From positions 1 through 64,000 of the IMG/VR virus record IMGVR_UViG_3300033553_000842: 64,000 nt of DNA. One strand, written 5' to 3'. This DNA comes from a virus. Under the pieces are notes generated by a model, which was given only the letters and a program-made list of their open reading frames with translations, did not search any database and had not been told where the DNA came from. The number at the start of each line of letters is the position of its first letter. The first letter of the stretch is position 1. This document shows positions 1 through 64,000 of the stretch, in pieces. The position numbers and the translations under genes were made by a program.

Positions 1-1053
1 TTATTCAGTTCTGTGTCCAAACTGTGTTCCGAATACCTCTCGAATCTCTTGGTGATGGGCAGCTGTGTTCAGGTGGGCGTAGCGTTGAACCACATTGAGG
101 GAACTGTGACCGAGCACGTCTTTAAGACGTAGAAGGTCTCCCCCAGCTTGGACCCACCAGGAGGCAAACGTATGCCTAAGGTCATGGAATCTCACATCTT
201 CGAGGTCTGCGCGGATGCGCAGGCCTTTCCAGAAATTGGCAAAGCTTCCATAGGGCTTCCAACCTCTGGTCTTCAGGTCGTGGTAGCAGAAGACGAGATC
301 GTCCGGGGTCTCAAGACACAGCTGTTCAAGCTTGAGACACAGTGACTCACAGAGGGGAACGATGCGCTCCTTAGCGCCCTTCGTAATCTCCATATGTAGT
401 GTCACCTCCCTTTTTTCAAAATTGAACATTCCCTTGCGTAAAGCCAAGAGCTCCCCATGGCGCATCCCGGTGAGGACGGCCGTTTCGAGGATCAATTTTT
501 GGGTGCCGTTCGAGCAGTTATCCAGCAGTCGCTGGTACTCTAAAGGCCGCAGCCACCTGTTCCGAGCCTTCTCTTTCAAGTGTCTCTTGGAGAAGCTAAG
601 GACCGGGTTGTGCTCAGGTGCCTGCGGCATGGTCTCGATCGCGTGGGTGAACACGCTTGAGACAAAGGCCAAGTCTCTCTTCACTGAGGTATCAGACACC
701 GTGCGCCTGCGGGAACGAACCAGTTCCTTGAGCATTTCACGGTCGATCTCCTCCATCGTCAGCTCTCCAAGAAGGGGAGCTACCTGACGGAGTGAGGTCT
801 GATAATTTTGAATAGTCTTGGGACTTAGCTGTCCCGGGCGACTTTTCACCTCGAAGAAGTCCACCACTGCCTCTTGGAAGGTCATAGCACCTACCTGCGA
901 GATCAGTCGTTTCAACTCGGCTTCGGCTTCTGCCTTGAACGGGGTCTTAGCAGATCTCCGAATTTTTGTACCGTCTGGCCCTCGGTATTCGAGCCAGAGA
1001 GCTTTGCTTTCGGGCCGCGTATAGACGCGACCTTGCTGTTGTTGTTCGTACAT
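1..1053 (-). CDS. int: Tyrosine integrase
   Basis: Catalytic motifs TGMRHGE, K, HDLRH, LGH and QRY; N-terminal arm-binding-like segment. ATG at 1053 follows a GAGGA RBS; stop at 1-3. Confidence 0.95.
   Translation of the reverse strand: MYEQQQQGRVYTRPESKALWLEYRGPDGTKIRRSAKTPFKAEAEAELKRLISQVGAMTFQEAVVDFFEVKSRPGQLSPKTIQNYQTSLRQVAPLLGELTMEEIDREMLKELVRSRRRTVSDTSVKRDLAFVSSVFTHAIETMPQAPEHNPVLSFSKRHLKEKARNRWLRPLEYQRLLDNCSNGTQKLILETAVLTGMRHGELLALRKGMFNFEKREVTLHMEITKGAKERIVPLCESLCLKLEQLCLETPDDLVFCYHDLKTRGWKPYGSFANFWKGLRIRADLEDVRFHDLRHTFASWWVQAGGDLLRLKDVLGHSSLNVVQRYAHLNTAAHHQEIREVFGTQFGHRTE
11..30. repeat. Candidate integrase arm-type sites (CTGTGTCC aaa CTGTGTTCC)
   Basis: Short direct repeat at the 3' end of int, where attP arm sites typically lie; the att core would be left of the window. 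Confidence 0.4.
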
Positions 1054-1217
1054 GTTGTCCTCATCTGTTTTCGGACTAGCCAACGTGCGAACTCATGTTC
1101 GCAGTAGCGATATTGACCCCCAATCCTCATTGCTGGCAACCCCTCACTTTCAATGAGTCGGTGTACTGTCTTTGAGGTGACGTTCAGCTTTTCAGCTATA
1201 TCGGTGGTTTTTAACAT
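912..1217 (-). CDS. xis: Excisionase-like HTH protein
   Basis: MLKTTDIAEKLNVTSKTVHRLI...LPAMRIGGQYR fits the HTH_17 excisionase pattern; directly upstream of and overlapping int. Confidence 0.85.
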   Translation of the reverse strand: MLKTTDIAEKLNVTSKTVHRLIESEGLPAMRIGGQYRYCEHEFARWLVRKQMRTTCTNNNSKVASIRGPKAKLSGSNTEGQTVQKFGDLLRPRSRQKPKPS

Positions 1218-1243
1218 TCCTGCGATCCTCTCGGATTAGTTGT

Positions 1244-1459
1244 TTAACTCAACCTGCGATAGGGATAAGCATCTGGTTTTGATTTGACTAGACGGTTAAA
1301 GCTCGATCCTACGGAAGTTGCGTTCACAATTTCGTGATAGGTTGAAACTTTTACGTTGTCGTACTCGTAGAGCGCACCGGTCTTGAACTGGACTTGCATC
1401 GTATCCTTGTCATGCGCCATCGCGTGGATGTTGCTGCTTTCGACTTCTTGAAACTTCAT
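1244..1459 (-). CDS. KTSC domain protein
   Basis: VESSNIHAMAHD...VQFKTGALYEYDNV...A.SVGSSFN matches KTSC; GGAG RBS before the ATG at 1459. Confidence 0.85.
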   Translation of the reverse strand: MKFQEVESSNIHAMAHDKDTMQVQFKTGALYEYDNVKVSTYHEIVNATSVGSSFNRLVKSKPDAYPYRRLS

Positions 1460-1484
1460 GTTGTTCTCCATAATAAGGTTGGGG

Positions 1485-1530
1485 TTGACAGTTGTCGACA
1501 TTGCATGGCAATACATTGCTATGTAATGTC
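1485..1530. promoter_or_regulatory. Divergent promoter/operator: TTGACA plus 34-bp imperfect inverted repeat
   Basis: TTGACA at 1485-1490; GACATTGCATGGCAAT-AC-ATTGCTATGTAATGTC at 1497-1530, between KTSC/xis/int and mucR. Confidence 0.6.
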
Positions 1531-1544
1531 TTAGAGGTGACCAA

Positions 1545-1922
1545 GTGAACCAAGCCACCATTACTTTAGCTGCTGCTTATCTAAGCTGCAACAAAGTTCC
1601 TCTTGGCGAGATCGCCAATGTGTTGAAAATAATTGATGATGCGATCGGGGGTATAGACCTAGAGGTCCCGAGACCTGCCGTCTCTATTGAGGAATCCATA
1701 CAAGATGACTTCCTGGTCTGCTTAGAAGACGGCAAACAGGTCACTCTTCTTAAGAGATACCTGAAACAGGCCTTCGGCATGACCCCAGAGGACTACCGCG
1801 AAAAGTGGAATCTGCCCGAAGATTATCCCATGGTGCCTAAGAAATACTCCGAGAAGCGATCAGGAATCGCGAAGGAGCACGGACTTGGCAAGGTCAATCA
1901 GGATGGGGTCGATCATCTTTGA
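1545..1922 (+). CDS. mucR: Ros/MucR family transcriptional regulator
   Basis: AAYLS.N, PAVSIEESIQDDFLVCLEDGK, LKRYL and MTPEDYREKWNLPEDYPMV...YSEKRS.IAK..GLG are Ros/MucR hallmarks; GTG start after GAGG. Confidence 0.92.
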   Translation: MNQATITLAAAYLSCNKVPLGEIANVLKIIDDAIGGIDLEVPRPAVSIEESIQDDFLVCLEDGKQVTLLKRYLKQAFGMTPEDYREKWNLPEDYPMVPKKYSEKRSGIAKEHGLGKVNQDGVDHL

Positions 1923-2084
1923 CCCCATTTTGACGCCTGTTATAAAGGCGTCTCGGGCCTCAGGGGTTGGGAGATCAATCTCCCGGCAGAACCCTAAATC
2001 CATGAGACGGGCGGGGTTTCTTTCCCCCGCCATAAACGCCTCCTTGGCTTTTTCACCCGACAGTATCAGCAATTTGTTTGTCAT
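1860..2084 (-). CDS. Hypothetical protein
   Basis: ORF with GAGG RBS, coupled to the upstream gene; overlaps the mucR 3' end convergently. Confidence 0.55.
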   Translation of the reverse strand: MTNKLLILSGEKAKEAFMAGERNPARLMDLGFCREIDLPTPEARDAFITGVKMGSKMIDPILIDLAKSVLLRDS

Positions 2085-2805
2085 GTTTCCTCTCCAAGCG
2101 GGATCTTAAACGAACCCCCGCGGTGCCATGTCCTACGATGGCCACCGACTTAGCTTTTGTCGAGGATCCTGCGCAGAGCCGGCAATTAGCACACGTTGTG
2201 CGGTTACCTGCTTCTTTTGAAGCAGGGCAAATAACCTCGTTGTGATGAATCTGATCCAGATCCGAAATCACTCGGAAGGTTCGCTCTCCGTGGTCCCATG
2301 CCTTCTCTGCCTCTGCCAGGGTCTCGACCGAAGTCATAAATCGGTCGGGCTGACTATTTTTCTGGTGGGTGTAGGCAGTGTGACCTTTGGCCTCTTTGCA
2401 CAACTCATCCCAGATTTTTTGAGGGACAGCAAGGCCATCCCCGTAGGTTCCGATGCGCACCATCCGGTCCCGGCCGATCGAAGCCAGGTCTTCTGACTTC
2501 GGGTAACGGCCCCGGTAGTAGGTTCGGTATTTGTTGAGAGGCGCTTGGAAGAGAACGACGTAGCAGTCTCTGTCCCGGGCCTGTCCTGTGTTTCCGTTGT
2601 GGGCTGTTCCCTTGAGTGGGCAGCTCCCACAGATGCTTTCATCCCCGCCGGTGCGGCTGGCCTCGAGCGGATCGATGTCCGATCGAAGAATGAAAGTCTG
2701 AACCATATCTCCTGTTTTCACGTTTCGTGTTCCAATTTGGGCGAGTACGACAATAGGCATGCCGTCGAGGAGGCTGGGCCCCTCGTAAATAGTAAACGTC
2801 TTCAT
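2053..2805 (-). CDS. Conserved Cys-rich phage protein (GP88-like, possible Fe-S binding)
   Basis: N.KTGDMVQT, CGSC..., CYV, RIG.YGD, YTH, CPA and CANCRLC motifs; RBS module at 2810-2819. Confidence 0.65.
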   Translation of the reverse strand: MKTFTIYEGPSLLDGMPIVVLAQIGTRNVKTGDMVQTFILRSDIDPLEASRTGGDESICGSCPLKGTAHNGNTGQARDRDCYVVLFQAPLNKYRTYYRGRYPKSEDLASIGRDRMVRIGTYGDGLAVPQKIWDELCKEAKGHTAYTHQKNSQPDRFMTSVETLAEAEKAWDHGERTFRVISDLDQIHHNEVICPASKEAGNRTTCANCRLCAGSSTKAKSVAIVGHGTAGVRLRSRLERKHDKQIADTVG

Positions 2806-2828
2806 GAGATCCTCTCGGATTTGGGCAT

Positions 2829-2854
2829 AAAAAAGGCCCCGCTGAGGGGGCCTT
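2829..2854 (-). terminator. Rho-independent terminator
   Basis: Minus strand AAGGCCCC-CTCAGC-GGGGCCTT followed by a T-tract. Confidence 0.8.
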
Positions 2855-2860
2855 CCGGTT

Positions 2861-3013
2861 CTAGTTTTCTTCTATAATCGTGGTTTCGGCCTCGCAGTCA
2901 CAGCACCAGTCGTTGGGAAAGGTCTCGGCCAGGACCCATTCCTCGATCCCTGGATCCCACTGGGCCCAGGCATCCCGACGCACGTCGGTGCTGTCACAGA
3001 ATTTACATTTCAA
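2861..3013 (-). CDS. Small zinc-ribbon protein
   Basis: CKFC...WCCDC; TTG start after an AAGGAG RBS. Confidence 0.6.
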   Translation of the reverse strand: MKCKFCDSTDVRRDAWAQWDPGIEEWVLAETFPNDWCCDCEAETTIIEEN

Positions 3014-3033
3014 TGATGATCTCCTTTCTACGC

Positions 3034-3098
3034 TCGTTAACATTTTTCAGGATTAGTCCCAAAGGAGGTCTAATATACAGGATCGTTAACATTTTTCA
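3034..3098. repeat. 16-bp direct repeat TCGTTAACATTTTTCA x2
   Basis: Exact copies at 3034-3049 and 3083-3098. Confidence 0.8.
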
Positions 3099-3452
3099 CG
3101 GTCCTCCCTGTACGCCGAACGCCTGCATGATCTGTGCGGCGTGGTGGCGGTTGGCTGCGGCCTTGGCGTCTTCTTCTGTCCACAACTCGTCTGACGTTAA
3201 TTCATCTTGCCTGTAATACAGAATTATACCTTCATCCGGTAATCTATCAGATGTGTCGAAATTATATGTGAAGTCTCCTACGCAATCCTCGACATACCGG
3301 ACCCCAGCCACAGTTTGCCAAACCAGCGGCTGCACCATCTCCGGCATGGCGGCAATGATGGCGTCGGCGATTTCTTCAAAACTAACGGGCTTGTCAGACC
3401 TGTAAGTTTGCTGGGCAATAATCTGCGCGATTTTATCTCGTAGGTCAGTCAT
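3096..3452 (-). CDS. Hypothetical protein
   Basis: ORF with an ATGA-coupled start; phage-like DLRDKIAQII...ADAIIAAMP and AKAAANRHH segments. Confidence 0.6.
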   Translation of the reverse strand: MTDLRDKIAQIIAQQTYRSDKPVSFEEIADAIIAAMPEMVQPLVWQTVAGVRYVEDCVGDFTYNFDTSDRLPDEGIILYYRQDELTSDELWTEEDAKAAANRHHAAQIMQAFGVQGGP

Positions 3453-3655
3453 GCTATTTCCCCGCAGGTGTCACAGAAGGTTTCATCCTCGTCGTTTGCA
3501 AGCCATATCTGGCCCTTGCACGGCCTGGGGTTTGGGTTGTCATCTTCGGGTTCCTCACAGCGGCCACATGTGTCGCCGTCCTCTGTGCCTATACCGTCGG
3601 GCTGGTCGTAGTAGGCATCCGCCGCCTTGGCGTTGCCATCTAGTGGGTGAGTCAT
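3449..3655 (-). CDS. Small Cys-rich protein
   Basis: CGRC...C...CDTC; coupled to both neighbours. Confidence 0.55.
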   Translation of the reverse strand: MTHPLDGNAKAADAYYDQPDGIGTEDGDTCGRCEEPEDDNPNPRPCKGQIWLANDEDETFCDTCGEIA

Positions 3656-4134
3656 TAGAAAGTTCCTTCATCACCGCAGGACCACGGAATATCCGGCCCG
3701 TCAGTTGGTTTGTTTTCAGTGGGTTCCTTGTCGATTAGGGCGCGGATTGCTGCCTCAACCGCTTCTTGTACTTTTTGGTAACCGTGTGACGTGACCGGCC
3801 ACTTTTTCTTATACCAGCCGTCATAGACGATCACAGCGATAGGCTCCTTTGAAGCTTTTATCGCCTCACGCAGCGCGGCCTTCGTTGACAAAGGAGCTTG
3901 GAAAAGACGGCCTTGTCGGTATGCGTGGTGGACCTTGGCGTCTACCAGTCCCTCAAGTTCCGCGATGCGGGCTTCGGCTTGATCGCGGGCTATGCCCATC
4001 TGCACTAGATCATTCATAGTGTCGGTGTGTTGGACGTCCCATTTCTGCGCCTCAAGTTCAGCGATGCGGTCAGTCAATAACTTGCGTTCCGCAGCGTCGT
4101 CGTGGCGCTCGTATTCTTTACGGTTGTCCGTCAT
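3655..4134 (-). CDS. Hypothetical coiled-coil protein
   Basis: Repeated RIAELE heptads; coupled ORF. Confidence 0.6.
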   Translation of the reverse strand: MTDNRKEYERHDDAAERKLLTDRIAELEAQKWDVQHTDTMNDLVQMGIARDQAEARIAELEGLVDAKVHHAYRQGRLFQAPLSTKAALREAIKASKEPIAVIVYDGWYKKKWPVTSHGYQKVQEAVEAAIRALIDKEPTENKPTDGPDIPWSCGDEGTF

Positions 4135-4468
4135 GGCTCAAATCCTCTGCTGTGCTGGAGTTCAAAGATATGCGGGGCGGTTTGCGCAGCTTACCCCCAG
4201 TTTCCACCTCGAAGGCTTCAAACTGTTCCGGCCTGATCCGCACAGATGCCGACACTTGGCTGCGTGGGTAGCGGTAGTCGAACGGGTGGATTTGGCCGAT
4301 CTCCACATTGTGCGTGAGGCAGTACATCACGAACCGGGACATGCTGGCTTTTGACAGGCTGAGACCTTCTTCGCAGTGCATCCACACACGGCCATGTGGG
4401 TCTGGCTTCTGAGCGTTCTGCATGTAGCAAGCGCAAGCACCTTCCGGCCATTTGCATGGTGTGTTCAT
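4118..4468 (-). CDS. Hypothetical protein
   Basis: AAGGAG RBS; ATGA overlap with the upstream gene. Confidence 0.55.
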   Translation of the reverse strand: MNTPCKWPEGACACYMQNAQKPDPHGRVWMHCEEGLSLSKASMSRFVMYCLTHNVEIGQIHPFDYRYPRSQVSASVRIRPEQFEAFEVETGGKLRKPPRISLNSSTAEDLSHDGQP

Positions 4469-4827
4469 GCCGCTCTCCTTTCATCTTGACGGGCCAGTGA
4501 GGCCAGTCTGTTTCTGATTGAGCTGTGTGCTCGATTAAGCCTGCGGGCCATTTCGTTGCGGGGAACCCCCTGCATGTCCCACTTTTGGATTTGGGAATCC
4601 TCCTCGGCGCTGAATGTCTTAATTCTCTGGCCGTTTCGGAAATAATCGGTGGGGCCGGTGTATTCTGTCTGAGGATTGGGGACGTCCACCCCGTTTATCC
4701 GACAGTAACGCTCCACCGATTTCTCATGGACCCCGGTTCTGAGCCTGATCTGTCCGTAGCTGAGGCCCCGTTCTCTGAGGTCCAGCGACTTGTCGATCTG
4801 CTCTTGGGTATACTTTTTAGCTGGCAT
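4465..4827 (-). CDS. Tandem HTH DNA-binding protein
   Basis: Two HTH-like units (YTQEQID...GLSYGQI and FSAEED...RNEMARRLNRAHSSIRNRL); GAGG RBS. Confidence 0.65.
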   Translation of the reverse strand: MPAKKYTQEQIDKSLDLRERGLSYGQIRLRTGVHEKSVERYCRINGVDVPNPQTEYTGPTDYFRNGQRIKTFSAEEDSQIQKWDMQGVPRNEMARRLNRAHSSIRNRLASLARQDERRAA

Positions 4828-5050
4828 CGGGCACCTCATGCTCCACGATCGTGCAGCTGTCCATGAAACCCAGCTCTTCGCAGAGAGCATCGAAGATATC
4901 GTCCAGCGATTGGTCGAAATCGATGTGGGTGTATTCATCAGCGTAGCCCTCGAGCCAGTCTTTCTTCAGGGCATCCGCTTCCTGTTGGGATGTTACCACC
5001 TGGGTGTCGACCCCATGGTCGTCATTAAAAGTTACGGTCCAGATTTTCAT
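4817..5050 (-). CDS. Acidic hypothetical protein
   Basis: AAGGAG RBS, coupled ORF, D/E-rich. Confidence 0.6.
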   Translation of the reverse strand: MKIWTVTFNDDHGVDTQVVTSQQEADALKKDWLEGYADEYTHIDFDQSLDDIFDALCEELGFMDSCTIVEHEVPDAS

Positions 5051-5349
5051 GTCTTGATCTCCTTGAACTCGAGGGTAATGACGTCGAAGCAGTCTCCTGC
5101 CCTATTCAGAACCTCGTCATATATCTCATGCCAGGTGGGGGGTTGCGGGGGCCAGTCGTCTTCGTGAAACTCTTCCCAAAGGTTTTGGGCCACGGTCAGT
5201 GCCCGTTCTTTTGCATCGTCTTCATGCAAAAAGAGCCCTGTCCAAGGACCCGCCCCATCCATATGGGAGGTGACCAGCCAGACCCCGCTCAGGATAGATT
5301 TCTGGCCCTCTTCGAAGGCGCTGTCGGCGTTTTCATCCCATAAGGTCAT
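5047..5349 (-). CDS. Acidic hypothetical protein
   Basis: AGGAG RBS, ATGA overlap. Confidence 0.6.
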   Translation of the reverse strand: MTLWDENADSAFEEGQKSILSGVWLVTSHMDGAGPWTGLFLHEDDAKERALTVAQNLWEEFHEDDWPPQPPTWHEIYDEVLNRAGDCFDVITLEFKEIKT

Positions 5350-5603
5350 GGATACGTCTCCTGAATGTGTTGCTCGGCCCGGGCGATTGCCGCGTGGCCG
5401 AAAGCTTGGATTGCTGAATGAGGATCGAGCCCGAGGATGCTCCTCAGATTGGCCGTGACCTCGCGCTCGGTGCCCCGGGAGCCGCCGTGTGAGAACGGCT
5501 CGGCCGGGTAGACGTCGACGTCGACGTCAAAAATGGCCGGCACCTCTTCCAGATACCCGAAGGGGGTATCCAGATCGATTTTGGTTTCAAAAATGTCTCT
5601 CAT
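5346..5603 (-). CDS. Acidic hypothetical protein
   Basis: ATGA overlaps at both ends. Confidence 0.6.
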   Translation of the reverse strand: MRDIFETKIDLDTPFGYLEEVPAIFDVDVDVYPAEPFSHGGSRGTEREVTANLRSILGLDPHSAIQAFGHAAIARAEQHIQETYP

Positions 5604-5872
5604 TCCCAGCCCTCATCGTCATAGCCTTCGAGAATTTCAGGCATCGGATCCCCATCTACGAGGGAGGAAAATGGAACACATAGACCCCCAAAGGCTACGC
5701 CCTCCATTGAGGCTATTCCGAAATGGAACGAGGCCCCCCCGAGTCCGTAAATGTAAGACGCCATCCGGTTTGCGGTGTCGTTGAGCATTTGCTCATAGAA
5801 CTCAGCGGTGCTGGGTTCACCATGGATCTGGATGATCTCGAGCATCTCATCGAGTTTCAGTTGAACGCTCAT
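5600..5872 (-). CDS. Acidic hypothetical protein
   Basis: ATGA-coupled ORF with a GGAGG-like RBS. Confidence 0.6.
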   Translation of the reverse strand: MSVQLKLDEMLEIIQIHGEPSTAEFYEQMLNDTANRMASYIYGLGGASFHFGIASMEGVAFGGLCVPFSSLVDGDPMPEILEGYDDEGWE

Positions 5873-6120
5873 GCTCCCGCCTCCCAACCATCACAGCTGG
5901 TGTAAGCCGCGAGAATGGTATCTGTGCCAGGGTTGGAGATGACGACGGTCTCGACGCTATCGAAGTCGTCGGTTCCATCGTGTTCCCAATCACAACCCTC
6001 GGGGGCGTCGAACCCATGGCGGCTGTTCATAGCCATTGCGGCGTCAAGGCTCTCGGCCTCGACGGTTGTTTTGTAGTAAACGCGGGCATCGCGTCCTACC
6101 TGAATTTCAAACTTTGGCAT
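5869..6120 (-). CDS. Acidic hypothetical protein
   Basis: RBS module TCCGAGGAGGATAACATG. Confidence 0.65.
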   Translation of the reverse strand: MPKFEIQVGRDARVYYKTTVEAESLDAAMAMNSRHGFDAPEGCDWEHDGTDDFDSVETVVISNPGTDTILAAYTSCDGWEAGA

Positions 6121-6121
6121 G

Positions 6122-6658
6122 TTATCCTCCTCGGATATGGGTGGTGGCTTCCTCCAGCAGCTCTGCTGGGATGTCGATCAGGAGCGCATGCTCCGGGTCG
6201 ATGGTTTGGTTGGTCTCGAGATAGATTTCGAGAAGCTCGAGGGCCTCTCCGAGGGTCCAGTCCTCAGATATTTGGGGTGCTTCCTCCTCCTGATCCTGCT
6301 GGGGGGGCTTAGACGCAACCCAGTGGTTGGGATTGATGCACAGACCCTCACCACAGATGCTGCGTAGTCTAACGCCGTCCAGATCCACCCCCGTGGTCAT
6401 GGTGAACACCAGTCGGTTCACGTAGTGGTTCTTCTTCTTATACTGGATCAGGGGGGCAGCTTTGTGGACCGCTGGTTCGTAGCCGGGGCGACCCTCAGAA
6501 TCCCGGATCAGTCTTGGAAATATACCCTCACGGGTTTTCTTGCCCGTCCAGATCATACATTCCAAATTCTCCGGGATCTGTCCGTAGAGGAGGCACTCCT
6601 CTAGGACAGGGGCCCCGGCCTTAAGGGCGATTCTCGCGGCCAGGGTTTCCAGCTTCAT
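6122..6658 (-). CDS. HNH-like zinc-binding-loop protein, probably inactive
   Basis: CMIWTG...NRL...G...LRSICGEGLCINPNHW resembles the phage HNH pattern but lacks the expected His residues. Confidence 0.6.
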   Translation of the reverse strand: MKLETLAARIALKAGAPVLEECLLYGQIPENLECMIWTGKKTREGIFPRLIRDSEGRPGYEPAVHKAAPLIQYKKKNHYVNRLVFTMTTGVDLDGVRLRSICGEGLCINPNHWVASKPPQQDQEEEAPQISEDWTLGEALELLEIYLETNQTIDPEHALLIDIPAELLEEATTHIRGG

Positions 6659-7017
6659 CGGAGTAGCTCCCTCAGGTCGCTGACAGGGAAGCCGGGGTAG
6701 CGCCATTCCAGGATCTGGAGTTGTTGCTCAGCCTCGACTTCGGTTAGGTTTTCAAATTCAAGGATCGGGTCGCCCCCATCGGGGCGCACCAGAATGTCAT
6801 AATAGACGACCTCATCGTGGATATCCGCGAGGGAATCGTTGCTGTTCATTGGGAACACCTCGATCACCATTTCCTTGCCGAAGGTGTCCGCAAGGATGGC
6901 CATGTTGCGCAGATGGTCCCGGGCCTCACGTCGACCCGCCGCGGTGGCCCCGTTACAGGCTACCTCCAACAGGGTTGGAAAAGCTCCCTCCCAGTCTGTT
7001 TTCAGATCAATCTGCAT
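6655..7017 (-). CDS. Acidic hypothetical protein
   Basis: GAGGAGG RBS, coupled ORF. Confidence 0.6.
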   Translation of the reverse strand: MQIDLKTDWEGAFPTLLEVACNGATAAGRREARDHLRNMAILADTFGKEMVIEVFPMNSNDSLADIHDEVVYYDILVRPDGGDPILEFENLTEVEAEQQLQILEWRYPGFPVSDLRELLR

Positions 7018-7186
7018 TGATTTCCTCCTCACAGGCCAGGATCATGGCGTCATAAGCATCGGAGATCTGATCTCGGAGTTCCCGGCCAAAGGCCTTGGAA
7101 TTTGCATCCATTGCCAGGGTCTCGTCGATAATTTCCCAAGCCCAGCGAGGGGCTACACGAACTACGATTTCATCTTCATGTGGCAT
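7007..7186 (-). CDS. Hypothetical 59-aa protein (not in the ORF track)
   Basis: Translated by hand as MPHEDEIVVRVAPRWAWEII...EEEINAD; fills the gap and overlaps both neighbours. Confidence 0.55.
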   Translation of the reverse strand: MPHEDEIVVRVAPRWAWEIIDETLAMDANSKAFGRELRDQISDAYDAMILACEEEINAD

Positions 7187-7634
7187 TTCTCAAAGCCTCC
7201 TCTAAACGGGGTAAGACGCCGGCCCACTTTTTTGAAAGTGCCTGAGCTTGAAACTGATTCATACCTAGCCAGCGCTTGGGGTTGGTGTTGTCGTACTGGT
7301 CATGGATCTTCACGACCAGCGCGATGCGGTTTCCAGATTGGCAGAGCCGGTCGATATACTCTGGATAGGTATGGGTCTTCTTGTCGTGGGTGAGCAGACG
7401 GACGGCCTCGATCACCTCAGGGGAATAGCCCCAGGCTTCGAGATCCTCGAACGTGACTGGGGTGTCTTCGACCAGGTCGTGGAGCAGGGCGGTAGTGATG
7501 TAGGAATATTCCGAGGGGACGGAACAGGCTACGCGCTTCATATGCTCTGACATTGGAACACCCTGACTGTCGTTGATACCCTCGAATTTGGTCACAACCA
7601 GGTCGAGGGTTTCTTCAAGTGAGGGTCGGCTCAT
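7176..7634 (-). CDS. HD-domain small alarmone hydrolase-like protein (RelA/SpoT HD_4)
   Basis: H..RVA, ALLHDLVEDT, AV.LLT, VKIHD..DN motifs. Confidence 0.85.
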   Translation of the reverse strand: MSRPSLEETLDLVVTKFEGINDSQGVPMSEHMKRVACSVPSEYSYITTALLHDLVEDTPVTFEDLEAWGYSPEVIEAVRLLTHDKKTHTYPEYIDRLCQSGNRIALVVKIHDQYDNTNPKRWLGMNQFQAQALSKKWAGVLPRLEEALRNAT

Positions 7635-7936
7635 TACTTTTCTCCTTTCAGAGAGTGAAAATGTTCGTCGACCCGTATGAGAAATACCTGCATGGCGATG
7701 CTCAGGTCTGGCAGGGGGGTCTCCTCCGCGATCCGCTTGATGGTCATGTCGGCTCGTTCGTTCGGAGTTTTTGTGACCGGAGCTTGAGGGACTTCGACAG
7801 CATCGAAGATCGGGGCCATCACTGTGTGAATGTCCTCTGGCGGGGCTTTGTTGGACTCTGCCGACTTGTCGAGCAGCGCTAGGATTTCAATAATCTTGGC
7901 AACCCGTTTGTGGTTGGTGTCATTATTGAAGCTCAT
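7634..7936 (-). CDS. Hypothetical protein
   Basis: GAGGAG RBS, coupled ORF. Confidence 0.6.
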   Translation of the reverse strand: MSFNNDTNHKRVAKIIEILALLDKSAESNKAPPEDIHTVMAPIFDAVEVPQAPVTKTPNERADMTIKRIAEETPLPDLSIAMQVFLIRVDEHFHSLKGEK

Positions 7937-8210
7937 GGAAAATCTCCTCGCACAGGGTGTTGTCAGAGCAGTCGTGGATCAAATCCTCGTCGTTTCCGTG
8001 GATCAGGATGAAGGTGCCGACGTGGTGCTTGATGTCATTCTTCAACCTGAAGGTGGTCACCTCCGAATGACCGGTCTTTTCAAGGACCTTTTGGGGGTCT
8101 TTGGAATTGAGCAGCACGTACTCTTCCTCGTCGTGGACCGAGATCGTGAGATCTCGGTCCAGGATTGCTTTGACGAGCTTGCGGACGATTTCGGTTTCGA
8201 TGGGGTTCAT
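7923..8210 (-). CDS. Hypothetical protein
   Basis: ISV.D.EE...LIHGN.EDLIHD.SDN pattern seen in phage early proteins. Confidence 0.6.
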   Translation of the reverse strand: MNPIETEIVRKLVKAILDRDLTISVHDEEEYVLLNSKDPQKVLEKTGHSEVTTFRLKNDIKHHVGTFILIHGNDEDLIHDCSDNTLCEEIFHELQ

Positions 8211-8608
8211 TTGATCACCTCGAATTTGGTGACGTCATAAAGCCAGTCTTGCCAGTCTGAGGCACTCTGGAGAATGTCCGGACGCTGGGCGTCCCCGACA
8301 GACATCAGGATTATCTCGTCACTCCCAAGGAACTGGGCATGTTTGCCCTGCACCCCATCATAGAGATGGTACTCAGCGGGGTAGTCGCCCCCAGCATCAT
8401 TCCACCAGTAGAACGAGATTTTGTTCTGGACGAGAAACTCCTCGAGCCCGAGGGGCATCTCTCCATAGTTCATCTCCTCGAATAGGAACTGTCCTGGGGC
8501 GGGTTCGTCCGTCAGGTCATCTTCGATCAGGGTGAGGAAATCCTCATACACTTTGGACAGGATGGGCCCCCTCAACTCAAGTTCACAAAAGCTACGGTCC
8601 CCCATCAC
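8207..8608 (-). CDS. Acidic hypothetical protein
   Basis: E.NYG motif, D/E-rich, coupled ORF. Confidence 0.6.
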   Translation of the reverse strand: MMGDRSFCELELRGPILSKVYEDFLTLIEDDLTDEPAPGQFLFEEMNYGEMPLGLEEFLVQNKISFYWWNDAGGDYPAEYHLYDGVQGKHAQFLGSDEIILMSVGDAQRPDILQSASDWQDWLYDVTKFEVIK

Positions 8609-9144
8609 TTCACCTCCGAGGTGCCGACCTTGCGCAGGTTTCCGGAGGGCTGGGTTTTATGGCACTTCGTGTTCAATTTCTGGACCTGGCCCATCGCCAG
8701 GTTATCGAAAAGGATGACGTCTCCGATTTCAAGAGACCCCTCGGTCACCTCGTAGTGATGGGTGCCGCCGCGGTTGTCGTGGATCTCGACGGTGTAAGGC
8801 ATCACCTCTTCGAGGTCCTTGGGGTCGAACGCATCGACCTTGTTGCTGCCCTTCAGCTCGAGGACATATCGGCCCTGGCTGTCCTTGGTTAGCAGGGTAC
8901 CGTACTGGTCGTCTTTGGTTTTGAAAAGCGTTGGTTTGTTGGTCATGGTGTCCTCCTCGGACTGGGTTATGAGAATGTAATCTGCGGCCGCTCGAAATTT
9001 TCGAGGGTACTGACCGGGATAGGTCTCGGACAGGTATTGGGTTCTGATGGTGTGGGGTCGGGTCTTGATCACCCTCTGACGGGCGTGACCTGTTCTGAGG
9101 TGAACTATATCCCCCTCTTTGAATTCATGGCTTGGCCAGCTCAT
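8605..9144 (-). CDS. Hypothetical protein with a second in-frame start at 8946
   Basis: RBS modules precede both 9144 and 8946. Confidence 0.6.
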   Translation of the reverse strand: MSWPSHEFKEGDIVHLRTGHARQRVIKTRPHTIRTQYLSETYPGQYPRKFRAAADYILITQSEEDTMTNKPTLFKTKDDQYGTLLTKDSQGRYVLELKGSNKVDAFDPKDLEEVMPYTVEIHDNRGGTHHYEVTEGSLEIGDVILFDNLAMGQVQKLNTKCHKTQPSGNLRKVGTSEVK

Positions 9145-9201
9145 GTTGTTGTTCCTCTCGGACTAGTTGTAAGGGGTAATGGGGGAGTCGTTAATCCCCC
9201 A

Positions 9202-9543
9202 TTACATGGTAATCTCAAGAGCCTTCCTCAGCTGAGTGCGCTCGGCGTCGGTGATATCCCCGAGATTGTTGATGAAATTGTCGACGTAGGGGTAGCAGTC
9301 GACCACAACCCATTCGTAGGCATACATTTCCATAACCATTTGGATTGCTGCCTCCTCATCCTCCGGGTCGAGGCCGTGGATGCCGAAGTCCTCGTCAACC
9401 CAATAGTTATCGATGTGGGACGCTGCCATAAGGAGGCGGAGCTCTTTCTCGGCGTCCTCATAGGAGTTGGCCTGGACGAGATCTCCATAGGTGCCACCCT
9501 CCGGATAGTCATGCCAGTTGGCGGTGCAGTAGTAGGTTTTCAT
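9202..9543 (-). CDS. Acidic hypothetical protein
   Basis: Module GAAAGGAACACGGCATG. Confidence 0.65.
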   Translation of the reverse strand: MKTYYCTANWHDYPEGGTYGDLVQANSYEDAEKELRLLMAASHIDNYWVDEDFGIHGLDPEDEEAAIQMVMEMYAYEWVVVDCYPYVDNFINNLGDITDAERTQLRKALEITM

Positions 9544-9555
9544 GCCGTGTTCCTT

Positions 9556-10128
9556 TCAGGAAATAAGGGTTGCACCGGCCACGTCCGCGGTGCGGAGCCT
9601 GACCAGATCTTTGGTTTTGAGGGAGCGGTAGACGCCCTTGCGACGGTAGTATTGGATCTTTTCAAAATCCGTGCCATAGGGTTCCCACGGGGTCTGGATC
9701 CGGATCTTATCCCCGGTGCGGGGTTTCAGGCGATTGGCCCAGGCGCGGCAGGAGGTACGCCACTGGGAGGCATACTCGTTTGTGGTGGGAGACAGCAGGT
9801 TCAGGATCAGGGGAGGGGCCTTAGCCTCGCCGGGGCCCATGTCCTCGGTCATGTCCTTGTAGCTGAACTCGCCCTTGTCGATCGAGGTGAGGTAGATCGC
9901 AGCGAACACGATCGAGCCATCATGTTGAGGGGTGTATCCCGAGATCATGTTGTCGGAGAGGGCCAGGTTAGGTTTTGGTTGCATTTTGACGGCAGCGTAG
10001 TAGGTGCTGCCGACGTTGCGGATCGCGAGGGGGGCGCAGCGGTAGTTTTCGCTTTCCCACGTCAGATTCCTGGCGAGATACTTGAGGGGGTCGTCGGGTC
10101 GGTCGTAAAGTGTGGTCCCGCCCATCAT
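9556..10128 (-). CDS. DUF6927-like protein
   Basis: YYAAV...VFAAIYL...F.YKDM.E.MGP...AP..IL.LLSP...A.QWR..C recalls a family found in mobile elements. Confidence 0.65.
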   Translation of the reverse strand: MMGGTTLYDRPDDPLKYLARNLTWESENYRCAPLAIRNVGSTYYAAVKMQPKPNLALSDNMISGYTPQHDGSIVFAAIYLTSIDKGEFSYKDMTEDMGPGEAKAPPLILNLLSPTTNEYASQWRTSCRAWANRLKPRTGDKIRIQTPWEPYGTDFEKIQYYRRKGVYRSLKTKDLVRLRTADVAGATLIS

Positions 10129-10142
10129 GTGTTCCTTTCGGA

Positions 10143-10448
10143 CTAAAGGTGTTCGAGCAGGAGTTTCTTGCTCTCGTGGTATTCTTGGACGATATAGGCG
10201 TGTTCCGCCGGGTCCTTGGCCCCGATCCAGGAATATTCCCGGACGGCGTTTTCAAAACGATCGACCGGATCTTCATAATCGGAGTCAGAAAGATCCACCT
10301 CGGTGGTGACCAGGGTGTTCTTGTCAGTGACCTCAAAAACTACAGCTGTACTTTCCGGATCCCGTTGGGTGATCAGGGCGCAGACCGCCGCCTCGGAGGG
10401 GTTGTCGGCGTCCATGTCGATTTTCCATGTGACGAGATACTCATTCAT
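10143..10448 (-). CDS. Hypothetical protein
   Basis: Y.VTW.ID.DA..P.EAA...QRDP.STA.VFEV phage motif; GAGGAG RBS. Confidence 0.65.
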   Translation of the reverse strand: MNEYLVTWKIDMDADNPSEAAVCALITQRDPESTAVVFEVTDKNTLVTTEVDLSDSDYEDPVDRFENAVREYSWIGAKDPAEHAYIVQEYHESKKLLLEHL

Positions 10449-10617
10449 CGGATTTCTCCTCACTTTCGTTCACCTGAGATGCGAGAAAGTTCCAAGTGAG
10501 GCCCATCCCCATCATGAAGGCGGCTTTCTCGCCGCCGGAAAAGTTCTCGCCGTTGGCCATCAGGGCATCCATGTTTACGGGGGTAGCAAAGAGGCCAATT
10601 GGTTGAATTTTCATCAT
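10441..10617 (-). CDS. Hypothetical 58-aa protein (not in the ORF track)
   Basis: MMKIQPIGLFATP... begins at a full module GAAAGGAACACATGATG. Confidence 0.6.
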   Translation of the reverse strand: MMKIQPIGLFATPVNMDALMANGENFSGGEKAAFMMGMGLTWNFLASQVNESEEKSDE

Positions 10618-10662
10618 GTGTTCCTTTCAGGAGGGGGGACCCTGTGAGGGGTCCCCGTTGGG

Positions 10663-11004
10663 TTAGCAGCCCTTCTGCAGGCTGACGGATTGGATGGCAT
10701 CGTACTGGCCCTTGGCTGCGGCCAGTTGGGGGGCGTTGGCGTCTCCCTTCAGGAAGAACAGCGCTGGCCAGAACAGGATCATGCCGACCCCCATCGCCAC
10801 AGCGTCATTGTCTGCCTGTTTCTTCTGGGCACCGGTCAGGGTGTTGACGTTTTGAACAATTCGATTTTGTTCGGCTCGAAGAGCGTTGCAGCTGAGCCCC
10901 GAGTAGGTGCTGGTCGGCGTCGGGGTGGCCACAATGGCTTCCGGCTGGCTGGCGCAAGCTGTCAGGAACGACAACAGGATCACCGAAGTGAGTAACTTTT
11001 TCAT
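10663..11004 (-). CDS. Lipoprotein
   Basis: Signal peptide MKKLLTSVILLSFLTAC with lipobox; internal hydrophobic segment GVGMILFWPALFFL; terminal Cys. Confidence 0.8.
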   Translation of the reverse strand: MKKLLTSVILLSFLTACASQPEAIVATPTPTSTYSGLSCNALRAEQNRIVQNVNTLTGAQKKQADNDAVAMGVGMILFWPALFFLKGDANAPQLAAAKGQYDAIQSVSLQKGC

Positions 11005-11018
11005 TTTAGTCTCCAGGG

Positions 11019-11318
11019 TTATTGCGCAGGGTGCGCAGTTTTGATTTCCTTGATCTCGTCCGACAGCTGTCGGAGTTCCTTCAAGGTTCGGTGGTGGTAC
11101 TCGTCCATCAGAGATGGGACAGAGTTCTTATCCAGGTACTTCCAGATGTTCTTGGCCAGTTTGGTGTCGGGGCGCTTGAGGGTACGGAGGTACAGGGCCA
11201 GGGCGACGGCATCTCCATCGAAGTTCTCGAAACAACTGTCGAAGTGCCGGGTGCTGGGGTGGCCTTTGGAAATGTGGGTCGCGGCGACCGTGACCCGGCG
11301 GTCAAATCCATTAGCCAT
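11019..11318 (-). CDS. Hypothetical protein
   Basis: GAAAGGAACGCATAATG module; ends inside the palindrome at 11021. Confidence 0.6.
   Translation of the reverse strand: MANGFDRRVTVAATHISKGHPSTRHFDSCFENFDGDAVALALYLRTLKRPDTKLAKNIWKYLDKNSVPSLMDEYHHRTLKELRQLSDEIKEIKTAHPAQ
11021..11040. promoter_or_regulatory. Palindromic operator-like motif TGCGCA-N3-TGCGCA (copy 1)
   Basis: ATTGCGCAGGGTGCGCAGTT upstream of the lipoprotein RBS. Confidence 0.7.
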
Positions 11319-11787
11319 TATGCGTTCCTTTCTCCCTAAAATAGGCATCGATCTTGGCGACGATTTCAGTCTTGCAGTACTGGTCCAGGATGTATCTGGC
11401 CTCTCCCAGCAGGCCCTCGGCGGTGGGTTTGTTGTGGGCGATGCACAGCTCGATCCAGTTTGAGACAAGATCGGGGGTGCCGTGGACATAGGCCTGTTGG
11501 TTATCGAAGATGACGCAGTTTTCGATAAACCAAGGCACGAAATCCCAGTCATAGGCCCCATACAGGTACTCGTCGGTGCCATTGGTGCAGATGACCCAGC
11601 CGTAGTGGATAGCTGAGGCAATGGCCCCGGCACACAGCCGGAGCTGGCCCAGGCCCTCGGGCCAGTTGTTGGGTTTCGTTTCGATCAGGTGCTCCCAAGC
11701 ACACATCGCCGCTTCGAGTTCAATCTCGCGGGTCAGGGTGTGCTTATTGAGAAGCCCGGTATATCCCTTTGGGTGGTAATTTTTCAT
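11311..11787 (-). CDS. Hypothetical protein
   Basis: Module GAAAGGAACACACGATG; ELEAAMCAWE...YDWDFVPWF motif. Confidence 0.65.
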   Translation of the reverse strand: MKNYHPKGYTGLLNKHTLTREIELEAAMCAWEHLIETKPNNWPEGLGQLRLCAGAIASAIHYGWVICTNGTDEYLYGAYDWDFVPWFIENCVIFDNQQAYVHGTPDLVSNWIELCIAHNKPTAEGLLGEARYILDQYCKTEIVAKIDAYFREKGTHNG

Positions 11788-11804
11788 CGTGTGTTCCTTT
11801 CGGA

Positions 11805-11915
11805 TTAAGTGTTGATGTGGCCGGTGCGGTGTCCGCAGCGCCGGCATACTTTCTGGGGGAAGCGGCGGGAATCTCGCCAGTGGTGGAAACCGAGGCGGCA
11901 CAGGAGATATCTCAT
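11805..11915 (-). CDS. 36-aa zinc-finger microprotein (DUF1660-like; not in the ORF track)
   Basis: MRYLLCRLGFHHW...VCRRCG; ATGA overlap with the ardA stop. Confidence 0.6.
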   Translation of the reverse strand: MRYLLCRLGFHHWRDSRRFPQKVCRRCGHRTGHINT

Positions 11916-12445
11916 GGGGTATGGAAGAAGTGGCCGCTGTACTCGACCAGTCCTCCTCCTGTTTCAAATTCTCTGCCGACGCTTTCCCAGTCGATATGGT
12001 AGCGGAAGCGGTCGGGGATCTCTTCGAGGCCACCTGTCTCCTCTTCGAACTGTTCGGCAAAGTCGGCCCAGCTGTCGTACTGGCCCCGGTAGTTGTCTTG
12101 GGGGTTCGCGTTATACTCGTGGTGGTAGGCGAGGACGATATGCGGGGGCAGGTCGGGATTTTCTTCGAGGACTTCGACGAGGGCTGCGATCTCGGAGAGC
12201 GGGGTATATTCGCCAATATTGCCCAGACCCTCATGGTCGTGGATTGCAAATTCCTCGGCCGATGGGACCTCTTCCCCCGTCTCTGGGTCTTCGACCATGA
12301 CGTTCGGGTAAGGTGACCGGCGCAGCAGGCCTGCGACTTCTTCAGCCATCTCGTCCTCGTCGGAGGTGGCGTCGATCCATTTGCCATGGAGGACGCCGTT
12401 GTTGTACGAGGCGAGGCAAGCGATGTAGATTCTAGGGGAGGTCAT
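11912..12445 (-). CDS. ardA: ArdA antirestriction DNA-mimic protein
   Basis: RIYIACLASYNNGVLHGKWID, EEFAIHD.EG, Y.GQYDSW.DFA, IP...RY.IDWE.V.R; strongly acidic. Confidence 0.92.
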   Translation of the reverse strand: MTSPRIYIACLASYNNGVLHGKWIDATSDEDEMAEEVAGLLRRSPYPNVMVEDPETGEEVPSAEEFAIHDHEGLGNIGEYTPLSEIAALVEVLEENPDLPPHIVLAYHHEYNANPQDNYRGQYDSWADFAEQFEEETGGLEEIPDRFRYHIDWESVGREFETGGGLVEYSGHFFHTP

Positions 12446-12723
12446 CAGATATCCCCCCCGATTTTCCAGGTGTCCACATCGGGACAGACCTCCTTGACCC
12501 CGGTCAGGGGGTCAGAGGCTCGGAAGAAGGCTCGGCCGTCTTCTGTGACAACACACCATAGGGGTAGGCCGAGGCCCCAGTAGGCCCCGCCGCTGTCGTA
12601 ACCCCCGTCTTCGAGAGGTACTGCGTGGAGGGTGCCTGTGCCTTCGGACATGGAAATGTTGTCAGATTGCCGCCCCATAGGGGCCCCATAACGGGAGGAT
12701 ACGTTGGCTAGTTGGTGCATCAT
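12445..12723 (-). CDS. Conserved phage protein (GAPMGR...GGYD.GGAYWG)
   Basis: Recognisable phage motif; full RBS module. Confidence 0.7.
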   Translation of the reverse strand: MMHQLANVSSRYGAPMGRQSDNISMSEGTGTLHAVPLEDGGYDSGGAYWGLGLPLWCVVTEDGRAFFRASDPLTGVKEVCPDVDTWKIGGDI

Positions 12724-12761
12724 GTGTTCCTTTCAGGAATATTGCGCAGGGTGCGCAGTTT
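12718..12761 (-). repeat. 44-bp operator+RBS+start module (palindrome copy 2)
   Basis: 42/44 identical to 14186-14229. Confidence 0.85.
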
Positions 12762-13053
12762 AGTCGTGGATCACCGCCTCGATCTCTTGGGTCAGCAGCA
12801 GGTACGGGCCCTCATGCAGTTTGATGAAGAAGCCGATGGTGCTGATGGCACTGATCCGGTCGGCCGCGAAGCGCATGCTGTCGAGGTGGTCCCAGAACAC
12901 GGTTCTGGATCCATAGGTTGGGATCCCGTTCGGGACGAGGTAGTATTCGATGCTGTCCGGATGTGAGAACAGGTCCTTCTCGGGATCAGGATTGTTGTCG
13001 ACCGAGAAGGCATAGAGGGCCTCGATCGCGTGGCCTTGGTAATAGACGTTCAT
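12760..13053 (-). CDS. Hypothetical protein
   Basis: GAGG RBS, ATGA overlap. Confidence 0.55.
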   Translation of the reverse strand: MNVYYQGHAIEALYAFSVDNNPDPEKDLFSHPDSIEYYLVPNGIPTYGSRTVFWDHLDSMRFAADRISAISTIGFFIKLHEGPYLLLTQEIEAVIHD

Positions 13054-13463
13054 GACCAAGCCTCCTCTCCACGCATGACCCGGCGCAGGGCCTCGGCCGC
13101 TTGAGCTGGGGTGCAGTCCTCGGGGGATTGGGTAGGATCAAAAAGATCGTGGCCGTGGCGCTCGTTGCCTTTGGGGAGACCTAGCCAGTTGAGGGCTGTA
13201 TTTTGAGTCTCTGACCACGATCCGTATTCGGAGAGAGGTTTCGAAATGTCCCCAGCGGCCAGTCCAGCTGCCGCGCCAGCGATGCAGCAGACGGTGCCGC
13301 AGGATCCAATACCCTTGGAGTCCACTTGGTCTTGGAACTGATAGAGTTCCATATCGTCGAAAACGCTGAGGCTGATGTTATCAAAATGCATGTCAAAGAC
13401 CGCATGAGGGGCACCGGCGTCGAGCCATGCGAGGAGTTCTTTACAGTTGTCGATATTCATCAT
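13050..13463 (-). CDS. Hypothetical protein (CGTVCCIAG motif)
   Basis: Full RBS module; recurrent phage motif. Confidence 0.7.
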   Translation of the reverse strand: MMNIDNCKELLAWLDAGAPHAVFDMHFDNISLSVFDDMELYQFQDQVDSKGIGSCGTVCCIAGAAAGLAAGDISKPLSEYGSWSETQNTALNWLGLPKGNERHGHDLFDPTQSPEDCTPAQAAEALRRVMRGEEAWS

Positions 13464-14191
13464 GTGTTCCTTTCGGAGATAACGATCTGGTTGCCCTTGT
13501 CGTCGGTGTAGGTTCCCAGGACCGGTTCTTGGTTGAGGGTGGGGAAGGATAGGCTGTAGGTGTGCCAGGATTTGGAGTTGCAGGGGCTTTCAAAACAGAA
13601 GTGCTGGCCGCTATAAACACCCCCTACCAAAGTGGTCTGGGTGACGACGGGTTCGGGCTTTACCCGATAGGGGTGGTTATTGATCCACCCGGGGAAGGGC
13701 ACGGTCTCCCAGTCTGGACCCCTCTCGATGGTCTTGCCCTGCTGGTGAGCTAGGAGCAGGGCTCCTTTCTCGGCGTCAGATAGTTGACCCCAGGTTTTAT
13801 ATACTGGACGGAACAGGGCATCGTAGCTTGAGGTGAAGGGTCCGTGGGGGGAGAAGTCATCTTCTGGTTGCGCGAGTCCGGTCTCCGTAATTTTGAAGAG
13901 GGCCTTTTCCTTGACCAGTGTTGGACAGTTTCTACCGCAGGTTACGATCTCGAGAATGTCGCCCTCGGAGGGGTTCAGTTCTGCGAGGGTTTTACCTCCT
14001 TGGGCCCGGCCCTCGGCTTCGATCACGGCGCGGAGGAAGGCTTGGCCACGGTCGTAGTCTGGGTAGCTGCTGCCGCCCCAGTGTGCGATGGCCTCGTCAA
14101 GGCTGAAGTGCCGGCACCCGGCGTGGTAGTGGCCAAGGTGGTCGCGGAGGAGTTCATAGCCGCGGCTGTCAGTGTAAAGAGCTTTCATCAT
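13460..14191 (-). CDS. Mosaic hypothetical protein (open in frame back to 14380)
   Basis: Module-driven start at 14191; AGCR.F...EA..HW and KTW...EKGALLLA...YRVKPEP segments. Confidence 0.65.
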   Translation of the reverse strand: MMKALYTDSRGYELLRDHLGHYHAGCRHFSLDEAIAHWGGSSYPDYDRGQAFLRAVIEAEGRAQGGKTLAELNPSEGDILEIVTCGRNCPTLVKEKALFKITETGLAQPEDDFSPHGPFTSSYDALFRPVYKTWGQLSDAEKGALLLAHQQGKTIERGPDWETVPFPGWINNHPYRVKPEPVVTQTTLVGGVYSGQHFCFESPCNSKSWHTYSLSFPTLNQEPVLGTYTDDKGNQIVISERNT

Positions 14192-14229
14192 GTGTTCCTT
14201 TCGGGAATATTGCGCAGGGGGCGCAGTTT
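14186..14229 (-). repeat. 44-bp operator+RBS+start module (palindrome copy 3)
   Basis: Near-identical to 12718-12761. Confidence 0.85.
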
Positions 14230-14376
14230 TTCTGCGGGCTCTGGACAGAGCCATCTCTTTGTGGCGGAAGGTCTCTATGCAGGTTCCGTTGTGGAACAGA
14301 GCATATGACTTCTCCCAAGGGCGCTTGATGATTTGAAAATCACCCACCGTCTTGAGGTAGCGGCTGGCCCACTCCC

Positions 14377-14766
14377 TCATGCTGAATGCTCCAGGATGTT
14401 GGTGGAGAGGCGCTTCATGGTGGCCTCGAGGTCGGCCAGGATCGGGAGGCCGAGGTCGTCGGCCTCTGTGATCAGATCGGACAGGTTCTTGTTGAACTGC
14501 TTCTGACGGAGGGCGAGGGGGCTGGGCTGTTTGTGGAGCCATTCGCGGACTCTAGTCAGGGAGGCAAGGATGTCGTCCAGATCCACGTTCCAGTCGTAGT
14601 GGGTCTCGGATTGGTAGGAGTTGGGGCTAGTGAAGATTTCAAGAATCAGGTAGCTGTCTTCACCTGTGCCCCGGACTTTGAGGGAGGCGTGGGGTTTGAA
14701 AAACCCGTGGTTGCTGGCCTCTTGTTCGAGGTTGGCGAGGGCTTTGTTAAGTGTCTTGAGATCCAT
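14377..14766 (-). CDS. Hypothetical protein
   Basis: GAAAGG RBS; coupled ORF. Confidence 0.6.
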   Translation of the reverse strand: MDLKTLNKALANLEQEASNHGFFKPHASLKVRGTGEDSYLILEIFTSPNSYQSETHYDWNVDLDDILASLTRVREWLHKQPSPLALRQKQFNKNLSDLITEADDLGLPILADLEATMKRLSTNILEHSA

Positions 14767-14768
14767 GG

Positions 14769-15071
14769 TCAGGATACCTTTCTGTTGATACGGCGGTGGG
14801 TGTTGGCCAAGGCTACGGTGTAGACGTCGAGGTTCGTGGAGCCGAGGCGGTGGCGGGGATAGGTGGTGGCGTGGATCAGGTTTTTGTGCCTGTCCCAGAC
14901 CTGTTCCAAGGCCTGTCCTGCGCGGTTGTAGGGAAGTTCGACCTGAGACTTGTACCCGTCAGGGGTGTAGTGGGTCAGAACGAGATGAAGGGAGTGCATA
15001 TCGACGGAGACGGTCATAAGATCAAAATCTCCATCGAGACGACGGTGTTGGTACAACAGTGTTCGCACCAA
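14769..15071 (-). CDS. Hypothetical protein (start uncertain, possibly 15017)
   Basis: ORF in the co-oriented array. Confidence 0.5.
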   Translation of the reverse strand: MVRTLLYQHRRLDGDFDLMTVSVDMHSLHLVLTHYTPDGYKSQVELPYNRAGQALEQVWDRHKNLIHATTYPRHRLGSTNLDVYTVALANTHRRINRKVS

Positions 15072-15226
15072 CCTTGGTCTTGGTCCGGTTCCATGTCGGT
15101 GGAATAGTCACAGTCGTCGTTGGTGCAGATCGCCGGCATGATGCCTTCGAACATGTAGTCGTCGATCAGGTCTAGGGGGGTCGCATAGCCAAAATCGTTG
15201 GCCAGGGTCTGGGCTTTGTTACACAT
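15014..15226 (-). CDS. Acidic zinc-ribbon protein
   Basis: PAIC....C.Y...MEPDQ..GWCE.C; GGAG RBS. Confidence 0.65.
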   Translation of the reverse strand: MCNKAQTLANDFGYATPLDLIDDYMFEGIMPAICTNDDCDYSTDMEPDQDQGWCEHCCTNTVVSMEILIL

Positions 15227-15590
15227 GGTTGAACTCCAATCCGAAGTTTTTGGCGACGTTGGCCGCAGAGGCTTTGAACTGGGGGACAAAGTCTTCTTGG
15301 TCGGCGTTTGATGCGTTGTCATGGGCCCCTTGGAGCGTGGAGAGTAGATACTTGTTTGCATCCCAGTCTGGATATGAGAGCTGGATGGCGTCCAATACTT
15401 CGGGGTGAGAGGCCGGGAACCCCTCCATTTCGGGGGCATAGAACTCGTCCTTGATCAGATGCCCTGCGGCACAGGCCCCTTGGGGGCCTCGGTAACCGCA
15501 CATATGTTTGTTGGTTGGGTGCATGCTGGCTTCGCCTTGGGCTATGACTTTTTTGACGACGAAGTCGAAGATTTCTTGATCGGTATTCAT
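15219..15590 (-). CDS. Hypothetical protein
   Basis: QEIFD.V....QG...C.YRG....CAAG.LI.D..Y...EG...LQ..HD phage family; RBS module. Confidence 0.7.
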   Translation of the reverse strand: MNTDQEIFDFVVKKVIAQGEASMHPTNKHMCGYRGPQGACAAGHLIKDEFYAPEMEGFPASHPEVLDAIQLSYPDWDANKYLLSTLQGAHDNASNADQEDFVPQFKASAANVAKNFGLEFNHV

Positions 15591-15613
15591 GTCGTGTGTT
15601 CCTCTCGGACTGG

Positions 15614-15634
15614 AATTGCGCAAGGTGCGCAATT
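15614..15634. promoter_or_regulatory. Palindrome AATTGCGCA-AGG-TGCGCAATT (copy 4)
   Basis: Perfect 9-bp arms upstream of an RBS module. Confidence 0.75.
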
Positions 15635-15640
15635 TTGTTT

Positions 15641-15694
15641 CATGTTATCCTCTCGGATAGGGCTGCATATTACATGTTATCCTCTCGGATAGGG
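15641..15694. repeat. 22-bp direct repeat CATGTTATCCTCTCGGATAGGG x2
   Basis: Copies at 15641-15662 and 15673-15694. Confidence 0.85.
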
Positions 15695-15899
15695 TCTTAT
15701 AATCCTGACGGATTAGGTCCGTGTTCAGGGTCTTGGGGTTCCCTGGACTCGGACCTTGGGCGTTCAAATTTAACCAAGGGATTACTGGCATTTCCCTTTG
15801 GTCGGTGGTAGTTAATCGCCAGTGAATGGCAGACGCACTTCTCTCGGGGCCCAAGGGAGGAACAACCCAACCCGAGAGCCTAGTACATCTGCCAATCAC

Positions 15900-16105
15900 T
15901 GAGGATTTTGGTTTCACTTTTCAAAAGTGGTATAGTCATATTGTAAAAAAAACTAACAATATAAATAATGATTACTTAGTAATCTTTTTTCTTAGTCTAC
16001 TACTCTTTTTCTTTTTTACTATTCTTCTTTTAAGAAAGAAAAATATAGAGTATAAGGGTGTAATGTCCGAAAAATCCAATCTTTTCAAACACTTACTATG
16101 CTAGT
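15900..16105. other. AT-rich non-coding island
   Basis: Long A/T tracts within a GC-rich genome; contains the palindrome GATTACTTAGTAATC. Confidence 0.7.
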
Positions 16106-16291
16106 TTCGCTGACGCGCCTTCGCACCCCCTCTGGCCAAGGCCCCGGTCCAAGCTAAACACGTATAGCGAGAACCTGAGCCTAAACCCTTGATTCATAAC
16201 AGTTACATCTTAGACGTGTAAAAACACCGTTTACTCGCCTGTCACTTTTGTTCACCTCCTGTTCCTCGGATTATGTTAATAAAACACACCC

Positions 16292-16486
16292 CTAGCGGTA
16301 CTTCTCAAGCAGCGTTAGCAAGCCTAGGGAGAGTCTTTTCTCGTCCTGTGCCCGCTTAGCGTGTTTGCACAACTCTGGCGGCACGTTATCCGTGTGCTGG
16401 ACTTCCTTGTAATACCCATCAACCGACTGTCCGGTCGACACGCGGGGCGGCGGGGCCATCTCCTGGGCAAAGCGAAAGTGTCTCAT
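16292..16486 (-). CDS. Hypothetical protein
   Basis: ATGA-coupled to the upstream peptide ORF. Confidence 0.45.
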   Translation of the reverse strand: MRHFRFAQEMAPPPRVSTGQSVDGYYKEVQHTDNVPPELCKHAKRAQDEKRLSLGLLTLLEKYR

Positions 16487-16542
16487 AGCAAGACACAGAC
16501 AAGAAAAAAGAGGGTGAAGCCGATCAGATCTCGTATCATCAT
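16483..16542 (-). CDS. 19-aa hydrophobic peptide MMIRDLIGFTLFFLVCVLL
   Basis: Starts at a full module GAAGGAACACATGATG; not in the ORF track. Confidence 0.5.
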   Translation of the reverse strand: MMIRDLIGFTLFFLVCVLL

Positions 16543-16555
16543 GTGTTCCTTCCGG

Positions 16556-16576
16556 AATTGCGCACCGTGCGCAATT
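16556..16576. promoter_or_regulatory. Palindrome AATTGCGCA-CCG-TGCGCAATT (copy 5)
   Basis: Perfect 9-bp arms abutting an RBS module. Confidence 0.75.
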
Positions 16577-16727
16577 ATTTTTCAAATTACAGAGCCTCGC
16601 GTTCCTAGAGAAAAGGACTCACGCCCGCGCCTGCGCCTGCGCCTGTTGGGGGGGGTGCAGGGGTAGGCGCGGGCGCGGGCGCGATGCGGACATCGCGATA
16701 TGTGAATGTGTCGCGTGGGGCTTGACA

Positions 16728-16757
16728 CAAGGCGCAAGGTGTGAGCCTTGCGCCTTG
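16728..16757 (-). terminator. Strong hairpin downstream of the 291-aa gene
   Basis: CAAGGCGCAAGG-6nt-CCTTGCGCCTTG; weak U-tract. Confidence 0.55.
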
Positions 16758-16767
16758 CTGATTCGCC

Positions 16768-17643
16768 TTAGGCCGCTTGGCTAGTTGGTGCTGCATTTGC
16801 GGTTGACGCGGTTTTCTTGGCAAGCCGATCGGCCTTGGCTTGTGCCTTTTCCGCTTCGCGCAATACCGACTCACTGGTCAGTACCTTGGTTGACACGTTA
16901 GCGATAAAGGACTCCGCAACACGCCCCTTGGCAGCGTCACTTGCGTCCCCCATGATGAGCCGGACAACTTCTTCCCGCATGGAAGCCGTGGCCATTGCCG
17001 CCCCTTGGCCATGCTCAATTGCGGTTTGCATCGCGGCAATCATGTCTTTGATCATGCTTGGCATCGCAACGGGCGCAACGTCTGGCAGGGTGTCTTCCGC
17101 TTCCGCTTCCGCTTCCGCTTCCGGTGTCACCACTGGCGACTCGGCGCTTGCATCCGCCTCTGGCGCTTGCGCCTTGCCTAGGTCAATCATGGCACTGTTG
17201 GAGTCGGCTTTGGTTGTGGCGATAACGTAAGAGCGCAAGCCCAAGATTGTTTCGCCTGTATCGGCGCAAGTTGTGTCATTCAACGCTTGCAAGATTGTCT
17301 TGCCTTGCAAGGATATCGCCAGCCGTGCGCAAGCGTTGGCGAAATCCTTGTCGCTTGTATCCGCATCGCCAAACAGAATTGAGCCTGCGACCTTGGCAGC
17401 AGTCACCATCCGGCGCACCTTGGAGTCGCGACCTTCCGAGTCTGCTACGGCTTGCGCACGGAATGCCTTAAAACCCTTTGGTGTCTTGCCAAGTGTTACT
17501 TGGCGATACTCGCCCGGATTGTGAACGCCCCATATGATCAAGGATAACGTGCCGTCAAACGCGGCGTTATCGGATGCAATGGCTTGCCTACCTGTGAAAG
17601 AGGCAAGGGCTTTGGTGGTCATTTTGTTGTCAGTCTTGGTCAT
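16768..17643 (-). CDS. Ala-rich hypothetical protein, first gene of the early array
   Basis: 291-aa ORF, AAAAGGAAC RBS, EAEAEAEAE linker. Confidence 0.75.
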   Translation of the reverse strand: MTKTDNKMTTKALASFTGRQAIASDNAAFDGTLSLIIWGVHNPGEYRQVTLGKTPKGFKAFRAQAVADSEGRDSKVRRMVTAAKVAGSILFGDADTSDKDFANACARLAISLQGKTILQALNDTTCADTGETILGLRSYVIATTKADSNSAMIDLGKAQAPEADASAESPVVTPEAEAEAEAEDTLPDVAPVAMPSMIKDMIAAMQTAIEHGQGAAMATASMREEVVRLIMGDASDAAKGRVAESFIANVSTKVLTSESVLREAEKAQAKADRLAKKTASTANAAPTSQAA

Positions 17644-17671
17644 GGCTTAGGTTCCTTTTAGGACTGTGTGA

Positions 17672-17692
17672 AACTGCGCACCGTGCGCAATC
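17672..17692. promoter_or_regulatory. Palindrome AACTGCGCA-CCG-TGCGCAATC (copy 6)
   Basis: Same motif, upstream of the 291-aa gene RBS. Confidence 0.7.
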
Positions 17693-17923
17693 TTGGGCTT
17701 GGGCTTGGCCACCTAGTGAGGTGTGACATATATGCAACACGAATCACTAGACGGTTTACGCCCTAGAAACACCCTACCGCCTTTTTTGCCCCTATGGCCA
17801 CGCTGGTCCGGTGCCGTGTCAAGTACGTTCGCGAAAAATTTTCGAAAAAATGAGTTAACCAGAATGAACCATAAAAACAAGCCCTTAGACGGAAAAGGCC
17901 GGGTCCCGGGTGTCCCGAGAACC

Positions 17924-17970
17924 TGGCCCTTCAACTTAGGAGTTGGCCCTTCAACTTAGGAGTTGGCCCT
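17924..17970. repeat. 20-bp tandem repeat TGGCCCTTCAACTTAGGAGT x2.35
   Basis: Exact tandem copies next to a terminator-like hairpin (17892-17932, minus strand). Confidence 0.85.
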
Positions 17971-18244
17971 AAGCCTCGGGGAGCTCCACCTCTGCCCCAT
18001 ACTCATGGAACAAGGCCAGCCGCTCCTCCAGCAAATGATTGACAATACCTGCAACAGCCACCTGAGCCAGTTTCTCGTCCGTAAGAAGGGTCAATCTGTT
18101 CATACCAATGACCTTCCGGAACCCATAACCCCATTCCTGGGTAGGGTCTCCAAGAGCCTTGATCTGATAATCGATCGCAGCCACCCGTTTCACCACCGCG
18201 TCCAGCTGCTTCAACTTTGCTACGCTAAGTATGCTCATCGTCAT
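17969..18244 (-). CDS. Hypothetical protein
   Basis: AAAGGA RBS; 91-aa ORF. Confidence 0.6.
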   Translation of the reverse strand: MTMSILSVAKLKQLDAVVKRVAAIDYQIKALGDPTQEWGYGFRKVIGMNRLTLLTDEKLAQVAVAGIVNHLLEERLALFHEYGAEVELPEA

Positions 18245-18319
18245 ACCGTCCTTTTTCCAAGATTAACCATTTTAGATATTCGCGCCATTCGCCCCGATCG
18301 ATCGTGACGAACCCCTCTC

Positions 18320-20740
18320 CTACTCGGCAAGTGTGATCCCGTCGTAGAAGGCTTCCTGTGCGCCGGCTTGAGTGCGCTCGAGGGACAATGAGAAGTCCTT
18401 CTCGAACTGGAGTTCCCTCATCATCCCTCTGAAGGCTCTCGATCCCACAGGCCTGGCACCCCCCGGTCCCAGACAGAAGCTCCAGTACTCTTTGTACAAC
18501 TTGTTTTCGGAGATGCGGTTCGATTTCGTCTCTGCCAACCTGATCTTGGGAGAGACCTCGATAAAAAAACGCACACTATTGTTCGCTTGAGCAATCTCCC
18601 CGATCAGCTGCTGATGACTGGCAGGTAATGTGTACTCCCGGTTCTCTTTCAGACGCGCCATCGCTTGCACGGCCCAGGCCACGATAGCCTCCCGCTCCTC
18701 GGCCACGATCGTGTCCCCGAGATTGATCTTCCGGCGCTCTTTCGAAACCGGCCGATTGAACTCGAAGATCAACCAACGCCGGTTGAAGCCCTCGCTGCTG
18801 TCCTCAGTCTTTGGCGTGTGGTTCGAAGCAAACCAATGGGTGCAAATGGGTCTGAATTTGAATATCTGCGTACCCTTATGCTGGCCCGACATCTCGGCAC
18901 CGTCGATGATGTCCTTGAACTTCATCCCGTCGATCTTCTTCTTCTCGGACAGCTCCCCGCACACGTTGATCAGCTTTTCGTGCATCATCGTAGGCAGAAA
19001 CTTGTCAGACCAGTCGTGTGGGGGCACGAAAGACTTGGCATCCGGGGGTACAAGGCTCTGCGCGATGGTCAAAAGTTGGCTTTTACCACTTTTTGCCACC
19101 CCCTTACACAGGATCGCCCGCTGGTACCGAGGCCCCATACCGAACAAAGTGACGCATAAGGCCTCCTGAAGTGCCGCCACCTTGTCCATTTTGTCGGGGT
19201 CAACACCCCAAGAAGTCTCCAAAAAGTCGAAGAATTGATGTGATTTTCCGCTCAATTCGGGCAAATAACGGAACGGAAGCGTGTAAATCATGCCCTGATC
19301 GGGCTCATGTGGCACCAATTCCAGCTCTTCTGTGAGGAACCCGTTCGCAAAGTTGACCCCCCTAGCATCACTGCGGCGAATACCCTCGTCTGCGAGGTTC
19401 ATCATCGTGGCATAGATACCTTTATGGTCGCTGTGCCGCCGCGCCGCCTGGAGATGGCCGAAGTCCCGCGCCACACGGGCCATAAGTTCATTATCGCTCA
19501 GCGCCTCCCAATGGGATCCGGTGTATTTCCACAAAGAAGCCCCATGGCGACGGATCGTGTAAATATCCTCGAGATCGTCCAGCACCGCCTTCGCGATCTC
19601 GCTGTGATCCTGGCCTGTGACCTCGCCGCTGCGCAGTTCACGCAACCTGGCCCTCAGAGCCGTGACCTTGAGGCGCAAGCCCCCGACGTCAACGATGTAC
19701 TGGATGATCCGCTCTTCATCGATCTTATTGAGGTTGGCTGCGCGGGACACGCGGACCAGCACATTGTCCACGGCCTCGGCACGGCCTCGGCTTTCCTCGG
19801 GGTGTTGCTCGAACTTGTCTTTCAGATATTGGATCGTATCCTCGAAGGTCCACTCCTCGTGGTCCCGGTCGAAGTCGACCCCCATGGCCTCTTTCTCAGA
19901 ATCCGCCAGACCCTCGTCCCAACCCTCGGGCAGGACCCGGCCCTTCTCCAACACGTCACGACGCAAGAATCGCAGCAGGTTGTCGATGTGCTTCTCGCCC
20001 CCCGCGTCATCGCCCGCGACCTTCTCGATGAAGTCGGACTCGTAGGACCGGAGCATGCCGATCGCCTCGTTCAACGAGCGCTCCCCCTTCAAGACGGCGA
20101 AGGCAAAGAGCCCCGCTTTCTCAGTCAGGGTCACGTCACGAGATCCCCGCGAAATAAAGTCTGTCACGCCCGACTGGCCCGACACCGAGAGATCAACCCC
20201 GGCCTCTTTCAGGGTCTCGCGCAGCAGACCCTCGATACCCTCAGGCAGGACCGGCAAATTACCCCAGACATCGACCAGATCACAATTGGCGGTATAGGGC
20301 TTCTGGGTCGTTGGGTGGATCGATGGCGGGAGCACCACCTGGGTCCGGTCGGACAGGTGCTCGACGATGGTCTCACCACGGTCGTTCTTGATCCGGAAGG
20401 TCCGGACCCCGCTCCAGCGGTAAGCCAACACCATTCCCTTGGCCCCGACCCGTTTCCACGGAGACTTCGGGAGGACGCTCAACAGGACATCGATCAGCAC
20501 CTGATCCTCGGTGTCGATATCGATCATCACCATCTGGGACTGCTGACCCAGCACGATCCCGATGTTCCCATCGGCACAGCTCTGCTGCCAGCCCGAAGCC
20601 ACATCAGCCTCTACCTTGTGGTCATGGTACCGGGACCAGTCCAGCGGGATCGGCCGCTTCTCCTTAACGTGCAGGGGGATAACCGGTAAGCCCAGTTTAT
20701 AATACGCTCCACTGGCGTCTGCAAAAATACCGTTACTCAT
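18320..20740 (-). CDS. Bifunctional primase-polymerase / SF3 (D5-like) helicase
   Basis: N-terminal Prim-Pol (PVIPL, NIGIVLG, DID, VVLPPSIHP); D5_N-like VNF.NG; Walker A GVAKSGKS; GFNRRW. Confidence 0.9.
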   Translation of the reverse strand: MSNGIFADASGAYYKLGLPVIPLHVKEKRPIPLDWSRYHDHKVEADVASGWQQSCADGNIGIVLGQQSQMVMIDIDTEDQVLIDVLLSVLPKSPWKRVGAKGMVLAYRWSGVRTFRIKNDRGETIVEHLSDRTQVVLPPSIHPTTQKPYTANCDLVDVWGNLPVLPEGIEGLLRETLKEAGVDLSVSGQSGVTDFISRGSRDVTLTEKAGLFAFAVLKGERSLNEAIGMLRSYESDFIEKVAGDDAGGEKHIDNLLRFLRRDVLEKGRVLPEGWDEGLADSEKEAMGVDFDRDHEEWTFEDTIQYLKDKFEQHPEESRGRAEAVDNVLVRVSRAANLNKIDEERIIQYIVDVGGLRLKVTALRARLRELRSGEVTGQDHSEIAKAVLDDLEDIYTIRRHGASLWKYTGSHWEALSDNELMARVARDFGHLQAARRHSDHKGIYATMMNLADEGIRRSDARGVNFANGFLTEELELVPHEPDQGMIYTLPFRYLPELSGKSHQFFDFLETSWGVDPDKMDKVAALQEALCVTLFGMGPRYQRAILCKGVAKSGKSQLLTIAQSLVPPDAKSFVPPHDWSDKFLPTMMHEKLINVCGELSEKKKIDGMKFKDIIDGAEMSGQHKGTQIFKFRPICTHWFASNHTPKTEDSSEGFNRRWLIFEFNRPVSKERRKINLGDTIVAEEREAIVAWAVQAMARLKENREYTLPASHQQLIGEIAQANNSVRFFIEVSPKIRLAETKSNRISENKLYKEYWSFCLGPGGARPVGSRAFRGMMRELQFEKDFSLSLERTQAGAQEAFYDGITLAE

Positions 20741-21000
20741 CCCGTGGCCTCACTCATATAAAATGGATTTATGACTCTGACATTGGCGACGTCCTGGGGG
20801 AGGTAGATGCGACCGTCACATATCAGACCATCACGCTTGATTTCCTCTACCCTGCTCACAACCTTGGCTAAGAAAGGTTTAAGGGGGTCCAGCTTATAAT
20901 AATCATACGCGGTCTGTTCTTTTTCCGTCAGACGGACTGAAATCCGGACGGGGTCGCTTGAGACCACATGGACCTCTAGCCAAATTCCCAAAACCGTCAT
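20737..21000 (-). CDS. Hypothetical protein
   Basis: ATGA overlaps at both ends. Confidence 0.55.
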   Translation of the reverse strand: MTVLGIWLEVHVVSSDPVRISVRLTEKEQTAYDYYKLDPLKPFLAKVVSRVEEIKRDGLICDGRIYLPQDVANVRVINPFYMSEATG

Positions 21001-21443
21001 ACTTCGTACTCCTTCAAGCGCTCACGCACTTCAGTTACTTGCCCGGGCTCGAGCACTTCTTCCATGACGGCCAGGACCGTCTGATAGAACCGCGAGATCT
21101 GGCGAATGTTCAAAGCCCGCTCCTTCAACCCGACCAGCTTCTCGAGCAGGGCCGTGGAGGTGCGAAAATAGCTCATCCGCTCGGAGTGGTCGTCTGTGGC
21201 GAAGCCGTCTTTGGCGTCCTGAAGGCCCCGGAACAGCCCCGTGGTCTCTTTGACCAGATCGACCTCTTCCAGGTCGTCCCTAACCGCCTCAGCCTCTTCA
21301 ACGCCCCCGAGCAGATCGAGGAGCCAGGTGGGATACTCATCAGCCTCCTCGAGATAGGTCGGGTCCATCCCCACACACTCGGAGAGCTGCTTGAGCTGCT
21401 CCAACGTGTCGGGATCAAATTTAGGGTAATATCTATCAGTCAT
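20997..21443 (-). CDS. Helical protein, candidate terminase small subunit
   Basis: Acidic helical 148-aa ORF divergent from terL; assignment is positional only. Confidence 0.45.
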   Translation of the reverse strand: MTDRYYPKFDPDTLEQLKQLSECVGMDPTYLEEADEYPTWLLDLLGGVEEAEAVRDDLEEVDLVKETTGLFRGLQDAKDGFATDDHSERMSYFRTSTALLEKLVGLKERALNIRQISRFYQTVLAVMEEVLEPGQVTEVRERLKEYEV

Positions 21444-21569
21444 GCTGTCCTCACTACTTTGCAGAAACCGGTATAGTCGTCCCCATTACTTGCGTAAAGA
21501 CCTTTTTATACATTACATAGTAATCAATAACTGTAGAAATGCGCCCTATTACTGTGCTACGACTTTTGC

Positions 21570-23306
21570 ATGAGTGCCTATTTCAAAGAACTGGTCGACA
21601 GGATCGACTCCCGCTTCAGTATCGACTCCAAGGATATGTCCATTGGAGATTGGATCTGTGCCAACACCAAGCTGCGTTCGAGGCCGTTCACCTTCGACCG
21701 GTACCCGTTCCAGAAGGCGATTGCGGACGACATGCACCCGAACATGGATGTGGTGAAACCCTCTCAGGTGGGTCTGTCCGAGGTCCAAATCCGAAAGGCT
21801 CTCGCCTTTCTGGCCCGGAACCGCGGCACCTCACTGATCTTCACCATGCCGACGGACCAGATGTTCGAGCGGATGGCCGCGACCCGGATCCTGCCGATCG
21901 TCAAGGAGGAGAAGGTCTTCAACCTGGGAGACGATAAACCCACCCGGTCCAAGGGCCTGATGCAGATCGGCACCAGCTTCCTATACGCGACAGGTATGAA
22001 GGAGGGGGATGCCACCTCGATCTCGGCCGATGTCGTCCTCAACGATGAAATCGATCTGTCCGACCAGCAGATGCTGGCCCTGTTCAACTCGCGCCTGCAG
22101 AACTCGGACTGGAAGATCAACCAGCGCTTCTCGACGCCGACATTCCACTCCTTCGGGGTGGATGCGGGCTACCAGAAGTCGGACCAGCGCGAGTACATGT
22201 GCAAATGTGATGCCTGCAACCACTGGAACATCCCGGTTTTCTCGGAGTCTTTCGTGGACCTGCCCGGGCTTCCATCCGAGACCTCCCTGATGGAGATCGA
22301 CGAAAGCCTGATCGATGCCGGGATCATCAATCTCAACGATGGCCAGGTGGTCTGCGAGAAGTGTCGTGCCCCACTCGACCTCGGGCGCACCGAGAACCGT
22401 GAATGGGTCGCTCGGTTCGGGTCCCGGACGCACCACCGGGGATACCGGGTTAGCCCCTTCTCCACCGACCGGCTCTCCCCCGCCTACATCATCAGCCAGA
22501 TGTTCCGGTATCGGCAGAAGGACTACATGCGCGGTTTCCACAACACTGTGCTGGGTCAGGCGTATAACGCAGGTTCTGCCCGACTCTCGGAGGCCGAGAT
22601 CCTGGCATGTATCACGCCAGAGAAAAACACCCCGACCCCCGACCGCTCGAAACCCACCTGGATCGGGATCGACGTCGGTAAGACCTGCCACATGATCGTG
22701 TCCCAAGGAAACAGTCTCGAGGACCAGCGGTGTATCCTGTTCAAGTCCCTGCCGGTGGAGAAGTTGCTCGAAGAGGCCGAGATTATCCTCGAGACCTACA
22801 ACGTGATCGGGGGCTCGTGCGATCGACACCCCTACACCCCCACCGCGGACGCGCTGCGGGAGCTCTCGAAGGGTAAGATTCTCCCCATCGAGTACCGGGG
22901 GCAGAAAGACGTCAACCTGATCACCGATGCCCTCGACAAAGAGAAGGTCATGCACGGGCAGGTCAACAGAACGACGATGATCGATCTGATTGTCAAGGCG
23001 ATCCGCCTGGGCCGGATCTCGTTCTCAGGCTACGGCGAAAACCGGGCAACGATCCTTGAGCACTTCCAAGACATGGTCCGCGACGAGACCCCAGAGAAGC
23101 CCGCCACCTGGGTCAAGCTTACAGGCAATGACCACTTCTTTCACGCCGGAGCTTTCCTGGCGTCAGCAATCAAAATGAAGGAGTTGGAACACGGTCTCTA
23201 CAACGATGATCGGTCCACCGTGATGCTCACCGGGGTCAACATCGGGTCCGTTGTCCAGGGACCTTTCAACATTTCCAAGAAGCGACAGGGAATCGGATTT
23301 CGGTAG
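21570..23306 (+). CDS. terL: Terminase large subunit (lambda GpA-like)
   Basis: PFQKAI, Walker A K.SQVG.SE, Walker B VLNDEID, STPT, Zn CxxC pairs, nuclease GIDVG and NDHFFHA. Confidence 0.92.
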   Translation: MSAYFKELVDRIDSRFSIDSKDMSIGDWICANTKLRSRPFTFDRYPFQKAIADDMHPNMDVVKPSQVGLSEVQIRKALAFLARNRGTSLIFTMPTDQMFERMAATRILPIVKEEKVFNLGDDKPTRSKGLMQIGTSFLYATGMKEGDATSISADVVLNDEIDLSDQQMLALFNSRLQNSDWKINQRFSTPTFHSFGVDAGYQKSDQREYMCKCDACNHWNIPVFSESFVDLPGLPSETSLMEIDESLIDAGIINLNDGQVVCEKCRAPLDLGRTENREWVARFGSRTHHRGYRVSPFSTDRLSPAYIISQMFRYRQKDYMRGFHNTVLGQAYNAGSARLSEAEILACITPEKNTPTPDRSKPTWIGIDVGKTCHMIVSQGNSLEDQRCILFKSLPVEKLLEEAEIILETYNVIGGSCDRHPYTPTADALRELSKGKILPIEYRGQKDVNLITDALDKEKVMHGQVNRTTMIDLIVKAIRLGRISFSGYGENRATILEHFQDMVRDETPEKPATWVKLTGNDHFFHAGAFLASAIKMKELEHGLYNDDRSTVMLTGVNIGSVVQGPFNISKKRQGIGFR

Positions 23307-23390
23307 AAAGTAATTGACTTTGTAAAAACCTAGTAACGACCCCTGCTACTCTGATATAAACCAGGTAATCGTCTATAGACCGGAAGTAAT

Positions 23391-24869
23391 ATGGCCCTGA
23401 ACGTACAGTCTCTCCTGAAGGTTATCCTGCCGAACAGGGCCAATCCCAAGGGGACGGCTCTGACCTCGACGTTCAACCCGTCGAACAGTGATAACATTCT
23501 TTCGCTCCCGACCTATCGGGATCACCTCCAAGATATTTTCGACACCCGACAAGCCTCAGACAGTCGAGCTCTGCTGAAGAGCCTCTTTGTCCATGACCCG
23601 GATGTCTCTGCCGCCGTCAACGCCTTCCTCACCGTGGCCAATACCGAGCCGGTCTTCGTCTGCAAAGACCTGGACGGGGTAATTGACCGAGATGCTCAGA
23701 AGGATCTGAACGTCCTGATCGCGGCCCTGACCACGCGGTTTGATTACAAGAACGGCTTCGAGCTGCGCCCGAGCTTAAGGGCAATCTCGGAGAGCATGCG
23801 CTACATGGTCCTCTTGCGGGGCTCAGTTTCGGCCGAACTGGTCCTGAACAAGCAAAAGCTCCCCAACAACATCCGGATCGTGGACTCTGCCACACTCGAA
23901 TGGTTCGAGAAAGAGGCCGGCAGCTTTAAGCCCCAGCAGAGCCCCCCTTCATCGAACGAGAAGATCTCACTGGATATCCCCACGTTCTTCATCTCGTTCT
24001 TCCGTCGGGACCCCACCTCGATCTACAGCTATTCCCCGTTCGTGTCCTCGATCAATACGGTCGCCGCCCGCCAGCAGGTCATCAACGATCTATACCGGAT
24101 TATGCGCTTCACAGGATACCCCCGGATCGAGATCACGGTTCTCGAAGACGTCCTGATGAAGAGTGCCCCCAGCGAGATTACTTCGGACCCGAAGAAGAAA
24201 GCTTCCTGGGTCTCAACACAGATCCAGTCGCTGACAGCCCAGTTATCTGATCTGCAGCCTGAACAGGCGTTTGTCCACACAAATGCAATGCAAGCCAAGA
24301 TCCTGAATGACAAGAACCCTGGTATGGGGATCAACGTCGACAGCATCATCTCGGCCCTGAACGCTCAAAACCAAGCAGCGCTACGCACCATGTCCACAAT
24401 CCTGGGCCGGGGCGAGAGCGGCGTGAACACAGCTTCCGTCGAGGCGCGGTTGTTTACGATGACCGCCGAAGAGATCAACGAACCCGTTGGTGAGCTCTGG
24501 TCCCAGATGCTGACAATGTCGATCCGCATGCTGGGGCATGAAGAGATTACGGTCCACTGCTCCTTCACCCCTGCCGAGATGCGCCCCTCCCTGGAGTTGG
24601 AAGCCCAGCTCTCGATGCGCCAGGCCCGGCTCCTCGCTGATCTTTCCGAAGGTCTGATCACTGACGATGAATACCACTTGAAGATGTACAGCCGGATCCG
24701 GCCAGACACGGCTCCTGAGCTCTCGGGCACCAAATTCTACAACGCCCCCGCCGCGTCAGCTGAGCCTGGAGGAGACCAACCTTCTGCGATCGAGAAGACC
24801 ACCAGCCCCGAGGGCGGAAAGCCCGCCGGAAACGGGAACCAGGTGACCCCGAAAAAATCGTCCAAGTAA
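23391..24869 (+). CDS. Portal protein
   Basis: 492 aa directly after terL; DPDVSAAV and G.PRI motifs; helical. Confidence 0.8.
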   Translation: MALNVQSLLKVILPNRANPKGTALTSTFNPSNSDNILSLPTYRDHLQDIFDTRQASDSRALLKSLFVHDPDVSAAVNAFLTVANTEPVFVCKDLDGVIDRDAQKDLNVLIAALTTRFDYKNGFELRPSLRAISESMRYMVLLRGSVSAELVLNKQKLPNNIRIVDSATLEWFEKEAGSFKPQQSPPSSNEKISLDIPTFFISFFRRDPTSIYSYSPFVSSINTVAARQQVINDLYRIMRFTGYPRIEITVLEDVLMKSAPSEITSDPKKKASWVSTQIQSLTAQLSDLQPEQAFVHTNAMQAKILNDKNPGMGINVDSIISALNAQNQAALRTMSTILGRGESGVNTASVEARLFTMTAEEINEPVGELWSQMLTMSIRMLGHEEITVHCSFTPAEMRPSLELEAQLSMRQARLLADLSEGLITDDEYHLKMYSRIRPDTAPELSGTKFYNAPAASAEPGGDQPSAIEKTTSPEGGKPAGNGNQVTPKKSSK

Positions 24870-24873
24870 TGCT

Positions 24874-24901
24874 TTGACACAACGTACCAATAACATGTAA
24901 T
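24874..24901 (+). promoter_or_regulatory. Candidate sigma70 promoter of the head operon
   Basis: TTGACA-16 nt-TGTAAT. Confidence 0.4.
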
Positions 24902-24939
24902 TTCCCAGTTAACCAAAGTTGTAAAGTGAACCACTCATA

Positions 24940-26058
24940 ATGTCCGACGTCGCAAAACTCTCTGACTACCGCCAGCAGCGCAAGCGGCTGGACGTCACTG
25001 ATGACATGCTGGAACAAATCCAGTTCGTGGCCGATACGGATATGTCTGCAAACGACATCGTCGTCTTCGAGGCGACAGCTGTGAACACGCTGCCCTTGAA
25101 TAAGTCGGGATCGATCTTCGACAAAGGTAAGATCACCCGCTCGACGCTTGTCGCAATGGCCGACAGTGTGAACAGCAAGAATGAATCGGTTCCGCTTCAC
25201 ACGTTGCATATGCAAGGCCAGGAACTCCCGGTGGGAAAAGTATTCCACGCTTATGTTCAGGACCTGCCCGATGGCCAGTCCGAGCTTCGGGCCCAGTTCT
25301 ATATCCCGAAGACTGACGCGGCCCTGATCGAGAAGGTCAACCTTGGCATCCTCGATGAGGTCTCCATCGGTCTGAAGTCTGAAAAGCTGCTCTGCTCAAA
25401 GTGTGGCTTTGACTATTTCTCGGATGATGCGGACTTCATGCATCTCTGGGATCGGACCTGCGACAACGAACACACTATCGGTGAGGACGGAACCCACGCG
25501 GTTCTTCAGGGGCTCGACTCCTGGATGGAGCTATCTCTCGTCAGCCGAGGTGCAGCATCCAACGCAAAGATCCACGGCCGTGCCGCCCGGGTCATGCCAA
25601 AAGAGCAACAGGACCGCATCGCGGCCTCCGGGTACAGCCCTGACGCTGTGACACTGTTCGCATCACCAACCAAACTGAAAGAGGATACGTCCATGACAGG
25701 AAAACCGGAGGCCCCCAAGGCCCCTGCGGCCTCCGAGGCAGAATTTGATGCCAAGGTCGCTTTCGCTGAGCTTTCGACGAAGTTCGACACGCTCATTGAA
25801 ACTCTCACCCCGGAGCCAGAAGCCAAACCCCAAGAAGATCCAGCTGCTGTAGCTCTTGAAGCTGCAAACGCGACAATCGAAGAGCTGAAAGCTTCAGTCG
25901 AAGAACTGAAAACTTCGGTCGCTGAACTGGGTAAAGCCAAGCCAGCTGATTTCGCCAAGGAACTTCCTGAAGGCGGCGTGTCGGCCTCGGCCATCTCCGA
26001 TGCAGAGAAGGGCCGTAAGCTGCCTAACTTTGCAGCATTCAAATCCCGCACATCCTAA
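24940..26058 (+). CDS. Prohead protease with C-terminal scaffold
   Basis: H....PVGK, EVSIG, CSKCG, ELSLV..GA...AKI; coiled-coil tail. Confidence 0.85.
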   Translation: MSDVAKLSDYRQQRKRLDVTDDMLEQIQFVADTDMSANDIVVFEATAVNTLPLNKSGSIFDKGKITRSTLVAMADSVNSKNESVPLHTLHMQGQELPVGKVFHAYVQDLPDGQSELRAQFYIPKTDAALIEKVNLGILDEVSIGLKSEKLLCSKCGFDYFSDDADFMHLWDRTCDNEHTIGEDGTHAVLQGLDSWMELSLVSRGAASNAKIHGRAARVMPKEQQDRIAASGYSPDAVTLFASPTKLKEDTSMTGKPEAPKAPAASEAEFDAKVAFAELSTKFDTLIETLTPEPEAKPQEDPAAVALEAANATIEELKASVEELKTSVAELGKAKPADFAKELPEGGVSASAISDAEKGRKLPNFAAFKSRTS

Positions 26059-26072
26059 GAAAGGACTGAACC

Positions 26073-26492
26073 ATGATCGGTGAAGGTATCTCCCACCGCG
26101 GCCTCATTTCCGAGGTTTTCCACTTCCCCTTCTACGTTACCGGCGCAGTCACTGCTGCTGACGTAGGCAAGGCTGTCACCTATGACACAGCCACAGCCAA
26201 AGCGGTCAAACTGGCTGGTGCCGGCGACCGCGTGATCGGTGTCCTCGTATCTTACGAAGACCGGATTGTTGAAGGTGTCAAAGTCGGCACCGTTGCGCTC
26301 AAAGGCGGCTTCGGTATGACAAAAGCTGCAGGCACAGCCGCGATCGTTGTCGGTGACACAGTTGTCGGCTCAGCCACTGCTGGCCACGTCGGTCCCCGTC
26401 GTAACGCTGGCGATACTGCCAATGAACCTGACCTCAGCTCCAATGTTGTGACAGCCGTATCCGGCGACGACATTGAAGTGCTCATTCTGTAA
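26073..26492 (+). CDS. Head decoration / capsid cement protein
   Basis: DVGKAV...VKLAGAGD.VIG.L pattern; lies between protease and MCP. Confidence 0.75.
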   Translation: MIGEGISHRGLISEVFHFPFYVTGAVTAADVGKAVTYDTATAKAVKLAGAGDRVIGVLVSYEDRIVEGVKVGTVALKGGFGMTKAAGTAAIVVGDTVVGSATAGHVGPRRNAGDTANEPDLSSNVVTAVSGDDIEVLIL

Positions 26493-26504
26493 GGAGAACC
26501 CCAG

Positions 26505-27692
26505 ATGAAAGATCTCATCGATCTGAAGAAACGTCCGGTCGAGGAAGTCATCGCTGGCCTCCAATCGGACAGCCGTGGTACTTCCACGGAAGCCGGCACT
26601 GCCCTGGTGAACGCTGCAAAAGACCACGGTCTGAACCTGCGTGATTACCTGACCCTGGCTGTCGACACCCGCGCTGGCGAGTTTGCGGAGCAAGCGCATA
26701 ACGCCAAATTGAGCGGCTATGAACTGGCTGTTGCTGCCTTGGGTCTACCCTCGCGCAACGACTTCAACGAAGGCGTTCTGTTGCAGGCGTCGTCCGAGAG
26801 CTTCCAGAAATACCCCGGTACCCGGGCGATGTTCCCTGAAGTGATCGACGATATGTTGCGCTGGAAGGACCGTCAGGACACGCTGGAAACAGTCGCGCCC
26901 CTGCTGTCGCAATCCCGCACAATCACCGGCACCGAACTGTTGTCGACGGTTGTCCTGGACGATAGCTCGGAACGCGGTACCCAGACCGTGCCTGAGCTCT
27001 CGAACATCCCAGTTCGTACCATCCGCACCAGCCAACAGTCGGTGCAGATGTTCAAGCATGGCTCGGCCTACCGGACTTCCTACGAGTTCAACCGCCGCGC
27101 CACGCTCGACATCCTGACGCCCTACGCGACCCGCGTTGCGCGTGAGCTGGAAATCAGCAAGGTCAAGGCCGCGACGAATGTCCTCATCAATGGTGATGGC
27201 GTGAACGCAGCTGCAACCAGTGAGAACATCACCGCCTATGGCGGCGATCTGACCGGTGGTAAGACCCTGCAGCACAACTACAAGGCTCTGGCCAAGTGGT
27301 TGATGAAGATGGCCAAGGACATGGTTCCTGCTGACGTGATCGTAGGCAACTACGACATGTTCGTTGAACTGCTGTTCATGTTCACCCCCAACCTGGCCTC
27401 GGACAAGAACGAAGCCCGCGAACTGGCCATGTCCGGTGCCCCAGGTGTGAACCTGCAGCTGCCGATCATGAACAACGCGGTTCAGTTCGTGCTGTCCAGC
27501 GGTATGCCTGCGGGCAAACTGATGGCCTTCAACCGTGGTGAAACTCTGGAAGAGCTGATCGAAGCTGGTTCGATCATCTCCGAGAGCGAGAACGCGATCC
27601 GCAACCAGTCGATCACTTATGTCCGCACAGAAACCTCCGGTTTCCGTCTGGCCTTCGGTGACACGCGCCGGATCCTCGACACCACAGCGTAA
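26505..27692 (+). CDS. Major capsid protein
   Basis: 395 aa, FPEVI, V.E...IP, K.G.....SYE; high-expression codon usage; followed by a terminator. Confidence 0.85.
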   Translation: MKDLIDLKKRPVEEVIAGLQSDSRGTSTEAGTALVNAAKDHGLNLRDYLTLAVDTRAGEFAEQAHNAKLSGYELAVAALGLPSRNDFNEGVLLQASSESFQKYPGTRAMFPEVIDDMLRWKDRQDTLETVAPLLSQSRTITGTELLSTVVLDDSSERGTQTVPELSNIPVRTIRTSQQSVQMFKHGSAYRTSYEFNRRATLDILTPYATRVARELEISKVKAATNVLINGDGVNAAATSENITAYGGDLTGGKTLQHNYKALAKWLMKMAKDMVPADVIVGNYDMFVELLFMFTPNLASDKNEARELAMSGAPGVNLQLPIMNNAVQFVLSSGMPAGKLMAFNRGETLEELIEAGSIISESENAIRNQSITYVRTETSGFRLAFGDTRRILDTTA

Positions 27693-27714
27693 GGCTTGAC
27701 CTAGCACCCTTAAC

Positions 27715-27749
27715 GGGCCCGCTCACCAGGGGTGGGCGGGCCCTTTTTC
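27715..27749 (+). terminator. Rho-independent terminator
   Basis: GGGCCCGCTCACC..GGTGGGCGGGCCC followed by TTTTT. Confidence 0.85.
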
Positions 27750-27767
27750 ATTCTGATGGAGATAGAA

Positions 27768-28058
27768 ATGAAACTCATCGCAAAGACCACCGGGGCGTTC
27801 ATGTTGATCGACCCTTATACTGGAGACGAGCTGGACGCGACCCGCCCCTCAGTCGTGACCCAGTCCCCCTTCATTGAACAGCGCAGTGCCGCGGGCCAGA
27901 TCAAAGTTCTGGAAACAGATCTGTCCAATGACGCGACCGACGAGGATTTCCTCGAGTTCTGGAAAGAGAACCAGAAAAGCGCCGTAGATGCCTACCTCTC
28001 AGCCCTGTCGCCAGATCCTGAGCCGAAGAAGAAAGCTGCTCCAGCGAAGAAAGACTAA
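27768..28058 (+). CDS. Hypothetical virion-associated protein
   Basis: GGAG RBS; follows the MCP. Confidence 0.65.
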   Translation: MKLIAKTTGAFMLIDPYTGDELDATRPSVVTQSPFIEQRSAAGQIKVLETDLSNDATDEDFLEFWKENQKSAVDAYLSALSPDPEPKKKAAPAKKD

Positions 28059-28061
28059 TCC

Positions 28062-28751
28062 ATGTGGAAGCTCGCCAATAAAGACGCGACCTTGACGATC
28101 GACTATACCGTCGACGGCGAGTTTGTCACACCCTCATCGGCAGAGTACACCGTGCTCCGCGCCGACGGGACCGTCGTTGCTTCAGGCACCCTCCCAGCCC
28201 AAAGCACGACGGAACCACTGGTCCTTCTGGCGGTGAACAACACTGTCTCGGGGGAGTATGACACCCAGTTCGTCCGGATCGATTTCGTTTTCGACGGACG
28301 GGAATACAGCCAGCAAAGTACGGTCTATTTCTCAGCGTTCATTCCACTGACGGCCACCGCCGGCCAAGTGAGGGGGGCCCTCGGCCTAGACCGGGTTGAG
28401 CTGCCGGATGAATCCGTCGGGATCTACGAGGCATACTTTAATCTCCGCTGGTCTGAGGGAGAAGCCTTCAAAGCTGCCTTGATCTCGGGGGGCCGTATCG
28501 CGCAAGCCGCAAATGAGGCGGTGGTCCTGAGGGCCGCGCTGGATATCTGCGGATCAATCGAGATGCGGACACATATCTACGTGAAGTCTGAAGACAGCCT
28601 GGTGCAACGCAGCACGAAAATTGATTTTGACAAACTGGCTCAGAGCCTCGAGTCCAAACTGGCAGATCGGATCAACCTGGCTACAGGGGTCACGGTCAAC
28701 GAAACTGTCCTGTTTGCCCTGAGCACTCCAGCGGATCCATTTACCGGATGA
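28062..28751 (+). CDS. Head-tail adaptor (putative)
   Basis: Position; T...QVR.ALG....ELPD motif. Confidence 0.6.
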   Translation: MWKLANKDATLTIDYTVDGEFVTPSSAEYTVLRADGTVVASGTLPAQSTTEPLVLLAVNNTVSGEYDTQFVRIDFVFDGREYSQQSTVYFSAFIPLTATAGQVRGALGLDRVELPDESVGIYEAYFNLRWSEGEAFKAALISGGRIAQAANEAVVLRAALDICGSIEMRTHIYVKSEDSLVQRSTKIDFDKLAQSLESKLADRINLATGVTVNETVLFALSTPADPFTG

Positions 28752-29248
28752 TTTCTCCTCGTCTCACAAAGACGTTTCGCACGTCAGCCGGAGCCAAGTT
28801 TAAGGGCTTGCTCTCGGACCCAGAGGATCGCTGGGACGGGGATGAACTCCGTGCGCGGCGCATGCTCAGGGTGGATCCAAAGGTACCTCTGGTCACCGGG
28901 GACGTCATCAAGGGGGATGGAAGTGAGTATCTGATTTTCTCACACAGCCATCGAACCCATGAGAACCGCTTTCTGGCTTTTGAAGTGACCCATCGACTGA
29001 CCTGGATCAGACGCCAGAAGGTGATCGATCCCGTCACCAAGATGTCCAAGGGGGACGCTGAAACAACTATATCCTCGGCTGTGCCTGTGACCGTTGAACC
29101 CACCGGGGTGATCGAGGTGCAAGGCACAGAGCGGAACCGCTACACTCTCCGGGCCCCAGGCATCTTCCAGAAGGGAGACCGGATCGGCCCCTATACGGTC
29201 CAGACTGTCAGCACCATCTTTGGAGCGTCCATCATGGGGGCTGTCTAA
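28748..29248 (+). CDS. Head closure protein (putative)
   Basis: Position; beta-rich, DPVT motif. Confidence 0.55.
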   Translation: MISPRLTKTFRTSAGAKFKGLLSDPEDRWDGDELRARRMLRVDPKVPLVTGDVIKGDGSEYLIFSHSHRTHENRFLAFEVTHRLTWIRRQKVIDPVTKMSKGDAETTISSAVPVTVEPTGVIEVQGTERNRYTLRAPGIFQKGDRIGPYTVQTVSTIFGASIMGAV

Positions 29249-29964
29249 TGGCCCGCAAGTTTGGCGAAAACCTCGGAGAGTTCTTTCACGAAGCATTCAA
29301 CAGCACCTTCTTTTTGAAGGTGCTGAACAACAAGTACGAGATCGAAGAGGATCTCGAGATCCAATATGACAAGTTTTTTCGAGACATGGCCGCTATGGTC
29401 GGGGGCCAATCAGCTCCCCGGCAACTGGGGGTTAGCTGGGCTGACATAAGCCAGAGCTGGGACGATCGTAAGGTCAAAGCGGGGGTAACAAGTAACCCCG
29501 GGGACAACGCCTTTTACCGCGGGCTTACCGCGGCCTCGAATAGTTATCACGCTGAGCTCAGGAACCTGAACACCAGAGAGATCTATGGGGATATACGGGT
29601 CAATATCGGCTCGGTTAAAGCCCAAGGAGCCTTTGGTAAAGGATCGAGTAGACGGACGGTTCGAACCGATCTCAACCGGCTCAGCACAAAGGGCAACGTA
29701 CTTCGTTACGGGGGTTCTTTTGCCTCCATCGACAACTTCTTCAATACCTCTTTGGGGTTTGATGCATTTGAATATGTTAAGTCTGCCGAAGATGTCTTGG
29801 ACGGACTTCCTGAGCGGGTTGAGTTAATCACTGGCGTCAACGAGGGCCTTTACGGAACCAAAGGGGGTCACGGGATCACCCGGCCGTTCATGATCCCGAT
29901 GATGAAATATTATACCGACGTTGTTCTGAAAGACGTCTTTATCAAGAGTGTGAATAAACGATGA
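29248..29964 (+). CDS. Neck / tail completion protein (putative)
   Basis: Position; basic; C-terminal RPFM.P motif. Confidence 0.55.
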   Translation: MARKFGENLGEFFHEAFNSTFFLKVLNNKYEIEEDLEIQYDKFFRDMAAMVGGQSAPRQLGVSWADISQSWDDRKVKAGVTSNPGDNAFYRGLTAASNSYHAELRNLNTREIYGDIRVNIGSVKAQGAFGKGSSRRTVRTDLNRLSTKGNVLRYGGSFASIDNFFNTSLGFDAFEYVKSAEDVLDGLPERVELITGVNEGLYGTKGGHGITRPFMIPMMKYYTDVVLKDVFIKSVNKR

Positions 29965-30395
29965 AAAACCCATACCGAGATATTCAAGCATCCCTGTTGC
30001 GCTTCGCGGCCGAGTTCGCCAATGACAACGACCTAGATGCCATCAACCTCGATGCACACGCCACGCCATCCTCCTGGCCTGAACGCAATTTCGTTGGACC
30101 TAGCGAGATGATGATTGACTTTGGGGAGAACGAGATCACCGTGTCTCTCGCCTATGTGATCTCGACCCGGGACGACACGAACCTTTTCGAGATGGACCGT
30201 CTGGTCAACCTCCTGGTCAACAAACTGGTTCTTGGAAACAAGATCATGGTCTTTGATGCGGTGGCCGGCACCCCTAAGGGTCACCTGATCACCCGGGGAT
30301 CGCTGCGGGCCGGAACGGTGTTGAACACCGAGACCCAACCCGCAAGGCCTGTTTTCGTCAGCTTGATTTCTGACCTGATGCTGCTTCGGAGCTGA
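29961..30395 (+). CDS. Tail terminator (putative)
   Basis: Position before the tail tube gene; 144 aa. Confidence 0.55.
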   Translation: MKNPYRDIQASLLRFAAEFANDNDLDAINLDAHATPSSWPERNFVGPSEMMIDFGENEITVSLAYVISTRDDTNLFEMDRLVNLLVNKLVLGNKIMVFDAVAGTPKGHLITRGSLRAGTVLNTETQPARPVFVSLISDLMLLRS

Positions 30396-30558
30396 TCTTC
30401 CGATCACGATTAACCGAGGCATCGATCCCCCGCTCCATCAGAATCCTGGACTCTTCGCTTAGAGAGCGCCCGTTCACCTCAGAGCGGGCGTCGATCTGGG
30501 CCTTGAGTTCAGGGGGGACCCGAACAGTGTACCCGACGTAGTGTTTCTTGCTTGCCAT
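30358..30558 (-). CDS. Arc-family ribbon-helix-helix DNA-binding protein
   Basis: YTVRVPPELKAQI...NGRSLSEE...L matches Arc; AGGAG RBS. Confidence 0.85.
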   Translation of the reverse strand: MASKKHYVGYTVRVPPELKAQIDARSEVNGRSLSEESRILMERGIDASVNRDRKISSEAASGQKSS

Positions 30559-30692
30559 GGTAATCTCCTATCATTGACTGAACCAAGTATAGTAGACGCA
30601 CTGAAATTAACCAATTAAAACCTTTTGAGAATTGTGGTTCCTTAAGTATATTGCAGATCAACACTTACGGAAAACAACCAAAGGAGCTCCCC

Positions 30693-31457
30693 ATGGCTGG
30701 TGAAGCGAAGACCACAAATTTTATGCTCGGTACAGCGACGGTCATGTTCGGCCCCGCAGCTGATGTATTCGACCTCATTCCTGAAGATCACGGTGTCGGG
30801 CTTACCAAGAACGTATCGGTTACAGCTGAGCCATCTTTCACAGACCTGACCCAAGGTGTGAAAAACTCGAACGTGTATTCGGTCATGACAGGCAACATTG
30901 TCCGCGCTGCTTTCGAGTGCTATGAGTACACGGCACAGAACATGTTCTATGCCCAGGGTCTCGACGGCTCGACCTACGTCGCTCCCACCGGTGCCACCAC
31001 ACTCGCCTCTGCAGTACTGGCCGCGGATACGACAATTGACGTGGAAGCTGGTGACGGGGCGAACTTCACGGCGGGTAATTACATTGTGATCGAAGATGGG
31101 GACAAGGACAAAGTCTACGTCCGTACCGTGGTTTCGGTTGCTATTGATGTGATTACGGTGGACACGGCGTTGCCGAACGCAATCCCAGCGGGCAACGTAG
31201 TCCGGGCAGGAGCCCTGATCGAGATCGGCAGCAAGCAAGACCAACCGTTCCTGGGTTGCAAGATCGTCGGCACGACCGCTGAAAACGAGATTATCTCCCT
31301 GATCTTCCCGAAGGTCCGTGTGACAGCCGGTTTCAATCTGCAGTTCTCTTCGGATGACTTCCAGAACATGCCGTTCGAGATGATGATGTACGACCTGGTT
31401 GGTACGGATCCGCACTATGCCAAGTTCAAGGACAAGACAGGCATCGCGATCCTGTAA
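30693..31457 (+). CDS. Major tail tube protein
   Basis: MAGEAKT..FMLGTATVM.GP...; AAGGAG RBS; followed by a hairpin. Confidence 0.8.
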   Translation: MAGEAKTTNFMLGTATVMFGPAADVFDLIPEDHGVGLTKNVSVTAEPSFTDLTQGVKNSNVYSVMTGNIVRAAFECYEYTAQNMFYAQGLDGSTYVAPTGATTLASAVLAADTTIDVEAGDGANFTAGNYIVIEDGDKDKVYVRTVVSVAIDVITVDTALPNAIPAGNVVRAGALIEIGSKQDQPFLGCKIVGTTAENEIISLIFPKVRVTAGFNLQFSSDDFQNMPFEMMMYDLVGTDPHYAKFKDKTGIAIL

Positions 31458-31478
31458 AGTTCACCAAAATAAACCTTG

Positions 31479-31522
31479 AGTAAACTCCCCCCTCTTCTGT
31501 AGAAGTGGGGGGAGTTTTACTT
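31479..31522 (+). terminator. Terminator hairpin after the tail tube gene
   Basis: GTAAACTCCCCC...GGGGGAGTTTTAC inverted repeat. Confidence 0.65.
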
Positions 31523-31536
31523 TGAGGAGCCAAGTA

Positions 31537-31896
31537 ATGGCCGACGCTAAATTTGAGATCGAGATCAATGGGGAACCCCGAGAGCTCGTCATGTACTACG
31601 GCCTGCTGGATTTGATTTGCCGTGCCTGCGGAGACATCGAAGGGGCCTTGATGATCGGCCTGGAGCATGACCTGCGTCAGGAAATCCTTCAGACCCTGTT
31701 GTCCGAACGTGACGACACCGGCAAAGTCACCAAACCCTTCAATCCGATGAAGAACCATATCGAGCCTGACGCCGTCAATGATCTGATCGATTGGGCGGGG
31801 GCCCACGCTTTTGATTTTTTGCTCAAAGCAGCGGAGAGGGCAAGGAAGACCGGGGAGAGCCAGAAAAACCGTCTGGAGGCCCTTCAGTCTACCTAG
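31537..31896 (+). CDS. Tail assembly chaperone (gpG-like)
   Basis: Between tail tube and TMP; contains the slippery site T_TTT_TTG at 31815-31821. Confidence 0.75.
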   Translation: MADAKFEIEINGEPRELVMYYGLLDLICRACGDIEGALMIGLEHDLRQEILQTLLSERDDTGKVTKPFNPMKNHIEPDAVNDLIDWAGAHAFDFLLKAAERARKTGESQKNRLEALQST

Positions 31897-32189
31897 ACTG
31901 GTGGAAAGGTCTATCGTTCCAAGAGGCGATCTGTCTTGTGTTCAAGACAGTCCCCTCAAAATGCTCTGAAGTATTCTGGCAATATACCCTAGAAGATATT
32001 AAGGTGTCCCTAGGGCTCTACTTGGGCCAGAAGCAGTCTGAGGCTGTACAGAACTATGAATCACTTCTCTTGGTGGCAGGGAAACTTTTTGGCGAAGAGG
32101 ACAAAGGCCGGAAGGCTCCTCCGAAAAACCAGAAGGTGGCAAAAACCAAGGCTGAGATCATGGCGGGCATGACGGAGATTTTTGGATAG
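31815..32189 (+). CDS. Tail assembly chaperone -1 frameshift extension (gpGT-like)
   Basis: The -1 frame is open from the slippery site through the 31938..32189 ORF. Confidence 0.7.
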   Translation, partial: FFAQSSGEGKEDRGEPEKPSGGPSVYLDWWKGLSFQEAICLVFKTVPSKCSEVFWQYTLEDIKVSLGLYLGQKQSEAVQNYESLLLVAGKLFGEEDKGRKAPPKNQKVAKTKAEIMAGMTEIFG

Positions 32190-35100
32190 ATGGCCAATAA
32201 AAAAGAGATAATCGACGTCAGGCTGTCCGCAGCCTCGAAAAAGGATCTGATGGCTCTCTCCAAGGAGCTGGCAGATGCAGTAAACTCGGTTAACAAACTG
32301 GCCAAGGGTTTTCAGAATCTCTCCCAGCTGAAAGCTTCGGCTTCTGCCAAAGGGGCAGTTGAGAACAACTTTGGCCTGGGAGCCTATTCCCGGGGTCTGA
32401 ACCAAAGTGAGAAACAACGCGCCACGAACACGGCCCGTCTCGGCACGGAGACAGGCCGCGTTGCTGACGAGAGGGAGCGGGATCTCCGGGCCACGCAGAA
32501 GCTGATGAAGACCCAAGAAGGTCTTCAAAGGATCGAACAGGCCCGCCTTCTCAATGCCAAAGCTGAACTAAAGACCGTCGACCGCCTGGTCGATCGGGGA
32601 GAACTCCTGAAGAAACAGGATCTGGCCCGGGTCAAAGCAGCTGAAGCTCAGTTGAGATTGAACGACCTTCTTGCCCAGCGGGATGTACGCAACCGGGCAA
32701 TCCGAAAGGCCCCCGCAGGTTCTGATGAGAGACGGGCGCTTCAGGCGCAGGCCCCCGCTGCAAATGCTCAGATCCGCGGTGTCCAGCAAGAGGTACAAGC
32801 CGCCGAGCGTTTGAACACTCTGGCCGGCTCCCGCTTGCAGACCCTGCAACAGGAGACAGCTCAGAAAGCGCAGCAGGCCAAGTTTGATCGCGAAAGCGAA
32901 CGGATGCAGTCCCGGAGCCTGACATCGCAGACCTCCCTGGCCCGCGATCGGGAACGCCGTCAGCAAGCTCAACAGCTGAACCTGACGAAGGAGCTCGAAG
33001 GAGCTCGTCGGATCAACGACCTGGTGACGGCCAAGACCCAGAAGCTGAGGGCTCAAGACCGGTTGCGTCTTGAAGAGCAGAACGGAAACCTCACAGCGGT
33101 ACGTCAGGCCCGGGTCCTGAATGATCTTCTTGATCGTCGGATCCGCAAGCTCCAAGAAGCGAACCGAGTGGCCAAAGAAGCGGCCAAACCTACCAAGGAA
33201 CAAATGGCGGGCAACGCCCGTGAGATGTCCATGAAGCGTTTGTTTGGTGACAACGGGGCCAGCCTCTTTGCCATCCAAGCCGGTCTGGTCGCGAACTACG
33301 CCTTGATGAACCAGCTGCGCACCGGGTTCCAGCAGGCGATCGCGTTTACGGTAGATCTGGACAGCGCGATGCGCAACCTCCAGGCGATCGTGCGGATCAC
33401 CGATACGGATCTTGCATCGCTGAAGGACAGCTTGATCGGGATCTCGGAAGAGACAAAATTCACGGCTGTTGAAGTGGCCAACGCAGCGGTCACGCTGGGT
33501 CAGGCGGGCTTCTCGACCGACGAGATCAAGGACTCCATTCGAGCCGTCTCCCTACTAGCCACGGCCACCGGGACAGAGTTGAAAAACGCGGTTGATATTG
33601 CGACCTCGACCCTCGGTGTGTTCAACATGGAATCCTCACAGATGGCGGATGTGGCAAACATCCTGACCGAAGCTGTGAACACATCGAAGCTGAACATCGA
33701 GAAGCTGACCCTTGGTCTGCAATACTCGGGTAACATCGCCGCGCAGTCTGGCGTCAGTTTCAAGGAACTGACCTCGGCCCTCGGCGCGATGGCGAACGCT
33801 GGTATCCGCTCTGGTTCCACACTTGGTACCGGTATGCGTCAGATCCTGATCGCGCTGCAGAAACCCTCGAACGAGTTCAGCGCCACACTTGATCGCCTCG
33901 GCCTGACAATGGACGATGTGAACCTCGAGACCAAGGGCCTTTACGGGGCTTTGAAGAACCTGCGTGACGCGGGCTTCAGCTCCGGTGACGCGATCCAGTC
34001 CTTTGAAGTCCGGGCCGCTGCGGCTTACAACGCTCTGTCGGGCAACCTTGATCAGATGCTGTCGCTTCAAAATGCGTTCCAGCGCACCTCGGCCTCGATC
34101 CAGGCGAACGAAACCCAGATGAAATCTCTGGCCAACCAGGGCAAGCGCCTCGGTTCGGTCCTGGGATCGGTTGCTGCCGCGGGTCTCGATCCGATGCTCA
34201 AGGGGACAATCGCGATCACAAGTGCTTTGGCCGATGCGTTCAGCTGGGTTCGTCAGTTCGAGAACTCTCTCGCCTTCCTGACCACAGGGGTCGCGGTGGC
34301 AGGTCTCTCAGGCATACTGGTTTACTTTGGCCGGATGATCAAAAACCTCTCTGGGATGGTTCTCGGAACCAATGCCCTAACAGCGGCCAATCTTAGAGCG
34401 ACAGTTTCGTACAAGGCACTCTCGGTCGCGATGATGCGGTCACCGTTCGCACTGGTAGCGGGGGCAATCACAGCGATCGGGGCGGCGTTCTACTTCATGG
34501 GCAACCGTACCACAGGTGCTCAAGACAAACTGGAAAAAGCTCAGACGACTTTCGATCGCTCCGTTGGTTCTGCCGAGAAACTGCAAAAGGGTCTCGTCAG
34601 GGTGGATGATACCCTGAAGGACCTCACCAACCGATATGACCTTCTCAAAGATGGGGGGGCTTTGCTGGAATCGGTGATTATCGACATTCAGAAACAGTTT
34701 GTGGATATGGGTCGGGATGCGGGCCAGGTTGGTAATGATGTTGACGCTCTGATCAAGACAATGCGGGATCTCCGTATGGAGCTTTCGAAAGAGTATGAGC
34801 TCCGGATCAATACCTCGTTGCTGAACCTGGACAACCTCAGAAACGCTACCCGGAAAAGTTTGTCCGAGAGCATTGCGGGTACGGCCTCTGCCGCCAGTGA
34901 GATGAACCCCCTGAGTGCTTCTGAACGGAAATCAGGGGTTCTTCGGTCCAACCAGGGGGGGTTCGGAAGTCAAATCCTGGACGATGCCAAGATTCTTCAA
35001 ACCTCAGGATCCAGCCTAAACGAGGTCGGCTCGGCCAACGCCCGTCTGGATGCCGTTCGACTGAAGATCGAAGATCGTCTAGACAACGATTCCTCGGCCA

Positions 35101-37658
35101 ACAAATCCTTAGACCGAGCCTGGCTGGATTACATCGGCGCGATCAGAGAGAAATCCGACCAGACTTCGAGTTTCCTACAGACCATTGAGCAGCTCAATGC
35201 TCAAGAACTAGCCCAGATAGAGCAGTCCAAGATTGCGGCCGACGGGGGAAATGCTTCGGTCTTTACCCTGCGCGAGGGCGCGAAAGAAATTGCTACGGAC
35301 GTCCGCGCAAAGCTGATGAGTGGGCTGGGGGGGATGAGCGCTCAAGAGCGCACCAAGACCGTGGCCCAGCGGTACGAAGCATTTGATAAGGAAATTGCTG
35401 AAGCCACCCGCAGTCTTGAAAGTCTGAAGTCCAACGGGACCATTCAGTCCACCGAGACCTATGACCTGATCCGTCGAATGCTTCTGGAAGCCTCCGCCTC
35501 TGCCTCGAGCATGTTCCGAGGGATCAAAGAGGAATCTGATAAGGTCGTCGAGAAGCTCACCGATCTAAATCTGCAAGAAACCGAGGTCGAGCTTCAGAAA
35601 CTGGCCGACGAGTTTGGTGAAGCCCAAGGGCTGCAGGCCATTGGTGAAGCTATGGCGGCTCAGAAGATCCAGCTGGAAAAAGTCCGGGCCGCTGAGATCG
35701 CTTCGGTGCAAGCTCAGGGTCTGGACTCTGATGTTGAGGCCGCTACGCTGACCGCCACCAACCGGCAGTATGACGATCGCTCGGCGGGTATCGATGCCGC
35801 GGGACTTGAGAAGATCAATGCTATCCTCGACGCTCAGCGTCAGGTCACGCTTGAGGGTCAGAAGCAGGTCGAGCTTCAGAACCTGATTCTGGAAAAAGGT
35901 CAGAACAGCCTCGAGGTCGAGCAGTTCAAGCTTCAGCAGGAGAAGCTTTCCACCGCCGAAACGCTTCGTAAAGCTGGGGTGGAAGAGGGTTTCGTCCAAG
36001 CCAAGCTTGCAGCCATGCAAACCGAGTTCGATCTCGCCCAGCGGATCAAGGCACAGGAGGCCAACAAGGACCTGAGCCGGCAGATCGAACAGCGCAAGGA
36101 AGAGAACCGGATCGCAAAGGCAACTTTGATATTCGGTGAAGACAGCCTGGTCGTGGTCAAAATGCGTGAGAAGGCTGAGCGGGACGCCTTGGACGTAACC
36201 CTTGAAGCATCTGACGCAAGTGAGGAGCTAAAGGAGCAGCTTCGCAATGCCCTGAAAGAGGCTCAGGCCATTGGTCGAGCAGATATGTCCAGTGGTATCA
36301 ATAACGCAATCGGACGGGCCGGGGCTCTGATCCGGCAGCTGCGTATTGCCCGGAGTGTTTTGTCGACGATCGACAAGAGTAATGCACGGGAAAAAGATCG
36401 CCTTGCAGTTGAAAGAGCAACAGTCGGGGATGCTTCTGCCCGGGAGGTCGGCCTCGCTGGCTTGGAAACTCGATACAAACTTGAGGACGACGGGGTTACG
36501 GACGTCGTCGGCATAGCGGCGGGGGTGGGACTTGCCAAGGCTGACGAAGCCGTCCTGGCGGCAGATCGGCGTAAGCTTGAGGCGGAAGAAGAAGCCTATT
36601 CTGAATCTCAGAAGGACCCGAGCGGCGGCGGCGGCGGTGGCGGCAAGGGTAAGAAAGACAAGAACCCCGAGTATGACGCGCTGCAAACACAGCTTTCCAA
36701 CCGGATCGGGGCCGCGACAATTTCCATCGACAACGGTGGAGATCCTGCAGCGGCGTATCAGCAGATCGAGATGGCTCTCCAGAGGATCAATGTCGAGGTC
36801 GAAAAGCGTGAGCAGCTCATCACGTCGATCGCTGGGAAGCAGTCCCGTAGCGTTCAGGAAGAAGAGCGCCTCAAGCAACTGATCTCTGAGCACAACCAGC
36901 TGACGACCTTCGCCAAGACCGAAGAGGAAAAGATCCTCTGGCTCAAGGAACAGCAGGGGCAGGCCTCAGTCAATCTCAAGGAGATCGTTCGAGAGTGGTC
37001 GCGTGAAGCGCTCGTCGGGGTCGTTGCCCTTGAAGAGGGTATGAAGAACGTCCTCGGCAATCTACTTACTGGTTTCGGAACACTGTTTACCGACCTGGTG
37101 AGTGGCGTGAAATCTGCCAAGGAGGCCTTTCGTGAGTTTGCGGTCTCCGTGGTTAAGAGCCTGTTGCAGGTCATCGCCAAGTTGATCGCGATCAAGATCC
37201 TGAAATCGATCCTCGGGGGTATCGCCGGTGGGGGCGGAAGGTTTGCGGGGTTCGCTCAGAGCGGTTTAGATTTCCTCTCCAATAAAGAAGGCGGGCGGGT
37301 TCAGCGGAAAGTCGGTGGGGGTCGTGTTGAGGGCAACCTGGCCCGGGACAGCGTTCCACATTCTCTGATGCCTGACGAATATGTTTTGCGGGCCTCGGCG
37401 GCACGGGCCATTGGTTACGACAAGCTGAACCAGATCAATGCCACCGGGAATACTTCCCGTATGAATGGTCTGTCAAATGTGAGCACCGATCCTCAAAACA
37501 AAGGGTCGGGTATGGGGGATGTAAATGTCTATGTCATCTCTCCGGATCAGAAACCGATCCCAGGACCACGCGACATTATTGCCGTGATGGATGACCACAT
37601 CTCCAAAGGTGGTTCCACCAAGAAGCTGATTAAATCTGTATCGATGGGAGAAATCTAA
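32190..37658 (+). CDS. Tape measure protein
   Basis: 1822 aa, helical; TP901-type core (FTAVEVANA...LGQAGFS, AMANAGIRSGSTLGTGMR). Confidence 0.95.
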   Translation: MANKKEIIDVRLSAASKKDLMALSKELADAVNSVNKLAKGFQNLSQLKASASAKGAVENNFGLGAYSRGLNQSEKQRATNTARLGTETGRVADERERDLRATQKLMKTQEGLQRIEQARLLNAKAELKTVDRLVDRGELLKKQDLARVKAAEAQLRLNDLLAQRDVRNRAIRKAPAGSDERRALQAQAPAANAQIRGVQQEVQAAERLNTLAGSRLQTLQQETAQKAQQAKFDRESERMQSRSLTSQTSLARDRERRQQAQQLNLTKELEGARRINDLVTAKTQKLRAQDRLRLEEQNGNLTAVRQARVLNDLLDRRIRKLQEANRVAKEAAKPTKEQMAGNAREMSMKRLFGDNGASLFAIQAGLVANYALMNQLRTGFQQAIAFTVDLDSAMRNLQAIVRITDTDLASLKDSLIGISEETKFTAVEVANAAVTLGQAGFSTDEIKDSIRAVSLLATATGTELKNAVDIATSTLGVFNMESSQMADVANILTEAVNTSKLNIEKLTLGLQYSGNIAAQSGVSFKELTSALGAMANAGIRSGSTLGTGMRQILIALQKPSNEFSATLDRLGLTMDDVNLETKGLYGALKNLRDAGFSSGDAIQSFEVRAAAAYNALSGNLDQMLSLQNAFQRTSASIQANETQMKSLANQGKRLGSVLGSVAAAGLDPMLKGTIAITSALADAFSWVRQFENSLAFLTTGVAVAGLSGILVYFGRMIKNLSGMVLGTNALTAANLRATVSYKALSVAMMRSPFALVAGAITAIGAAFYFMGNRTTGAQDKLEKAQTTFDRSVGSAEKLQKGLVRVDDTLKDLTNRYDLLKDGGALLESVIIDIQKQFVDMGRDAGQVGNDVDALIKTMRDLRMELSKEYELRINTSLLNLDNLRNATRKSLSESIAGTASAASEMNPLSASERKSGVLRSNQGGFGSQILDDAKILQTSGSSLNEVGSANARLDAVRLKIEDRLDNDSSANKSLDRAWLDYIGAIREKSDQTSSFLQTIEQLNAQELAQIEQSKIAADGGNASVFTLREGAKEIATDVRAKLMSGLGGMSAQERTKTVAQRYEAFDKEIAEATRSLESLKSNGTIQSTETYDLIRRMLLEASASASSMFRGIKEESDKVVEKLTDLNLQETEVELQKLADEFGEAQGLQAIGEAMAAQKIQLEKVRAAEIASVQAQGLDSDVEAATLTATNRQYDDRSAGIDAAGLEKINAILDAQRQVTLEGQKQVELQNLILEKGQNSLEVEQFKLQQEKLSTAETLRKAGVEEGFVQAKLAAMQTEFDLAQRIKAQEANKDLSRQIEQRKEENRIAKATLIFGEDSLVVVKMREKAERDALDVTLEASDASEELKEQLRNALKEAQAIGRADMSSGINNAIGRAGALIRQLRIARSVLSTIDKSNAREKDRLAVERATVGDASAREVGLAGLETRYKLEDDGVTDVVGIAAGVGLAKADEAVLAADRRKLEAEEEAYSESQKDPSGGGGGGGKGKKDKNPEYDALQTQLSNRIGAATISIDNGGDPAAAYQQIEMALQRINVEVEKREQLITSIAGKQSRSVQEEERLKQLISEHNQLTTFAKTEEEKILWLKEQQGQASVNLKEIVREWSREALVGVVALEEGMKNVLGNLLTGFGTLFTDLVSGVKSAKEAFREFAVSVVKSLLQVIAKLIAIKILKSILGGIAGGGGRFAGFAQSGLDFLSNKEGGRVQRKVGGGRVEGNLARDSVPHSLMPDEYVLRASAARAIGYDKLNQINATGNTSRMNGLSNVSTDPQNKGSGMGDVNVYVISPDQKPIPGPRDIIAVMDDHISKGGSTKKLIKSVSMGEI

Positions 37659-38041
37659 TGGCCACTTTTCCCGCAGTCTACTTCAGCTACGCGACGAAGT
37701 ACCCCGAGTCCGGTTTCCGGGTCGAGCTCTCTCGAAGCTATATGTACACAAGCCCAGCTGAGGCACCGGACCAGAGGACTTTCGCGCTCACTCTGTCAGG
37801 GATGAAATATTTCCTCGACGGCTCGGATCAGGCCGATCGGGTCAAGGAGACTGAGCGCAATATGTGGGTGCTAGAAGATTTTTATATCGAGCACCGACTG
37901 AGCAAGAGTTTTACCTTCAATCACCCATTGTATGGTGCTTTGATCTGCAAGTTCAACCGCCCTCTCGAGATCCCTGAAGGGATCGCTAACGGAGGCGGGG
38001 TACTCCCCTCATTCCCTGTAGAATTGATTGAGATCCCATGA
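37658..38041 (+). CDS. Distal tail protein (lambda gpM-like)
   Basis: Follows the TMP; LEDFY.EH...KSF.F.HP..G motif. Confidence 0.7.
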   Translation: MATFPAVYFSYATKYPESGFRVELSRSYMYTSPAEAPDQRTFALTLSGMKYFLDGSDQADRVKETERNMWVLEDFYIEHRLSKSFTFNHPLYGALICKFNRPLEIPEGIANGGGVLPSFPVELIEIP

Positions 38042-38526
38042 GCAATAACATCCCTGATAGCATCCGTGATGATGCCTTTAATCTCGACGGTGCCGCCCAG
38101 TCTATCCTTTACCGGATCACCCTGGCCAATGCGGCGGTGCTGTATCTTTCTCCAAAGGGGGAGTTTACCTGGCAGGGCAATATCTATGAAGAGATCCCCT
38201 GTCACATGACGGGGTCCGATCGAAAAGCCGACAGTGAGGCTTCCAGACCTAGGTTCACAATTGTAAACCCAGGGGGTATGTTCACATCGGCCGTTCATGA
38301 ACGGCATCTTGAGGGGGCGATCCTGACGCGCCACCGGTTGATGACCTCTGACCTGATCGCGAATAACAACTCAGCCCTAAGCGACACCTACCGGATCTCA
38401 AGGGTCATGAACGTGACCAAAGACCTGATTGTTGTTGAGTGCCGCCGGGGGTTGGACGGGGCGAACTTCAAGCTGCCAAACCGCACGTTCCGTCCACCGG
38501 AGTTCACCGTTGTACGCACTCGATAA
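38038..38526 (+). CDS. Minor tail protein (lambda gpL-like)
   Basis: TWQG..Y...P, RP..TI.N, LP.R motifs. Confidence 0.7.
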   Translation: MSNNIPDSIRDDAFNLDGAAQSILYRITLANAAVLYLSPKGEFTWQGNIYEEIPCHMTGSDRKADSEASRPRFTIVNPGGMFTSAVHERHLEGAILTRHRLMTSDLIANNNSALSDTYRISRVMNVTKDLIVVECRRGLDGANFKLPNRTFRPPEFTVVRTR

Positions 38527-39043
38527 ATATCTCGGCATCCGCTACGTGGACGGAAAGCAGGACTGCTTCAGCGTCTTGAGAGATGTCCTGCGAGACCGGT
38601 GGGATATCCTGCTGCCGAACTTTGCCCGACCCACAGAGTTCTGGGCCGACCCCAACCTGGATATGTACGCGATGTATGCCCGTTGGGGGTTTAAGCAGAT
38701 CTTTGATGAGGCCTTCCAAGTGGGGGATGTCCTGCTAATGCCCCTTGGTACGTCGAGGAACACCCACGCGGCGATGGTCGTCGAACAAAACCAGGTATTG
38801 CATCACCCCCCCGGACAGCTGAGCCGTCTGGACCCCCTGATGCCAAGGTGGGGTAGACGGGCAAACATTGTCCTGCGCCATCCCAAGGTTACTGAACAGA
38901 AGGAGGTGTCGACCCTCCATCTCCACGAGGTTGTTGATGCTGAAATTTTCCGAAATCCAAGAGTTAAAGACGTCATTGATCGGGCTATGGAAGCCGAGCG
39001 TCGAGAGATGCGGGATCATAACAGCCGATCGAGAGATCATTGA
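38510..39043 (+). CDS. NlpC/P60 tail-associated peptidase
   Basis: G..Y..G.QDCF, GDVLL, HAA, LHH; TTG start after GGAG. Confidence 0.8.
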   Translation: MYALDKYLGIRYVDGKQDCFSVLRDVLRDRWDILLPNFARPTEFWADPNLDMYAMYARWGFKQIFDEAFQVGDVLLMPLGTSRNTHAAMVVEQNQVLHHPPGQLSRLDPLMPRWGRRANIVLRHPKVTEQKEVSTLHLHEVVDAEIFRNPRVKDVIDRAMEAERREMRDHNSRSRDH

Positions 39044-39323
39044 AACCACCAACCTGGCCGAAGATCCAAGCAACGAGTTCGAGTTCGATCCGCAGGATCT
39101 AAAGAACGCTTGGGGGACATGGCACACGCATCCCGTGACCTCCTCGAACCTGTCGATACCAGACTACCATTTCTTCAAGTCGTGGGGAAATTTGGTTCAC
39201 TTCATCATTTGTTTAGACGATGTAGCATGCTATACAACAATTGAAGATTACTTGGTGGTTATCAATGAAGCGGACGATTTATCTCCACGGCTATTTGAAG
39301 GACTTACATCCAGAGCCGATTAA
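38937..39323 (+). CDS. JAB/MPN domain tail protein
   Basis: ERCGII, N.A.DP...F, WHTHP...NLS..D. Confidence 0.8.
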   Translation: MLKFSEIQELKTSLIGLWKPSVERCGIITADREIIETTNLAEDPSNEFEFDPQDLKNAWGTWHTHPVTSSNLSIPDYHFFKSWGNLVHFIICLDDVACYTTIEDYLVVINEADDLSPRLFEGLTSRAD

Positions 39324-40512
39324 GGTTGAAGCAACGACGATAGCCGAGGCTCTGCGTGTCCTCGAGCAGATTCCGGAACTCAAACCGGAGCACGGACCTG
39401 GGCACCCTGTCCGCATCGACGGAGTGCTGACCGACATTCAACTGTTCGCTAACAACGACACGTTAGATGAAATCCACATCCGACCTCAGGTTGGGGGCGC
39501 GGGTGGCCGCGGAGGTTTGACCCAGATCCTGCTCGGGGTTGTTCTTATCGGGGTCTCCCTCGCCCTTGGCCCCGCGGGTACTGCTATAATGGGCACTTGG
39601 ATCACCAATTCCACCTTGATGATGGCCGGCGCGGGTCTTGTCCTGGGTGGTCTGCTACAGATGATGCTGCCTAAACCGGAGGCACTTGGGGAGGAAGAGA
39701 AATCCCAGTATCTCCCCCCAACAACCAACACGGTAGCAGTGGGCACTCCAATTCCTATGGTCTTTGGAGCCCGACTGGTCGGGGGCCAAATCCTCTCTCT
39801 GGACAGCGATGCTAAGCTCGTCACTTCAGATACATCCGCGGGGACTCCGTCTGTCCCACAGCTCCCCCAAGGATCTACTGCGGAGGAGACCCGGGCGTAT
39901 CACGCCAGATATGGACTGGGAGAGTTTGCCTCAGGGGCTTGGGGATATGAGACTTTCAAAATCGCTGCCAGCGCTCAAGATACACTCTTCAGGTTAGTAA
40001 TCTCCAACGCTCTCAATATCTCGGCCAGGGGGTACACCCCCACGGTGGAACCTTTTGAGTTGCTGACCCTTTTACGGGGGGCTCAAGGCCCTCGCGGGCT
40101 ACCCATCAAGTATCAAACCAGGTTCACGGTCCCCACCTCTGGGGTATACGCGTTCAAGAACGATAGCACCTACCCGGTCAAGGTCCTCATCGACGGTGTA
40201 GAAGCCGCGACCCATAATCTGACCGCAGGGACTCTCGTGAGTATCGAGGTCGTGGTCCTTTTTGGGTATGAGTTACAGACCGACCAGATCTTCAATTTGC
40301 AGTACCGAATTGCCGCTGGGGCTTGGGCCCCCATCACCAACCTGGTGGGGGCTGGGGATCCGTTCCCGCCCGGAGAAGTGAACGTCCGGGACAGTCTTTT
40401 TGTAGAATATGACAAGACCCCCCTGTCGGACGGACTTAGCCCTATCAGACCAGTGTTCGCCTCTCCGGTCGCCTCCCCCAGCAACGTCCCGACCAGTGAA
40501 TGGAGACCATAA
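39265..40512 (+). CDS. Tail assembly protein (lambda gpI-like) with extra domain
   Basis: Ubiquitin-like N-terminus (IYLHG.L...EAL), GAGG plus hydrophobic stretch, NT..G.PIP.VFG...VGG; PA14-like C-terminal domain. Confidence 0.8.
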   Translation: MKRTIYLHGYLKDLHPEPIKVEATTIAEALRVLEQIPELKPEHGPGHPVRIDGVLTDIQLFANNDTLDEIHIRPQVGGAGGRGGLTQILLGVVLIGVSLALGPAGTAIMGTWITNSTLMMAGAGLVLGGLLQMMLPKPEALGEEEKSQYLPPTTNTVAVGTPIPMVFGARLVGGQILSLDSDAKLVTSDTSAGTPSVPQLPQGSTAEETRAYHARYGLGEFASGAWGYETFKIAASAQDTLFRLVISNALNISARGYTPTVEPFELLTLLRGAQGPRGLPIKYQTRFTVPTSGVYAFKNDSTYPVKVLIDGVEAATHNLTAGTLVSIEVVVLFGYELQTDQIFNLQYRIAAGAWAPITNLVGAGDPFPPGEVNVRDSLFVEYDKTPLSDGLSPIRPVFASPVASPSNVPTSEWRP

Positions 40513-43500
40513 GTGAATAAGGTCTTGCCTAAAGGCGCAGGGGGGGGCCCAAAGCCCCCTACGGTTCACGCCGTCACATACGTCTCTGAGGATATTTTTG
40601 AGATCAACCTAGGCGTTTGCGTGGGTCCAATTGCTGGCCTCTACGCAGGACCTCGTGCGTTCTATCTTGGGGATACGCCCCTGACGTCCCCCACAGGGGA
40701 AAACAACTTCGATCCGTTCGAGCTTCACGTCCACAACGGGGCCGATGTTGCCACCCCGGTGCATAACGCACTTGGAGGAATCTCCTCAAGCGAAAGTGTC
40801 AGCGTCCAGCTGGGCTATCTGACCCCCGTGGTCCGTGAAACTGATGCTGGCCTGCGTAACCAGATTGACGTCCTCGAGATTCGTCTGTTTATTTCCCAAC
40901 TGGTCAACAACACCTCGAGTGGGGATATCCTGAAAACCGACATCTCGGTTGATCTAGAATATCGCGAGAAGGGGACAACCACCTGGCTCCCGTTCATCGG
41001 GGACAACAAAACCTGGACTTACAACGGACGGATCGGGGGGGCGGTCAAAGAGTTCCGCCGGGTGGTCCCACGTATTAACGCCGACTGGGAACTTCGGGTT
41101 ACCAAAAGTCTCGACGACGACACCACAAATGGGGTCTACCGGGATGTTTCCTGGGAGAGTTTCCAGTCTGTCATCCAAGAAGACAAGGCCTACAACAATA
41201 CGGTTATTGTTCGAGGTCTCTCTGCGGCCAGTGACCAGTTGAACTCGGTACCCAACATGGCGGGGGTTTGGCGCGGCTTGATTGTCCAAGTCCCCTCCAA
41301 CTATGATCCTGTAACCCGCTACTACGACGGGGTCTGGGATGGGTCATTCAAACTGGCCTATACCGATAACCCCGTATGGTGTCTCTATTATCTCCTTATG
41401 GATCCGGTGAACGGAGCCAGAGCCTACTTCCCGGGCCTGCAAACGGATCGTTTCAGTTTTTATGAGGCAGCACAGTGGTGTGACGGATTGGTCCCCCGCG
41501 GAAACACAGGCACGTATCAACCTCGGTACACCTACAACGATCTGATCTCTCAGGTACGTCAGGGCCGTCAGACGTTGCAATACCTTGCAGGTCTGTTCGG
41601 TGGGGTAATTGCCGAAGACCTGGCGGGGACAATTATCCTGAAGGTTGACAAGCCGTCGGCCGTCACTCAGATCTTTGGCCCGGAGAGTGTGAGCTCTGAA
41701 GGTTTTTCCTATAGCTACACTGACATTGAAGGCCGGCCTAACCAGAGCAAGGTCCAGTTTACAAACCCAGATCTGCAATGGGACAATGACCAGCGGCTCG
41801 TTGAGATCCAAGAGTACATCGACCGCAACGGCCTGACTGTGGACGACTACACCGCTGTAGGGTGTATCGACGAATACGAAGCCCAGCGGAGGGCTTACCT
41901 ACGTCTTCTTCAGGCCAACACCGAAACCACCATGGTCAGTTTCTCGACCGCACGTCAGGGACTGCTGCTCGAGCCTTATGATGTGATCGGCATTGCCGAC
42001 CCGGCCCAGAACTGGGGTCTGTCTGGTCGTGTGAAATCAGTATCCGGGACCACCATCACGCTGCGGGATGCTCTAACAGTCCCCGCCCAGGTGGGTCTGA
42101 CCCTCCAGGTTCAAACACCAACAGGTATCGAAACCCTGACCGTTCAATCCGCGACGGCCACAACAACCTCTCTCGAGATCACTGTCGGGACCTGGCCTAC
42201 GAACGCCCCCGATCGAGCTCAGTTCAGCCTTGAGGATAACGTCACCTCAACTGGTTTGGTGAAGCCCTTCCGGATTCTGTCGATCGAGCCTAACGAGGAA
42301 GAGTCCTCCCTTGCGAACATCTCAGCGATTGAGGTGAACCCAAACAAGCATTCCGACGCGGACAACCTGACCCTAACCCAGGTGGTGGACTACACGGGGG
42401 TCTCAGCAATCCCCCGGGCCCCTCAAAACATTCGGATCGTTTCTGGCACCTCTGAGTCACTGACACACCAAGATGGTACGATCGAGAACCGGATCCTCGT
42501 AACTTGGGATGCCCCCTCGACCTACAAAATCAGAGTGTACTACCGCCGGGAGGAATCTGACGAGTTCCAGGTAATCACCGCGTCCCAGAACCAAGTTTAC
42601 ATCCCAATGGCCAAGGCTGGGGAGCCCTATCTCATTGAGTTCAGGGGTGAGAATGAGTTCGGGATTCCCTTCCAAAAACTCACCCCGATCCTTCATCAAG
42701 TCACGGGTAAACGGGTTGATCTTCAGACCCCCACGAACTGGGTGGGGATCCCCGGGGTTCGCAGTGTAACCCTCGATGGTCCTGACAGCACCCTAAGAGA
42801 CTTTGCTTATTTCGAAGTCTGGGCGGGTGAAGCAGGGTCTGTATTTGAAAACGCCTCAAAGATTGGCCAGGTAGCAGCCAGCCTCTTTACATATACCCTA
42901 CCCGCAGCTTCTCTGTTTGCGAGGTACTGGGTGTTGGAAGTCGATACCTCCGGCAACCCTTCAGCCCCGTCGAATGCCATAGATGTTTTACCTGAGCCGG
43001 TTAAATCTACCGAGATTGAAGCCGCTGTCACTGAGCAGATCGAGGCTACTAGAGCTAAAGCCGACGCAGTCAGAGCGGACCACGATGCGTTGATCCTCAA
43101 TTTCACCAAGACCAATCTTGGCGAACTTGAGGTGGACTATAACGCAACACAAGCTGCTGCCAATGACGCTCTTGTAGCAGCGACCGCTTCTGAAGCCGAC
43201 AGGCTCCTGGCTGAAGCCGCAGCTAATGTCGCATCCGTATCCGAGACAAACGCAGCGGCTAGCTCTATTTCTGCAAGTGCCTCAGAAGCCTTTGCTCTTG
43301 CTGGAGCTGTCGACGCCACTGATGCAGCAAATGCAGCAAATGCTTCTGAGACAAACGCAGCGGCTAGTGAGACAAACGCAGCGAACAGCTCTATTTCTGC
43401 AAATGCTTCAGAAGCATTTGCCCTTGCTGGCGCTGTAGATGCCACTGATGCCAGCGTTATTGCTGAAAACGCCAAGGTTGAAAGCATCGCAGCGCGAAAT

Positions 43501-45348
43501 CAATCCGAGACATATCAAACAGCGTCCCTCGCAGCGCAGGCTGCATCCGAGCTTGCCCGTAATGAAGCGCAAACACAAGCCACCAGCGCGGCTGGAAGCG
43601 CTACGGCATCCGCAGGTCATGCGCAAACAGCTCAGGCGTCAGAAACTGCATCAGGCTCTAATGCAACCGCTGCACAGGCGGCGCAAGTGTCGGCAGAAGC
43701 AGCTCGCGATCAATCGTCGAATACTGCAACCGCATCTTCCGCAAGCGCAGCCGCAGCCGCTGCGTCTGAAACCGCAGCGGGGTCTAGTGCAGCCGCGACC
43801 GCTCTGGATCGACAGGCAGCTCAGACGGCCCGCGCAGGAGCTGAAACAGCCGAGACAAATGCTGCAACCAGTGAAACAAACGCAAGTGGATCGGCTGCTA
43901 CCGCGACGACCGAAGCCAACAATGCGGCAACATCAGAGACCAACGCGGGGGCTAGCGCAACTGCTGCCGCAGGTTCTGCTTCAACCGCTTCCACAAAGGC
44001 GACAGAGGCTGGCCAGGACGCCACAGCCGCCAACGCCGCAAAGCTGGCAGCTCAGACGGCCCGCGCAGGAGCCGAAACAGCAGAATCTAACGCCGCAACC
44101 AGCGAGACAAGCGCGGCAGGGTCCGCCGCAAGCGCCAGCAGCAGTGCAACAAATGCTGCAACCAGTGAGAATAACGCAGGCTCTAGTGCAACAGCGGCAG
44201 CGTCCAGCGCCTCTCTGGCCTCTACAAAGGCTACTGAATCCTCTCAATCGGCCACAGCCGCCAACACTGCAAAGCTGAACGCGGAAACAGCCCGCGCAGG
44301 AGCTGAAACAGCCGAGACAAATGCAGCAACCAGCGAGACAAGTGCGGCAGGGTCTGCGGCAACAGCTAGCACGTCCGCGAGCAACTCCGCCGCCAGTGAG
44401 ACCGCGGCGGGTGGTCACGCCACTGCCGCGGCTACGAGTGCGTCGGTGGCGACGACCAAAGCAGGTGAAGCTTCACAGAGCGCGACGACCGCAACAACCC
44501 AGGCTAACACTGCGACAACCAAAGCAGGAGAGGCCTCCACATCAGCCACGAATGCAGCGACTTCTGAAACAGGAGCAAATAATTCTGCTGCTTCGGCACT
44601 GATCTCCGAGAATGCTGCGGCCACCAGTGAAACTGCATCTGGTATTCAAGCCACAGCGTCTGCAAACAGTGCAGGCGTTGCGACAACAAAAGCGACAGAA
44701 GCCGCTCAATCGGCTTCCGCTGCTGACGTAAGCAAGACGGCCGCAGAAACTGCAAAATCAAATGCGGAGTCTTCTGAAACTGCCGCTGCACTAAGTGCTT
44801 CCAATGCTTCTGGATCAGAGGCAGCCGCAGGCACATCTGAGACAAATGCTGCTGCCTCCGAAACTGCATCAGGAAGCAGCGCCACTGCGGCTGCATCGAG
44901 CGCCTCACTGGCGTCAACCAAGGCGACAGAGGCTGGCCAGGACGCCACGGCGGCGAACGCGTCAAGATTGGCTGCTGAGACAGCCGAGTCAAACGCCAGC
45001 GTGTCCGAAGCCAGTGCTGCGCAAAGCTCAACCGACGCAACCGGCTCAGCCTCCAGTGCACAGACTTCCAGCGTTCTGTCCTCTGTGACCTTTGATGAAA
45101 GCCTGAAGGCTGCGCGTGAGGGAACCAGAGCCGGAATGGCAACTGTTTCAGGAGCCGGCAATGGCCAGTTTCAGCAAGGCTGGACCGGCTGGATCACAAT
45201 CACCGGTCTGACGACCAACTTTTCCAACAGAACCGAGATCGAGACAGGCGTTCTGTTTGGTGACGATGGCGCGACCATCGCCTCCATCGATCTTAACCTT
45301 GAACTTACACAAATCGTCCGAGCGGGCGAAGGGGATATAGTAGTATGA
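40513..45348 (+). CDS. Tail tip / central fibre protein J-like, N-terminal part
   Basis: GPI.GL, VPSNYDP.TR.Y.G.WDG.FK.AYTDNP.W, PRYT.N, FN3-like domains, then Ala/Ser/Thr heptad repeats. Confidence 0.9.
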   Translation: MNKVLPKGAGGGPKPPTVHAVTYVSEDIFEINLGVCVGPIAGLYAGPRAFYLGDTPLTSPTGENNFDPFELHVHNGADVATPVHNALGGISSSESVSVQLGYLTPVVRETDAGLRNQIDVLEIRLFISQLVNNTSSGDILKTDISVDLEYREKGTTTWLPFIGDNKTWTYNGRIGGAVKEFRRVVPRINADWELRVTKSLDDDTTNGVYRDVSWESFQSVIQEDKAYNNTVIVRGLSAASDQLNSVPNMAGVWRGLIVQVPSNYDPVTRYYDGVWDGSFKLAYTDNPVWCLYYLLMDPVNGARAYFPGLQTDRFSFYEAAQWCDGLVPRGNTGTYQPRYTYNDLISQVRQGRQTLQYLAGLFGGVIAEDLAGTIILKVDKPSAVTQIFGPESVSSEGFSYSYTDIEGRPNQSKVQFTNPDLQWDNDQRLVEIQEYIDRNGLTVDDYTAVGCIDEYEAQRRAYLRLLQANTETTMVSFSTARQGLLLEPYDVIGIADPAQNWGLSGRVKSVSGTTITLRDALTVPAQVGLTLQVQTPTGIETLTVQSATATTTSLEITVGTWPTNAPDRAQFSLEDNVTSTGLVKPFRILSIEPNEEESSLANISAIEVNPNKHSDADNLTLTQVVDYTGVSAIPRAPQNIRIVSGTSESLTHQDGTIENRILVTWDAPSTYKIRVYYRREESDEFQVITASQNQVYIPMAKAGEPYLIEFRGENEFGIPFQKLTPILHQVTGKRVDLQTPTNWVGIPGVRSVTLDGPDSTLRDFAYFEVWAGEAGSVFENASKIGQVAASLFTYTLPAASLFARYWVLEVDTSGNPSAPSNAIDVLPEPVKSTEIEAAVTEQIEATRAKADAVRADHDALILNFTKTNLGELEVDYNATQAAANDALVAATASEADRLLAEAAANVASVSETNAAASSISASASEAFALAGAVDATDAANAANASETNAAASETNAANSSISANASEAFALAGAVDATDASVIAENAKVESIAARNQSETYQTASLAAQAASELARNEAQTQATSAAGSATASAGHAQTAQASETASGSNATAAQAAQVSAEAARDQSSNTATASSASAAAAAASETAAGSSAAATALDRQAAQTARAGAETAETNAATSETNASGSAATATTEANNAATSETNAGASATAAAGSASTASTKATEAGQDATAANAAKLAAQTARAGAETAESNAATSETSAAGSAASASSSATNAATSENNAGSSATAAASSASLASTKATESSQSATAANTAKLNAETARAGAETAETNAATSETSAAGSAATASTSASNSAASETAAGGHATAAATSASVATTKAGEASQSATTATTQANTATTKAGEASTSATNAATSETGANNSAASALISENAAATSETASGIQATASANSAGVATTKATEAAQSASAADVSKTAAETAKSNAESSETAAALSASNASGSEAAAGTSETNAAASETASGSSATAAASSASLASTKATEAGQDATAANASRLAAETAESNASVSEASAAQSSTDATGSASSAQTSSVLSSVTFDESLKAAREGTRAGMATVSGAGNGQFQQGWTGWITITGLTTNFSNRTEIETGVLFGDDGATIASIDLNLELTQIVRAGEGDIVV
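43140..45080 (+). repeat. Ala/Ser/Thr heptad repeat tract (77-aa / 231-bp higher-order unit)
   Basis: CAGACGGCCCGCGCAGG recurs at 43822 and 44053. Confidence 0.85.
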
Positions 45349-46979
45349 GCAACATCAATTCAGCCCTCGTAAAAGCCGCAGTCGATGCTCTTACGTCCAA
45401 GGTAAACGGCGTCATCGCCACAGCCACAGACAGCGTATCAGCCGCCGCCCTGGCGCTTGGCTACCGTGACACGACGCTGGCCTACAAAAACCAGGCTGAC
45501 GCAGCAGCCGCTCTGGCACTGCAGTACAAGAACGACGTTGCCAGTGCGATTGTATATCAGGACTTGTCTTCGATCGCCCTGTCGAAAGGCATCACCGCAA
45601 CCGCCATGTGCATCGACACATCGCCAAACCCGCCGCTGTCAGTGCAGCGGGCGACAAGCTGGTTTGCTGAGTTGGGGCCAATGCCCGCGACAAAGGTGGT
45701 GCTTGTTACCGTGTTTTCGGTCACGATTTATGACGGTGATGATCCGTCCCATCCTGTGTGGGCGACGTTTAATAGCGGCGTTTCAAAAATGCTTTTTAGA
45801 GGTGATTTTAGCTGCGTTTCTCTTGAAAATGGAATTCTCTCTGTAGGGTCTAACAACACAAACGGCGGCGTAAGCGTAGTTGACTTTTCACAGGATATGC
45901 GCACCCTTTATTACGGCGCAGAGACTTATGTATTCAATGGCAACATATCTGAAAGAAACATTGACAAAGGGCAGACCTTAAAAACAGCGACGGGTGGGAT
46001 TGTAAACCGAGTAATCAACGCAGTCGCAATGCACGTCTACGATGACGCACCTGTTGATCCTGTATCCGGTCTGCAAATCCCGACGATTGCTGTTGGTACG
46101 GCTGGCGGTGTGAGCGTTATTCTGGATGATGGGACTGTTGTTGATAGTGGTAGCACTTTCCCTGCTGACAACATTATTGTGACGGAACAAGGTCTCTGGT
46201 GGACAGCATCGGGAATAACTTTGCATTTTGCAACGTGGTCTGACATTGAGGCGGGCGATGGTTTTGGTGATGTAATCGCTCATATTTTTGGTGGTAGTGG
46301 ACTGTTTCGGCAGCAAACCCGTTTCGATCGTTTGATTAACCTTGGCTCTAATCAGCTTGCATGGACATCGGCAGCTTCATATTCCAATACAGTACGGGGT
46401 TTGCAGAAGCGTTTGCTTAACTACGCTGACCAGACCAAAGGCATGTCGGCTCTTATCACATCCTCCTACAACACAGGCTGGATGGTCGGAGACATCAAAG
46501 GAGCATTCCTTTCCAGCACGGACACGGCGAGTTTGGTTGCGAGTGAACAGGTCACGAATGGTACGTTTGATGTTGACCTGTCGGGGTGGACGCAAACAGG
46601 CAATAACGCAAATAATTTTTGGGAATTTAGCGCCGGAAAAGCCCGCGTGGTTTCTGACGGTGGTTTTACACCACTGCAGCAGACAACCAGTTTGGTTGTT
46701 GGCAAAAGGTACTGTCTGACCGTTGATGTCACAAAAACCGCAGGCTCGGTTAAAGTAGGTACAAATTCTACTGTCGATAATATTTCATCTTCCCTTGCTG
46801 CCGGAGCTAACAGCATCTTTTTTACGGCCAGTGCAACAACACTATACTTTTCGCGGGTTCCAGGTGTCGTCGATTGCACCATCGACAACGTATCCCTCAA
46901 ACTAGCCGACGCTGACCGCTCAGTGAACGCCAACGGCCTAATCGTCAACGGCACAATCACGCGTACACCGGTGGCTTGA
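45345..46979 (+). CDS. Tail fibre / receptor-binding protein, N-terminal part
   Basis: Coiled N-terminus, TIYD.DD...P.W..F, PTIAV.T.GGVSVI..DGTVVD, YNTGWM.GDIKGAFLS, CBM-like NGTFD; ends TITRTPVA. Confidence 0.8.
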   Translation: MSNINSALVKAAVDALTSKVNGVIATATDSVSAAALALGYRDTTLAYKNQADAAAALALQYKNDVASAIVYQDLSSIALSKGITATAMCIDTSPNPPLSVQRATSWFAELGPMPATKVVLVTVFSVTIYDGDDPSHPVWATFNSGVSKMLFRGDFSCVSLENGILSVGSNNTNGGVSVVDFSQDMRTLYYGAETYVFNGNISERNIDKGQTLKTATGGIVNRVINAVAMHVYDDAPVDPVSGLQIPTIAVGTAGGVSVILDDGTVVDSGSTFPADNIIVTEQGLWWTASGITLHFATWSDIEAGDGFGDVIAHIFGGSGLFRQQTRFDRLINLGSNQLAWTSAASYSNTVRGLQKRLLNYADQTKGMSALITSSYNTGWMVGDIKGAFLSSTDTASLVASEQVTNGTFDVDLSGWTQTGNNANNFWEFSAGKARVVSDGGFTPLQQTTSLVVGKRYCLTVDVTKTAGSVKVGTNSTVDNISSSLAAGANSIFFTASATTLYFSRVPGVVDCTIDNVSLKLADADRSVNANGLIVNGTITRTPVA

Positions 46980-46981
46980 TT

Positions 46982-47671
46982 ATGAAACGTCAATATAAAC
47001 GCATGACCAAAGAGGACGAAGATTTCATTGTGGCAAACGACGCCACCATGTCTATCAGCCAGATGTGCGAGGCTCTTGGGAGAGCCAAGGGAACTGTCGA
47101 TAAGGCTCGTAGACGCCTCGGTCTGAGGAAAGACTTTCACACCCCTTGGACTGATGCAGAAGCTGCTGTCGTTAAGGCCAATCCAACGATGGGAAACTCT
47201 GAAATAGCGGCCCTACTCGAAGGACGCACTGCTAACAATGTCAGCAGTTGGCGCTATCACAATGGTCTACGAATGGAGCGATCCTGTGCAAAATGCGGAT
47301 GCGAGTATTTTCATAAATCTAGTGCCTCTAAATTGTGTGGTGAGTGTTGGGTTTCGGGGGCATTGCCCAATAGCGCAAATCCTCTTGTTCGCTTTGGGTA
47401 CTATCGTGATGGAGCTAAAAGCCGAGCCATCGAGTTCGACCTGAGCGAACAAGAGTTCTTCTCGTTTTGGGGTAAGTCCTGCACCTACTGCGGAGCAGAT
47501 ATTGAGGGCATTGGGCTAGACCGTATTGACTCAAAGACAGGGTACAAGATGAGCAACGTCACGCCATGTTGCGGAAGATGTAATGAAATGAAGATGGCAG
47601 ATACCGTTGACCAATGGAAAGCGCAGATGACCCGCATCTTATCACATATGGAGAAAAACAATGACTGCTGA
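46982..47671 (+). CDS. HNH-type homing endonuclease
   Basis: Two HTH repeats, CAKC/CGEC, and C.YCG...GLDRIDS..GY..SNV.PCC..CN.MK. Confidence 0.85.
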   Translation: MKRQYKRMTKEDEDFIVANDATMSISQMCEALGRAKGTVDKARRRLGLRKDFHTPWTDAEAAVVKANPTMGNSEIAALLEGRTANNVSSWRYHNGLRMERSCAKCGCEYFHKSSASKLCGECWVSGALPNSANPLVRFGYYRDGAKSRAIEFDLSEQEFFSFWGKSCTYCGADIEGIGLDRIDSKTGYKMSNVTPCCGRCNEMKMADTVDQWKAQMTRILSHMEKNNDC

Positions 47672-48395
47672 ACTTGTCGCCTATTCGGGGTTCTCTGCAA
47701 CCAACTATCTCGAACAACCGTACAACCCTGACCTTGATTTCGGCACAGGTGATTTCTGTGTGATGGGGTGGGCAACGGCATCTGCCGCCTCTGATTGGCT
47801 TCTTGATCGGAAGACGCCTGGAGACAATGCCAGCGTGGGGTTTGACTTGTATCAGTCTGATGGGGATACCAACGGCGGTAATTTGAGATTTGGCACAAGG
47901 AGTAGTATTGGCGGTACTCTTACCACCACAGACGTAGGTGAGGTGACTTCAAAGTTTACCTATTTCGCAGTTGCTCGAAAAGGTGGTGTCGTTTCAACCT
48001 ACATTAACGGGACTATTACTGGGTCAAATACAAACACCACTGATTTGACAAACATCTCGGCTAATACATTTATCGGCCTTCGTTCTAATTTGAGCGCTCA
48101 ATATCTCAATGGCTCACTCGCCCTCATACGCATCGGCGCAACAGCCCCAAGCCCTGACCAAATCCGCAAAATCTACAATGACGAGAAAGCCCTGTTCCAA
48201 CCCAACGCCGCTTGTACCTTGTTCGGCACATCGGACGCGGTGACAGCACTGGCCCATGACGAAATCACAGGGCTGGATCACGCGGGTACATCGGCTGGAC
48301 GGTCTGACTTCTCTGGCTTGATCCGAGTGGGCAACACTACCACGCCCGTCACAACGGCAATCGCCGCAAACAATTCTCTGATACTGGAACAGTAA
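47661..48395 (+). CDS. Tail fibre C-terminal part (LamG/concanavalin-like)
   Basis: AELVAYSGFS..NYLEQPYN.DLDFGTGDF; GSLALIRI.ATAPS..QI.KIYNDEK.LFQ; own GGAG RBS. Confidence 0.8.
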   Translation: MTAELVAYSGFSATNYLEQPYNPDLDFGTGDFCVMGWATASAASDWLLDRKTPGDNASVGFDLYQSDGDTNGGNLRFGTRSSIGGTLTTTDVGEVTSKFTYFAVARKGGVVSTYINGTITGSNTNTTDLTNISANTFIGLRSNLSAQYLNGSLALIRIGATAPSPDQIRKIYNDEKALFQPNAACTLFGTSDAVTALAHDEITGLDHAGTSAGRSDFSGLIRVGNTTTPVTTAIAANNSLILEQ

Positions 48396-48396
48396 C

Positions 48397-49047
48397 ATGA
48401 CCGTAAGAATAGCAAAACCGGCGATTAACCTGCGTGAAGAACTGGTCAGGCTGAGAACCCTGCCAACGTATCGTGAGGAAGAGTTTTATTTCGACAGCTT
48501 GGTCGAGAATGGGACTTTTGACAGCGATACTATTTGGACACTAACGGGGGGTTCAATAACGGGTGGAGAATATGTCGGACCCGCCTCTGGTGCTCAAGGT
48601 GTCCAACAGAATAGCAAAACGCCCCTTGGGACGAAAAGGTACAAGGTGCAGTTTGACGCCAGTGTTGCAGCGTCTGTAACCACCGTGTTTTTACGCCTTG
48701 GGTCTAATACTAATGTTTTAGATTGGACGGTTGGCACCACCCCAACAACTTTCAGCGGGGTTGCTACGGCTGGCGGGGTTAGTGAACTGATTTATCTTCT
48801 TTCTGGTGGTGCCAACACCCTGCGGCTAGACAATATCACACTCTTCGAGGTCGATGCCAACGGCGACGTAATCCACACAATGAAGCAAGGCTGGTTGCCC
48901 AAATACTTTTTCGAAGACGGGCTTAAAATCCGTGAAGGTGTGGCGCATGACTATGAAGCCTATACGGACGGTTTCAGGTGGTTCGTCAAGCCAAGCGTGA
49001 CACCCGGCGCGTTGACAGAAACCTGCATCATTGGAGTGAAAGCATGA
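48397..49047 (+). CDS. Fibre-associated protein with CBM-like domain
   Basis: MTVRI.KPAINLRE.L..L start; NGTFDSD..W. Confidence 0.65.
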   Translation: MTVRIAKPAINLREELVRLRTLPTYREEEFYFDSLVENGTFDSDTIWTLTGGSITGGEYVGPASGAQGVQQNSKTPLGTKRYKVQFDASVAASVTTVFLRLGSNTNVLDWTVGTTPTTFSGVATAGGVSELIYLLSGGANTLRLDNITLFEVDANGDVIHTMKQGWLPKYFFEDGLKIREGVAHDYEAYTDGFRWFVKPSVTPGALTETCIIGVKA

Positions 49048-49592
49048 ATATCCTGAACCTGAAACTCGGTGATGCGCCCAAGACCGCCGCAACAATCGAG
49101 AAGGCCAAGGCCCGGTACATGAACGCAATGGGTTGGACAGCGACAAAGCGTGACGACGCCATGAATGAAGGGGCATTCCTTTTGACAGGGTACATCCAGA
49201 CAGCGCCAATGTTTGACAAAGCGATGGTGGACCTATCGCGGTTCGAACTTGATCTGGCTGAGACGTACCAGATCAACGCCTTCAATGCGCAGCTTGCCGC
49301 ATATCGTGCTGCCAAGACACGTCTTGGACGGCATGTCCTTGCAGATGGTCAGCTTGAGGTCATAGAGGAGTTTGACCCTGAGACGGGTGAACCACTCACG
49401 GAACCCGTTGTCGTACAGCAAGCCATCGAACCCTTGGACGCAACTGTGGTCATCACCGAATATGACGAAGAAGGTGCGGCCATGGATTTCACGGTGGCGA
49501 ACCCGCTGATCGCAATCGACGAGGCTCAACGTGACCATGCCCAATCTGTGATCGACGCGACCCCTGAAGGAGTGATCGCGTATGCCACTTGA
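49044..49592 (+). CDS. Fibre-associated protein / chaperone
   Basis: FN.QL.AYR.A..RL..H.LADG...IEPL..TV...NPLI..DEA.R..AQ.VIDATP. Confidence 0.6.
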   Translation: MNILNLKLGDAPKTAATIEKAKARYMNAMGWTATKRDDAMNEGAFLLTGYIQTAPMFDKAMVDLSRFELDLAETYQINAFNAQLAAYRAAKTRLGRHVLADGQLEVIEEFDPETGEPLTEPVVVQQAIEPLDATVVITEYDEEGAAMDFTVANPLIAIDEAQRDHAQSVIDATPEGVIAYAT

Positions 49593-52350
49593 TTACACTG
49601 GGGTAGGAGCTGCACAGTTTGATGAACCGGCCACACTGGTCTGGGGTTCGTCCTTGCCTGTTCTGCCCGACACTGTGCTTCAGCTCACTCTGAGTGTCGC
49701 GAAGGTCAACGGGGCAAACGCCAGCATTGTCGCTGGACTGATCTGCTATGACGAGACCGGCAATGACGTCGGTCAACTCCTGACCATCTCTGAGACCGTA
49801 AGCAGCGCAGACTGGCAAGAGTTTGTCCAGAGCTTCTCCGGCTGGCCCGCAGGTACAGTTTCGGTGCTGCAAGTGTTCCAGCATCAAACATCTGGCAGCA
49901 CGATCCAGGTCGATGAGTTTTCCTATGAAGACGTGACGGCAGTGGTTGCCGCTGAAGCCGCCGTGATCTCGGCCCAGACAGCGACAACAAAAGCGACCGA
50001 AGCCGGGACGTCAGCCACGGCGGCTCAAAGCGAACGCGTTCTGGCTGAGACTGCCAGGTCGGGTGCAGAAACCGCAGAGACAAATGCCGCGGCATCTGAA
50101 ACCAGTGCTTCTGGATCTTCCGCAGCCGCCTCGACCAGCGCCTCAAACGCAGCCAACAGCGCCACCCAGTCGGGCAACTCTGCAACGGCGGCAGCAAGTT
50201 CAGCCTCAACTGCTTCTACAAAGGCCACAGAGGCATCACAGGACGCCACAGCGGCGGCGTCAGAGCGCCTTGCAGCCGAGACTGCTCGATCTGGTGCAGA
50301 GAGCGCGGAGACGGGCGCTGTCACAGCAAAGAACACCTCAGAGAGCGCAGCGGCGACCGCCACTAGTAAAGCGACACTGGCCGCTCAAAGCGAAACCAAT
50401 GCGGGAAACTCAGCTACCGCCGCAGCAGGAAGTGCATCTACAGCAACAACCAAGGCCACAGAGGCATCACAGTCAGCTTCCACGGCCACAACGCAAGCCA
50501 ACACGGCGACAACAAAGGCCGGAGAGGCGTCAACCTCTGCCAGCCAAGCAGCGACGTCAGCCACTAACGCTGATGGGTCCGCTTCCTCAGCCTCGACAAG
50601 CGTGACAAACGCGGCCAACAGTGAAACAGCAGCAGGTAACTCCGCCAGCGCTGCGGCGACCGATGCGTTCACTGCAACAACCAAAGCAGGCGAAGCATCA
50701 ACCAGTGCAACTGCGGCCAACGCGGCTAAACTAGCTGCGCAGACGGCTCAATCTAATGCGGAAACCGCTGAAACGAATGCCGCAACGAGTGAGACAAACG
50801 CCAGTGGGTCTGCCTCCTCAGCCTCAACCAGTGCAACAAACGCGGCCAACAGCAACACGGCCGCGGGCAACTCAGCCACAGCCGCTGCTAATTCAGCCTC
50901 AACTGCAACAACCAAAGCGAGCGAAGCCGGTACATCTGCTACATCAGCGTCCACGTCAGCCAACACCGCGTCGACCAAAGCCGCTGAAGCTTCCACATCT
51001 GAGACAAACGCAGCGACCAGCGCCACGTCGGCTTCTGGATCTTCAGCTGCGGCCATCTCTGCCAAAGACACCGCTGTTGCTGTCGCCTCTCAAGGTGGAG
51101 GCGTTCTGTCTGACATGACGTTGCCCTACGGGGCAGGAAAATGGGGTGCCTATTCTACAGGCCCAACACTTACCGCGAGTGAAATTTACCCCACAGGCAA
51201 TACCTGGACTTGGAACCTGGCGGCAAACGCCAGTGGTGGGGCAGTAATTTCGCAAATCAGTCCGCTCTGGACAGGTGTTAAATTTGCCGACGGTTTTCGT
51301 GTCGAAGTAACCTACAAGTTGATCTCTGGTACATTGCAAGGCGCAGGTGTCCTGCTCGATTTCTATCCCGCAACCGGAAGTCACCAGAGGGTTCAGAAGT
51401 CTCTCGAAGAGATGACCCCTGGAACGGTAATCACTGGCGCTGTCATGCAGGCCAGTGCTGTGTTTGATAAACCCGCAGGCATCACCACGTCGGGCGGTGT
51501 CGGGGTCTATTTCATGGCCAGCGCGTCGCTCTTCGGTGCACAGGACGCCAAGAACATCAAGATTTACAGCATCCAGGTCTATCCGATTTCGGTCACTGAG
51601 GCGTCTGTCAAAGAACAGGCATCAACTATTGTCGATCTTCAGGGGAACGCGTCCGCTGGGTACCTGATCAAAGCGCAAGCCGGTTCAGAGGTGTCGCTTC
51701 TGGATCTGATCGCAGCTGATGGCGCTGCGGGGGCTGTTTCGGTGGCCAAGATCAGCGCCACAAGCATCCTGCTGGATGGTACAGTCACAGCCGATCATAT
51801 CAACGTGACGTCACTAGACGCAATCTCAGCCAATTTGGGAACCATCCAAGTAGGTAGCGCGAATATAGCCGACGCGGCGATCACCAATGCCAAGATCGGT
51901 GATACGATCCAATCTAACGACTTCGTAGCTGGATCAGCTGGCTGGCGTATTCTGAAAACTGGCTCTGCTGAGTTTAACGGTGTCGTTATTTCCCGTGATC
52001 AGGTCGTTGGCTCAGGCACTGCCTCCATCCCAACTACACAATGTTCCCAGCAGGGCTTTTTCACAAATGATGGCGTGTTTTGGATCGACACAGGTCTATC
52101 AACTTCGGCATGGACCGGTAGCGATGCAAGTTACAGCGCCGCTGTTGGACGTAATGGAAGTAACGGAACAATATTTAACACCAACAATGCCACCACTACG
52201 GAGCGACAGTGGGGATGGGCTGCGGAGGTAATCCCCATCACAAGATGGACCGGGGGAGCGACGTTGTTTATAAAGGTTGAGCTTTGGACAAAAAACGTAA
52301 GCGCAGCTTCAGGTTTCATACTTGATTGGAAGGTTAAGAAGGTAACATGA
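49582..52350 (+). CDS. J-like central fibre, C-terminal part
   Basis: CBM-like start, the same A/S/T repeats, then a lambda-J-type C-terminus (I.A....LDG, LDAISANLG, I.DAAITNAKIG..IQS.DF..GS.GW.I.K.G.AEFN). Confidence 0.8.
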   Translation: MPLDYTGVGAAQFDEPATLVWGSSLPVLPDTVLQLTLSVAKVNGANASIVAGLICYDETGNDVGQLLTISETVSSADWQEFVQSFSGWPAGTVSVLQVFQHQTSGSTIQVDEFSYEDVTAVVAAEAAVISAQTATTKATEAGTSATAAQSERVLAETARSGAETAETNAAASETSASGSSAAASTSASNAANSATQSGNSATAAASSASTASTKATEASQDATAAASERLAAETARSGAESAETGAVTAKNTSESAAATATSKATLAAQSETNAGNSATAAAGSASTATTKATEASQSASTATTQANTATTKAGEASTSASQAATSATNADGSASSASTSVTNAANSETAAGNSASAAATDAFTATTKAGEASTSATAANAAKLAAQTAQSNAETAETNAATSETNASGSASSASTSATNAANSNTAAGNSATAAANSASTATTKASEAGTSATSASTSANTASTKAAEASTSETNAATSATSASGSSAAAISAKDTAVAVASQGGGVLSDMTLPYGAGKWGAYSTGPTLTASEIYPTGNTWTWNLAANASGGAVISQISPLWTGVKFADGFRVEVTYKLISGTLQGAGVLLDFYPATGSHQRVQKSLEEMTPGTVITGAVMQASAVFDKPAGITTSGGVGVYFMASASLFGAQDAKNIKIYSIQVYPISVTEASVKEQASTIVDLQGNASAGYLIKAQAGSEVSLLDLIAADGAAGAVSVAKISATSILLDGTVTADHINVTSLDAISANLGTIQVGSANIADAAITNAKIGDTIQSNDFVAGSAGWRILKTGSAEFNGVVISRDQVVGSGTASIPTTQCSQQGFFTNDGVFWIDTGLSTSAWTGSDASYSAAVGRNGSNGTIFNTNNATTTERQWGWAAEVIPITRWTGGATLFIKVELWTKNVSAASGFILDWKVKKVT

Positions 52351-52736
52351 TTTCTTATTTCATCAGAGAAGACGGTGAAGTCGTCAAAGTTGTGGATCAA
52401 GATAATGGACTATCTGCCATGGAAAGTTGGGCCATCGACAACACGGACTATGATCTCGTTAAACCTGAAGCAGACGCGTACCTTGCCCGCCCCTTGTCAC
52501 CGGAGCCATCAGGCTCTGGTGCGACATGGTCTGTTGCTGCCTGCCCAGATGGAACCATCATTGCAGTATGGGACTCGGTTACACACGAAGAGCTGACAAC
52601 ATATACAACTGGTCCGGACGAAACCGTACCACTAAATTTCGTAGACGCAGGAACATACACTGTTCGCGTTCAAAGTCCCGCCCCTGCGCGTGAAGTGCGC
52701 AAACGCCTTGAGGTGACAGATGCAGATCTCGCGTAA
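52347..52736 (+). CDS. Hypothetical tail-associated protein
   Basis: ATGA-coupled to the fibre gene. Confidence 0.6.
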   Translation: MISYFIREDGEVVKVVDQDNGLSAMESWAIDNTDYDLVKPEADAYLARPLSPEPSGSGATWSVAACPDGTIIAVWDSVTHEELTTYTTGPDETVPLNFVDAGTYTVRVQSPAPAREVRKRLEVTDADLA

Positions 52737-53136
52737 CCCCGCCGTCTTAGCTGCCAAACTGGAGGCAGATCGCTCAGAGATTGCCGCAGCAATTACCGCC
52801 GAAAGAGATCGTCGAATTGCCGCAGGCTTCACTCACAACGGGGTGAATTACGATTTTGACGAGGCTTCTAAAAGTCGTATCACTGGCGCTGCAACTCTCG
52901 CGGGCTTCGCTCTGAGTAGTGGAGCCCTCGCAGGCGATCTGCTCTGGCATGGCGGCACTCAACCGTTCGTCTGGGTGGCTGCTGATAATTCTCTGGTCTC
53001 TATGGACGCGCAGACCTGCTTTGCTTTCGGACAAGCCGCCGCAGCGCATGAAACGCGGCATATCTTCTGGGCGAGGGCATTAAAGGACGCAGACCCGATC
53101 CCTGAAGACTTCACCAATGACATCCATTGGCAGTAA
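52720..53136 (+). CDS. DUF4376-like tail fibre assembly protein
   Basis: I.AERDRRI..GF...G..YD.D..S..RI.G...W..ADNS.V.MDA...LK. Confidence 0.75.
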   Translation: MQISRNPAVLAAKLEADRSEIAAAITAERDRRIAAGFTHNGVNYDFDEASKSRITGAATLAGFALSSGALAGDLLWHGGTQPFVWVAADNSLVSMDAQTCFAFGQAAAAHETRHIFWARALKDADPIPEDFTNDIHWQ

Positions 53137-53252
53137 CCCCCACCCGGGAATTTATTAAATCAACCCCTAATCTAGGGTAGTTTTATACAGTAGTGTCGTA
53201 GTCAATACTGCCGTTTCAGGAGTTAATCCTGTGAGCAACAGGATAGGACTAC

Positions 53253-53828
53253 ATGACAAGACTAGAAAAACTAAGTTCCACCATTAAGCAACTGGTCATT
53301 ATCGGCACGGCCGTTTCAGCCGTTTTTATGACCTTGTTCACGACCACCGTGTTTCTCTTTGCCGACCTGGCTAAGAGTGAGGCTCGGCAGTTCCTGGGTA
53401 TCGACGGGTTGGCCACAGCGTCCGACCTGGATAGCCTCAGAGAAGAGGTCATAAAGTTCACGGGTCGATCCGGGGTCCTTTATATGTCCCCCGGTAGCTC
53501 CTATGTCGAAGAGCCGATTAATTGGGGGGACAATATTAAAGCCCACCTAGTTGTACAAAGCACGGAACGTGGCGCGAAGTGTGAATTTTCTGACGGCCAA
53601 AGCCTTTTCTCGGATCAAAGAAACATCCCCTTCCCCGGGCCACCTGTTAACCTCGTCCGTCAAATCGGGATTGAGCCTAAGGAATTATTCCTCGACCTCA
53701 GTCATCCAGTGGCACTGGTACCAGGGCGTATCAAATTCACCATCTCTATAAGAGCCACCTGTGAAGGTAAGACTGAGTTCCAGGAGACTAGGCCGATCTA
53801 TTTCTACCTCGAAGAAAAGAAGACCTGA
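53253..53828 (+). CDS. Single-TM membrane protein, candidate holin
   Basis: N-terminal hydrophobic helix plus soluble domain with two Cys; first gene of the lysis block. Confidence 0.5.
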   Translation: MTRLEKLSSTIKQLVIIGTAVSAVFMTLFTTTVFLFADLAKSEARQFLGIDGLATASDLDSLREEVIKFTGRSGVLYMSPGSSYVEEPINWGDNIKAHLVVQSTERGAKCEFSDGQSLFSDQRNIPFPGPPVNLVRQIGIEPKELFLDLSHPVALVPGRIKFTISIRATCEGKTEFQETRPIYFYLEEKKT

Positions 53829-53830
53829 CC

Positions 53831-54943
53831 GTGGAGCTCACCCCCCGTCAGCTGGAGGTCCTGGAGCTCAAGAAAAAGGGCCTAACCCAGAGAGAGATTG
53901 CAGCGGAGCTGGGGGTTTCCAGGTGGGCGGTTAGAAGTAGGCTCGAAGGGGCGGAACGTAAAAACCACAACGACCCTGCGGTCCAAGCGGCAATGGAAGT
54001 AGCTAACACCGCACTGGTCCCCAACATGCTTTGGGTCAAGACCAAGGGTGAGGACGGGACCCGCTATTCGGTCCAGCTGAAACCTCCGAGGGAAACCGAT
54101 CGGGACGTTATGGCAGAGGTCCACGAGGCATTCCAAAATATTCCCAAGGCCCCGAAGATTGGACACCCCGAGAGCGTCAATACCGATCTGATGACGATGT
54201 ACCCTCTGTTTGACGTCCATCTGGGGCTACGCTCTCTGGCCTCAGTCTCGGGTGAGGACATGGATCTCGAGAAGGCCCAGACCAGGTTGCTGCGAGGCGC
54301 GGCCCGGTTGATATCCAAGGCCCCCAACTCGTCTAAGGCCCTGCTGGTCAACGGAGGTGACTTCACCCACGCGGATGATGACGAAAACGCCACACCAGCC
54401 AGTAAGCACGTTCTCGACGTCGACTCCCGGAACTATACCACGATCACGGTTGGCGTTGAGTTGATCGCGCTGTTCATCGAGATGCTGCTGCAGAAACATG
54501 AGACAGTGGACTATATCAGCGTCCCGGGCAATCACGATCCAAAGAACTGGGTCTCTATCATGGTGGGGCTTTACTACCGGTTCCTGGGCCACAACCGGGT
54601 GAAGATCGAGCTCAATCCGATCGAGTTCTCCGTCTATGTCTGGGGCCAGACCCTGATCGCAGTCCACCATGGCCACAGGCGCAAAGAAGCAGATCTCATC
54701 ATGTTCTTTGCCGCGGAATACGCCGCGGTCTGGGGCGCGGCCCTGCACCGGTATTTGTTCACGGGTCACTATCACAGCCGGGAGGCCAAGCGGTACCCGG
54801 GGATGTACTGGGAACGCATGGAACCCGTCTGTCCTCGGGACCACTACGCCGCCTCATCGGCTTATGACCAGGCGGCGTCGATGACGTGCATAACATTCCA
54901 TCGGGAAACCGGTGAGGAAGATAGATCAAGGGTGAAGCTATGA
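53831..54943 (+). CDS. HTH + calcineurin-like metallophosphoesterase
   Basis: LTPRQLEVL...GLTQREIAAELGVS HTH; DVHLG, GGDFTH, PGNHD, HHGH, TGHYH. Confidence 0.85.
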   Translation: MELTPRQLEVLELKKKGLTQREIAAELGVSRWAVRSRLEGAERKNHNDPAVQAAMEVANTALVPNMLWVKTKGEDGTRYSVQLKPPRETDRDVMAEVHEAFQNIPKAPKIGHPESVNTDLMTMYPLFDVHLGLRSLASVSGEDMDLEKAQTRLLRGAARLISKAPNSSKALLVNGGDFTHADDDENATPASKHVLDVDSRNYTTITVGVELIALFIEMLLQKHETVDYISVPGNHDPKNWVSIMVGLYYRFLGHNRVKIELNPIEFSVYVWGQTLIAVHHGHRRKEADLIMFFAAEYAAVWGAALHRYLFTGHYHSREAKRYPGMYWERMEPVCPRDHYAASSAYDQAASMTCITFHRETGEEDRSRVKL

Positions 54944-56136
54944 ATTTCAAAGGTGAAGCAAAGCGGCTCGAAAGCCTGGACATCTCTCGCATTGCCTTCG
55001 CGGCTGGCTGCGGTGAAGATCATCTTCACGCAGTGATGGAAGTCGAGACCCGAGGGGGTGGGTTCGACCCCTTTGGCCGTATAAAGATGCTCTTTGAGCC
55101 ACATGTGTTCTACCGTGAGCTGTCTGGGGCCAAGAGGGAAGAGGCTATTGCCCAAGGCTTGGCCTATCGTCGCTGGGGGGAACAGCCCTACCCCGAGGAT
55201 AGCTACCCTCGTCTGTTGAGGGCGATGGAGATCGATGCTGACGCAGCCCTCCGGTCCTGTTCGTGGGGGCTGGGCCAGATCATGGGATTCAACTGCAAAC
55301 TGGCGGGGTATCCCACCGCGCTGGCAATGGTTCAGGATTTCCTGGACGATGAAGAAAAACACCTGGCCGCAATGGTTAACTTTATTGTGAGCAACGGTCT
55401 GGATGATGACCTTCGTCGGCAGGACTGGAGAGGCTTTGCCCGGGGGTATAATGGAGCCGGTTACGCCCAACATGGCTACCACCTCAAGCTGAAGAAGGCA
55501 TTCGACAAATGGCAGAGTATCCCCGATACCCCCTTCGAGATTGACCGGACCCCCCCTGATCCAAACCCGCCCCAGGAACCAGTCCTTTCCACGCGGGGTA
55601 TGATGCTCCAAAAGGGCATGCATGGCCCAGACGTTCGGAACCTGCAGGGTATTCTTAAGACCCTAGGGTACCCCAGTGGTAAAGCTGACGGTATTTTCGG
55701 TCCTCTGCTACACGCGGCCGTTGTCTCCTACCAGAGCCAGAATGATCTGCACCCAGATGGAAAGGTCGGAGAGTTGACATGGGAGGCCCTGTCTCAGGCC
55801 AATCCTCGCCCCCTCCGGGACCACACTGAAGAGAGCCTCCGAGCCGAGGGATCCACGACCATCCATGATGCCGATCAGGCTGAGATACAAACCAAGGTGG
55901 CTGCGGTAGGGGTTGGTGGACTGGGAACGATACAGGTTGTCAAAGATGGCCTGACCGAGGTCAGCGGATCCTCAGGTCTACTCTCTACCGCTCAAGAGAT
56001 CCTGGTCTCAAACTGGCCCATCCTGAGTGTTCTCGGGATCGCTCTGGTGGCCTATCTGTATGGACCAAACATTCTGCAGTCTATCAAGGACTCCCGTGTT
56101 CGGGACGCAGTCTCGGGGGATCATCTGGGCCGATGA
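54940..56136 (+). CDS. Endolysin: N-acetylmuramidase (DUF3380) + PG-binding domain + C-terminal hydrophobic segments
   Basis: AVMEVE.RG.GF, LFEPHVF, SWGLGQIMGFN, FARGYNG; PG_binding_1 DG.FGP...DGKVG..TW.AL. Confidence 0.9.
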   Translation: MNFKGEAKRLESLDISRIAFAAGCGEDHLHAVMEVETRGGGFDPFGRIKMLFEPHVFYRELSGAKREEAIAQGLAYRRWGEQPYPEDSYPRLLRAMEIDADAALRSCSWGLGQIMGFNCKLAGYPTALAMVQDFLDDEEKHLAAMVNFIVSNGLDDDLRRQDWRGFARGYNGAGYAQHGYHLKLKKAFDKWQSIPDTPFEIDRTPPDPNPPQEPVLSTRGMMLQKGMHGPDVRNLQGILKTLGYPSGKADGIFGPLLHAAVVSYQSQNDLHPDGKVGELTWEALSQANPRPLRDHTEESLRAEGSTTIHDADQAEIQTKVAAVGVGGLGTIQVVKDGLTEVSGSSGLLSTAQEILVSNWPILSVLGIALVAYLYGPNILQSIKDSRVRDAVSGDHLGR

Positions 56137-56366
56137 AACTTTATCTCACCCTCGGACTGATTGCGGCCGTTATCGCTGGAGCCCTCTGGTTGAGGGCCGA
56201 TGCGGTGAAGGATGAAAACCTCAAGGATCGGGCGCGTGGGGCAGAGTCTCGCGTCCAGCATCTCAATGAATCCAAGGATCGAAGAAATGAAATTGAACTC
56301 TTCAGTAATGATGATCTGCTCGATCGCCTTTCTGGCCGGGTGCGAGGGCCCGTGGTCGACAACTGA
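56133..56366 (+). CDS. Inner-membrane spanin (Rz-like)
   Basis: N-terminal TM plus charged coil, directly after the endolysin. Confidence 0.7.
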   Translation: MKLYLTLGLIAAVIAGALWLRADAVKDENLKDRARGAESRVQHLNESKDRRNEIELFSNDDLLDRLSGRVRGPVVDN

Positions 56367-56505
56367 ACCTCTGTTCAAGGATGTGGCCCGTAAGCCTCCC
56401 CTTACAAAGCAGGCGACTGTGGACTATCTGGTGCGCAACGATCGGCCAATGGGTGTATGGGTTGAAGAAATGGCTCAGGCCTGTGACCAGTACGGTTGTC
56501 TCTGA
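56287..56505 (+). CDS. Outer-membrane spanin lipoprotein (Rz1-like)
   Basis: Lipobox FLAGC; overlaps the i-spanin in another frame. Confidence 0.7.
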   Translation: MKLNSSVMMICSIAFLAGCEGPWSTTEPLFKDVARKPPLTKQATVDYLVRNDRPMGVWVEEMAQACDQYGCL

Positions 56506-56730
56506 CGTGGAAATCCTTGTGACCTTCCATCTGGAGTTTGAAGCTCCCGGCCACCCGGAAGTGTTTCTTACCCATATGCTCCAAGTGATCGACGTGGCAC
56601 CCAACTTTCTGGTCAGTCAGGGTTTCTACGAATCTCTGGAGGGTATCAACGTGAGATATCTGAGGGTCTCACACGCAGATATGCCGGCAGGGTCACTGCC
56701 GGCACCTACGCATTTCCCGAGCGCTAGACC

Positions 56731-57087
56731 TCAATAAAACTTCCATAGAAATACGGCCAGGAACATAACCAGTCGGGTTCTCTTTGAGACCCCGTCGGCC
56801 TTTAACGCTTCATGAAAGACCGCCGCCGCGGTGGTTCGATCCCACCCTAATCTGAGCAACCAGTCGTGGATGGCTGCGGCCTTCAGGAACCGGTGGTCGT
56901 GAGGGTCGAACAACCACCGTAGCCCACAAGGTATGCTGACGTCGAAAACGAAGCCCTTCGGGACAATGACCCAGAGGTCACTGCCCTTCCGGCCGAGTTC
57001 CCATTCCAGGAACCCGTCGGTTTCGTACCTACCTTGGGCCAGCCCTTTCGGACGGACCCAGGTTTCGCTCTCGGTGTACGTGCTCAT
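56731..57087 (-). CDS. DUF1353 family protein
   Basis: VP.GF.FD.SIP...AA.IHDWL...A..VF.EAL...GV. Confidence 0.8.
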   Translation of the reverse strand: MSTYTESETWVRPKGLAQGRYETDGFLEWELGRKGSDLWVIVPKGFVFDVSIPCGLRWLFDPHDHRFLKAAAIHDWLLRLGWDRTTAAAVFHEALKADGVSKRTRLVMFLAVFLWKFY

Positions 57088-57088
57088 C

Positions 57089-59353
57089 TTAGCCGCACTT
57101 GCTCGAGCCACAGGCCTGACATGTATCACAGCCTGATACCTTTATCACAGCCGCTTCCCCACAGCTGACACAGGTCCGTCCAGCTGGGAGAGCTACTGCC
57201 CCCATGTGATCGGCCAGAACACCACCAATGGCCGCGATCAGGGATGAGACATAATTTCCCCCCACCCATGCACCGCCCCGAGGATCGAAGATCTGCTTCA
57301 GCTCTTGATGGATAAAGTTGACGTCACCCCCACGCCGGAACACAGCGGAGATCATACGGGTTAGGGCCGTGATCCAAGCCTGTGCTTCGACGTTCTGTGT
57401 GGTGATGAAGATCTCGAAGGGGTTGCCCAGTTCGTCGTCGTTGATCGTGACGTAGAACGCATGAGGCATCTCTGGCCATTTCAGCTTGTAGGTCTTGCCA
57501 GAGAGGACTTCGGTACGTGCTTTAGGCGCAACAACCTCTGTATAGTCCGGGTGCCCCACCAGTATTTGCTCTGGTGCTGGGGTTGGAGCAACACTCAAGA
57601 CTGAACCGGTCACGTCGTTGGGGCGATAGGTCGTGCAACCCTTACATCCGCTGTACCACGCTTCCATGTAGACCGCTTTGAAATCCTCGAAAGAGATATC
57701 CTCGGGGCAGTTCACAGTCTTGGAGATTGAACTGTCGACCCAACGCTGGGCCGCGGCCTGCATCCGGACGTGATCGAGAGGGCTCAGGGTCTGGGCTGTG
57801 ACGAAGTAGTCGGGCAGCATGTCATCTGACCAGTCCTCCCCTTCCATACCGTCGTTCTCAAATTTCGACTTCCAGATGGATTTGTAGAGAGATACTGCAT
57901 AGTCCTCGACCAGTTCCTCGGTCTTGGTGCCGTCCTTCTGTGTGACCTTGCGGATGTAGCTGTTGGCGAACACGGGTTCGATGCCAGAGCTGACGTTGCC
58001 TGCGTACAAACTGATCGTCCCTGTTGGCGCGATCGAGGTCAACAGAGCATTGCGGATGCCGTGCTTGCGGATACGGTCCTGCACCTCCTGAGGGAGGGTC
58101 GAAGCGTGGGTGCCGGGGGCCAGGAACAGGTCGGCGTCAAAGAGCGGGAACGCGCCTTTCTCAATGGCCAGATCGACCGAGGCGTTATAGGCCATGGAGT
58201 CGATCGCATGCATGATGTCATCGACCCAACCCTCGGCCTCATGGGAGCCATATTTGACCTTCAGCATCGCCAGCATATTGGCCAGACCAGTGACGCCCAA
58301 CCCGAGGCGGCGTTTGGCGACGGCTTCCGCCTCCTGTTCCCAGAGAGGAAATTTGGAGACGTCAACGACGTTGTCCATCATCCGCACCGCGGTGGTCACC
58401 AGCTCCCCCAAGAGCTTGGGGTCAATCTTAGCCTGATCCGTAAAGGGGTCCTGCACAATCCTGGCCAGGTTGATCGATCCCAACAGGCAAGCGCCGTATG
58501 GGGGCAGAGGTTGTTCACCACAGGGGTTCGTCGCGGCAATGGTTTCGCAATAGTTCAGGTTGTTCGCTTTGTTGATCCGGTCGATGAAGATCACCCCCGG
58601 CTCCGCGTATTCGTAGGTGGACTTCATGATCAGGTCCCATAGATCACGGGCCTGGATCGTCTTGTAGACCTTACCTCCGAAGACCAATTCCCAAGGGGCG
58701 TTGGCCTCGACCGCAGCCATGAAAGGATCCGTGATCAGGACCGAGAGGTTGAAGTTGCGCAGGCGTGTGGAGTCCTGCTTAGCAACGATGAAGTCCATGA
58801 CGTCGGGGTGATCGCACCGCATCGTGGCCATCATGGCCCCACGGCGGGAACCAGCAGACATGATTGTCTTACACATCGTGTCCCAGACATCCATGAAGGT
58901 CAGAGGGCCAGAGGCGTCGGCGGCAACGCCTTTAACAGGGGCCCCCTTGGGGCGGATGGTGGAGAAGTCGTAGCCGATACCACCGCCCTGTTGCATGGTC
59001 AGGGCCGCTTCTTTCAGCATGTCCATGATCCCGTCCATGCTGTCAGGGACAGTACCCATCACAAAACAATTGAACAGCGTGACGTTTCTGCCGGTACCGG
59101 CCCCGGCCGTAATTCGACCAGCGGGGAGAAACTTGAAATCTTCGAGCGCGGTCACAAACTCCAGAGCGTATTGCCCTTGGACTTGCTTGGCTTCTGCCCG
59201 GGAGAGATCTGACGCGATACGGGACCAGGTGTCCTGGACGTTTTTGTCAAGGATAATACCGTTGCCATCTGTCAGGCGGTATTTCATGTTCCAGATCTGC
59301 TCGGAGATCGGAGTCGCAAAGGGGTTCTCTGCAGAAGAGATGTTGTCTTTCAT
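57089..59353 (-). CDS. nrdJ: Class II (adenosylcobalamin) ribonucleotide reductase with TSCPD domain
   Basis: PAGRI, LFNCFV, GGGIGYDFS, RRGAMM, TNPCGEQPL, CLLGSINL, IAPTGTIS, SISKTVN, C-terminal C..CG.SKC. Confidence 0.95.
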   Translation of the reverse strand: MKDNISSAENPFATPISEQIWNMKYRLTDGNGIILDKNVQDTWSRIASDLSRAEAKQVQGQYALEFVTALEDFKFLPAGRITAGAGTGRNVTLFNCFVMGTVPDSMDGIMDMLKEAALTMQQGGGIGYDFSTIRPKGAPVKGVAADASGPLTFMDVWDTMCKTIMSAGSRRGAMMATMRCDHPDVMDFIVAKQDSTRLRNFNLSVLITDPFMAAVEANAPWELVFGGKVYKTIQARDLWDLIMKSTYEYAEPGVIFIDRINKANNLNYCETIAATNPCGEQPLPPYGACLLGSINLARIVQDPFTDQAKIDPKLLGELVTTAVRMMDNVVDVSKFPLWEQEAEAVAKRRLGLGVTGLANMLAMLKVKYGSHEAEGWVDDIMHAIDSMAYNASVDLAIEKGAFPLFDADLFLAPGTHASTLPQEVQDRIRKHGIRNALLTSIAPTGTISLYAGNVSSGIEPVFANSYIRKVTQKDGTKTEELVEDYAVSLYKSIWKSKFENDGMEGEDWSDDMLPDYFVTAQTLSPLDHVRMQAAAQRWVDSSISKTVNCPEDISFEDFKAVYMEAWYSGCKGCTTYRPNDVTGSVLSVAPTPAPEQILVGHPDYTEVVAPKARTEVLSGKTYKLKWPEMPHAFYVTINDDELGNPFEIFITTQNVEAQAWITALTRMISAVFRRGGDVNFIHQELKQIFDPRGGAWVGGNYVSSLIAAIGGVLADHMGAVALPAGRTCVSCGEAAVIKVSGCDTCQACGSSKCG

Positions 59354-59425
59354 GGGGGGAATCCTTGGGGCTGTTTGACAGTAGTACCCGACCAATATCA
59401 AGTAATGGTCGGGCTATGGCAAGTC

Positions 59426-59947
59426 TTAATAGACTTCCATTTCTGTCTTTACATCACGATTATTTGCTTCTTCAGCGGTGAAGGTACCGGTCTTAAACCG
59501 GCGGTTGAGTTTGGCGAGGTTCAGCTCCATCACTTCGTCCAGATCAGAACCTGCCTCGGCAGCGAGAGTGTCGACATTGTCCAGAATACGGGCCAAGAGG
59601 TCAGCCAGACGGGTCCGGTTCATAACCCGGCCGTAAAAGGTTCCCTTCTTGAGCTGGTCAACAATCTCGGCGGCGTCGGTGATCAGAGCCTCGATCAGAT
59701 CTTCTTCCATGTCCTGTGTCAGACCATTAGTGTCCAACAGGTCCCCCATAGTTAGATCAAGGTGATAAGCCCCCACCGCCACATACCAGGTGATGTCTCC
59801 CAGCTCTTCGAGAAAGTTTTTCTCGTTGTTGAAGTTCATCAGCTCGACCGTCTCGGTCATCAGTCCGAGAGCTGCATGTAGCAACCCATGGTCGGGCTCA
59901 TGCCATTCGGTGCTCTCGAGTTCTACGCACTGTGCTTGGTAATTCAT
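59426..59947 (-). CDS. MazG-like NTP pyrophosphohydrolase
   Basis: HAALGL..E..E...EELGD..WY, a second degenerate repeat, and NLAKL..RF. Confidence 0.8.
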   Translation of the reverse strand: MNYQAQCVELESTEWHEPDHGLLHAALGLMTETVELMNFNNEKNFLEELGDITWYVAVGAYHLDLTMGDLLDTNGLTQDMEEDLIEALITDAAEIVDQLKKGTFYGRVMNRTRLADLLARILDNVDTLAAEAGSDLDEVMELNLAKLNRRFKTGTFTAEEANNRDVKTEMEVY

Positions 59948-60189
59948 TCTTCGGTTCCTTCAAGGGGGGATTGGGTTCTAAGCATTACGGGGGGGTGTAC
60001 CATTCCGATAATGGTAAGGAGCACCGCGCCACCCGCGTTCAACATCTCCAGCTCCTCCGCAGTGGGTTGCCATCTGCTGGTCATACAGTTTACTCCCTCG
60101 ACCTCCTGATCGAGAATTGGCAGGGCATGATACTCCTCCTGCTCTTCCCCAAGGATGCGGGTGGCGTTTGGCATTTCCATCGGTGTCAT
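59944..60189 (-). CDS. Hypothetical protein
   Basis: LP.......S.W.PT.EEL..LNAGG.V.L...G..HPPV phage motif. Confidence 0.65.
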   Translation of the reverse strand: MTPMEMPNATRILGEEQEEYHALPILDQEVEGVNCMTSRWQPTAEELEMLNAGGAVLLTIIGMVHPPVMLRTQSPLEGTEE

Positions 60190-60440
60190 TCTTCTTCTCC
60201 TTCTTCTTCACAACATTCGAGGCAGGTCCATTCTTCGAGACCGAAATCCTCAGAGGCTTCTTCGCTGATTTCGCACCACCACTGGCAAGTGACACAGCAA
60301 AATATCTGGCTGTCGAGGTAGTCATGGAACGCTTGGTCCCCGAAGAGATCGTCAGCCGTGTGTCGGTCGAGGACCGTGTCAAGGGAGTTACAGGTCCCCC
60401 GCAGATCCTCGACGATTTCTTCAAAAAGTGTCTCAGTCAT
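60186..60440 (-). CDS. Acidic zinc-binding protein
   Basis: FCC..C.WW...C..C. Confidence 0.6.
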   Translation of the reverse strand: MTETLFEEIVEDLRGTCNSLDTVLDRHTADDLFGDQAFHDYLDSQIFCCVTCQWWCEISEEASEDFGLEEWTCLECCEEEGEEE

Positions 60441-61275
60441 GGACACTCTCGCCCTCAATCGTCTGGCGCAGCTGGATCCAGCCACGGAGGTTTCCATGGA
60501 GATGGGGCTTGGCCCAGCGGTTCTTGCTTTTCCACTTCACGTCAGGTGTCGCGATGTGTTCGAACGGGGAGGCGTGGACCGGTGTCCCGATCAGCTGATT
60601 GTAAAGCCTCAGATCGTTCACATAATCTGCACGTTCTCCATCATAGAGGTGGTAGGAGACCCGGGCGTTCCGGGCGACCGACATTACCTTGGCCTCTTCG
60701 ATACCCTGATCCCGGACCTCGTAGTCCATCACATATGGCAGGTGCCACTCCCCCGGCTGCAAAAGATTGGGGGTTGAGCCCTCCATGCACTTCTTGATGG
60801 CCTTGGCCAGGAGTTGAATGGTCGGGTCTGCTGCCGGATGGTCTCTAAGTGCATCCCAGTTGGCCCAGTTGGTCGCTGTGACGACTACTTCGATGTGGTC
60901 GTGTGCCTCGGTCAGGCGGTTCCCGATCTGCTTATGGGCTCCGGCCTTTTCCGTGAGCCAGGAACAGAGCAGCGAGACCTGACGATGGAAGTCCCATGTG
61001 CCTTTCGCGAGTGCCCCTCGCCAGCCCTCAAGCTCGCCCCCGGCCTGCATACCTTTCTGGTTCGCTCCGAAAGAAGCGGGGTAGGCGGGATCGATCCGGA
61101 TACTGGACCGGACCTTAGACAGGGGCCGTGCCCGGGAGGAACCAGCGTTGCGGGATTTGTCCCGGTGCGTCATGAACTCCGAGTGGATAATACGGGGGTA
61201 GCGCAGGGCCATGGTGGGCAGACGGATCCCCTCAGGGGAGATCGAGTCCTTGATCATTGTGGCGGTTGTGGTCAT
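60433..61275 (-). CDS. thyX: FAD-dependent thymidylate synthase
   Basis: YPR.IHSEFMTHR..SRNA.SSRA, HKQ..NRL.E, S.AR.ARVSY, HASPFEH. Confidence 0.88.
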   Translation of the reverse strand: MTTTATMIKDSISPEGIRLPTMALRYPRIIHSEFMTHRDKSRNAGSSRARPLSKVRSSIRIDPAYPASFGANQKGMQAGGELEGWRGALAKGTWDFHRQVSLLCSWLTEKAGAHKQIGNRLTEAHDHIEVVVTATNWANWDALRDHPAADPTIQLLAKAIKKCMEGSTPNLLQPGEWHLPYVMDYEVRDQGIEEAKVMSVARNARVSYHLYDGERADYVNDLRLYNQLIGTPVHASPFEHIATPDVKWKSKNRWAKPHLHGNLRGWIQLRQTIEGESVHD

Positions 61276-61460
61276 TCGAACATCGCCTTCCAGAAACCTG
61301 CAACTGCTCCAAAGAGGCAGAAGATGGTTGGAAGATAGAGCCCGGACATCTCGGGGAGGTGGCTCAAGACCCAACCGACTGTATACCCACAACCTCCGAC
61401 CAGGAGAGGGACTGCTATCATAGCGACTAACTGGCCCATAAAATTCATAAATTCATCCAT
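61272..61460 (-). CDS. Small two-TM membrane protein
   Basis: Two hydrophobic helices; coupled ORF. Confidence 0.55.
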   Translation of the reverse strand: MDEFMNFMGQLVAMIAVPLLVGGCGYTVGWVLSHLPEMSGLYLPTIFCLFGAVAGFWKAMFE

Positions 61461-62007
61461 TGCTCAGTTCCCCCAAAAGTGTCTTCATGGTTTGCTGCAG
61501 GTCATAGATCGACCCCAGGTTGTGGATCGAATAGTCCGCCTGGATTTGGTCCATTTCGGTCTCCGAGACGTGGGTGTCTGTTCCCTCTGTACCGGGGCGG
61601 CTGACGCGGACCAGGTATCCCCCCATGTCCTTGACCAGTTGAGCTTCCGCGAGATACCGGATGTCTGTGCAGACAATGGGGGACCCTTGGCGAAGAAGAT
61701 TTGCGACCCGGTTGGCCCACATCTTGGTCCAGAGATCGTTGCCAATAAGCCGACGCCACTCGTCCCCGAGGGTCTGCATGGCGTATCTTGGTGTCTGGCC
61801 ACAAAGGATCTCACAGGGGGTCTCTTTCAGATCCCCCTCGATACGCCGCTCGACCTCAACCCAGTCGAAGCCGGCGTCCTGGTACAGGGAGCGCAGCATG
61901 TTCTTCAACGGCTCGGCCATCTTGGCGTTGTAGAAATTTCGTTCTGTAAGGACGCTGGCAAGGGTATCCTTGCCAGCTCCCTTCTTTCCTGTGATGCCGA
62001 TCAGCAT
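61453..62007 (-). CDS. Deoxynucleoside monophosphate kinase
   Basis: IGITGKKGAGKDT, A.PLK, TPR..MQ.LG.EW.R, DIRY..E, HVSE. Confidence 0.9.
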   Translation of the reverse strand: MLIGITGKKGAGKDTLASVLTERNFYNAKMAEPLKNMLRSLYQDAGFDWVEVERRIEGDLKETPCEILCGQTPRYAMQTLGDEWRRLIGNDLWTKMWANRVANLLRQGSPIVCTDIRYLAEAQLVKDMGGYLVRVSRPGTEGTDTHVSETEMDQIQADYSIHNLGSIYDLQQTMKTLLGELSNG

Positions 62008-62349
62008 TTAGTATCCTCGCTCGGTGAAAAAATAGGTATCCCGCTTTACAGCGACTTTGTTGGGCATGGCGTAGAGGATGAAGAAGTCCCCATCCCGGCC
62101 CTGACAGAGATTGATCCGTCCCTGGTCATGCAGTTTGCGATAGTAATGGATCCGAAGCTGATCATCCTGGTTCCACTCGCCCATGGAGCGGCGGCGGGAG
62201 ATGATATGTCTTTGCTTTCGGGCCGGCCCCCAGCCAGTGACCTCGAAGCTGGCGTGGGTCACCATCTCCTTGGCTTTCTGCAGCGGGATCTGTAACCGCT
62301 CGGAGATATCATGGGGGCATCGGGTGGTCGTGAGTACCTGGTCGGTCAT
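62008..62349 (-). CDS. Hypothetical protein
   Basis: D.G...LCQGRDGD.FILYA.P motif; coupled ORF. Confidence 0.6.
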   Translation of the reverse strand: MTDQVLTTTRCPHDISERLQIPLQKAKEMVTHASFEVTGWGPARKQRHIISRRRSMGEWNQDDQLRIHYYRKLHDQGRINLCQGRDGDFFILYAMPNKVAVKRDTYFFTERGY

Positions 62350-64000
62350 TTTTTGAGCTCAATCATGTAATCAGTTTCGGGGCGTTTGTGGGTCACCTGA
62401 ATGACCTGTGAAACGTGCGAAGTAAGCCGACGAAGGGCTTGGGCCGTGTGTTCCGCACGGTCCTCATCCATCGAGGCATCGATCTCATCAGCCATGAAGA
62501 CCGAGAAGACACGGTTGGTAAGGATCTGACCGAGGGCGAGACGGATCGCCAGGTTGGCGACGGCCTTTCCCGATCCTGAAAGGGTATGGATGCGCTGGTC
62601 ATCGATCAGAATTTCGAAGTCGGCATCAATATCGACTTTGTAGCGCTCCCCACCGGTCATCTGGTTCAGCAGCATGGACGCCACTGAGTTCAGGGAAGGC
62701 AGTAGATGGGTCTTGATCTTGACCTTCAGATCAGAAACCGCCTTGCGGCTGTCCAGGTACTTGTCGGCCTTTATAACGAGCCCATCATAGACTGCCTTGT
62801 TGGCCTCATAGACCCGCTTGGCCCTCTGGTAGGTGCTCAGAGCCGATTCATAGACCCGAGCCTCAGTCACACGCTGCGAAAGATCCTCGGCAGTTTCGAT
62901 CCAGCCCTCCAATTCCTCAAAGCGTTTCTGTTTCTCTTCCAAGCCTTTGGAATAGGTCTCGTAGGCTGACATCTGACGATGAAAGACCCGATCGGTTTCT
63001 TCCCACGCCTGACGGGTTTCGAGGTCCTTGGAACGGTCAGGAAGCTCTTTAACCTTCGCGTTGAACTCTTCCAGCCGTTGAGCCAGTGTCTCCAGCTTAG
63101 CGTCATTCTCCTTCAAACCCACCTGGCGGGCCCATTCAGACCGGGAGATCTTCGGTTTTTCGACCTCGACAACATCCGCGTAGGCTTCCAGCCCCTCGGC
63201 CACCGGCCAGGAGTGTCCACACTCAGGGCATTCAAGATCCCCTTGGGCCAGGAGGCGCTGCTTGTCGTCCCAACGGTCCCGGGCATCGTGCTGGGCCTTG
63301 ATCTCGTCGAGCGCTTCGTCGCTCAGGGTCCTGAGCTCCAGAGCCTCGATCTGGCGAGACGTGTTGACGGCTGATTTCTGCATCAACTCCCGGATGTCCT
63401 GATGCCCCTTGAGGATCACGACGCTGTCCTTGACCTTGCACTTGGCAGGTTTCTTGGGCTTCTCAGGGGCCGACGACAGCGCCCCACGAAGTTCGCGGTA
63501 TTCGTTGGCATAGGCCCTAGCCTCGAGCAGTTCGCTCTCAGCATCGAGCAGAGCCATCAGAGTTTCAGGGGCCTCGGGGGCCTCAGGCTCTACCAGTGTC
63601 CGCTCCAAGCCCACGGCCTCCCGCTTGAGCGCGTTGCCTTCGTCACCGCAGTGCTTGATGATCACGTCCAGGACGTTCAGTCCAACAGTCTGGTCGACCA
63701 TGGCCTTGCGCTCGGCGGGACGCATTTTCGACAAGCCTTCGACGTCACCCTGGTTGCAGCTGTTCGCCACATCAAAGACGGTCAGGTCATATCCAAGGAT
63801 ACGCTGGATAGCTTCGTTTACTGGCTTGGTCGCGGAAGCACGAACGCCGCCCTCGAGCTCGGCCCGGGTCCCCTTGCGGACGACCTTGTAGTCCACATCA
63901 TTGACGGTGAACTCGAGCTCGACGTGGAGACCTTTGTATTCCTCGGCCAAGCCACGCAGGGCCGCAGAACCAAAGAGAGCGTAGCGCACGGCTTCCGTGA
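62346..64000 (-). CDS. Rad50/SbcC-like ATPase (5' truncated by the window edge)
   Basis: Q-loop CNQG, coiled coil with CPEC zinc hook, signature LSGSG, Walker B ADEID, H-loop VTH. Confidence 0.88.
   Translation of the reverse strand, partial: TEAVRYALFGSAALRGLAEEYKGLHVELEFTVNDVDYKVVRKGTRAELEGGVRASATKPVNEAIQRILGYDLTVFDVANSCNQGDVEGLSKMRPAERKAMVDQTVGLNVLDVIIKHCGDEGNALKREAVGLERTLVEPEAPEAPETLMALLDAESELLEARAYANEYRELRGALSSAPEKPKKPAKCKVKDSVVILKGHQDIRELMQKSAVNTSRQIEALELRTLSDEALDEIKAQHDARDRWDDKQRLLAQGDLECPECGHSWPVAEGLEAYADVVEVEKPKISRSEWARQVGLKENDAKLETLAQRLEEFNAKVKELPDRSKDLETRQAWEETDRVFHRQMSAYETYSKGLEEKQKRFEELEGWIETAEDLSQRVTEARVYESALSTYQRAKRVYEANKAVYDGLVIKADKYLDSRKAVSDLKVKIKTHLLPSLNSVASMLLNQMTGGERYKVDIDADFEILIDDQRIHTLSGSGKAVANLAIRLALGQILTNRVFSVFMADEIDASMDEDRAEHTAQALRRLTSHVSQVIQVTHKRPETDYMIELKK

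Follow-up and report, generated by a model that had tools for sequence, protein, structure and literature searches.

A possible two-part joint in the J-type tail fibre of virus IMGVR_UViG_3300033553_000842, and a neighbouring side-fibre gene in pieces

Introduction

The distal fibre sets the host range of siphophages and F-type tailocins. The functions that phage lambda assigns to the single protein J are distributed over several genes in the T5 central fibre (pb3, pb4 and pb5) and in F-type pyocins, as described in the available part of PMC13455828. In the same part of that account, the F-pyocin has a long three-stranded helical shaft that carries extra fibres, and these side fibres are attached via OB domains and stem helices at a kink of the shaft. 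A precedent for a phage gene in pieces is nrdA of Aeromonas phage Aeh1, which, according to the accessible portion of PMC3045599, is split by mobE, the halves being reassembled through new terminal tails.

Here we describe a 64,000-nucleotide stretch of a prophage genome (the window) in which a J-type gene ends early and the missing module is encoded five open reading frames (ORFs) further on. An initial annotation, made from the sequence alone, had read this locus as a structural gene split through a carbohydrate-binding (CBM4/9-like) domain by a 4.2-kb fibre cassette. The two pieces are referred to below as J-N and J-C, and the features of the locus are summarized in Table 1.

Table 1. Features of the J-N/J-C locus (positions in the window)
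Feature	Positions	Strand	Remarks
J-N (P0001)	40513..45348	+	1611 aa; matches to PF24801, phrog_31, lambda J 8iyk_J and F2-pyocin 25vf_A
J-N Ala/Ser/Thr-rich repeat region	43015..45156	+	residues ~835-1548; boundaries approximate, drawn from the sequence
Imperfect direct repeat	45128..45174	+	two 23-bp copies; 84% matches, score 62; at the tail start
J-N tail	45157..45345	+	residues 1549-1611; opens with GNGQFQQGWTGW
J-N tail extension	45268..45345	+	residues 1586-1611; absent from fused P0013
P0003	45345..46979	+	544 aa; N-terminal half, side-fibre-type protein; CBM-like domain at its end
P0019, HNH/endonuclease VII-like	46982..47671	+	free-standing; also called from TTG 46976; PHROG matches
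P0020	47661..48395	+	244 aa; Laminin_G_3 (PF13385, E = 2.7e-11); C-terminal half of the side-fibre protein of P0003
P0021	48397..49047	+	216 aa; NGTFDSD...W motif by eye
P0022	49047..49592	+	~181 aa from ATG 49047; acidic; 11-nt overlap with the start of J-C
J-C (P0002)	49582..52350	+	922 aa; five ORFs downstream of J-N
J-C N-domain	49582..49935	+	residues 1-118; short CBM4/16/22-like sandwich
J-C Ala/Ser/Thr-rich repeat region	49936..51096	+	residues 119-505
J-C middle beta-rich domain	51097..51585	+	residues 506-668; colinear with P0013 and P0005
J C-terminal fibre module in J-C	51586..52101	+	residues 669-840
Distal J-C domain	52102..52350	+	residues 841-922 and stop codon; assigned by position
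Two small ORFs	52347..53136	+	syntenic with the two genes after the single-chain J of Rhodovulum phage P1

Results

J-N, a tail-tip hub protein ending in a short tail

J-N is composed of a J-type tail-tip hub with FNIII domains, a long Ala/Ser/Thr-rich region and a C-terminal tail. The hub was assigned on the basis of matches to the Pfam family PF24801 (E = 1.5e-12, 48.2 bits at a cutoff of 27), the PHROGs family phrog_31 (E = 4.7e-132), lambda J (8iyk_J, residues 20-648, E = 3.7e-50) and the F2-pyocin fibre (25vf_A, residues 27-812, E = 7.7e-58), the last of these being the solved structure nearest to the J-N hub. Within the repeat region, residues 1127-1332 match the T5 L-shaped tail fibre (8hqz_d 34-231, E = 1.5e-4). 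By analogy with the F-pyocin shaft, as presented in the available part of PMC13455828, this region is presumed to form an alpha-helical shaft.

The initial annotation had noted that J-N lacks the lambda-J C-terminal region and ends soon after the motif GNGQFQQGWTGW. This was borne out: the motif occupies residues 1549-1560, the protein stops at residue 1611, 63 residues after the start of the motif, and J-N is devoid of the J C-terminal module, which is found instead in J-C. Two other hubs and a fused protein, P0013, share the conserved residues 1549-1585 of the tail (four-sequence alignment). The same annotation took the motif for the usual start of a CBM domain. Inspection of printed domains agrees, in that the pattern GN..F..GW.GW, judged by eye, opens canonical CBM-like domains, but no statistic accompanies this reading: a Pfam scan of the tails and N-domains at E <= 10 matched no family, PF02018 included, and a tail HMM gave nothing significant against ten proteins with canonical CBM-like domains.

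Word-based searches with the J-N tail recovered the query alone, and those with the tail of P0017, another hub, found one protein, P0023. The J hub query yielded no useful relative over the viral and genome contig collections, and megablast of positions 44000-51000 against phages gave no match. Two Logan contigs span positions 44900-50100 with 0 differences and may represent the source sample itself.

J-C, a fibre protein opening with a short CBM-like domain

J-N and J-C are both long ORFs and, as originally stated, intact; the ATG of J-C is preceded by a GAAGGAG motif. When modelled singly, the N-domain of J-C (residues 1-124) formed an 8-strand sandwich (pLDDT 88.9, residues 1-10 being of low confidence), for which Foldseek returned CBM4/16/22-type folds at E values of 1e-5 to 5e-4. 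Structural matches to CBM4-2, CBM22 and CBM16 (VIA) had Z scores of 9.4-10.4 and covered only the C-terminal ~115-120 residues of these modules. Residues 4..118 of the model align to 47..167 of CBM4-2 (2y64_A, Z 10.2), to 30..146 and 27..144 of CBM16 (2zew_B and 3oeb_A, respectively) and, over the same range, to 36..159 and 34..157 of CBM22 (4xuo_A and 1dyo_A, respectively). Since the model aligns only from CBM residues ~27-47 onward, the N-domain has no counterpart of the first ~26-46 residues of the modules, in keeping with the original view that J-C opens with a partial CBM-like fold. The same N-terminal offset is obtained by transitive mapping through P0012 to PF02018; P0012 matches this family at E = 7e-4, below the cutoff, and the link of the J-C N-domain to PF02018 is transitive only, through P0012. 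The N-terminal peptide MPLDYTGVGAA is nearly invariant across the family, and of the 15 columns that are invariant in the N-domain, 8 fall within its first 16 residues.

Downstream of this domain J-C resumes the repeats of J-N, as had been proposed: residues 133-456 are 65% identical to the J-N repeat zone at the protein level. The two zones are not recently duplicated, since their DNA identity is only 69-76%. Residues 115-311 of J-C also match the T5 protein (8hqz_d 25-228, E = 1.1e-6).

The C-terminal module was recognized by two similarities. Residues 743-812 match residues 1048-1117 of gp24 (a J-like protein of 1148 aa; PDB 23gd_D; E = 3.5e-9), which also matches the J-N hub, at residues 55-654, and residues 728-826 are 51% identical to residues 1614-1712 of the 1845-aa J protein of Rhodovulum phage P1. 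The assertion that J-C carries the J C-terminus holds for this module of gp24 and P1 J and does not extend to lambda J, whose own C-terminus was absent from the PDB matches of J-C. The distal domain is presumed from its position to be the receptor-binding end. The two small ORFs past J-C resemble the genes past P1 J (E = 3e-8 and 9e-5). A CBM-like stretch noticed by eye inside P1 J could not be tied to the N-domain, since hhalign of the N-domain profile against P1 J gave a probability of 0.4%.

The same break in other proteins and genomes

A search for a homologue holding both halves in one ORF, as suggested by the initial annotation, identified P0013 (1341 aa), in which the J end (392-470) and the fibre (472-989) are contiguous. 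Residues 1497-1584 of J-N align to P0013 392-470 and residues 675-732 of P0017 to P0013 424-480, while J-C residues 4-251 and 305-740 align to P0013 472-719 and 584-989, respectively, so the pieces are adjacent and colinear. P0013 is not itself a J protein. A 1336-aa ORF of genome G003, considered as P0013, was rejected as an ordinary single-chain hub protein.

The split arrangement was found again in a Paracoccus prophage (L011), where the hub carries the same tail and a single spike-like gene separates it from a fibre gene with the same start. The hub of this prophage belongs to another family (phrog_5616/PF13550-type), the intervening gene differs from the 4.2-kb cassette, and no endonuclease-like ORF was present between the hub and fibre pieces. 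Between the two hubs, which can hardly be aligned elsewhere, the top BLASTP segment coincides exactly with the tail (43% identity of J-N to P0017 residues 686-722, E = 2e-6). P0023 (730 aa, PF13550) is a third hub ending with this tail. At both loci readable around an N-domain gene (the window and L011), the upstream hub ends 63-67 residues past GN..F..GWTGW, a 2/2 co-occurrence drawn from only two genomic contexts and thus a small sample; in both, the fibre starts with M-x-L-x-Y-[TS]-G-x-G-A-A. An exhaustive phmmer search placed the start of the domain at residue 1-2 in 9 of 12 non-self matches.

Judged from these sequences, the break between J-N and J-C is old and conserved. The idea of a structural gene in pieces is upheld to the extent that the pieces form one chain in P0013 and that the break falls inside a CBM-like sandwich. 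The 4.2-kb cassette as the cause of the split is not supported: the same break exists in Paracoccus with a different intervening gene, and the tail of P0023, the domain starts at residue 1-2 and the restriction of foreign-looking composition to positions 45345-49047 also oppose it.

Further screening returned little. The N-domain query and pattern over viral contigs and the N-domain pattern over metagenome contigs gave no match; the N-domain pattern over genome contigs recovered L011 only, and the tail DNA pattern over three contig collections recovered only the contig of L011. Among 401 genomes of the family of the Paracoccus MAG, 20 match the fibre profile, 19 of them at model positions 136-481 only, and the N-domain occurs only in that MAG. 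Hubs fused to fibre parts were also encountered: in a 1098-aa hub relative (L038) the hub is joined directly to a fibre part 34% identical to the family member P0006 (E = 1e-32), and the hub and the J-C module share one chain in PDB 23gd_D and in Rhodovulum P1 J. No significant similarity was detected between P0011 and the C-terminus of the Tabrizicola hub.

A side-fibre gene in pieces between J-N and J-C

Five ORFs separate J-N from J-C, the second and fifth with alternative starts (46976 or 46982 and 48978 or 49047, respectively). The start of P0003 overlaps the J-N stop (ATGA), and the start codon of P0020 lies within the 3' end of the endonuclease gene P0019. In a relative (L005) a single 842-aa ORF spans P0003 residues 7-543 (36% identity) and P0020 residues 3-244, the latter being 54% identical to residues 603-842 (E = 5e-78). 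P0019 is situated exactly at the linker between the two parts, both of which are intact.

P0019 matches phrog_3322 (7e-12), phrog_3118 (3e-11) and phrog_1035 (5e-11), and its C-terminal half matches RefSeq "HNH endonuclease" genes of unrelated phages; a Pfam scan revealed no HNH family. On the basis of the PHROGs and the RefSeq names of its relatives, P0019 is a predicted HNH-like endonuclease. By the comparison with L005, ORFs 45345 and 47661 are a clear gene in pieces with a putative HNH-like endonuclease gene at the linker, a point new to this analysis. In the viral cluster of P0003, CBM_4_9 is found on 12% of members. Identity at 11 of 23 positions between the P0003 and P0016 N-termini is not significant (E 0.6).

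The family scans of P0021 (Pfam, PHROGs) and the family search with P0022 gave no match, and P0021 shows no similarity to the ORF after the fibre gene of L005. GC3 is 0.51-0.52 across positions 45345-49047 and 0.59-0.66 in the tail genes; the foreign-looking composition is limited to this interval, and ORF 49047 and the J-C N-domain look resident. No terminator-like sites were found on the + strand between J-N and J-C, site counts not exceeding those of shuffles.

Discussion

The reading we favour, though with a little less than even confidence, is that J-N and J-C form a two-polypeptide central tail fibre joined by sandwich complementation between the J-N tail and the J-C N-domain. J-N would provide the tail-tip hub, a long Ala-rich shaft and the 63-residue tail, and J-C the short CBM-like sandwich, a second Ala-rich shaft, the beta domain, the J C-terminal module and the distal domain. 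The tail and the N-domain would be two parts of one CBM4_9-type sandwich, continuous in the related fibre protein P0013; after translation, the tail would supply the missing N-terminal strands and a non-covalent joint would result. Features confined to the split form (the 26-residue J-N extension and the J-C N-terminal peptide) may clasp this joint, or the extension may be the docking point of the side fibre whose gene directly follows J-N. The joint would also mark a slot for extra fibre or spike genes, occupied in the window by the side-fibre gene cut by the HNH-like endonuclease gene and by two small ORFs.

On this reading the tail and the N-domain would constitute a two-part joint, probably acting by fold complementation, that is portable, as it is present on two different hub families. 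Somewhat more tentatively, we regard the pair as a portable split-domain connector in which each of the three hub tails donates the first strands of the sandwich. Because the arrangement also exists in an unrelated prophage, the joint may be a plug-and-socket that can be used repeatedly to exchange host-recognition fibres.

A complex prediction with alignments of the J-N tail and the J-C N-domain scored 0.01, which counts neither for nor against binding. When the fused P0013 segment was modelled with AF2, the 42 extra N-terminal residues, covered by a single sequence, were unplaced (pLDDT <50), so the model is uninformative on the extra strands.

An unlikely alternative is that there is no joint: J-N would be a complete central fibre with a small terminal knob, like the J homologue of F-type pyocins, J-C and the cassette proteins would be independent side fibres attached elsewhere, for instance on the helical shaft, and P0013 would reflect module shuffling through recombination within a common domain. 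PyoF10, which among solved structures is most closely related to the J-N hub, does bear three side-fibre trimers on an alpha-helical shaft, and a separate gene is believed to encode its receptor-binding part (PMC13455828, available part); J-N and J-C, moreover, both contain long Ala-rich regions. However, the tail is retained, with a common end point, on three hubs from two families that have diverged almost beyond the reach of BLAST, tail and fibre occur together in both contexts with a nearly invariant fibre N-terminal peptide, and in single-chain J proteins the J-C module occupies the distal end.

Rather improbable, too, is a joint without fold completion, in which the N-domain is a complete sandwich and the J-N tail a separate adaptor (a peptide, an edge strand or a small domain). 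The N-domain may indeed be a complete small domain, since it is modelled confidently alone, with 8 strands; the initial annotation had named such independent folding as evidence against a split fold, and it was observed in silico, yet the model is shorter than the canonical modules. The adaptor is also consistent with the unplaced residues of the fused form and with the lack of significant profile similarity between the tail and canonical CBM starts, and it accommodates the fusion and co-occurrence evidence equally well. Against it, every stand-alone CBM4/16/22 structure listed has a further 26-46 residues at its N-terminus, and the tail opens, by eye, with the motif of canonical CBM domains. 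In an alternative reading of that motif, the tail and the J-C start would be paralogous first strands, as MAFFT can also align the two.

Recent breakage of J by insertion of the cassette, with decay of one or both halves into non-functional remnants, is very improbable and has been largely refuted. Although the lower GC3 of 45345-49047 and the presence of an endonuclease gene would suit it, this break recurs in orphan proteins and in a second prophage whose intervening DNA differs, J-N and J-C are both long, undamaged reading frames, their repeat zones have diverged to 69-76% DNA identity, and the endonuclease gene lies inside the side-fibre gene rather than at the J break. Rejoining of the halves by an intron, intein or translational bypass is hardly credible, no evidence for any of these having been found: Rfam over 44500-50200 at E <= 1 returned no intron and only a chance-level sRNA match, Pfam scans of J-N and J-C no intein or Hint family, and five intact ORFs with coupled starts fill the interval.

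If sandwich complementation is correct, a self-contained connector of ~63 + 120 residues on different hubs would explain natural fibre exchange: phages with unrelated hubs could accept different distal fibres at one node and mount extra side fibres there as well. It would also offer a handle for fibre engineering without touching the hub gene. The side-fibre gene, cut at an inter-domain linker by an endonuclease gene, would extend genes in pieces beyond enzymes. Neither point overturns existing knowledge, as there are precedents for multi-gene central fibres and for endonuclease-split genes.

Comparison with known systems

Lambda gpJ, gp24 (23gd) and the J protein of Rhodovulum phage vB_RhkS_P1 have a hub like that of J-N, and gp24 and P1 J a distal module like that of J-C. 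In single-chain J proteins hub and distal module are one polypeptide, whereas here they are encoded by two ORFs 4.2 kb apart, with the tail/N-domain pair at the break. F-pyocins and T5 also use several genes, but the available part of PMC13455828 describes no split sandwich at the junction of the kind proposed here.

The closest parallel to the side-fibre gene is Aeh1 nrdA/mobE, as portrayed in the accessible portion of PMC3045599: ORFs 45345 and 47661 likewise correspond to one ORF in a relative and flank a free-standing endonuclease gene as intact halves. Unlike nrdA, which codes for an enzyme, the gene affected here encodes a structural fibre protein, and the side-fibre halves have almost no new tails. 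J-N and J-C, like the NrdA halves with their tails in that portion of the source, carry terminal sequences present only in the split form. Unlike in Aeh1, so far as that portion goes, there is no endonuclease at the J break; the HNH-like gene lies within a different gene, at a distance of 1.6 kb from the end of J-N.

The fold of the J-C N-domain is shared with CBM4, CBM16 and CBM22 and with the central fibre gp20 of Mycobacteriophage Douge (8zdp), at Z scores of 9.4-11.0 and an rmsd of 2.2-3.6 over 105-118 residues. Unlike the CBM4/16/22 modules, it lacks the first 26-46 residues and has no PF02018 match. A literature search combining strand complementation with tail fiber, bacteriophage and attachment returned nothing, and within that search a fold-complementation joint is undescribed for phage tails. 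In chaperone-usher pili, an incomplete sandwich is completed by a strand of the neighbouring subunit (donor-strand complementation). This is the mechanism that we propose here for the J-N tail and the J-C N-domain, in a different fold and a different system, as an analogy only.

Tail module and the two J pieces

The window belongs to a 73-kb provirus record with a lambda-like tail module (see table). The hub protein J-N was assigned by similarity to PF24801 (48.2 bits; cutoff 27) and phrog_31 (E 4.7e-132), and its hub region matches lambda J (8iyk_J residues 20-648, E 3.7e-50) and the F2-pyocin fibre (25vf_A residues 27-812, E 7.7e-58). The hub is followed by a long Ala/Ser/Thr-rich region and then by a tail that opens with GNGQFQQGWTGW at residue 1549 and stops at 1611. 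An imperfect 23-bp direct repeat in two copies (45128-45174; 84% matches) is located at the boundary between the Ala-rich region and the tail, and could be a recombination scar or a chance occurrence. Within the upstream gpI-like protein, phrog_32 spans residues 9-191 only, leaving about 230 C-terminal residues without explanation.

Features of the tail module and the two J pieces
Feature	Product length	Coordinates	Assignment or remarks
Tape measure gene		32190-37658	
Small tip genes		between tape measure gene and gpI-like gene	
gpI-like gene	423 aa	39241-40512	phrog_32
J-N, J-type hub	1611 aa	40513-45348	PF24801, phrog_31, structure matches
J-C	922 aa	49582-52350	own GAAGGAG motif upstream; start overlaps end of preceding ORF

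Five ORFs separate J-N from J-C, and no intron RNA, intein family or plus-strand terminator was found between them. Region 44900-50100 showed no differences in two Logan contigs, which may derive from the source sample.

Residues 669-840 of J-C constitute a module normally located within J. Residues 743-812 match positions 1048-1117 of the J-like protein gp24 (PDB 23gd_D, 1148 aa; E 3.5e-9), the same chain that matches the J-N hub at 55-654, and residues 728-826 share 51% identity with positions 1614-1712 of J from Rhodovulum phage P1 (1845 aa). The module is also matched by JenK1 J (1042 aa). The hub and the distal module, encoded by two ORFs in the window, therefore form a single chain elsewhere, and the split of J noted in the initial annotation is real. 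Two small ORFs 3′ of J-C resemble two genes 3′ of the P1 J gene (E 3e-8 and 9e-5). Residues 133-456 of J-C share 65% protein identity with the repeat zone of J-N; these repeats are not a recent duplication, since their DNA identity reaches just 69-76%, in short segments.

The sandwich domain at the break

A model of J-C residues 1-124 (the N-domain), built from an 11-row alignment, is an eight-strand sandwich (pLDDT 88.9; residues 1-10 of low confidence). It models without a partner and may therefore be a complete small domain, which weighs against the proposed reassembly of the halves. Foldseek and VIA-align placed it with CBM22, CBM4 and CBM16 modules and a mycobacteriophage central fibre. 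In every stand-alone CBM listed, it covers the C-terminal part alone (2y64_A 47-167, 4xuo_A 36-159, 1dyo_A 34-157, 2zew_B 30-146 and 3oeb_A 27-144), leaving the N-terminal ~26-46 residues of those modules unmatched. The same offset follows from a transitive mapping, in which N-domain residues 27-115 align to 366-457 of P0012, a canonical CBM repeat protein, whose residues 351-437 align to positions 43-129 of PF02018 (below cutoff). Judged by eye, the J-N tail opens with the motif that begins canonical CBM-like domains, a resemblance without significant support from Pfam or the tail HMM.

Exhaustive phmmer searching with residues 1-124 of J-C as the query (E≤0.001) yielded 12 other proteins. 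The domain begins at residue 1 or 2 in nine of them (P0004-P0011 and P0014; 394-647 aa), and the extreme N-terminus is the most conserved part of the fibre family. P0012 is a weak match; P0015, a repeat protein, was regarded as spurious. In P0013 (1341 aa), a fibre protein and not a J, the domain is internal (472-589). Local BLASTP aligned J-N 1497-1584 to P0013 392-470, and J-C 4-251 and 305-740 to P0013 472-719 and 584-989. The two pieces thus correspond to neighbouring, colinear stretches of a single protein; J-N 1585-1611 and the first three J-C residues lack a counterpart in it. An AF2 model of the fused form left the extra residues unplaced. Homology and fold support the proposal of a gene in pieces through a domain. 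It is fairly probable that the J-N and J-C pieces join at all; a joint working by fold complementation is a more tentative proposition.

By eye, residues ~1140-1290 of the single-chain P1 J (1159-6696 of the phage sequence) form a CBM-like stretch flanked by two helical segments, matching the layout of the split joint. With hhalign, P1 J showed no relation to the N-domain family.

The same break on other hubs

Among the loci found, only one other, a prophage in a Paracoccus MAG, carries an N-domain gene. Its 752-aa hub (P0017; phrog_5616 and phrog_31) stops 67 residues past the start of GNWDFRDGWTGW. The hub end is overlapped by a 753-aa ORF without a family match, which precedes a 394-aa fibre starting MTLVYSGRGAA. 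Directly 3′ of the fibre gene lies a 2486-aa ORF (11221-18681) with no PHROG family at E≤1e-5. When J-N is compared with this hub by BLASTP, the best segment coincides exactly with the tail (43% identity over 37 residues, E 2e-6); outside it the hubs are scarcely alignable. The Paracoccus tail (675-732) also aligns to P0013 424-480 (local BLASTP), and a third hub, P0023 (730 aa, PF13550), has the same tail at its end. The J-N/J-C break is old and portable. Among 401 genomes of the MAG's family, the fibre profile occurs in 20 and the N-domain only in the Paracoccus MAG.

Relatives of the Paracoccus hub include an unsplit alternative: in locus L038 a single 1098-aa ORF (9959-13255), with neither tail nor N-domain, joins a hub (52% identity to the Paracoccus hub) directly to a fibre part (34% identity to family member P0006, E 1e-32). 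The Gly-run-rich C-terminal fibre part, hub-fused here, stands behind a stand-alone N-domain in P0006, which directly illustrates one distal module being used both covalently and as part of a two-piece fibre. The hub of another relative (L039) has a different C-terminus.

A second split gene in the cassette

The DNA between J-N and J-C carries a second split, clearer than the first, with an HNH-like endonuclease gene at the linker of a side-fibre gene. P0003 (45345-46979) shares, over residues 7-543, 36% identity with part of an 842-aa ORF of a viral contig, and P0020 (47661-48395; Laminin_G_3) shares 54% identity (E 5e-78) with residues 603-842 of the same ORF. In a three-way alignment they abut within about three residues at an inter-domain linker. 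A 230-aa ORF (46982-47671) sits exactly between the two, and the P0020 start codon falls within its 3′ end. This ORF matches the PHROG families endonuclease, HNH endonuclease and endonuclease VII (E 7e-12 to 5e-11), and RefSeq genes named ‘HNH endonuclease’ in unrelated phages match over its C-terminal half; Pfam gave no HNH match.

GC3 is 0.51-0.52 in the four consecutive ORFs of 45345-49047, versus 0.59-0.66 in conserved tail genes and 0.60-0.61 in ORF 49047 and the J-C N-domain. This sole compositionally distinct stretch suggests acquisition apart from ORF 49047 and J-C. The initial annotation had a 4.2-kb cassette cutting J; this is not supported, given these limits and the same break elsewhere with other intervening DNA. 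The annotation's reading of a split domain and a modular fibre system was right.

Comparison with known systems

According to PMC13455828, J functions are spread over several genes in T5 and, as proposed, in F-type pyocins, and the pyocin J homologue has a long three-stranded helical shaft bearing side fibres. Multi-gene J functions are thus already known; a fibre joint made from a split sandwich was not found in the open-access text searched. P0003/P0020 follows the genes-in-pieces pattern of Aeh1 nrdA/mobE, as described in PMC3045599, the gene in pieces here being a structural fibre gene.
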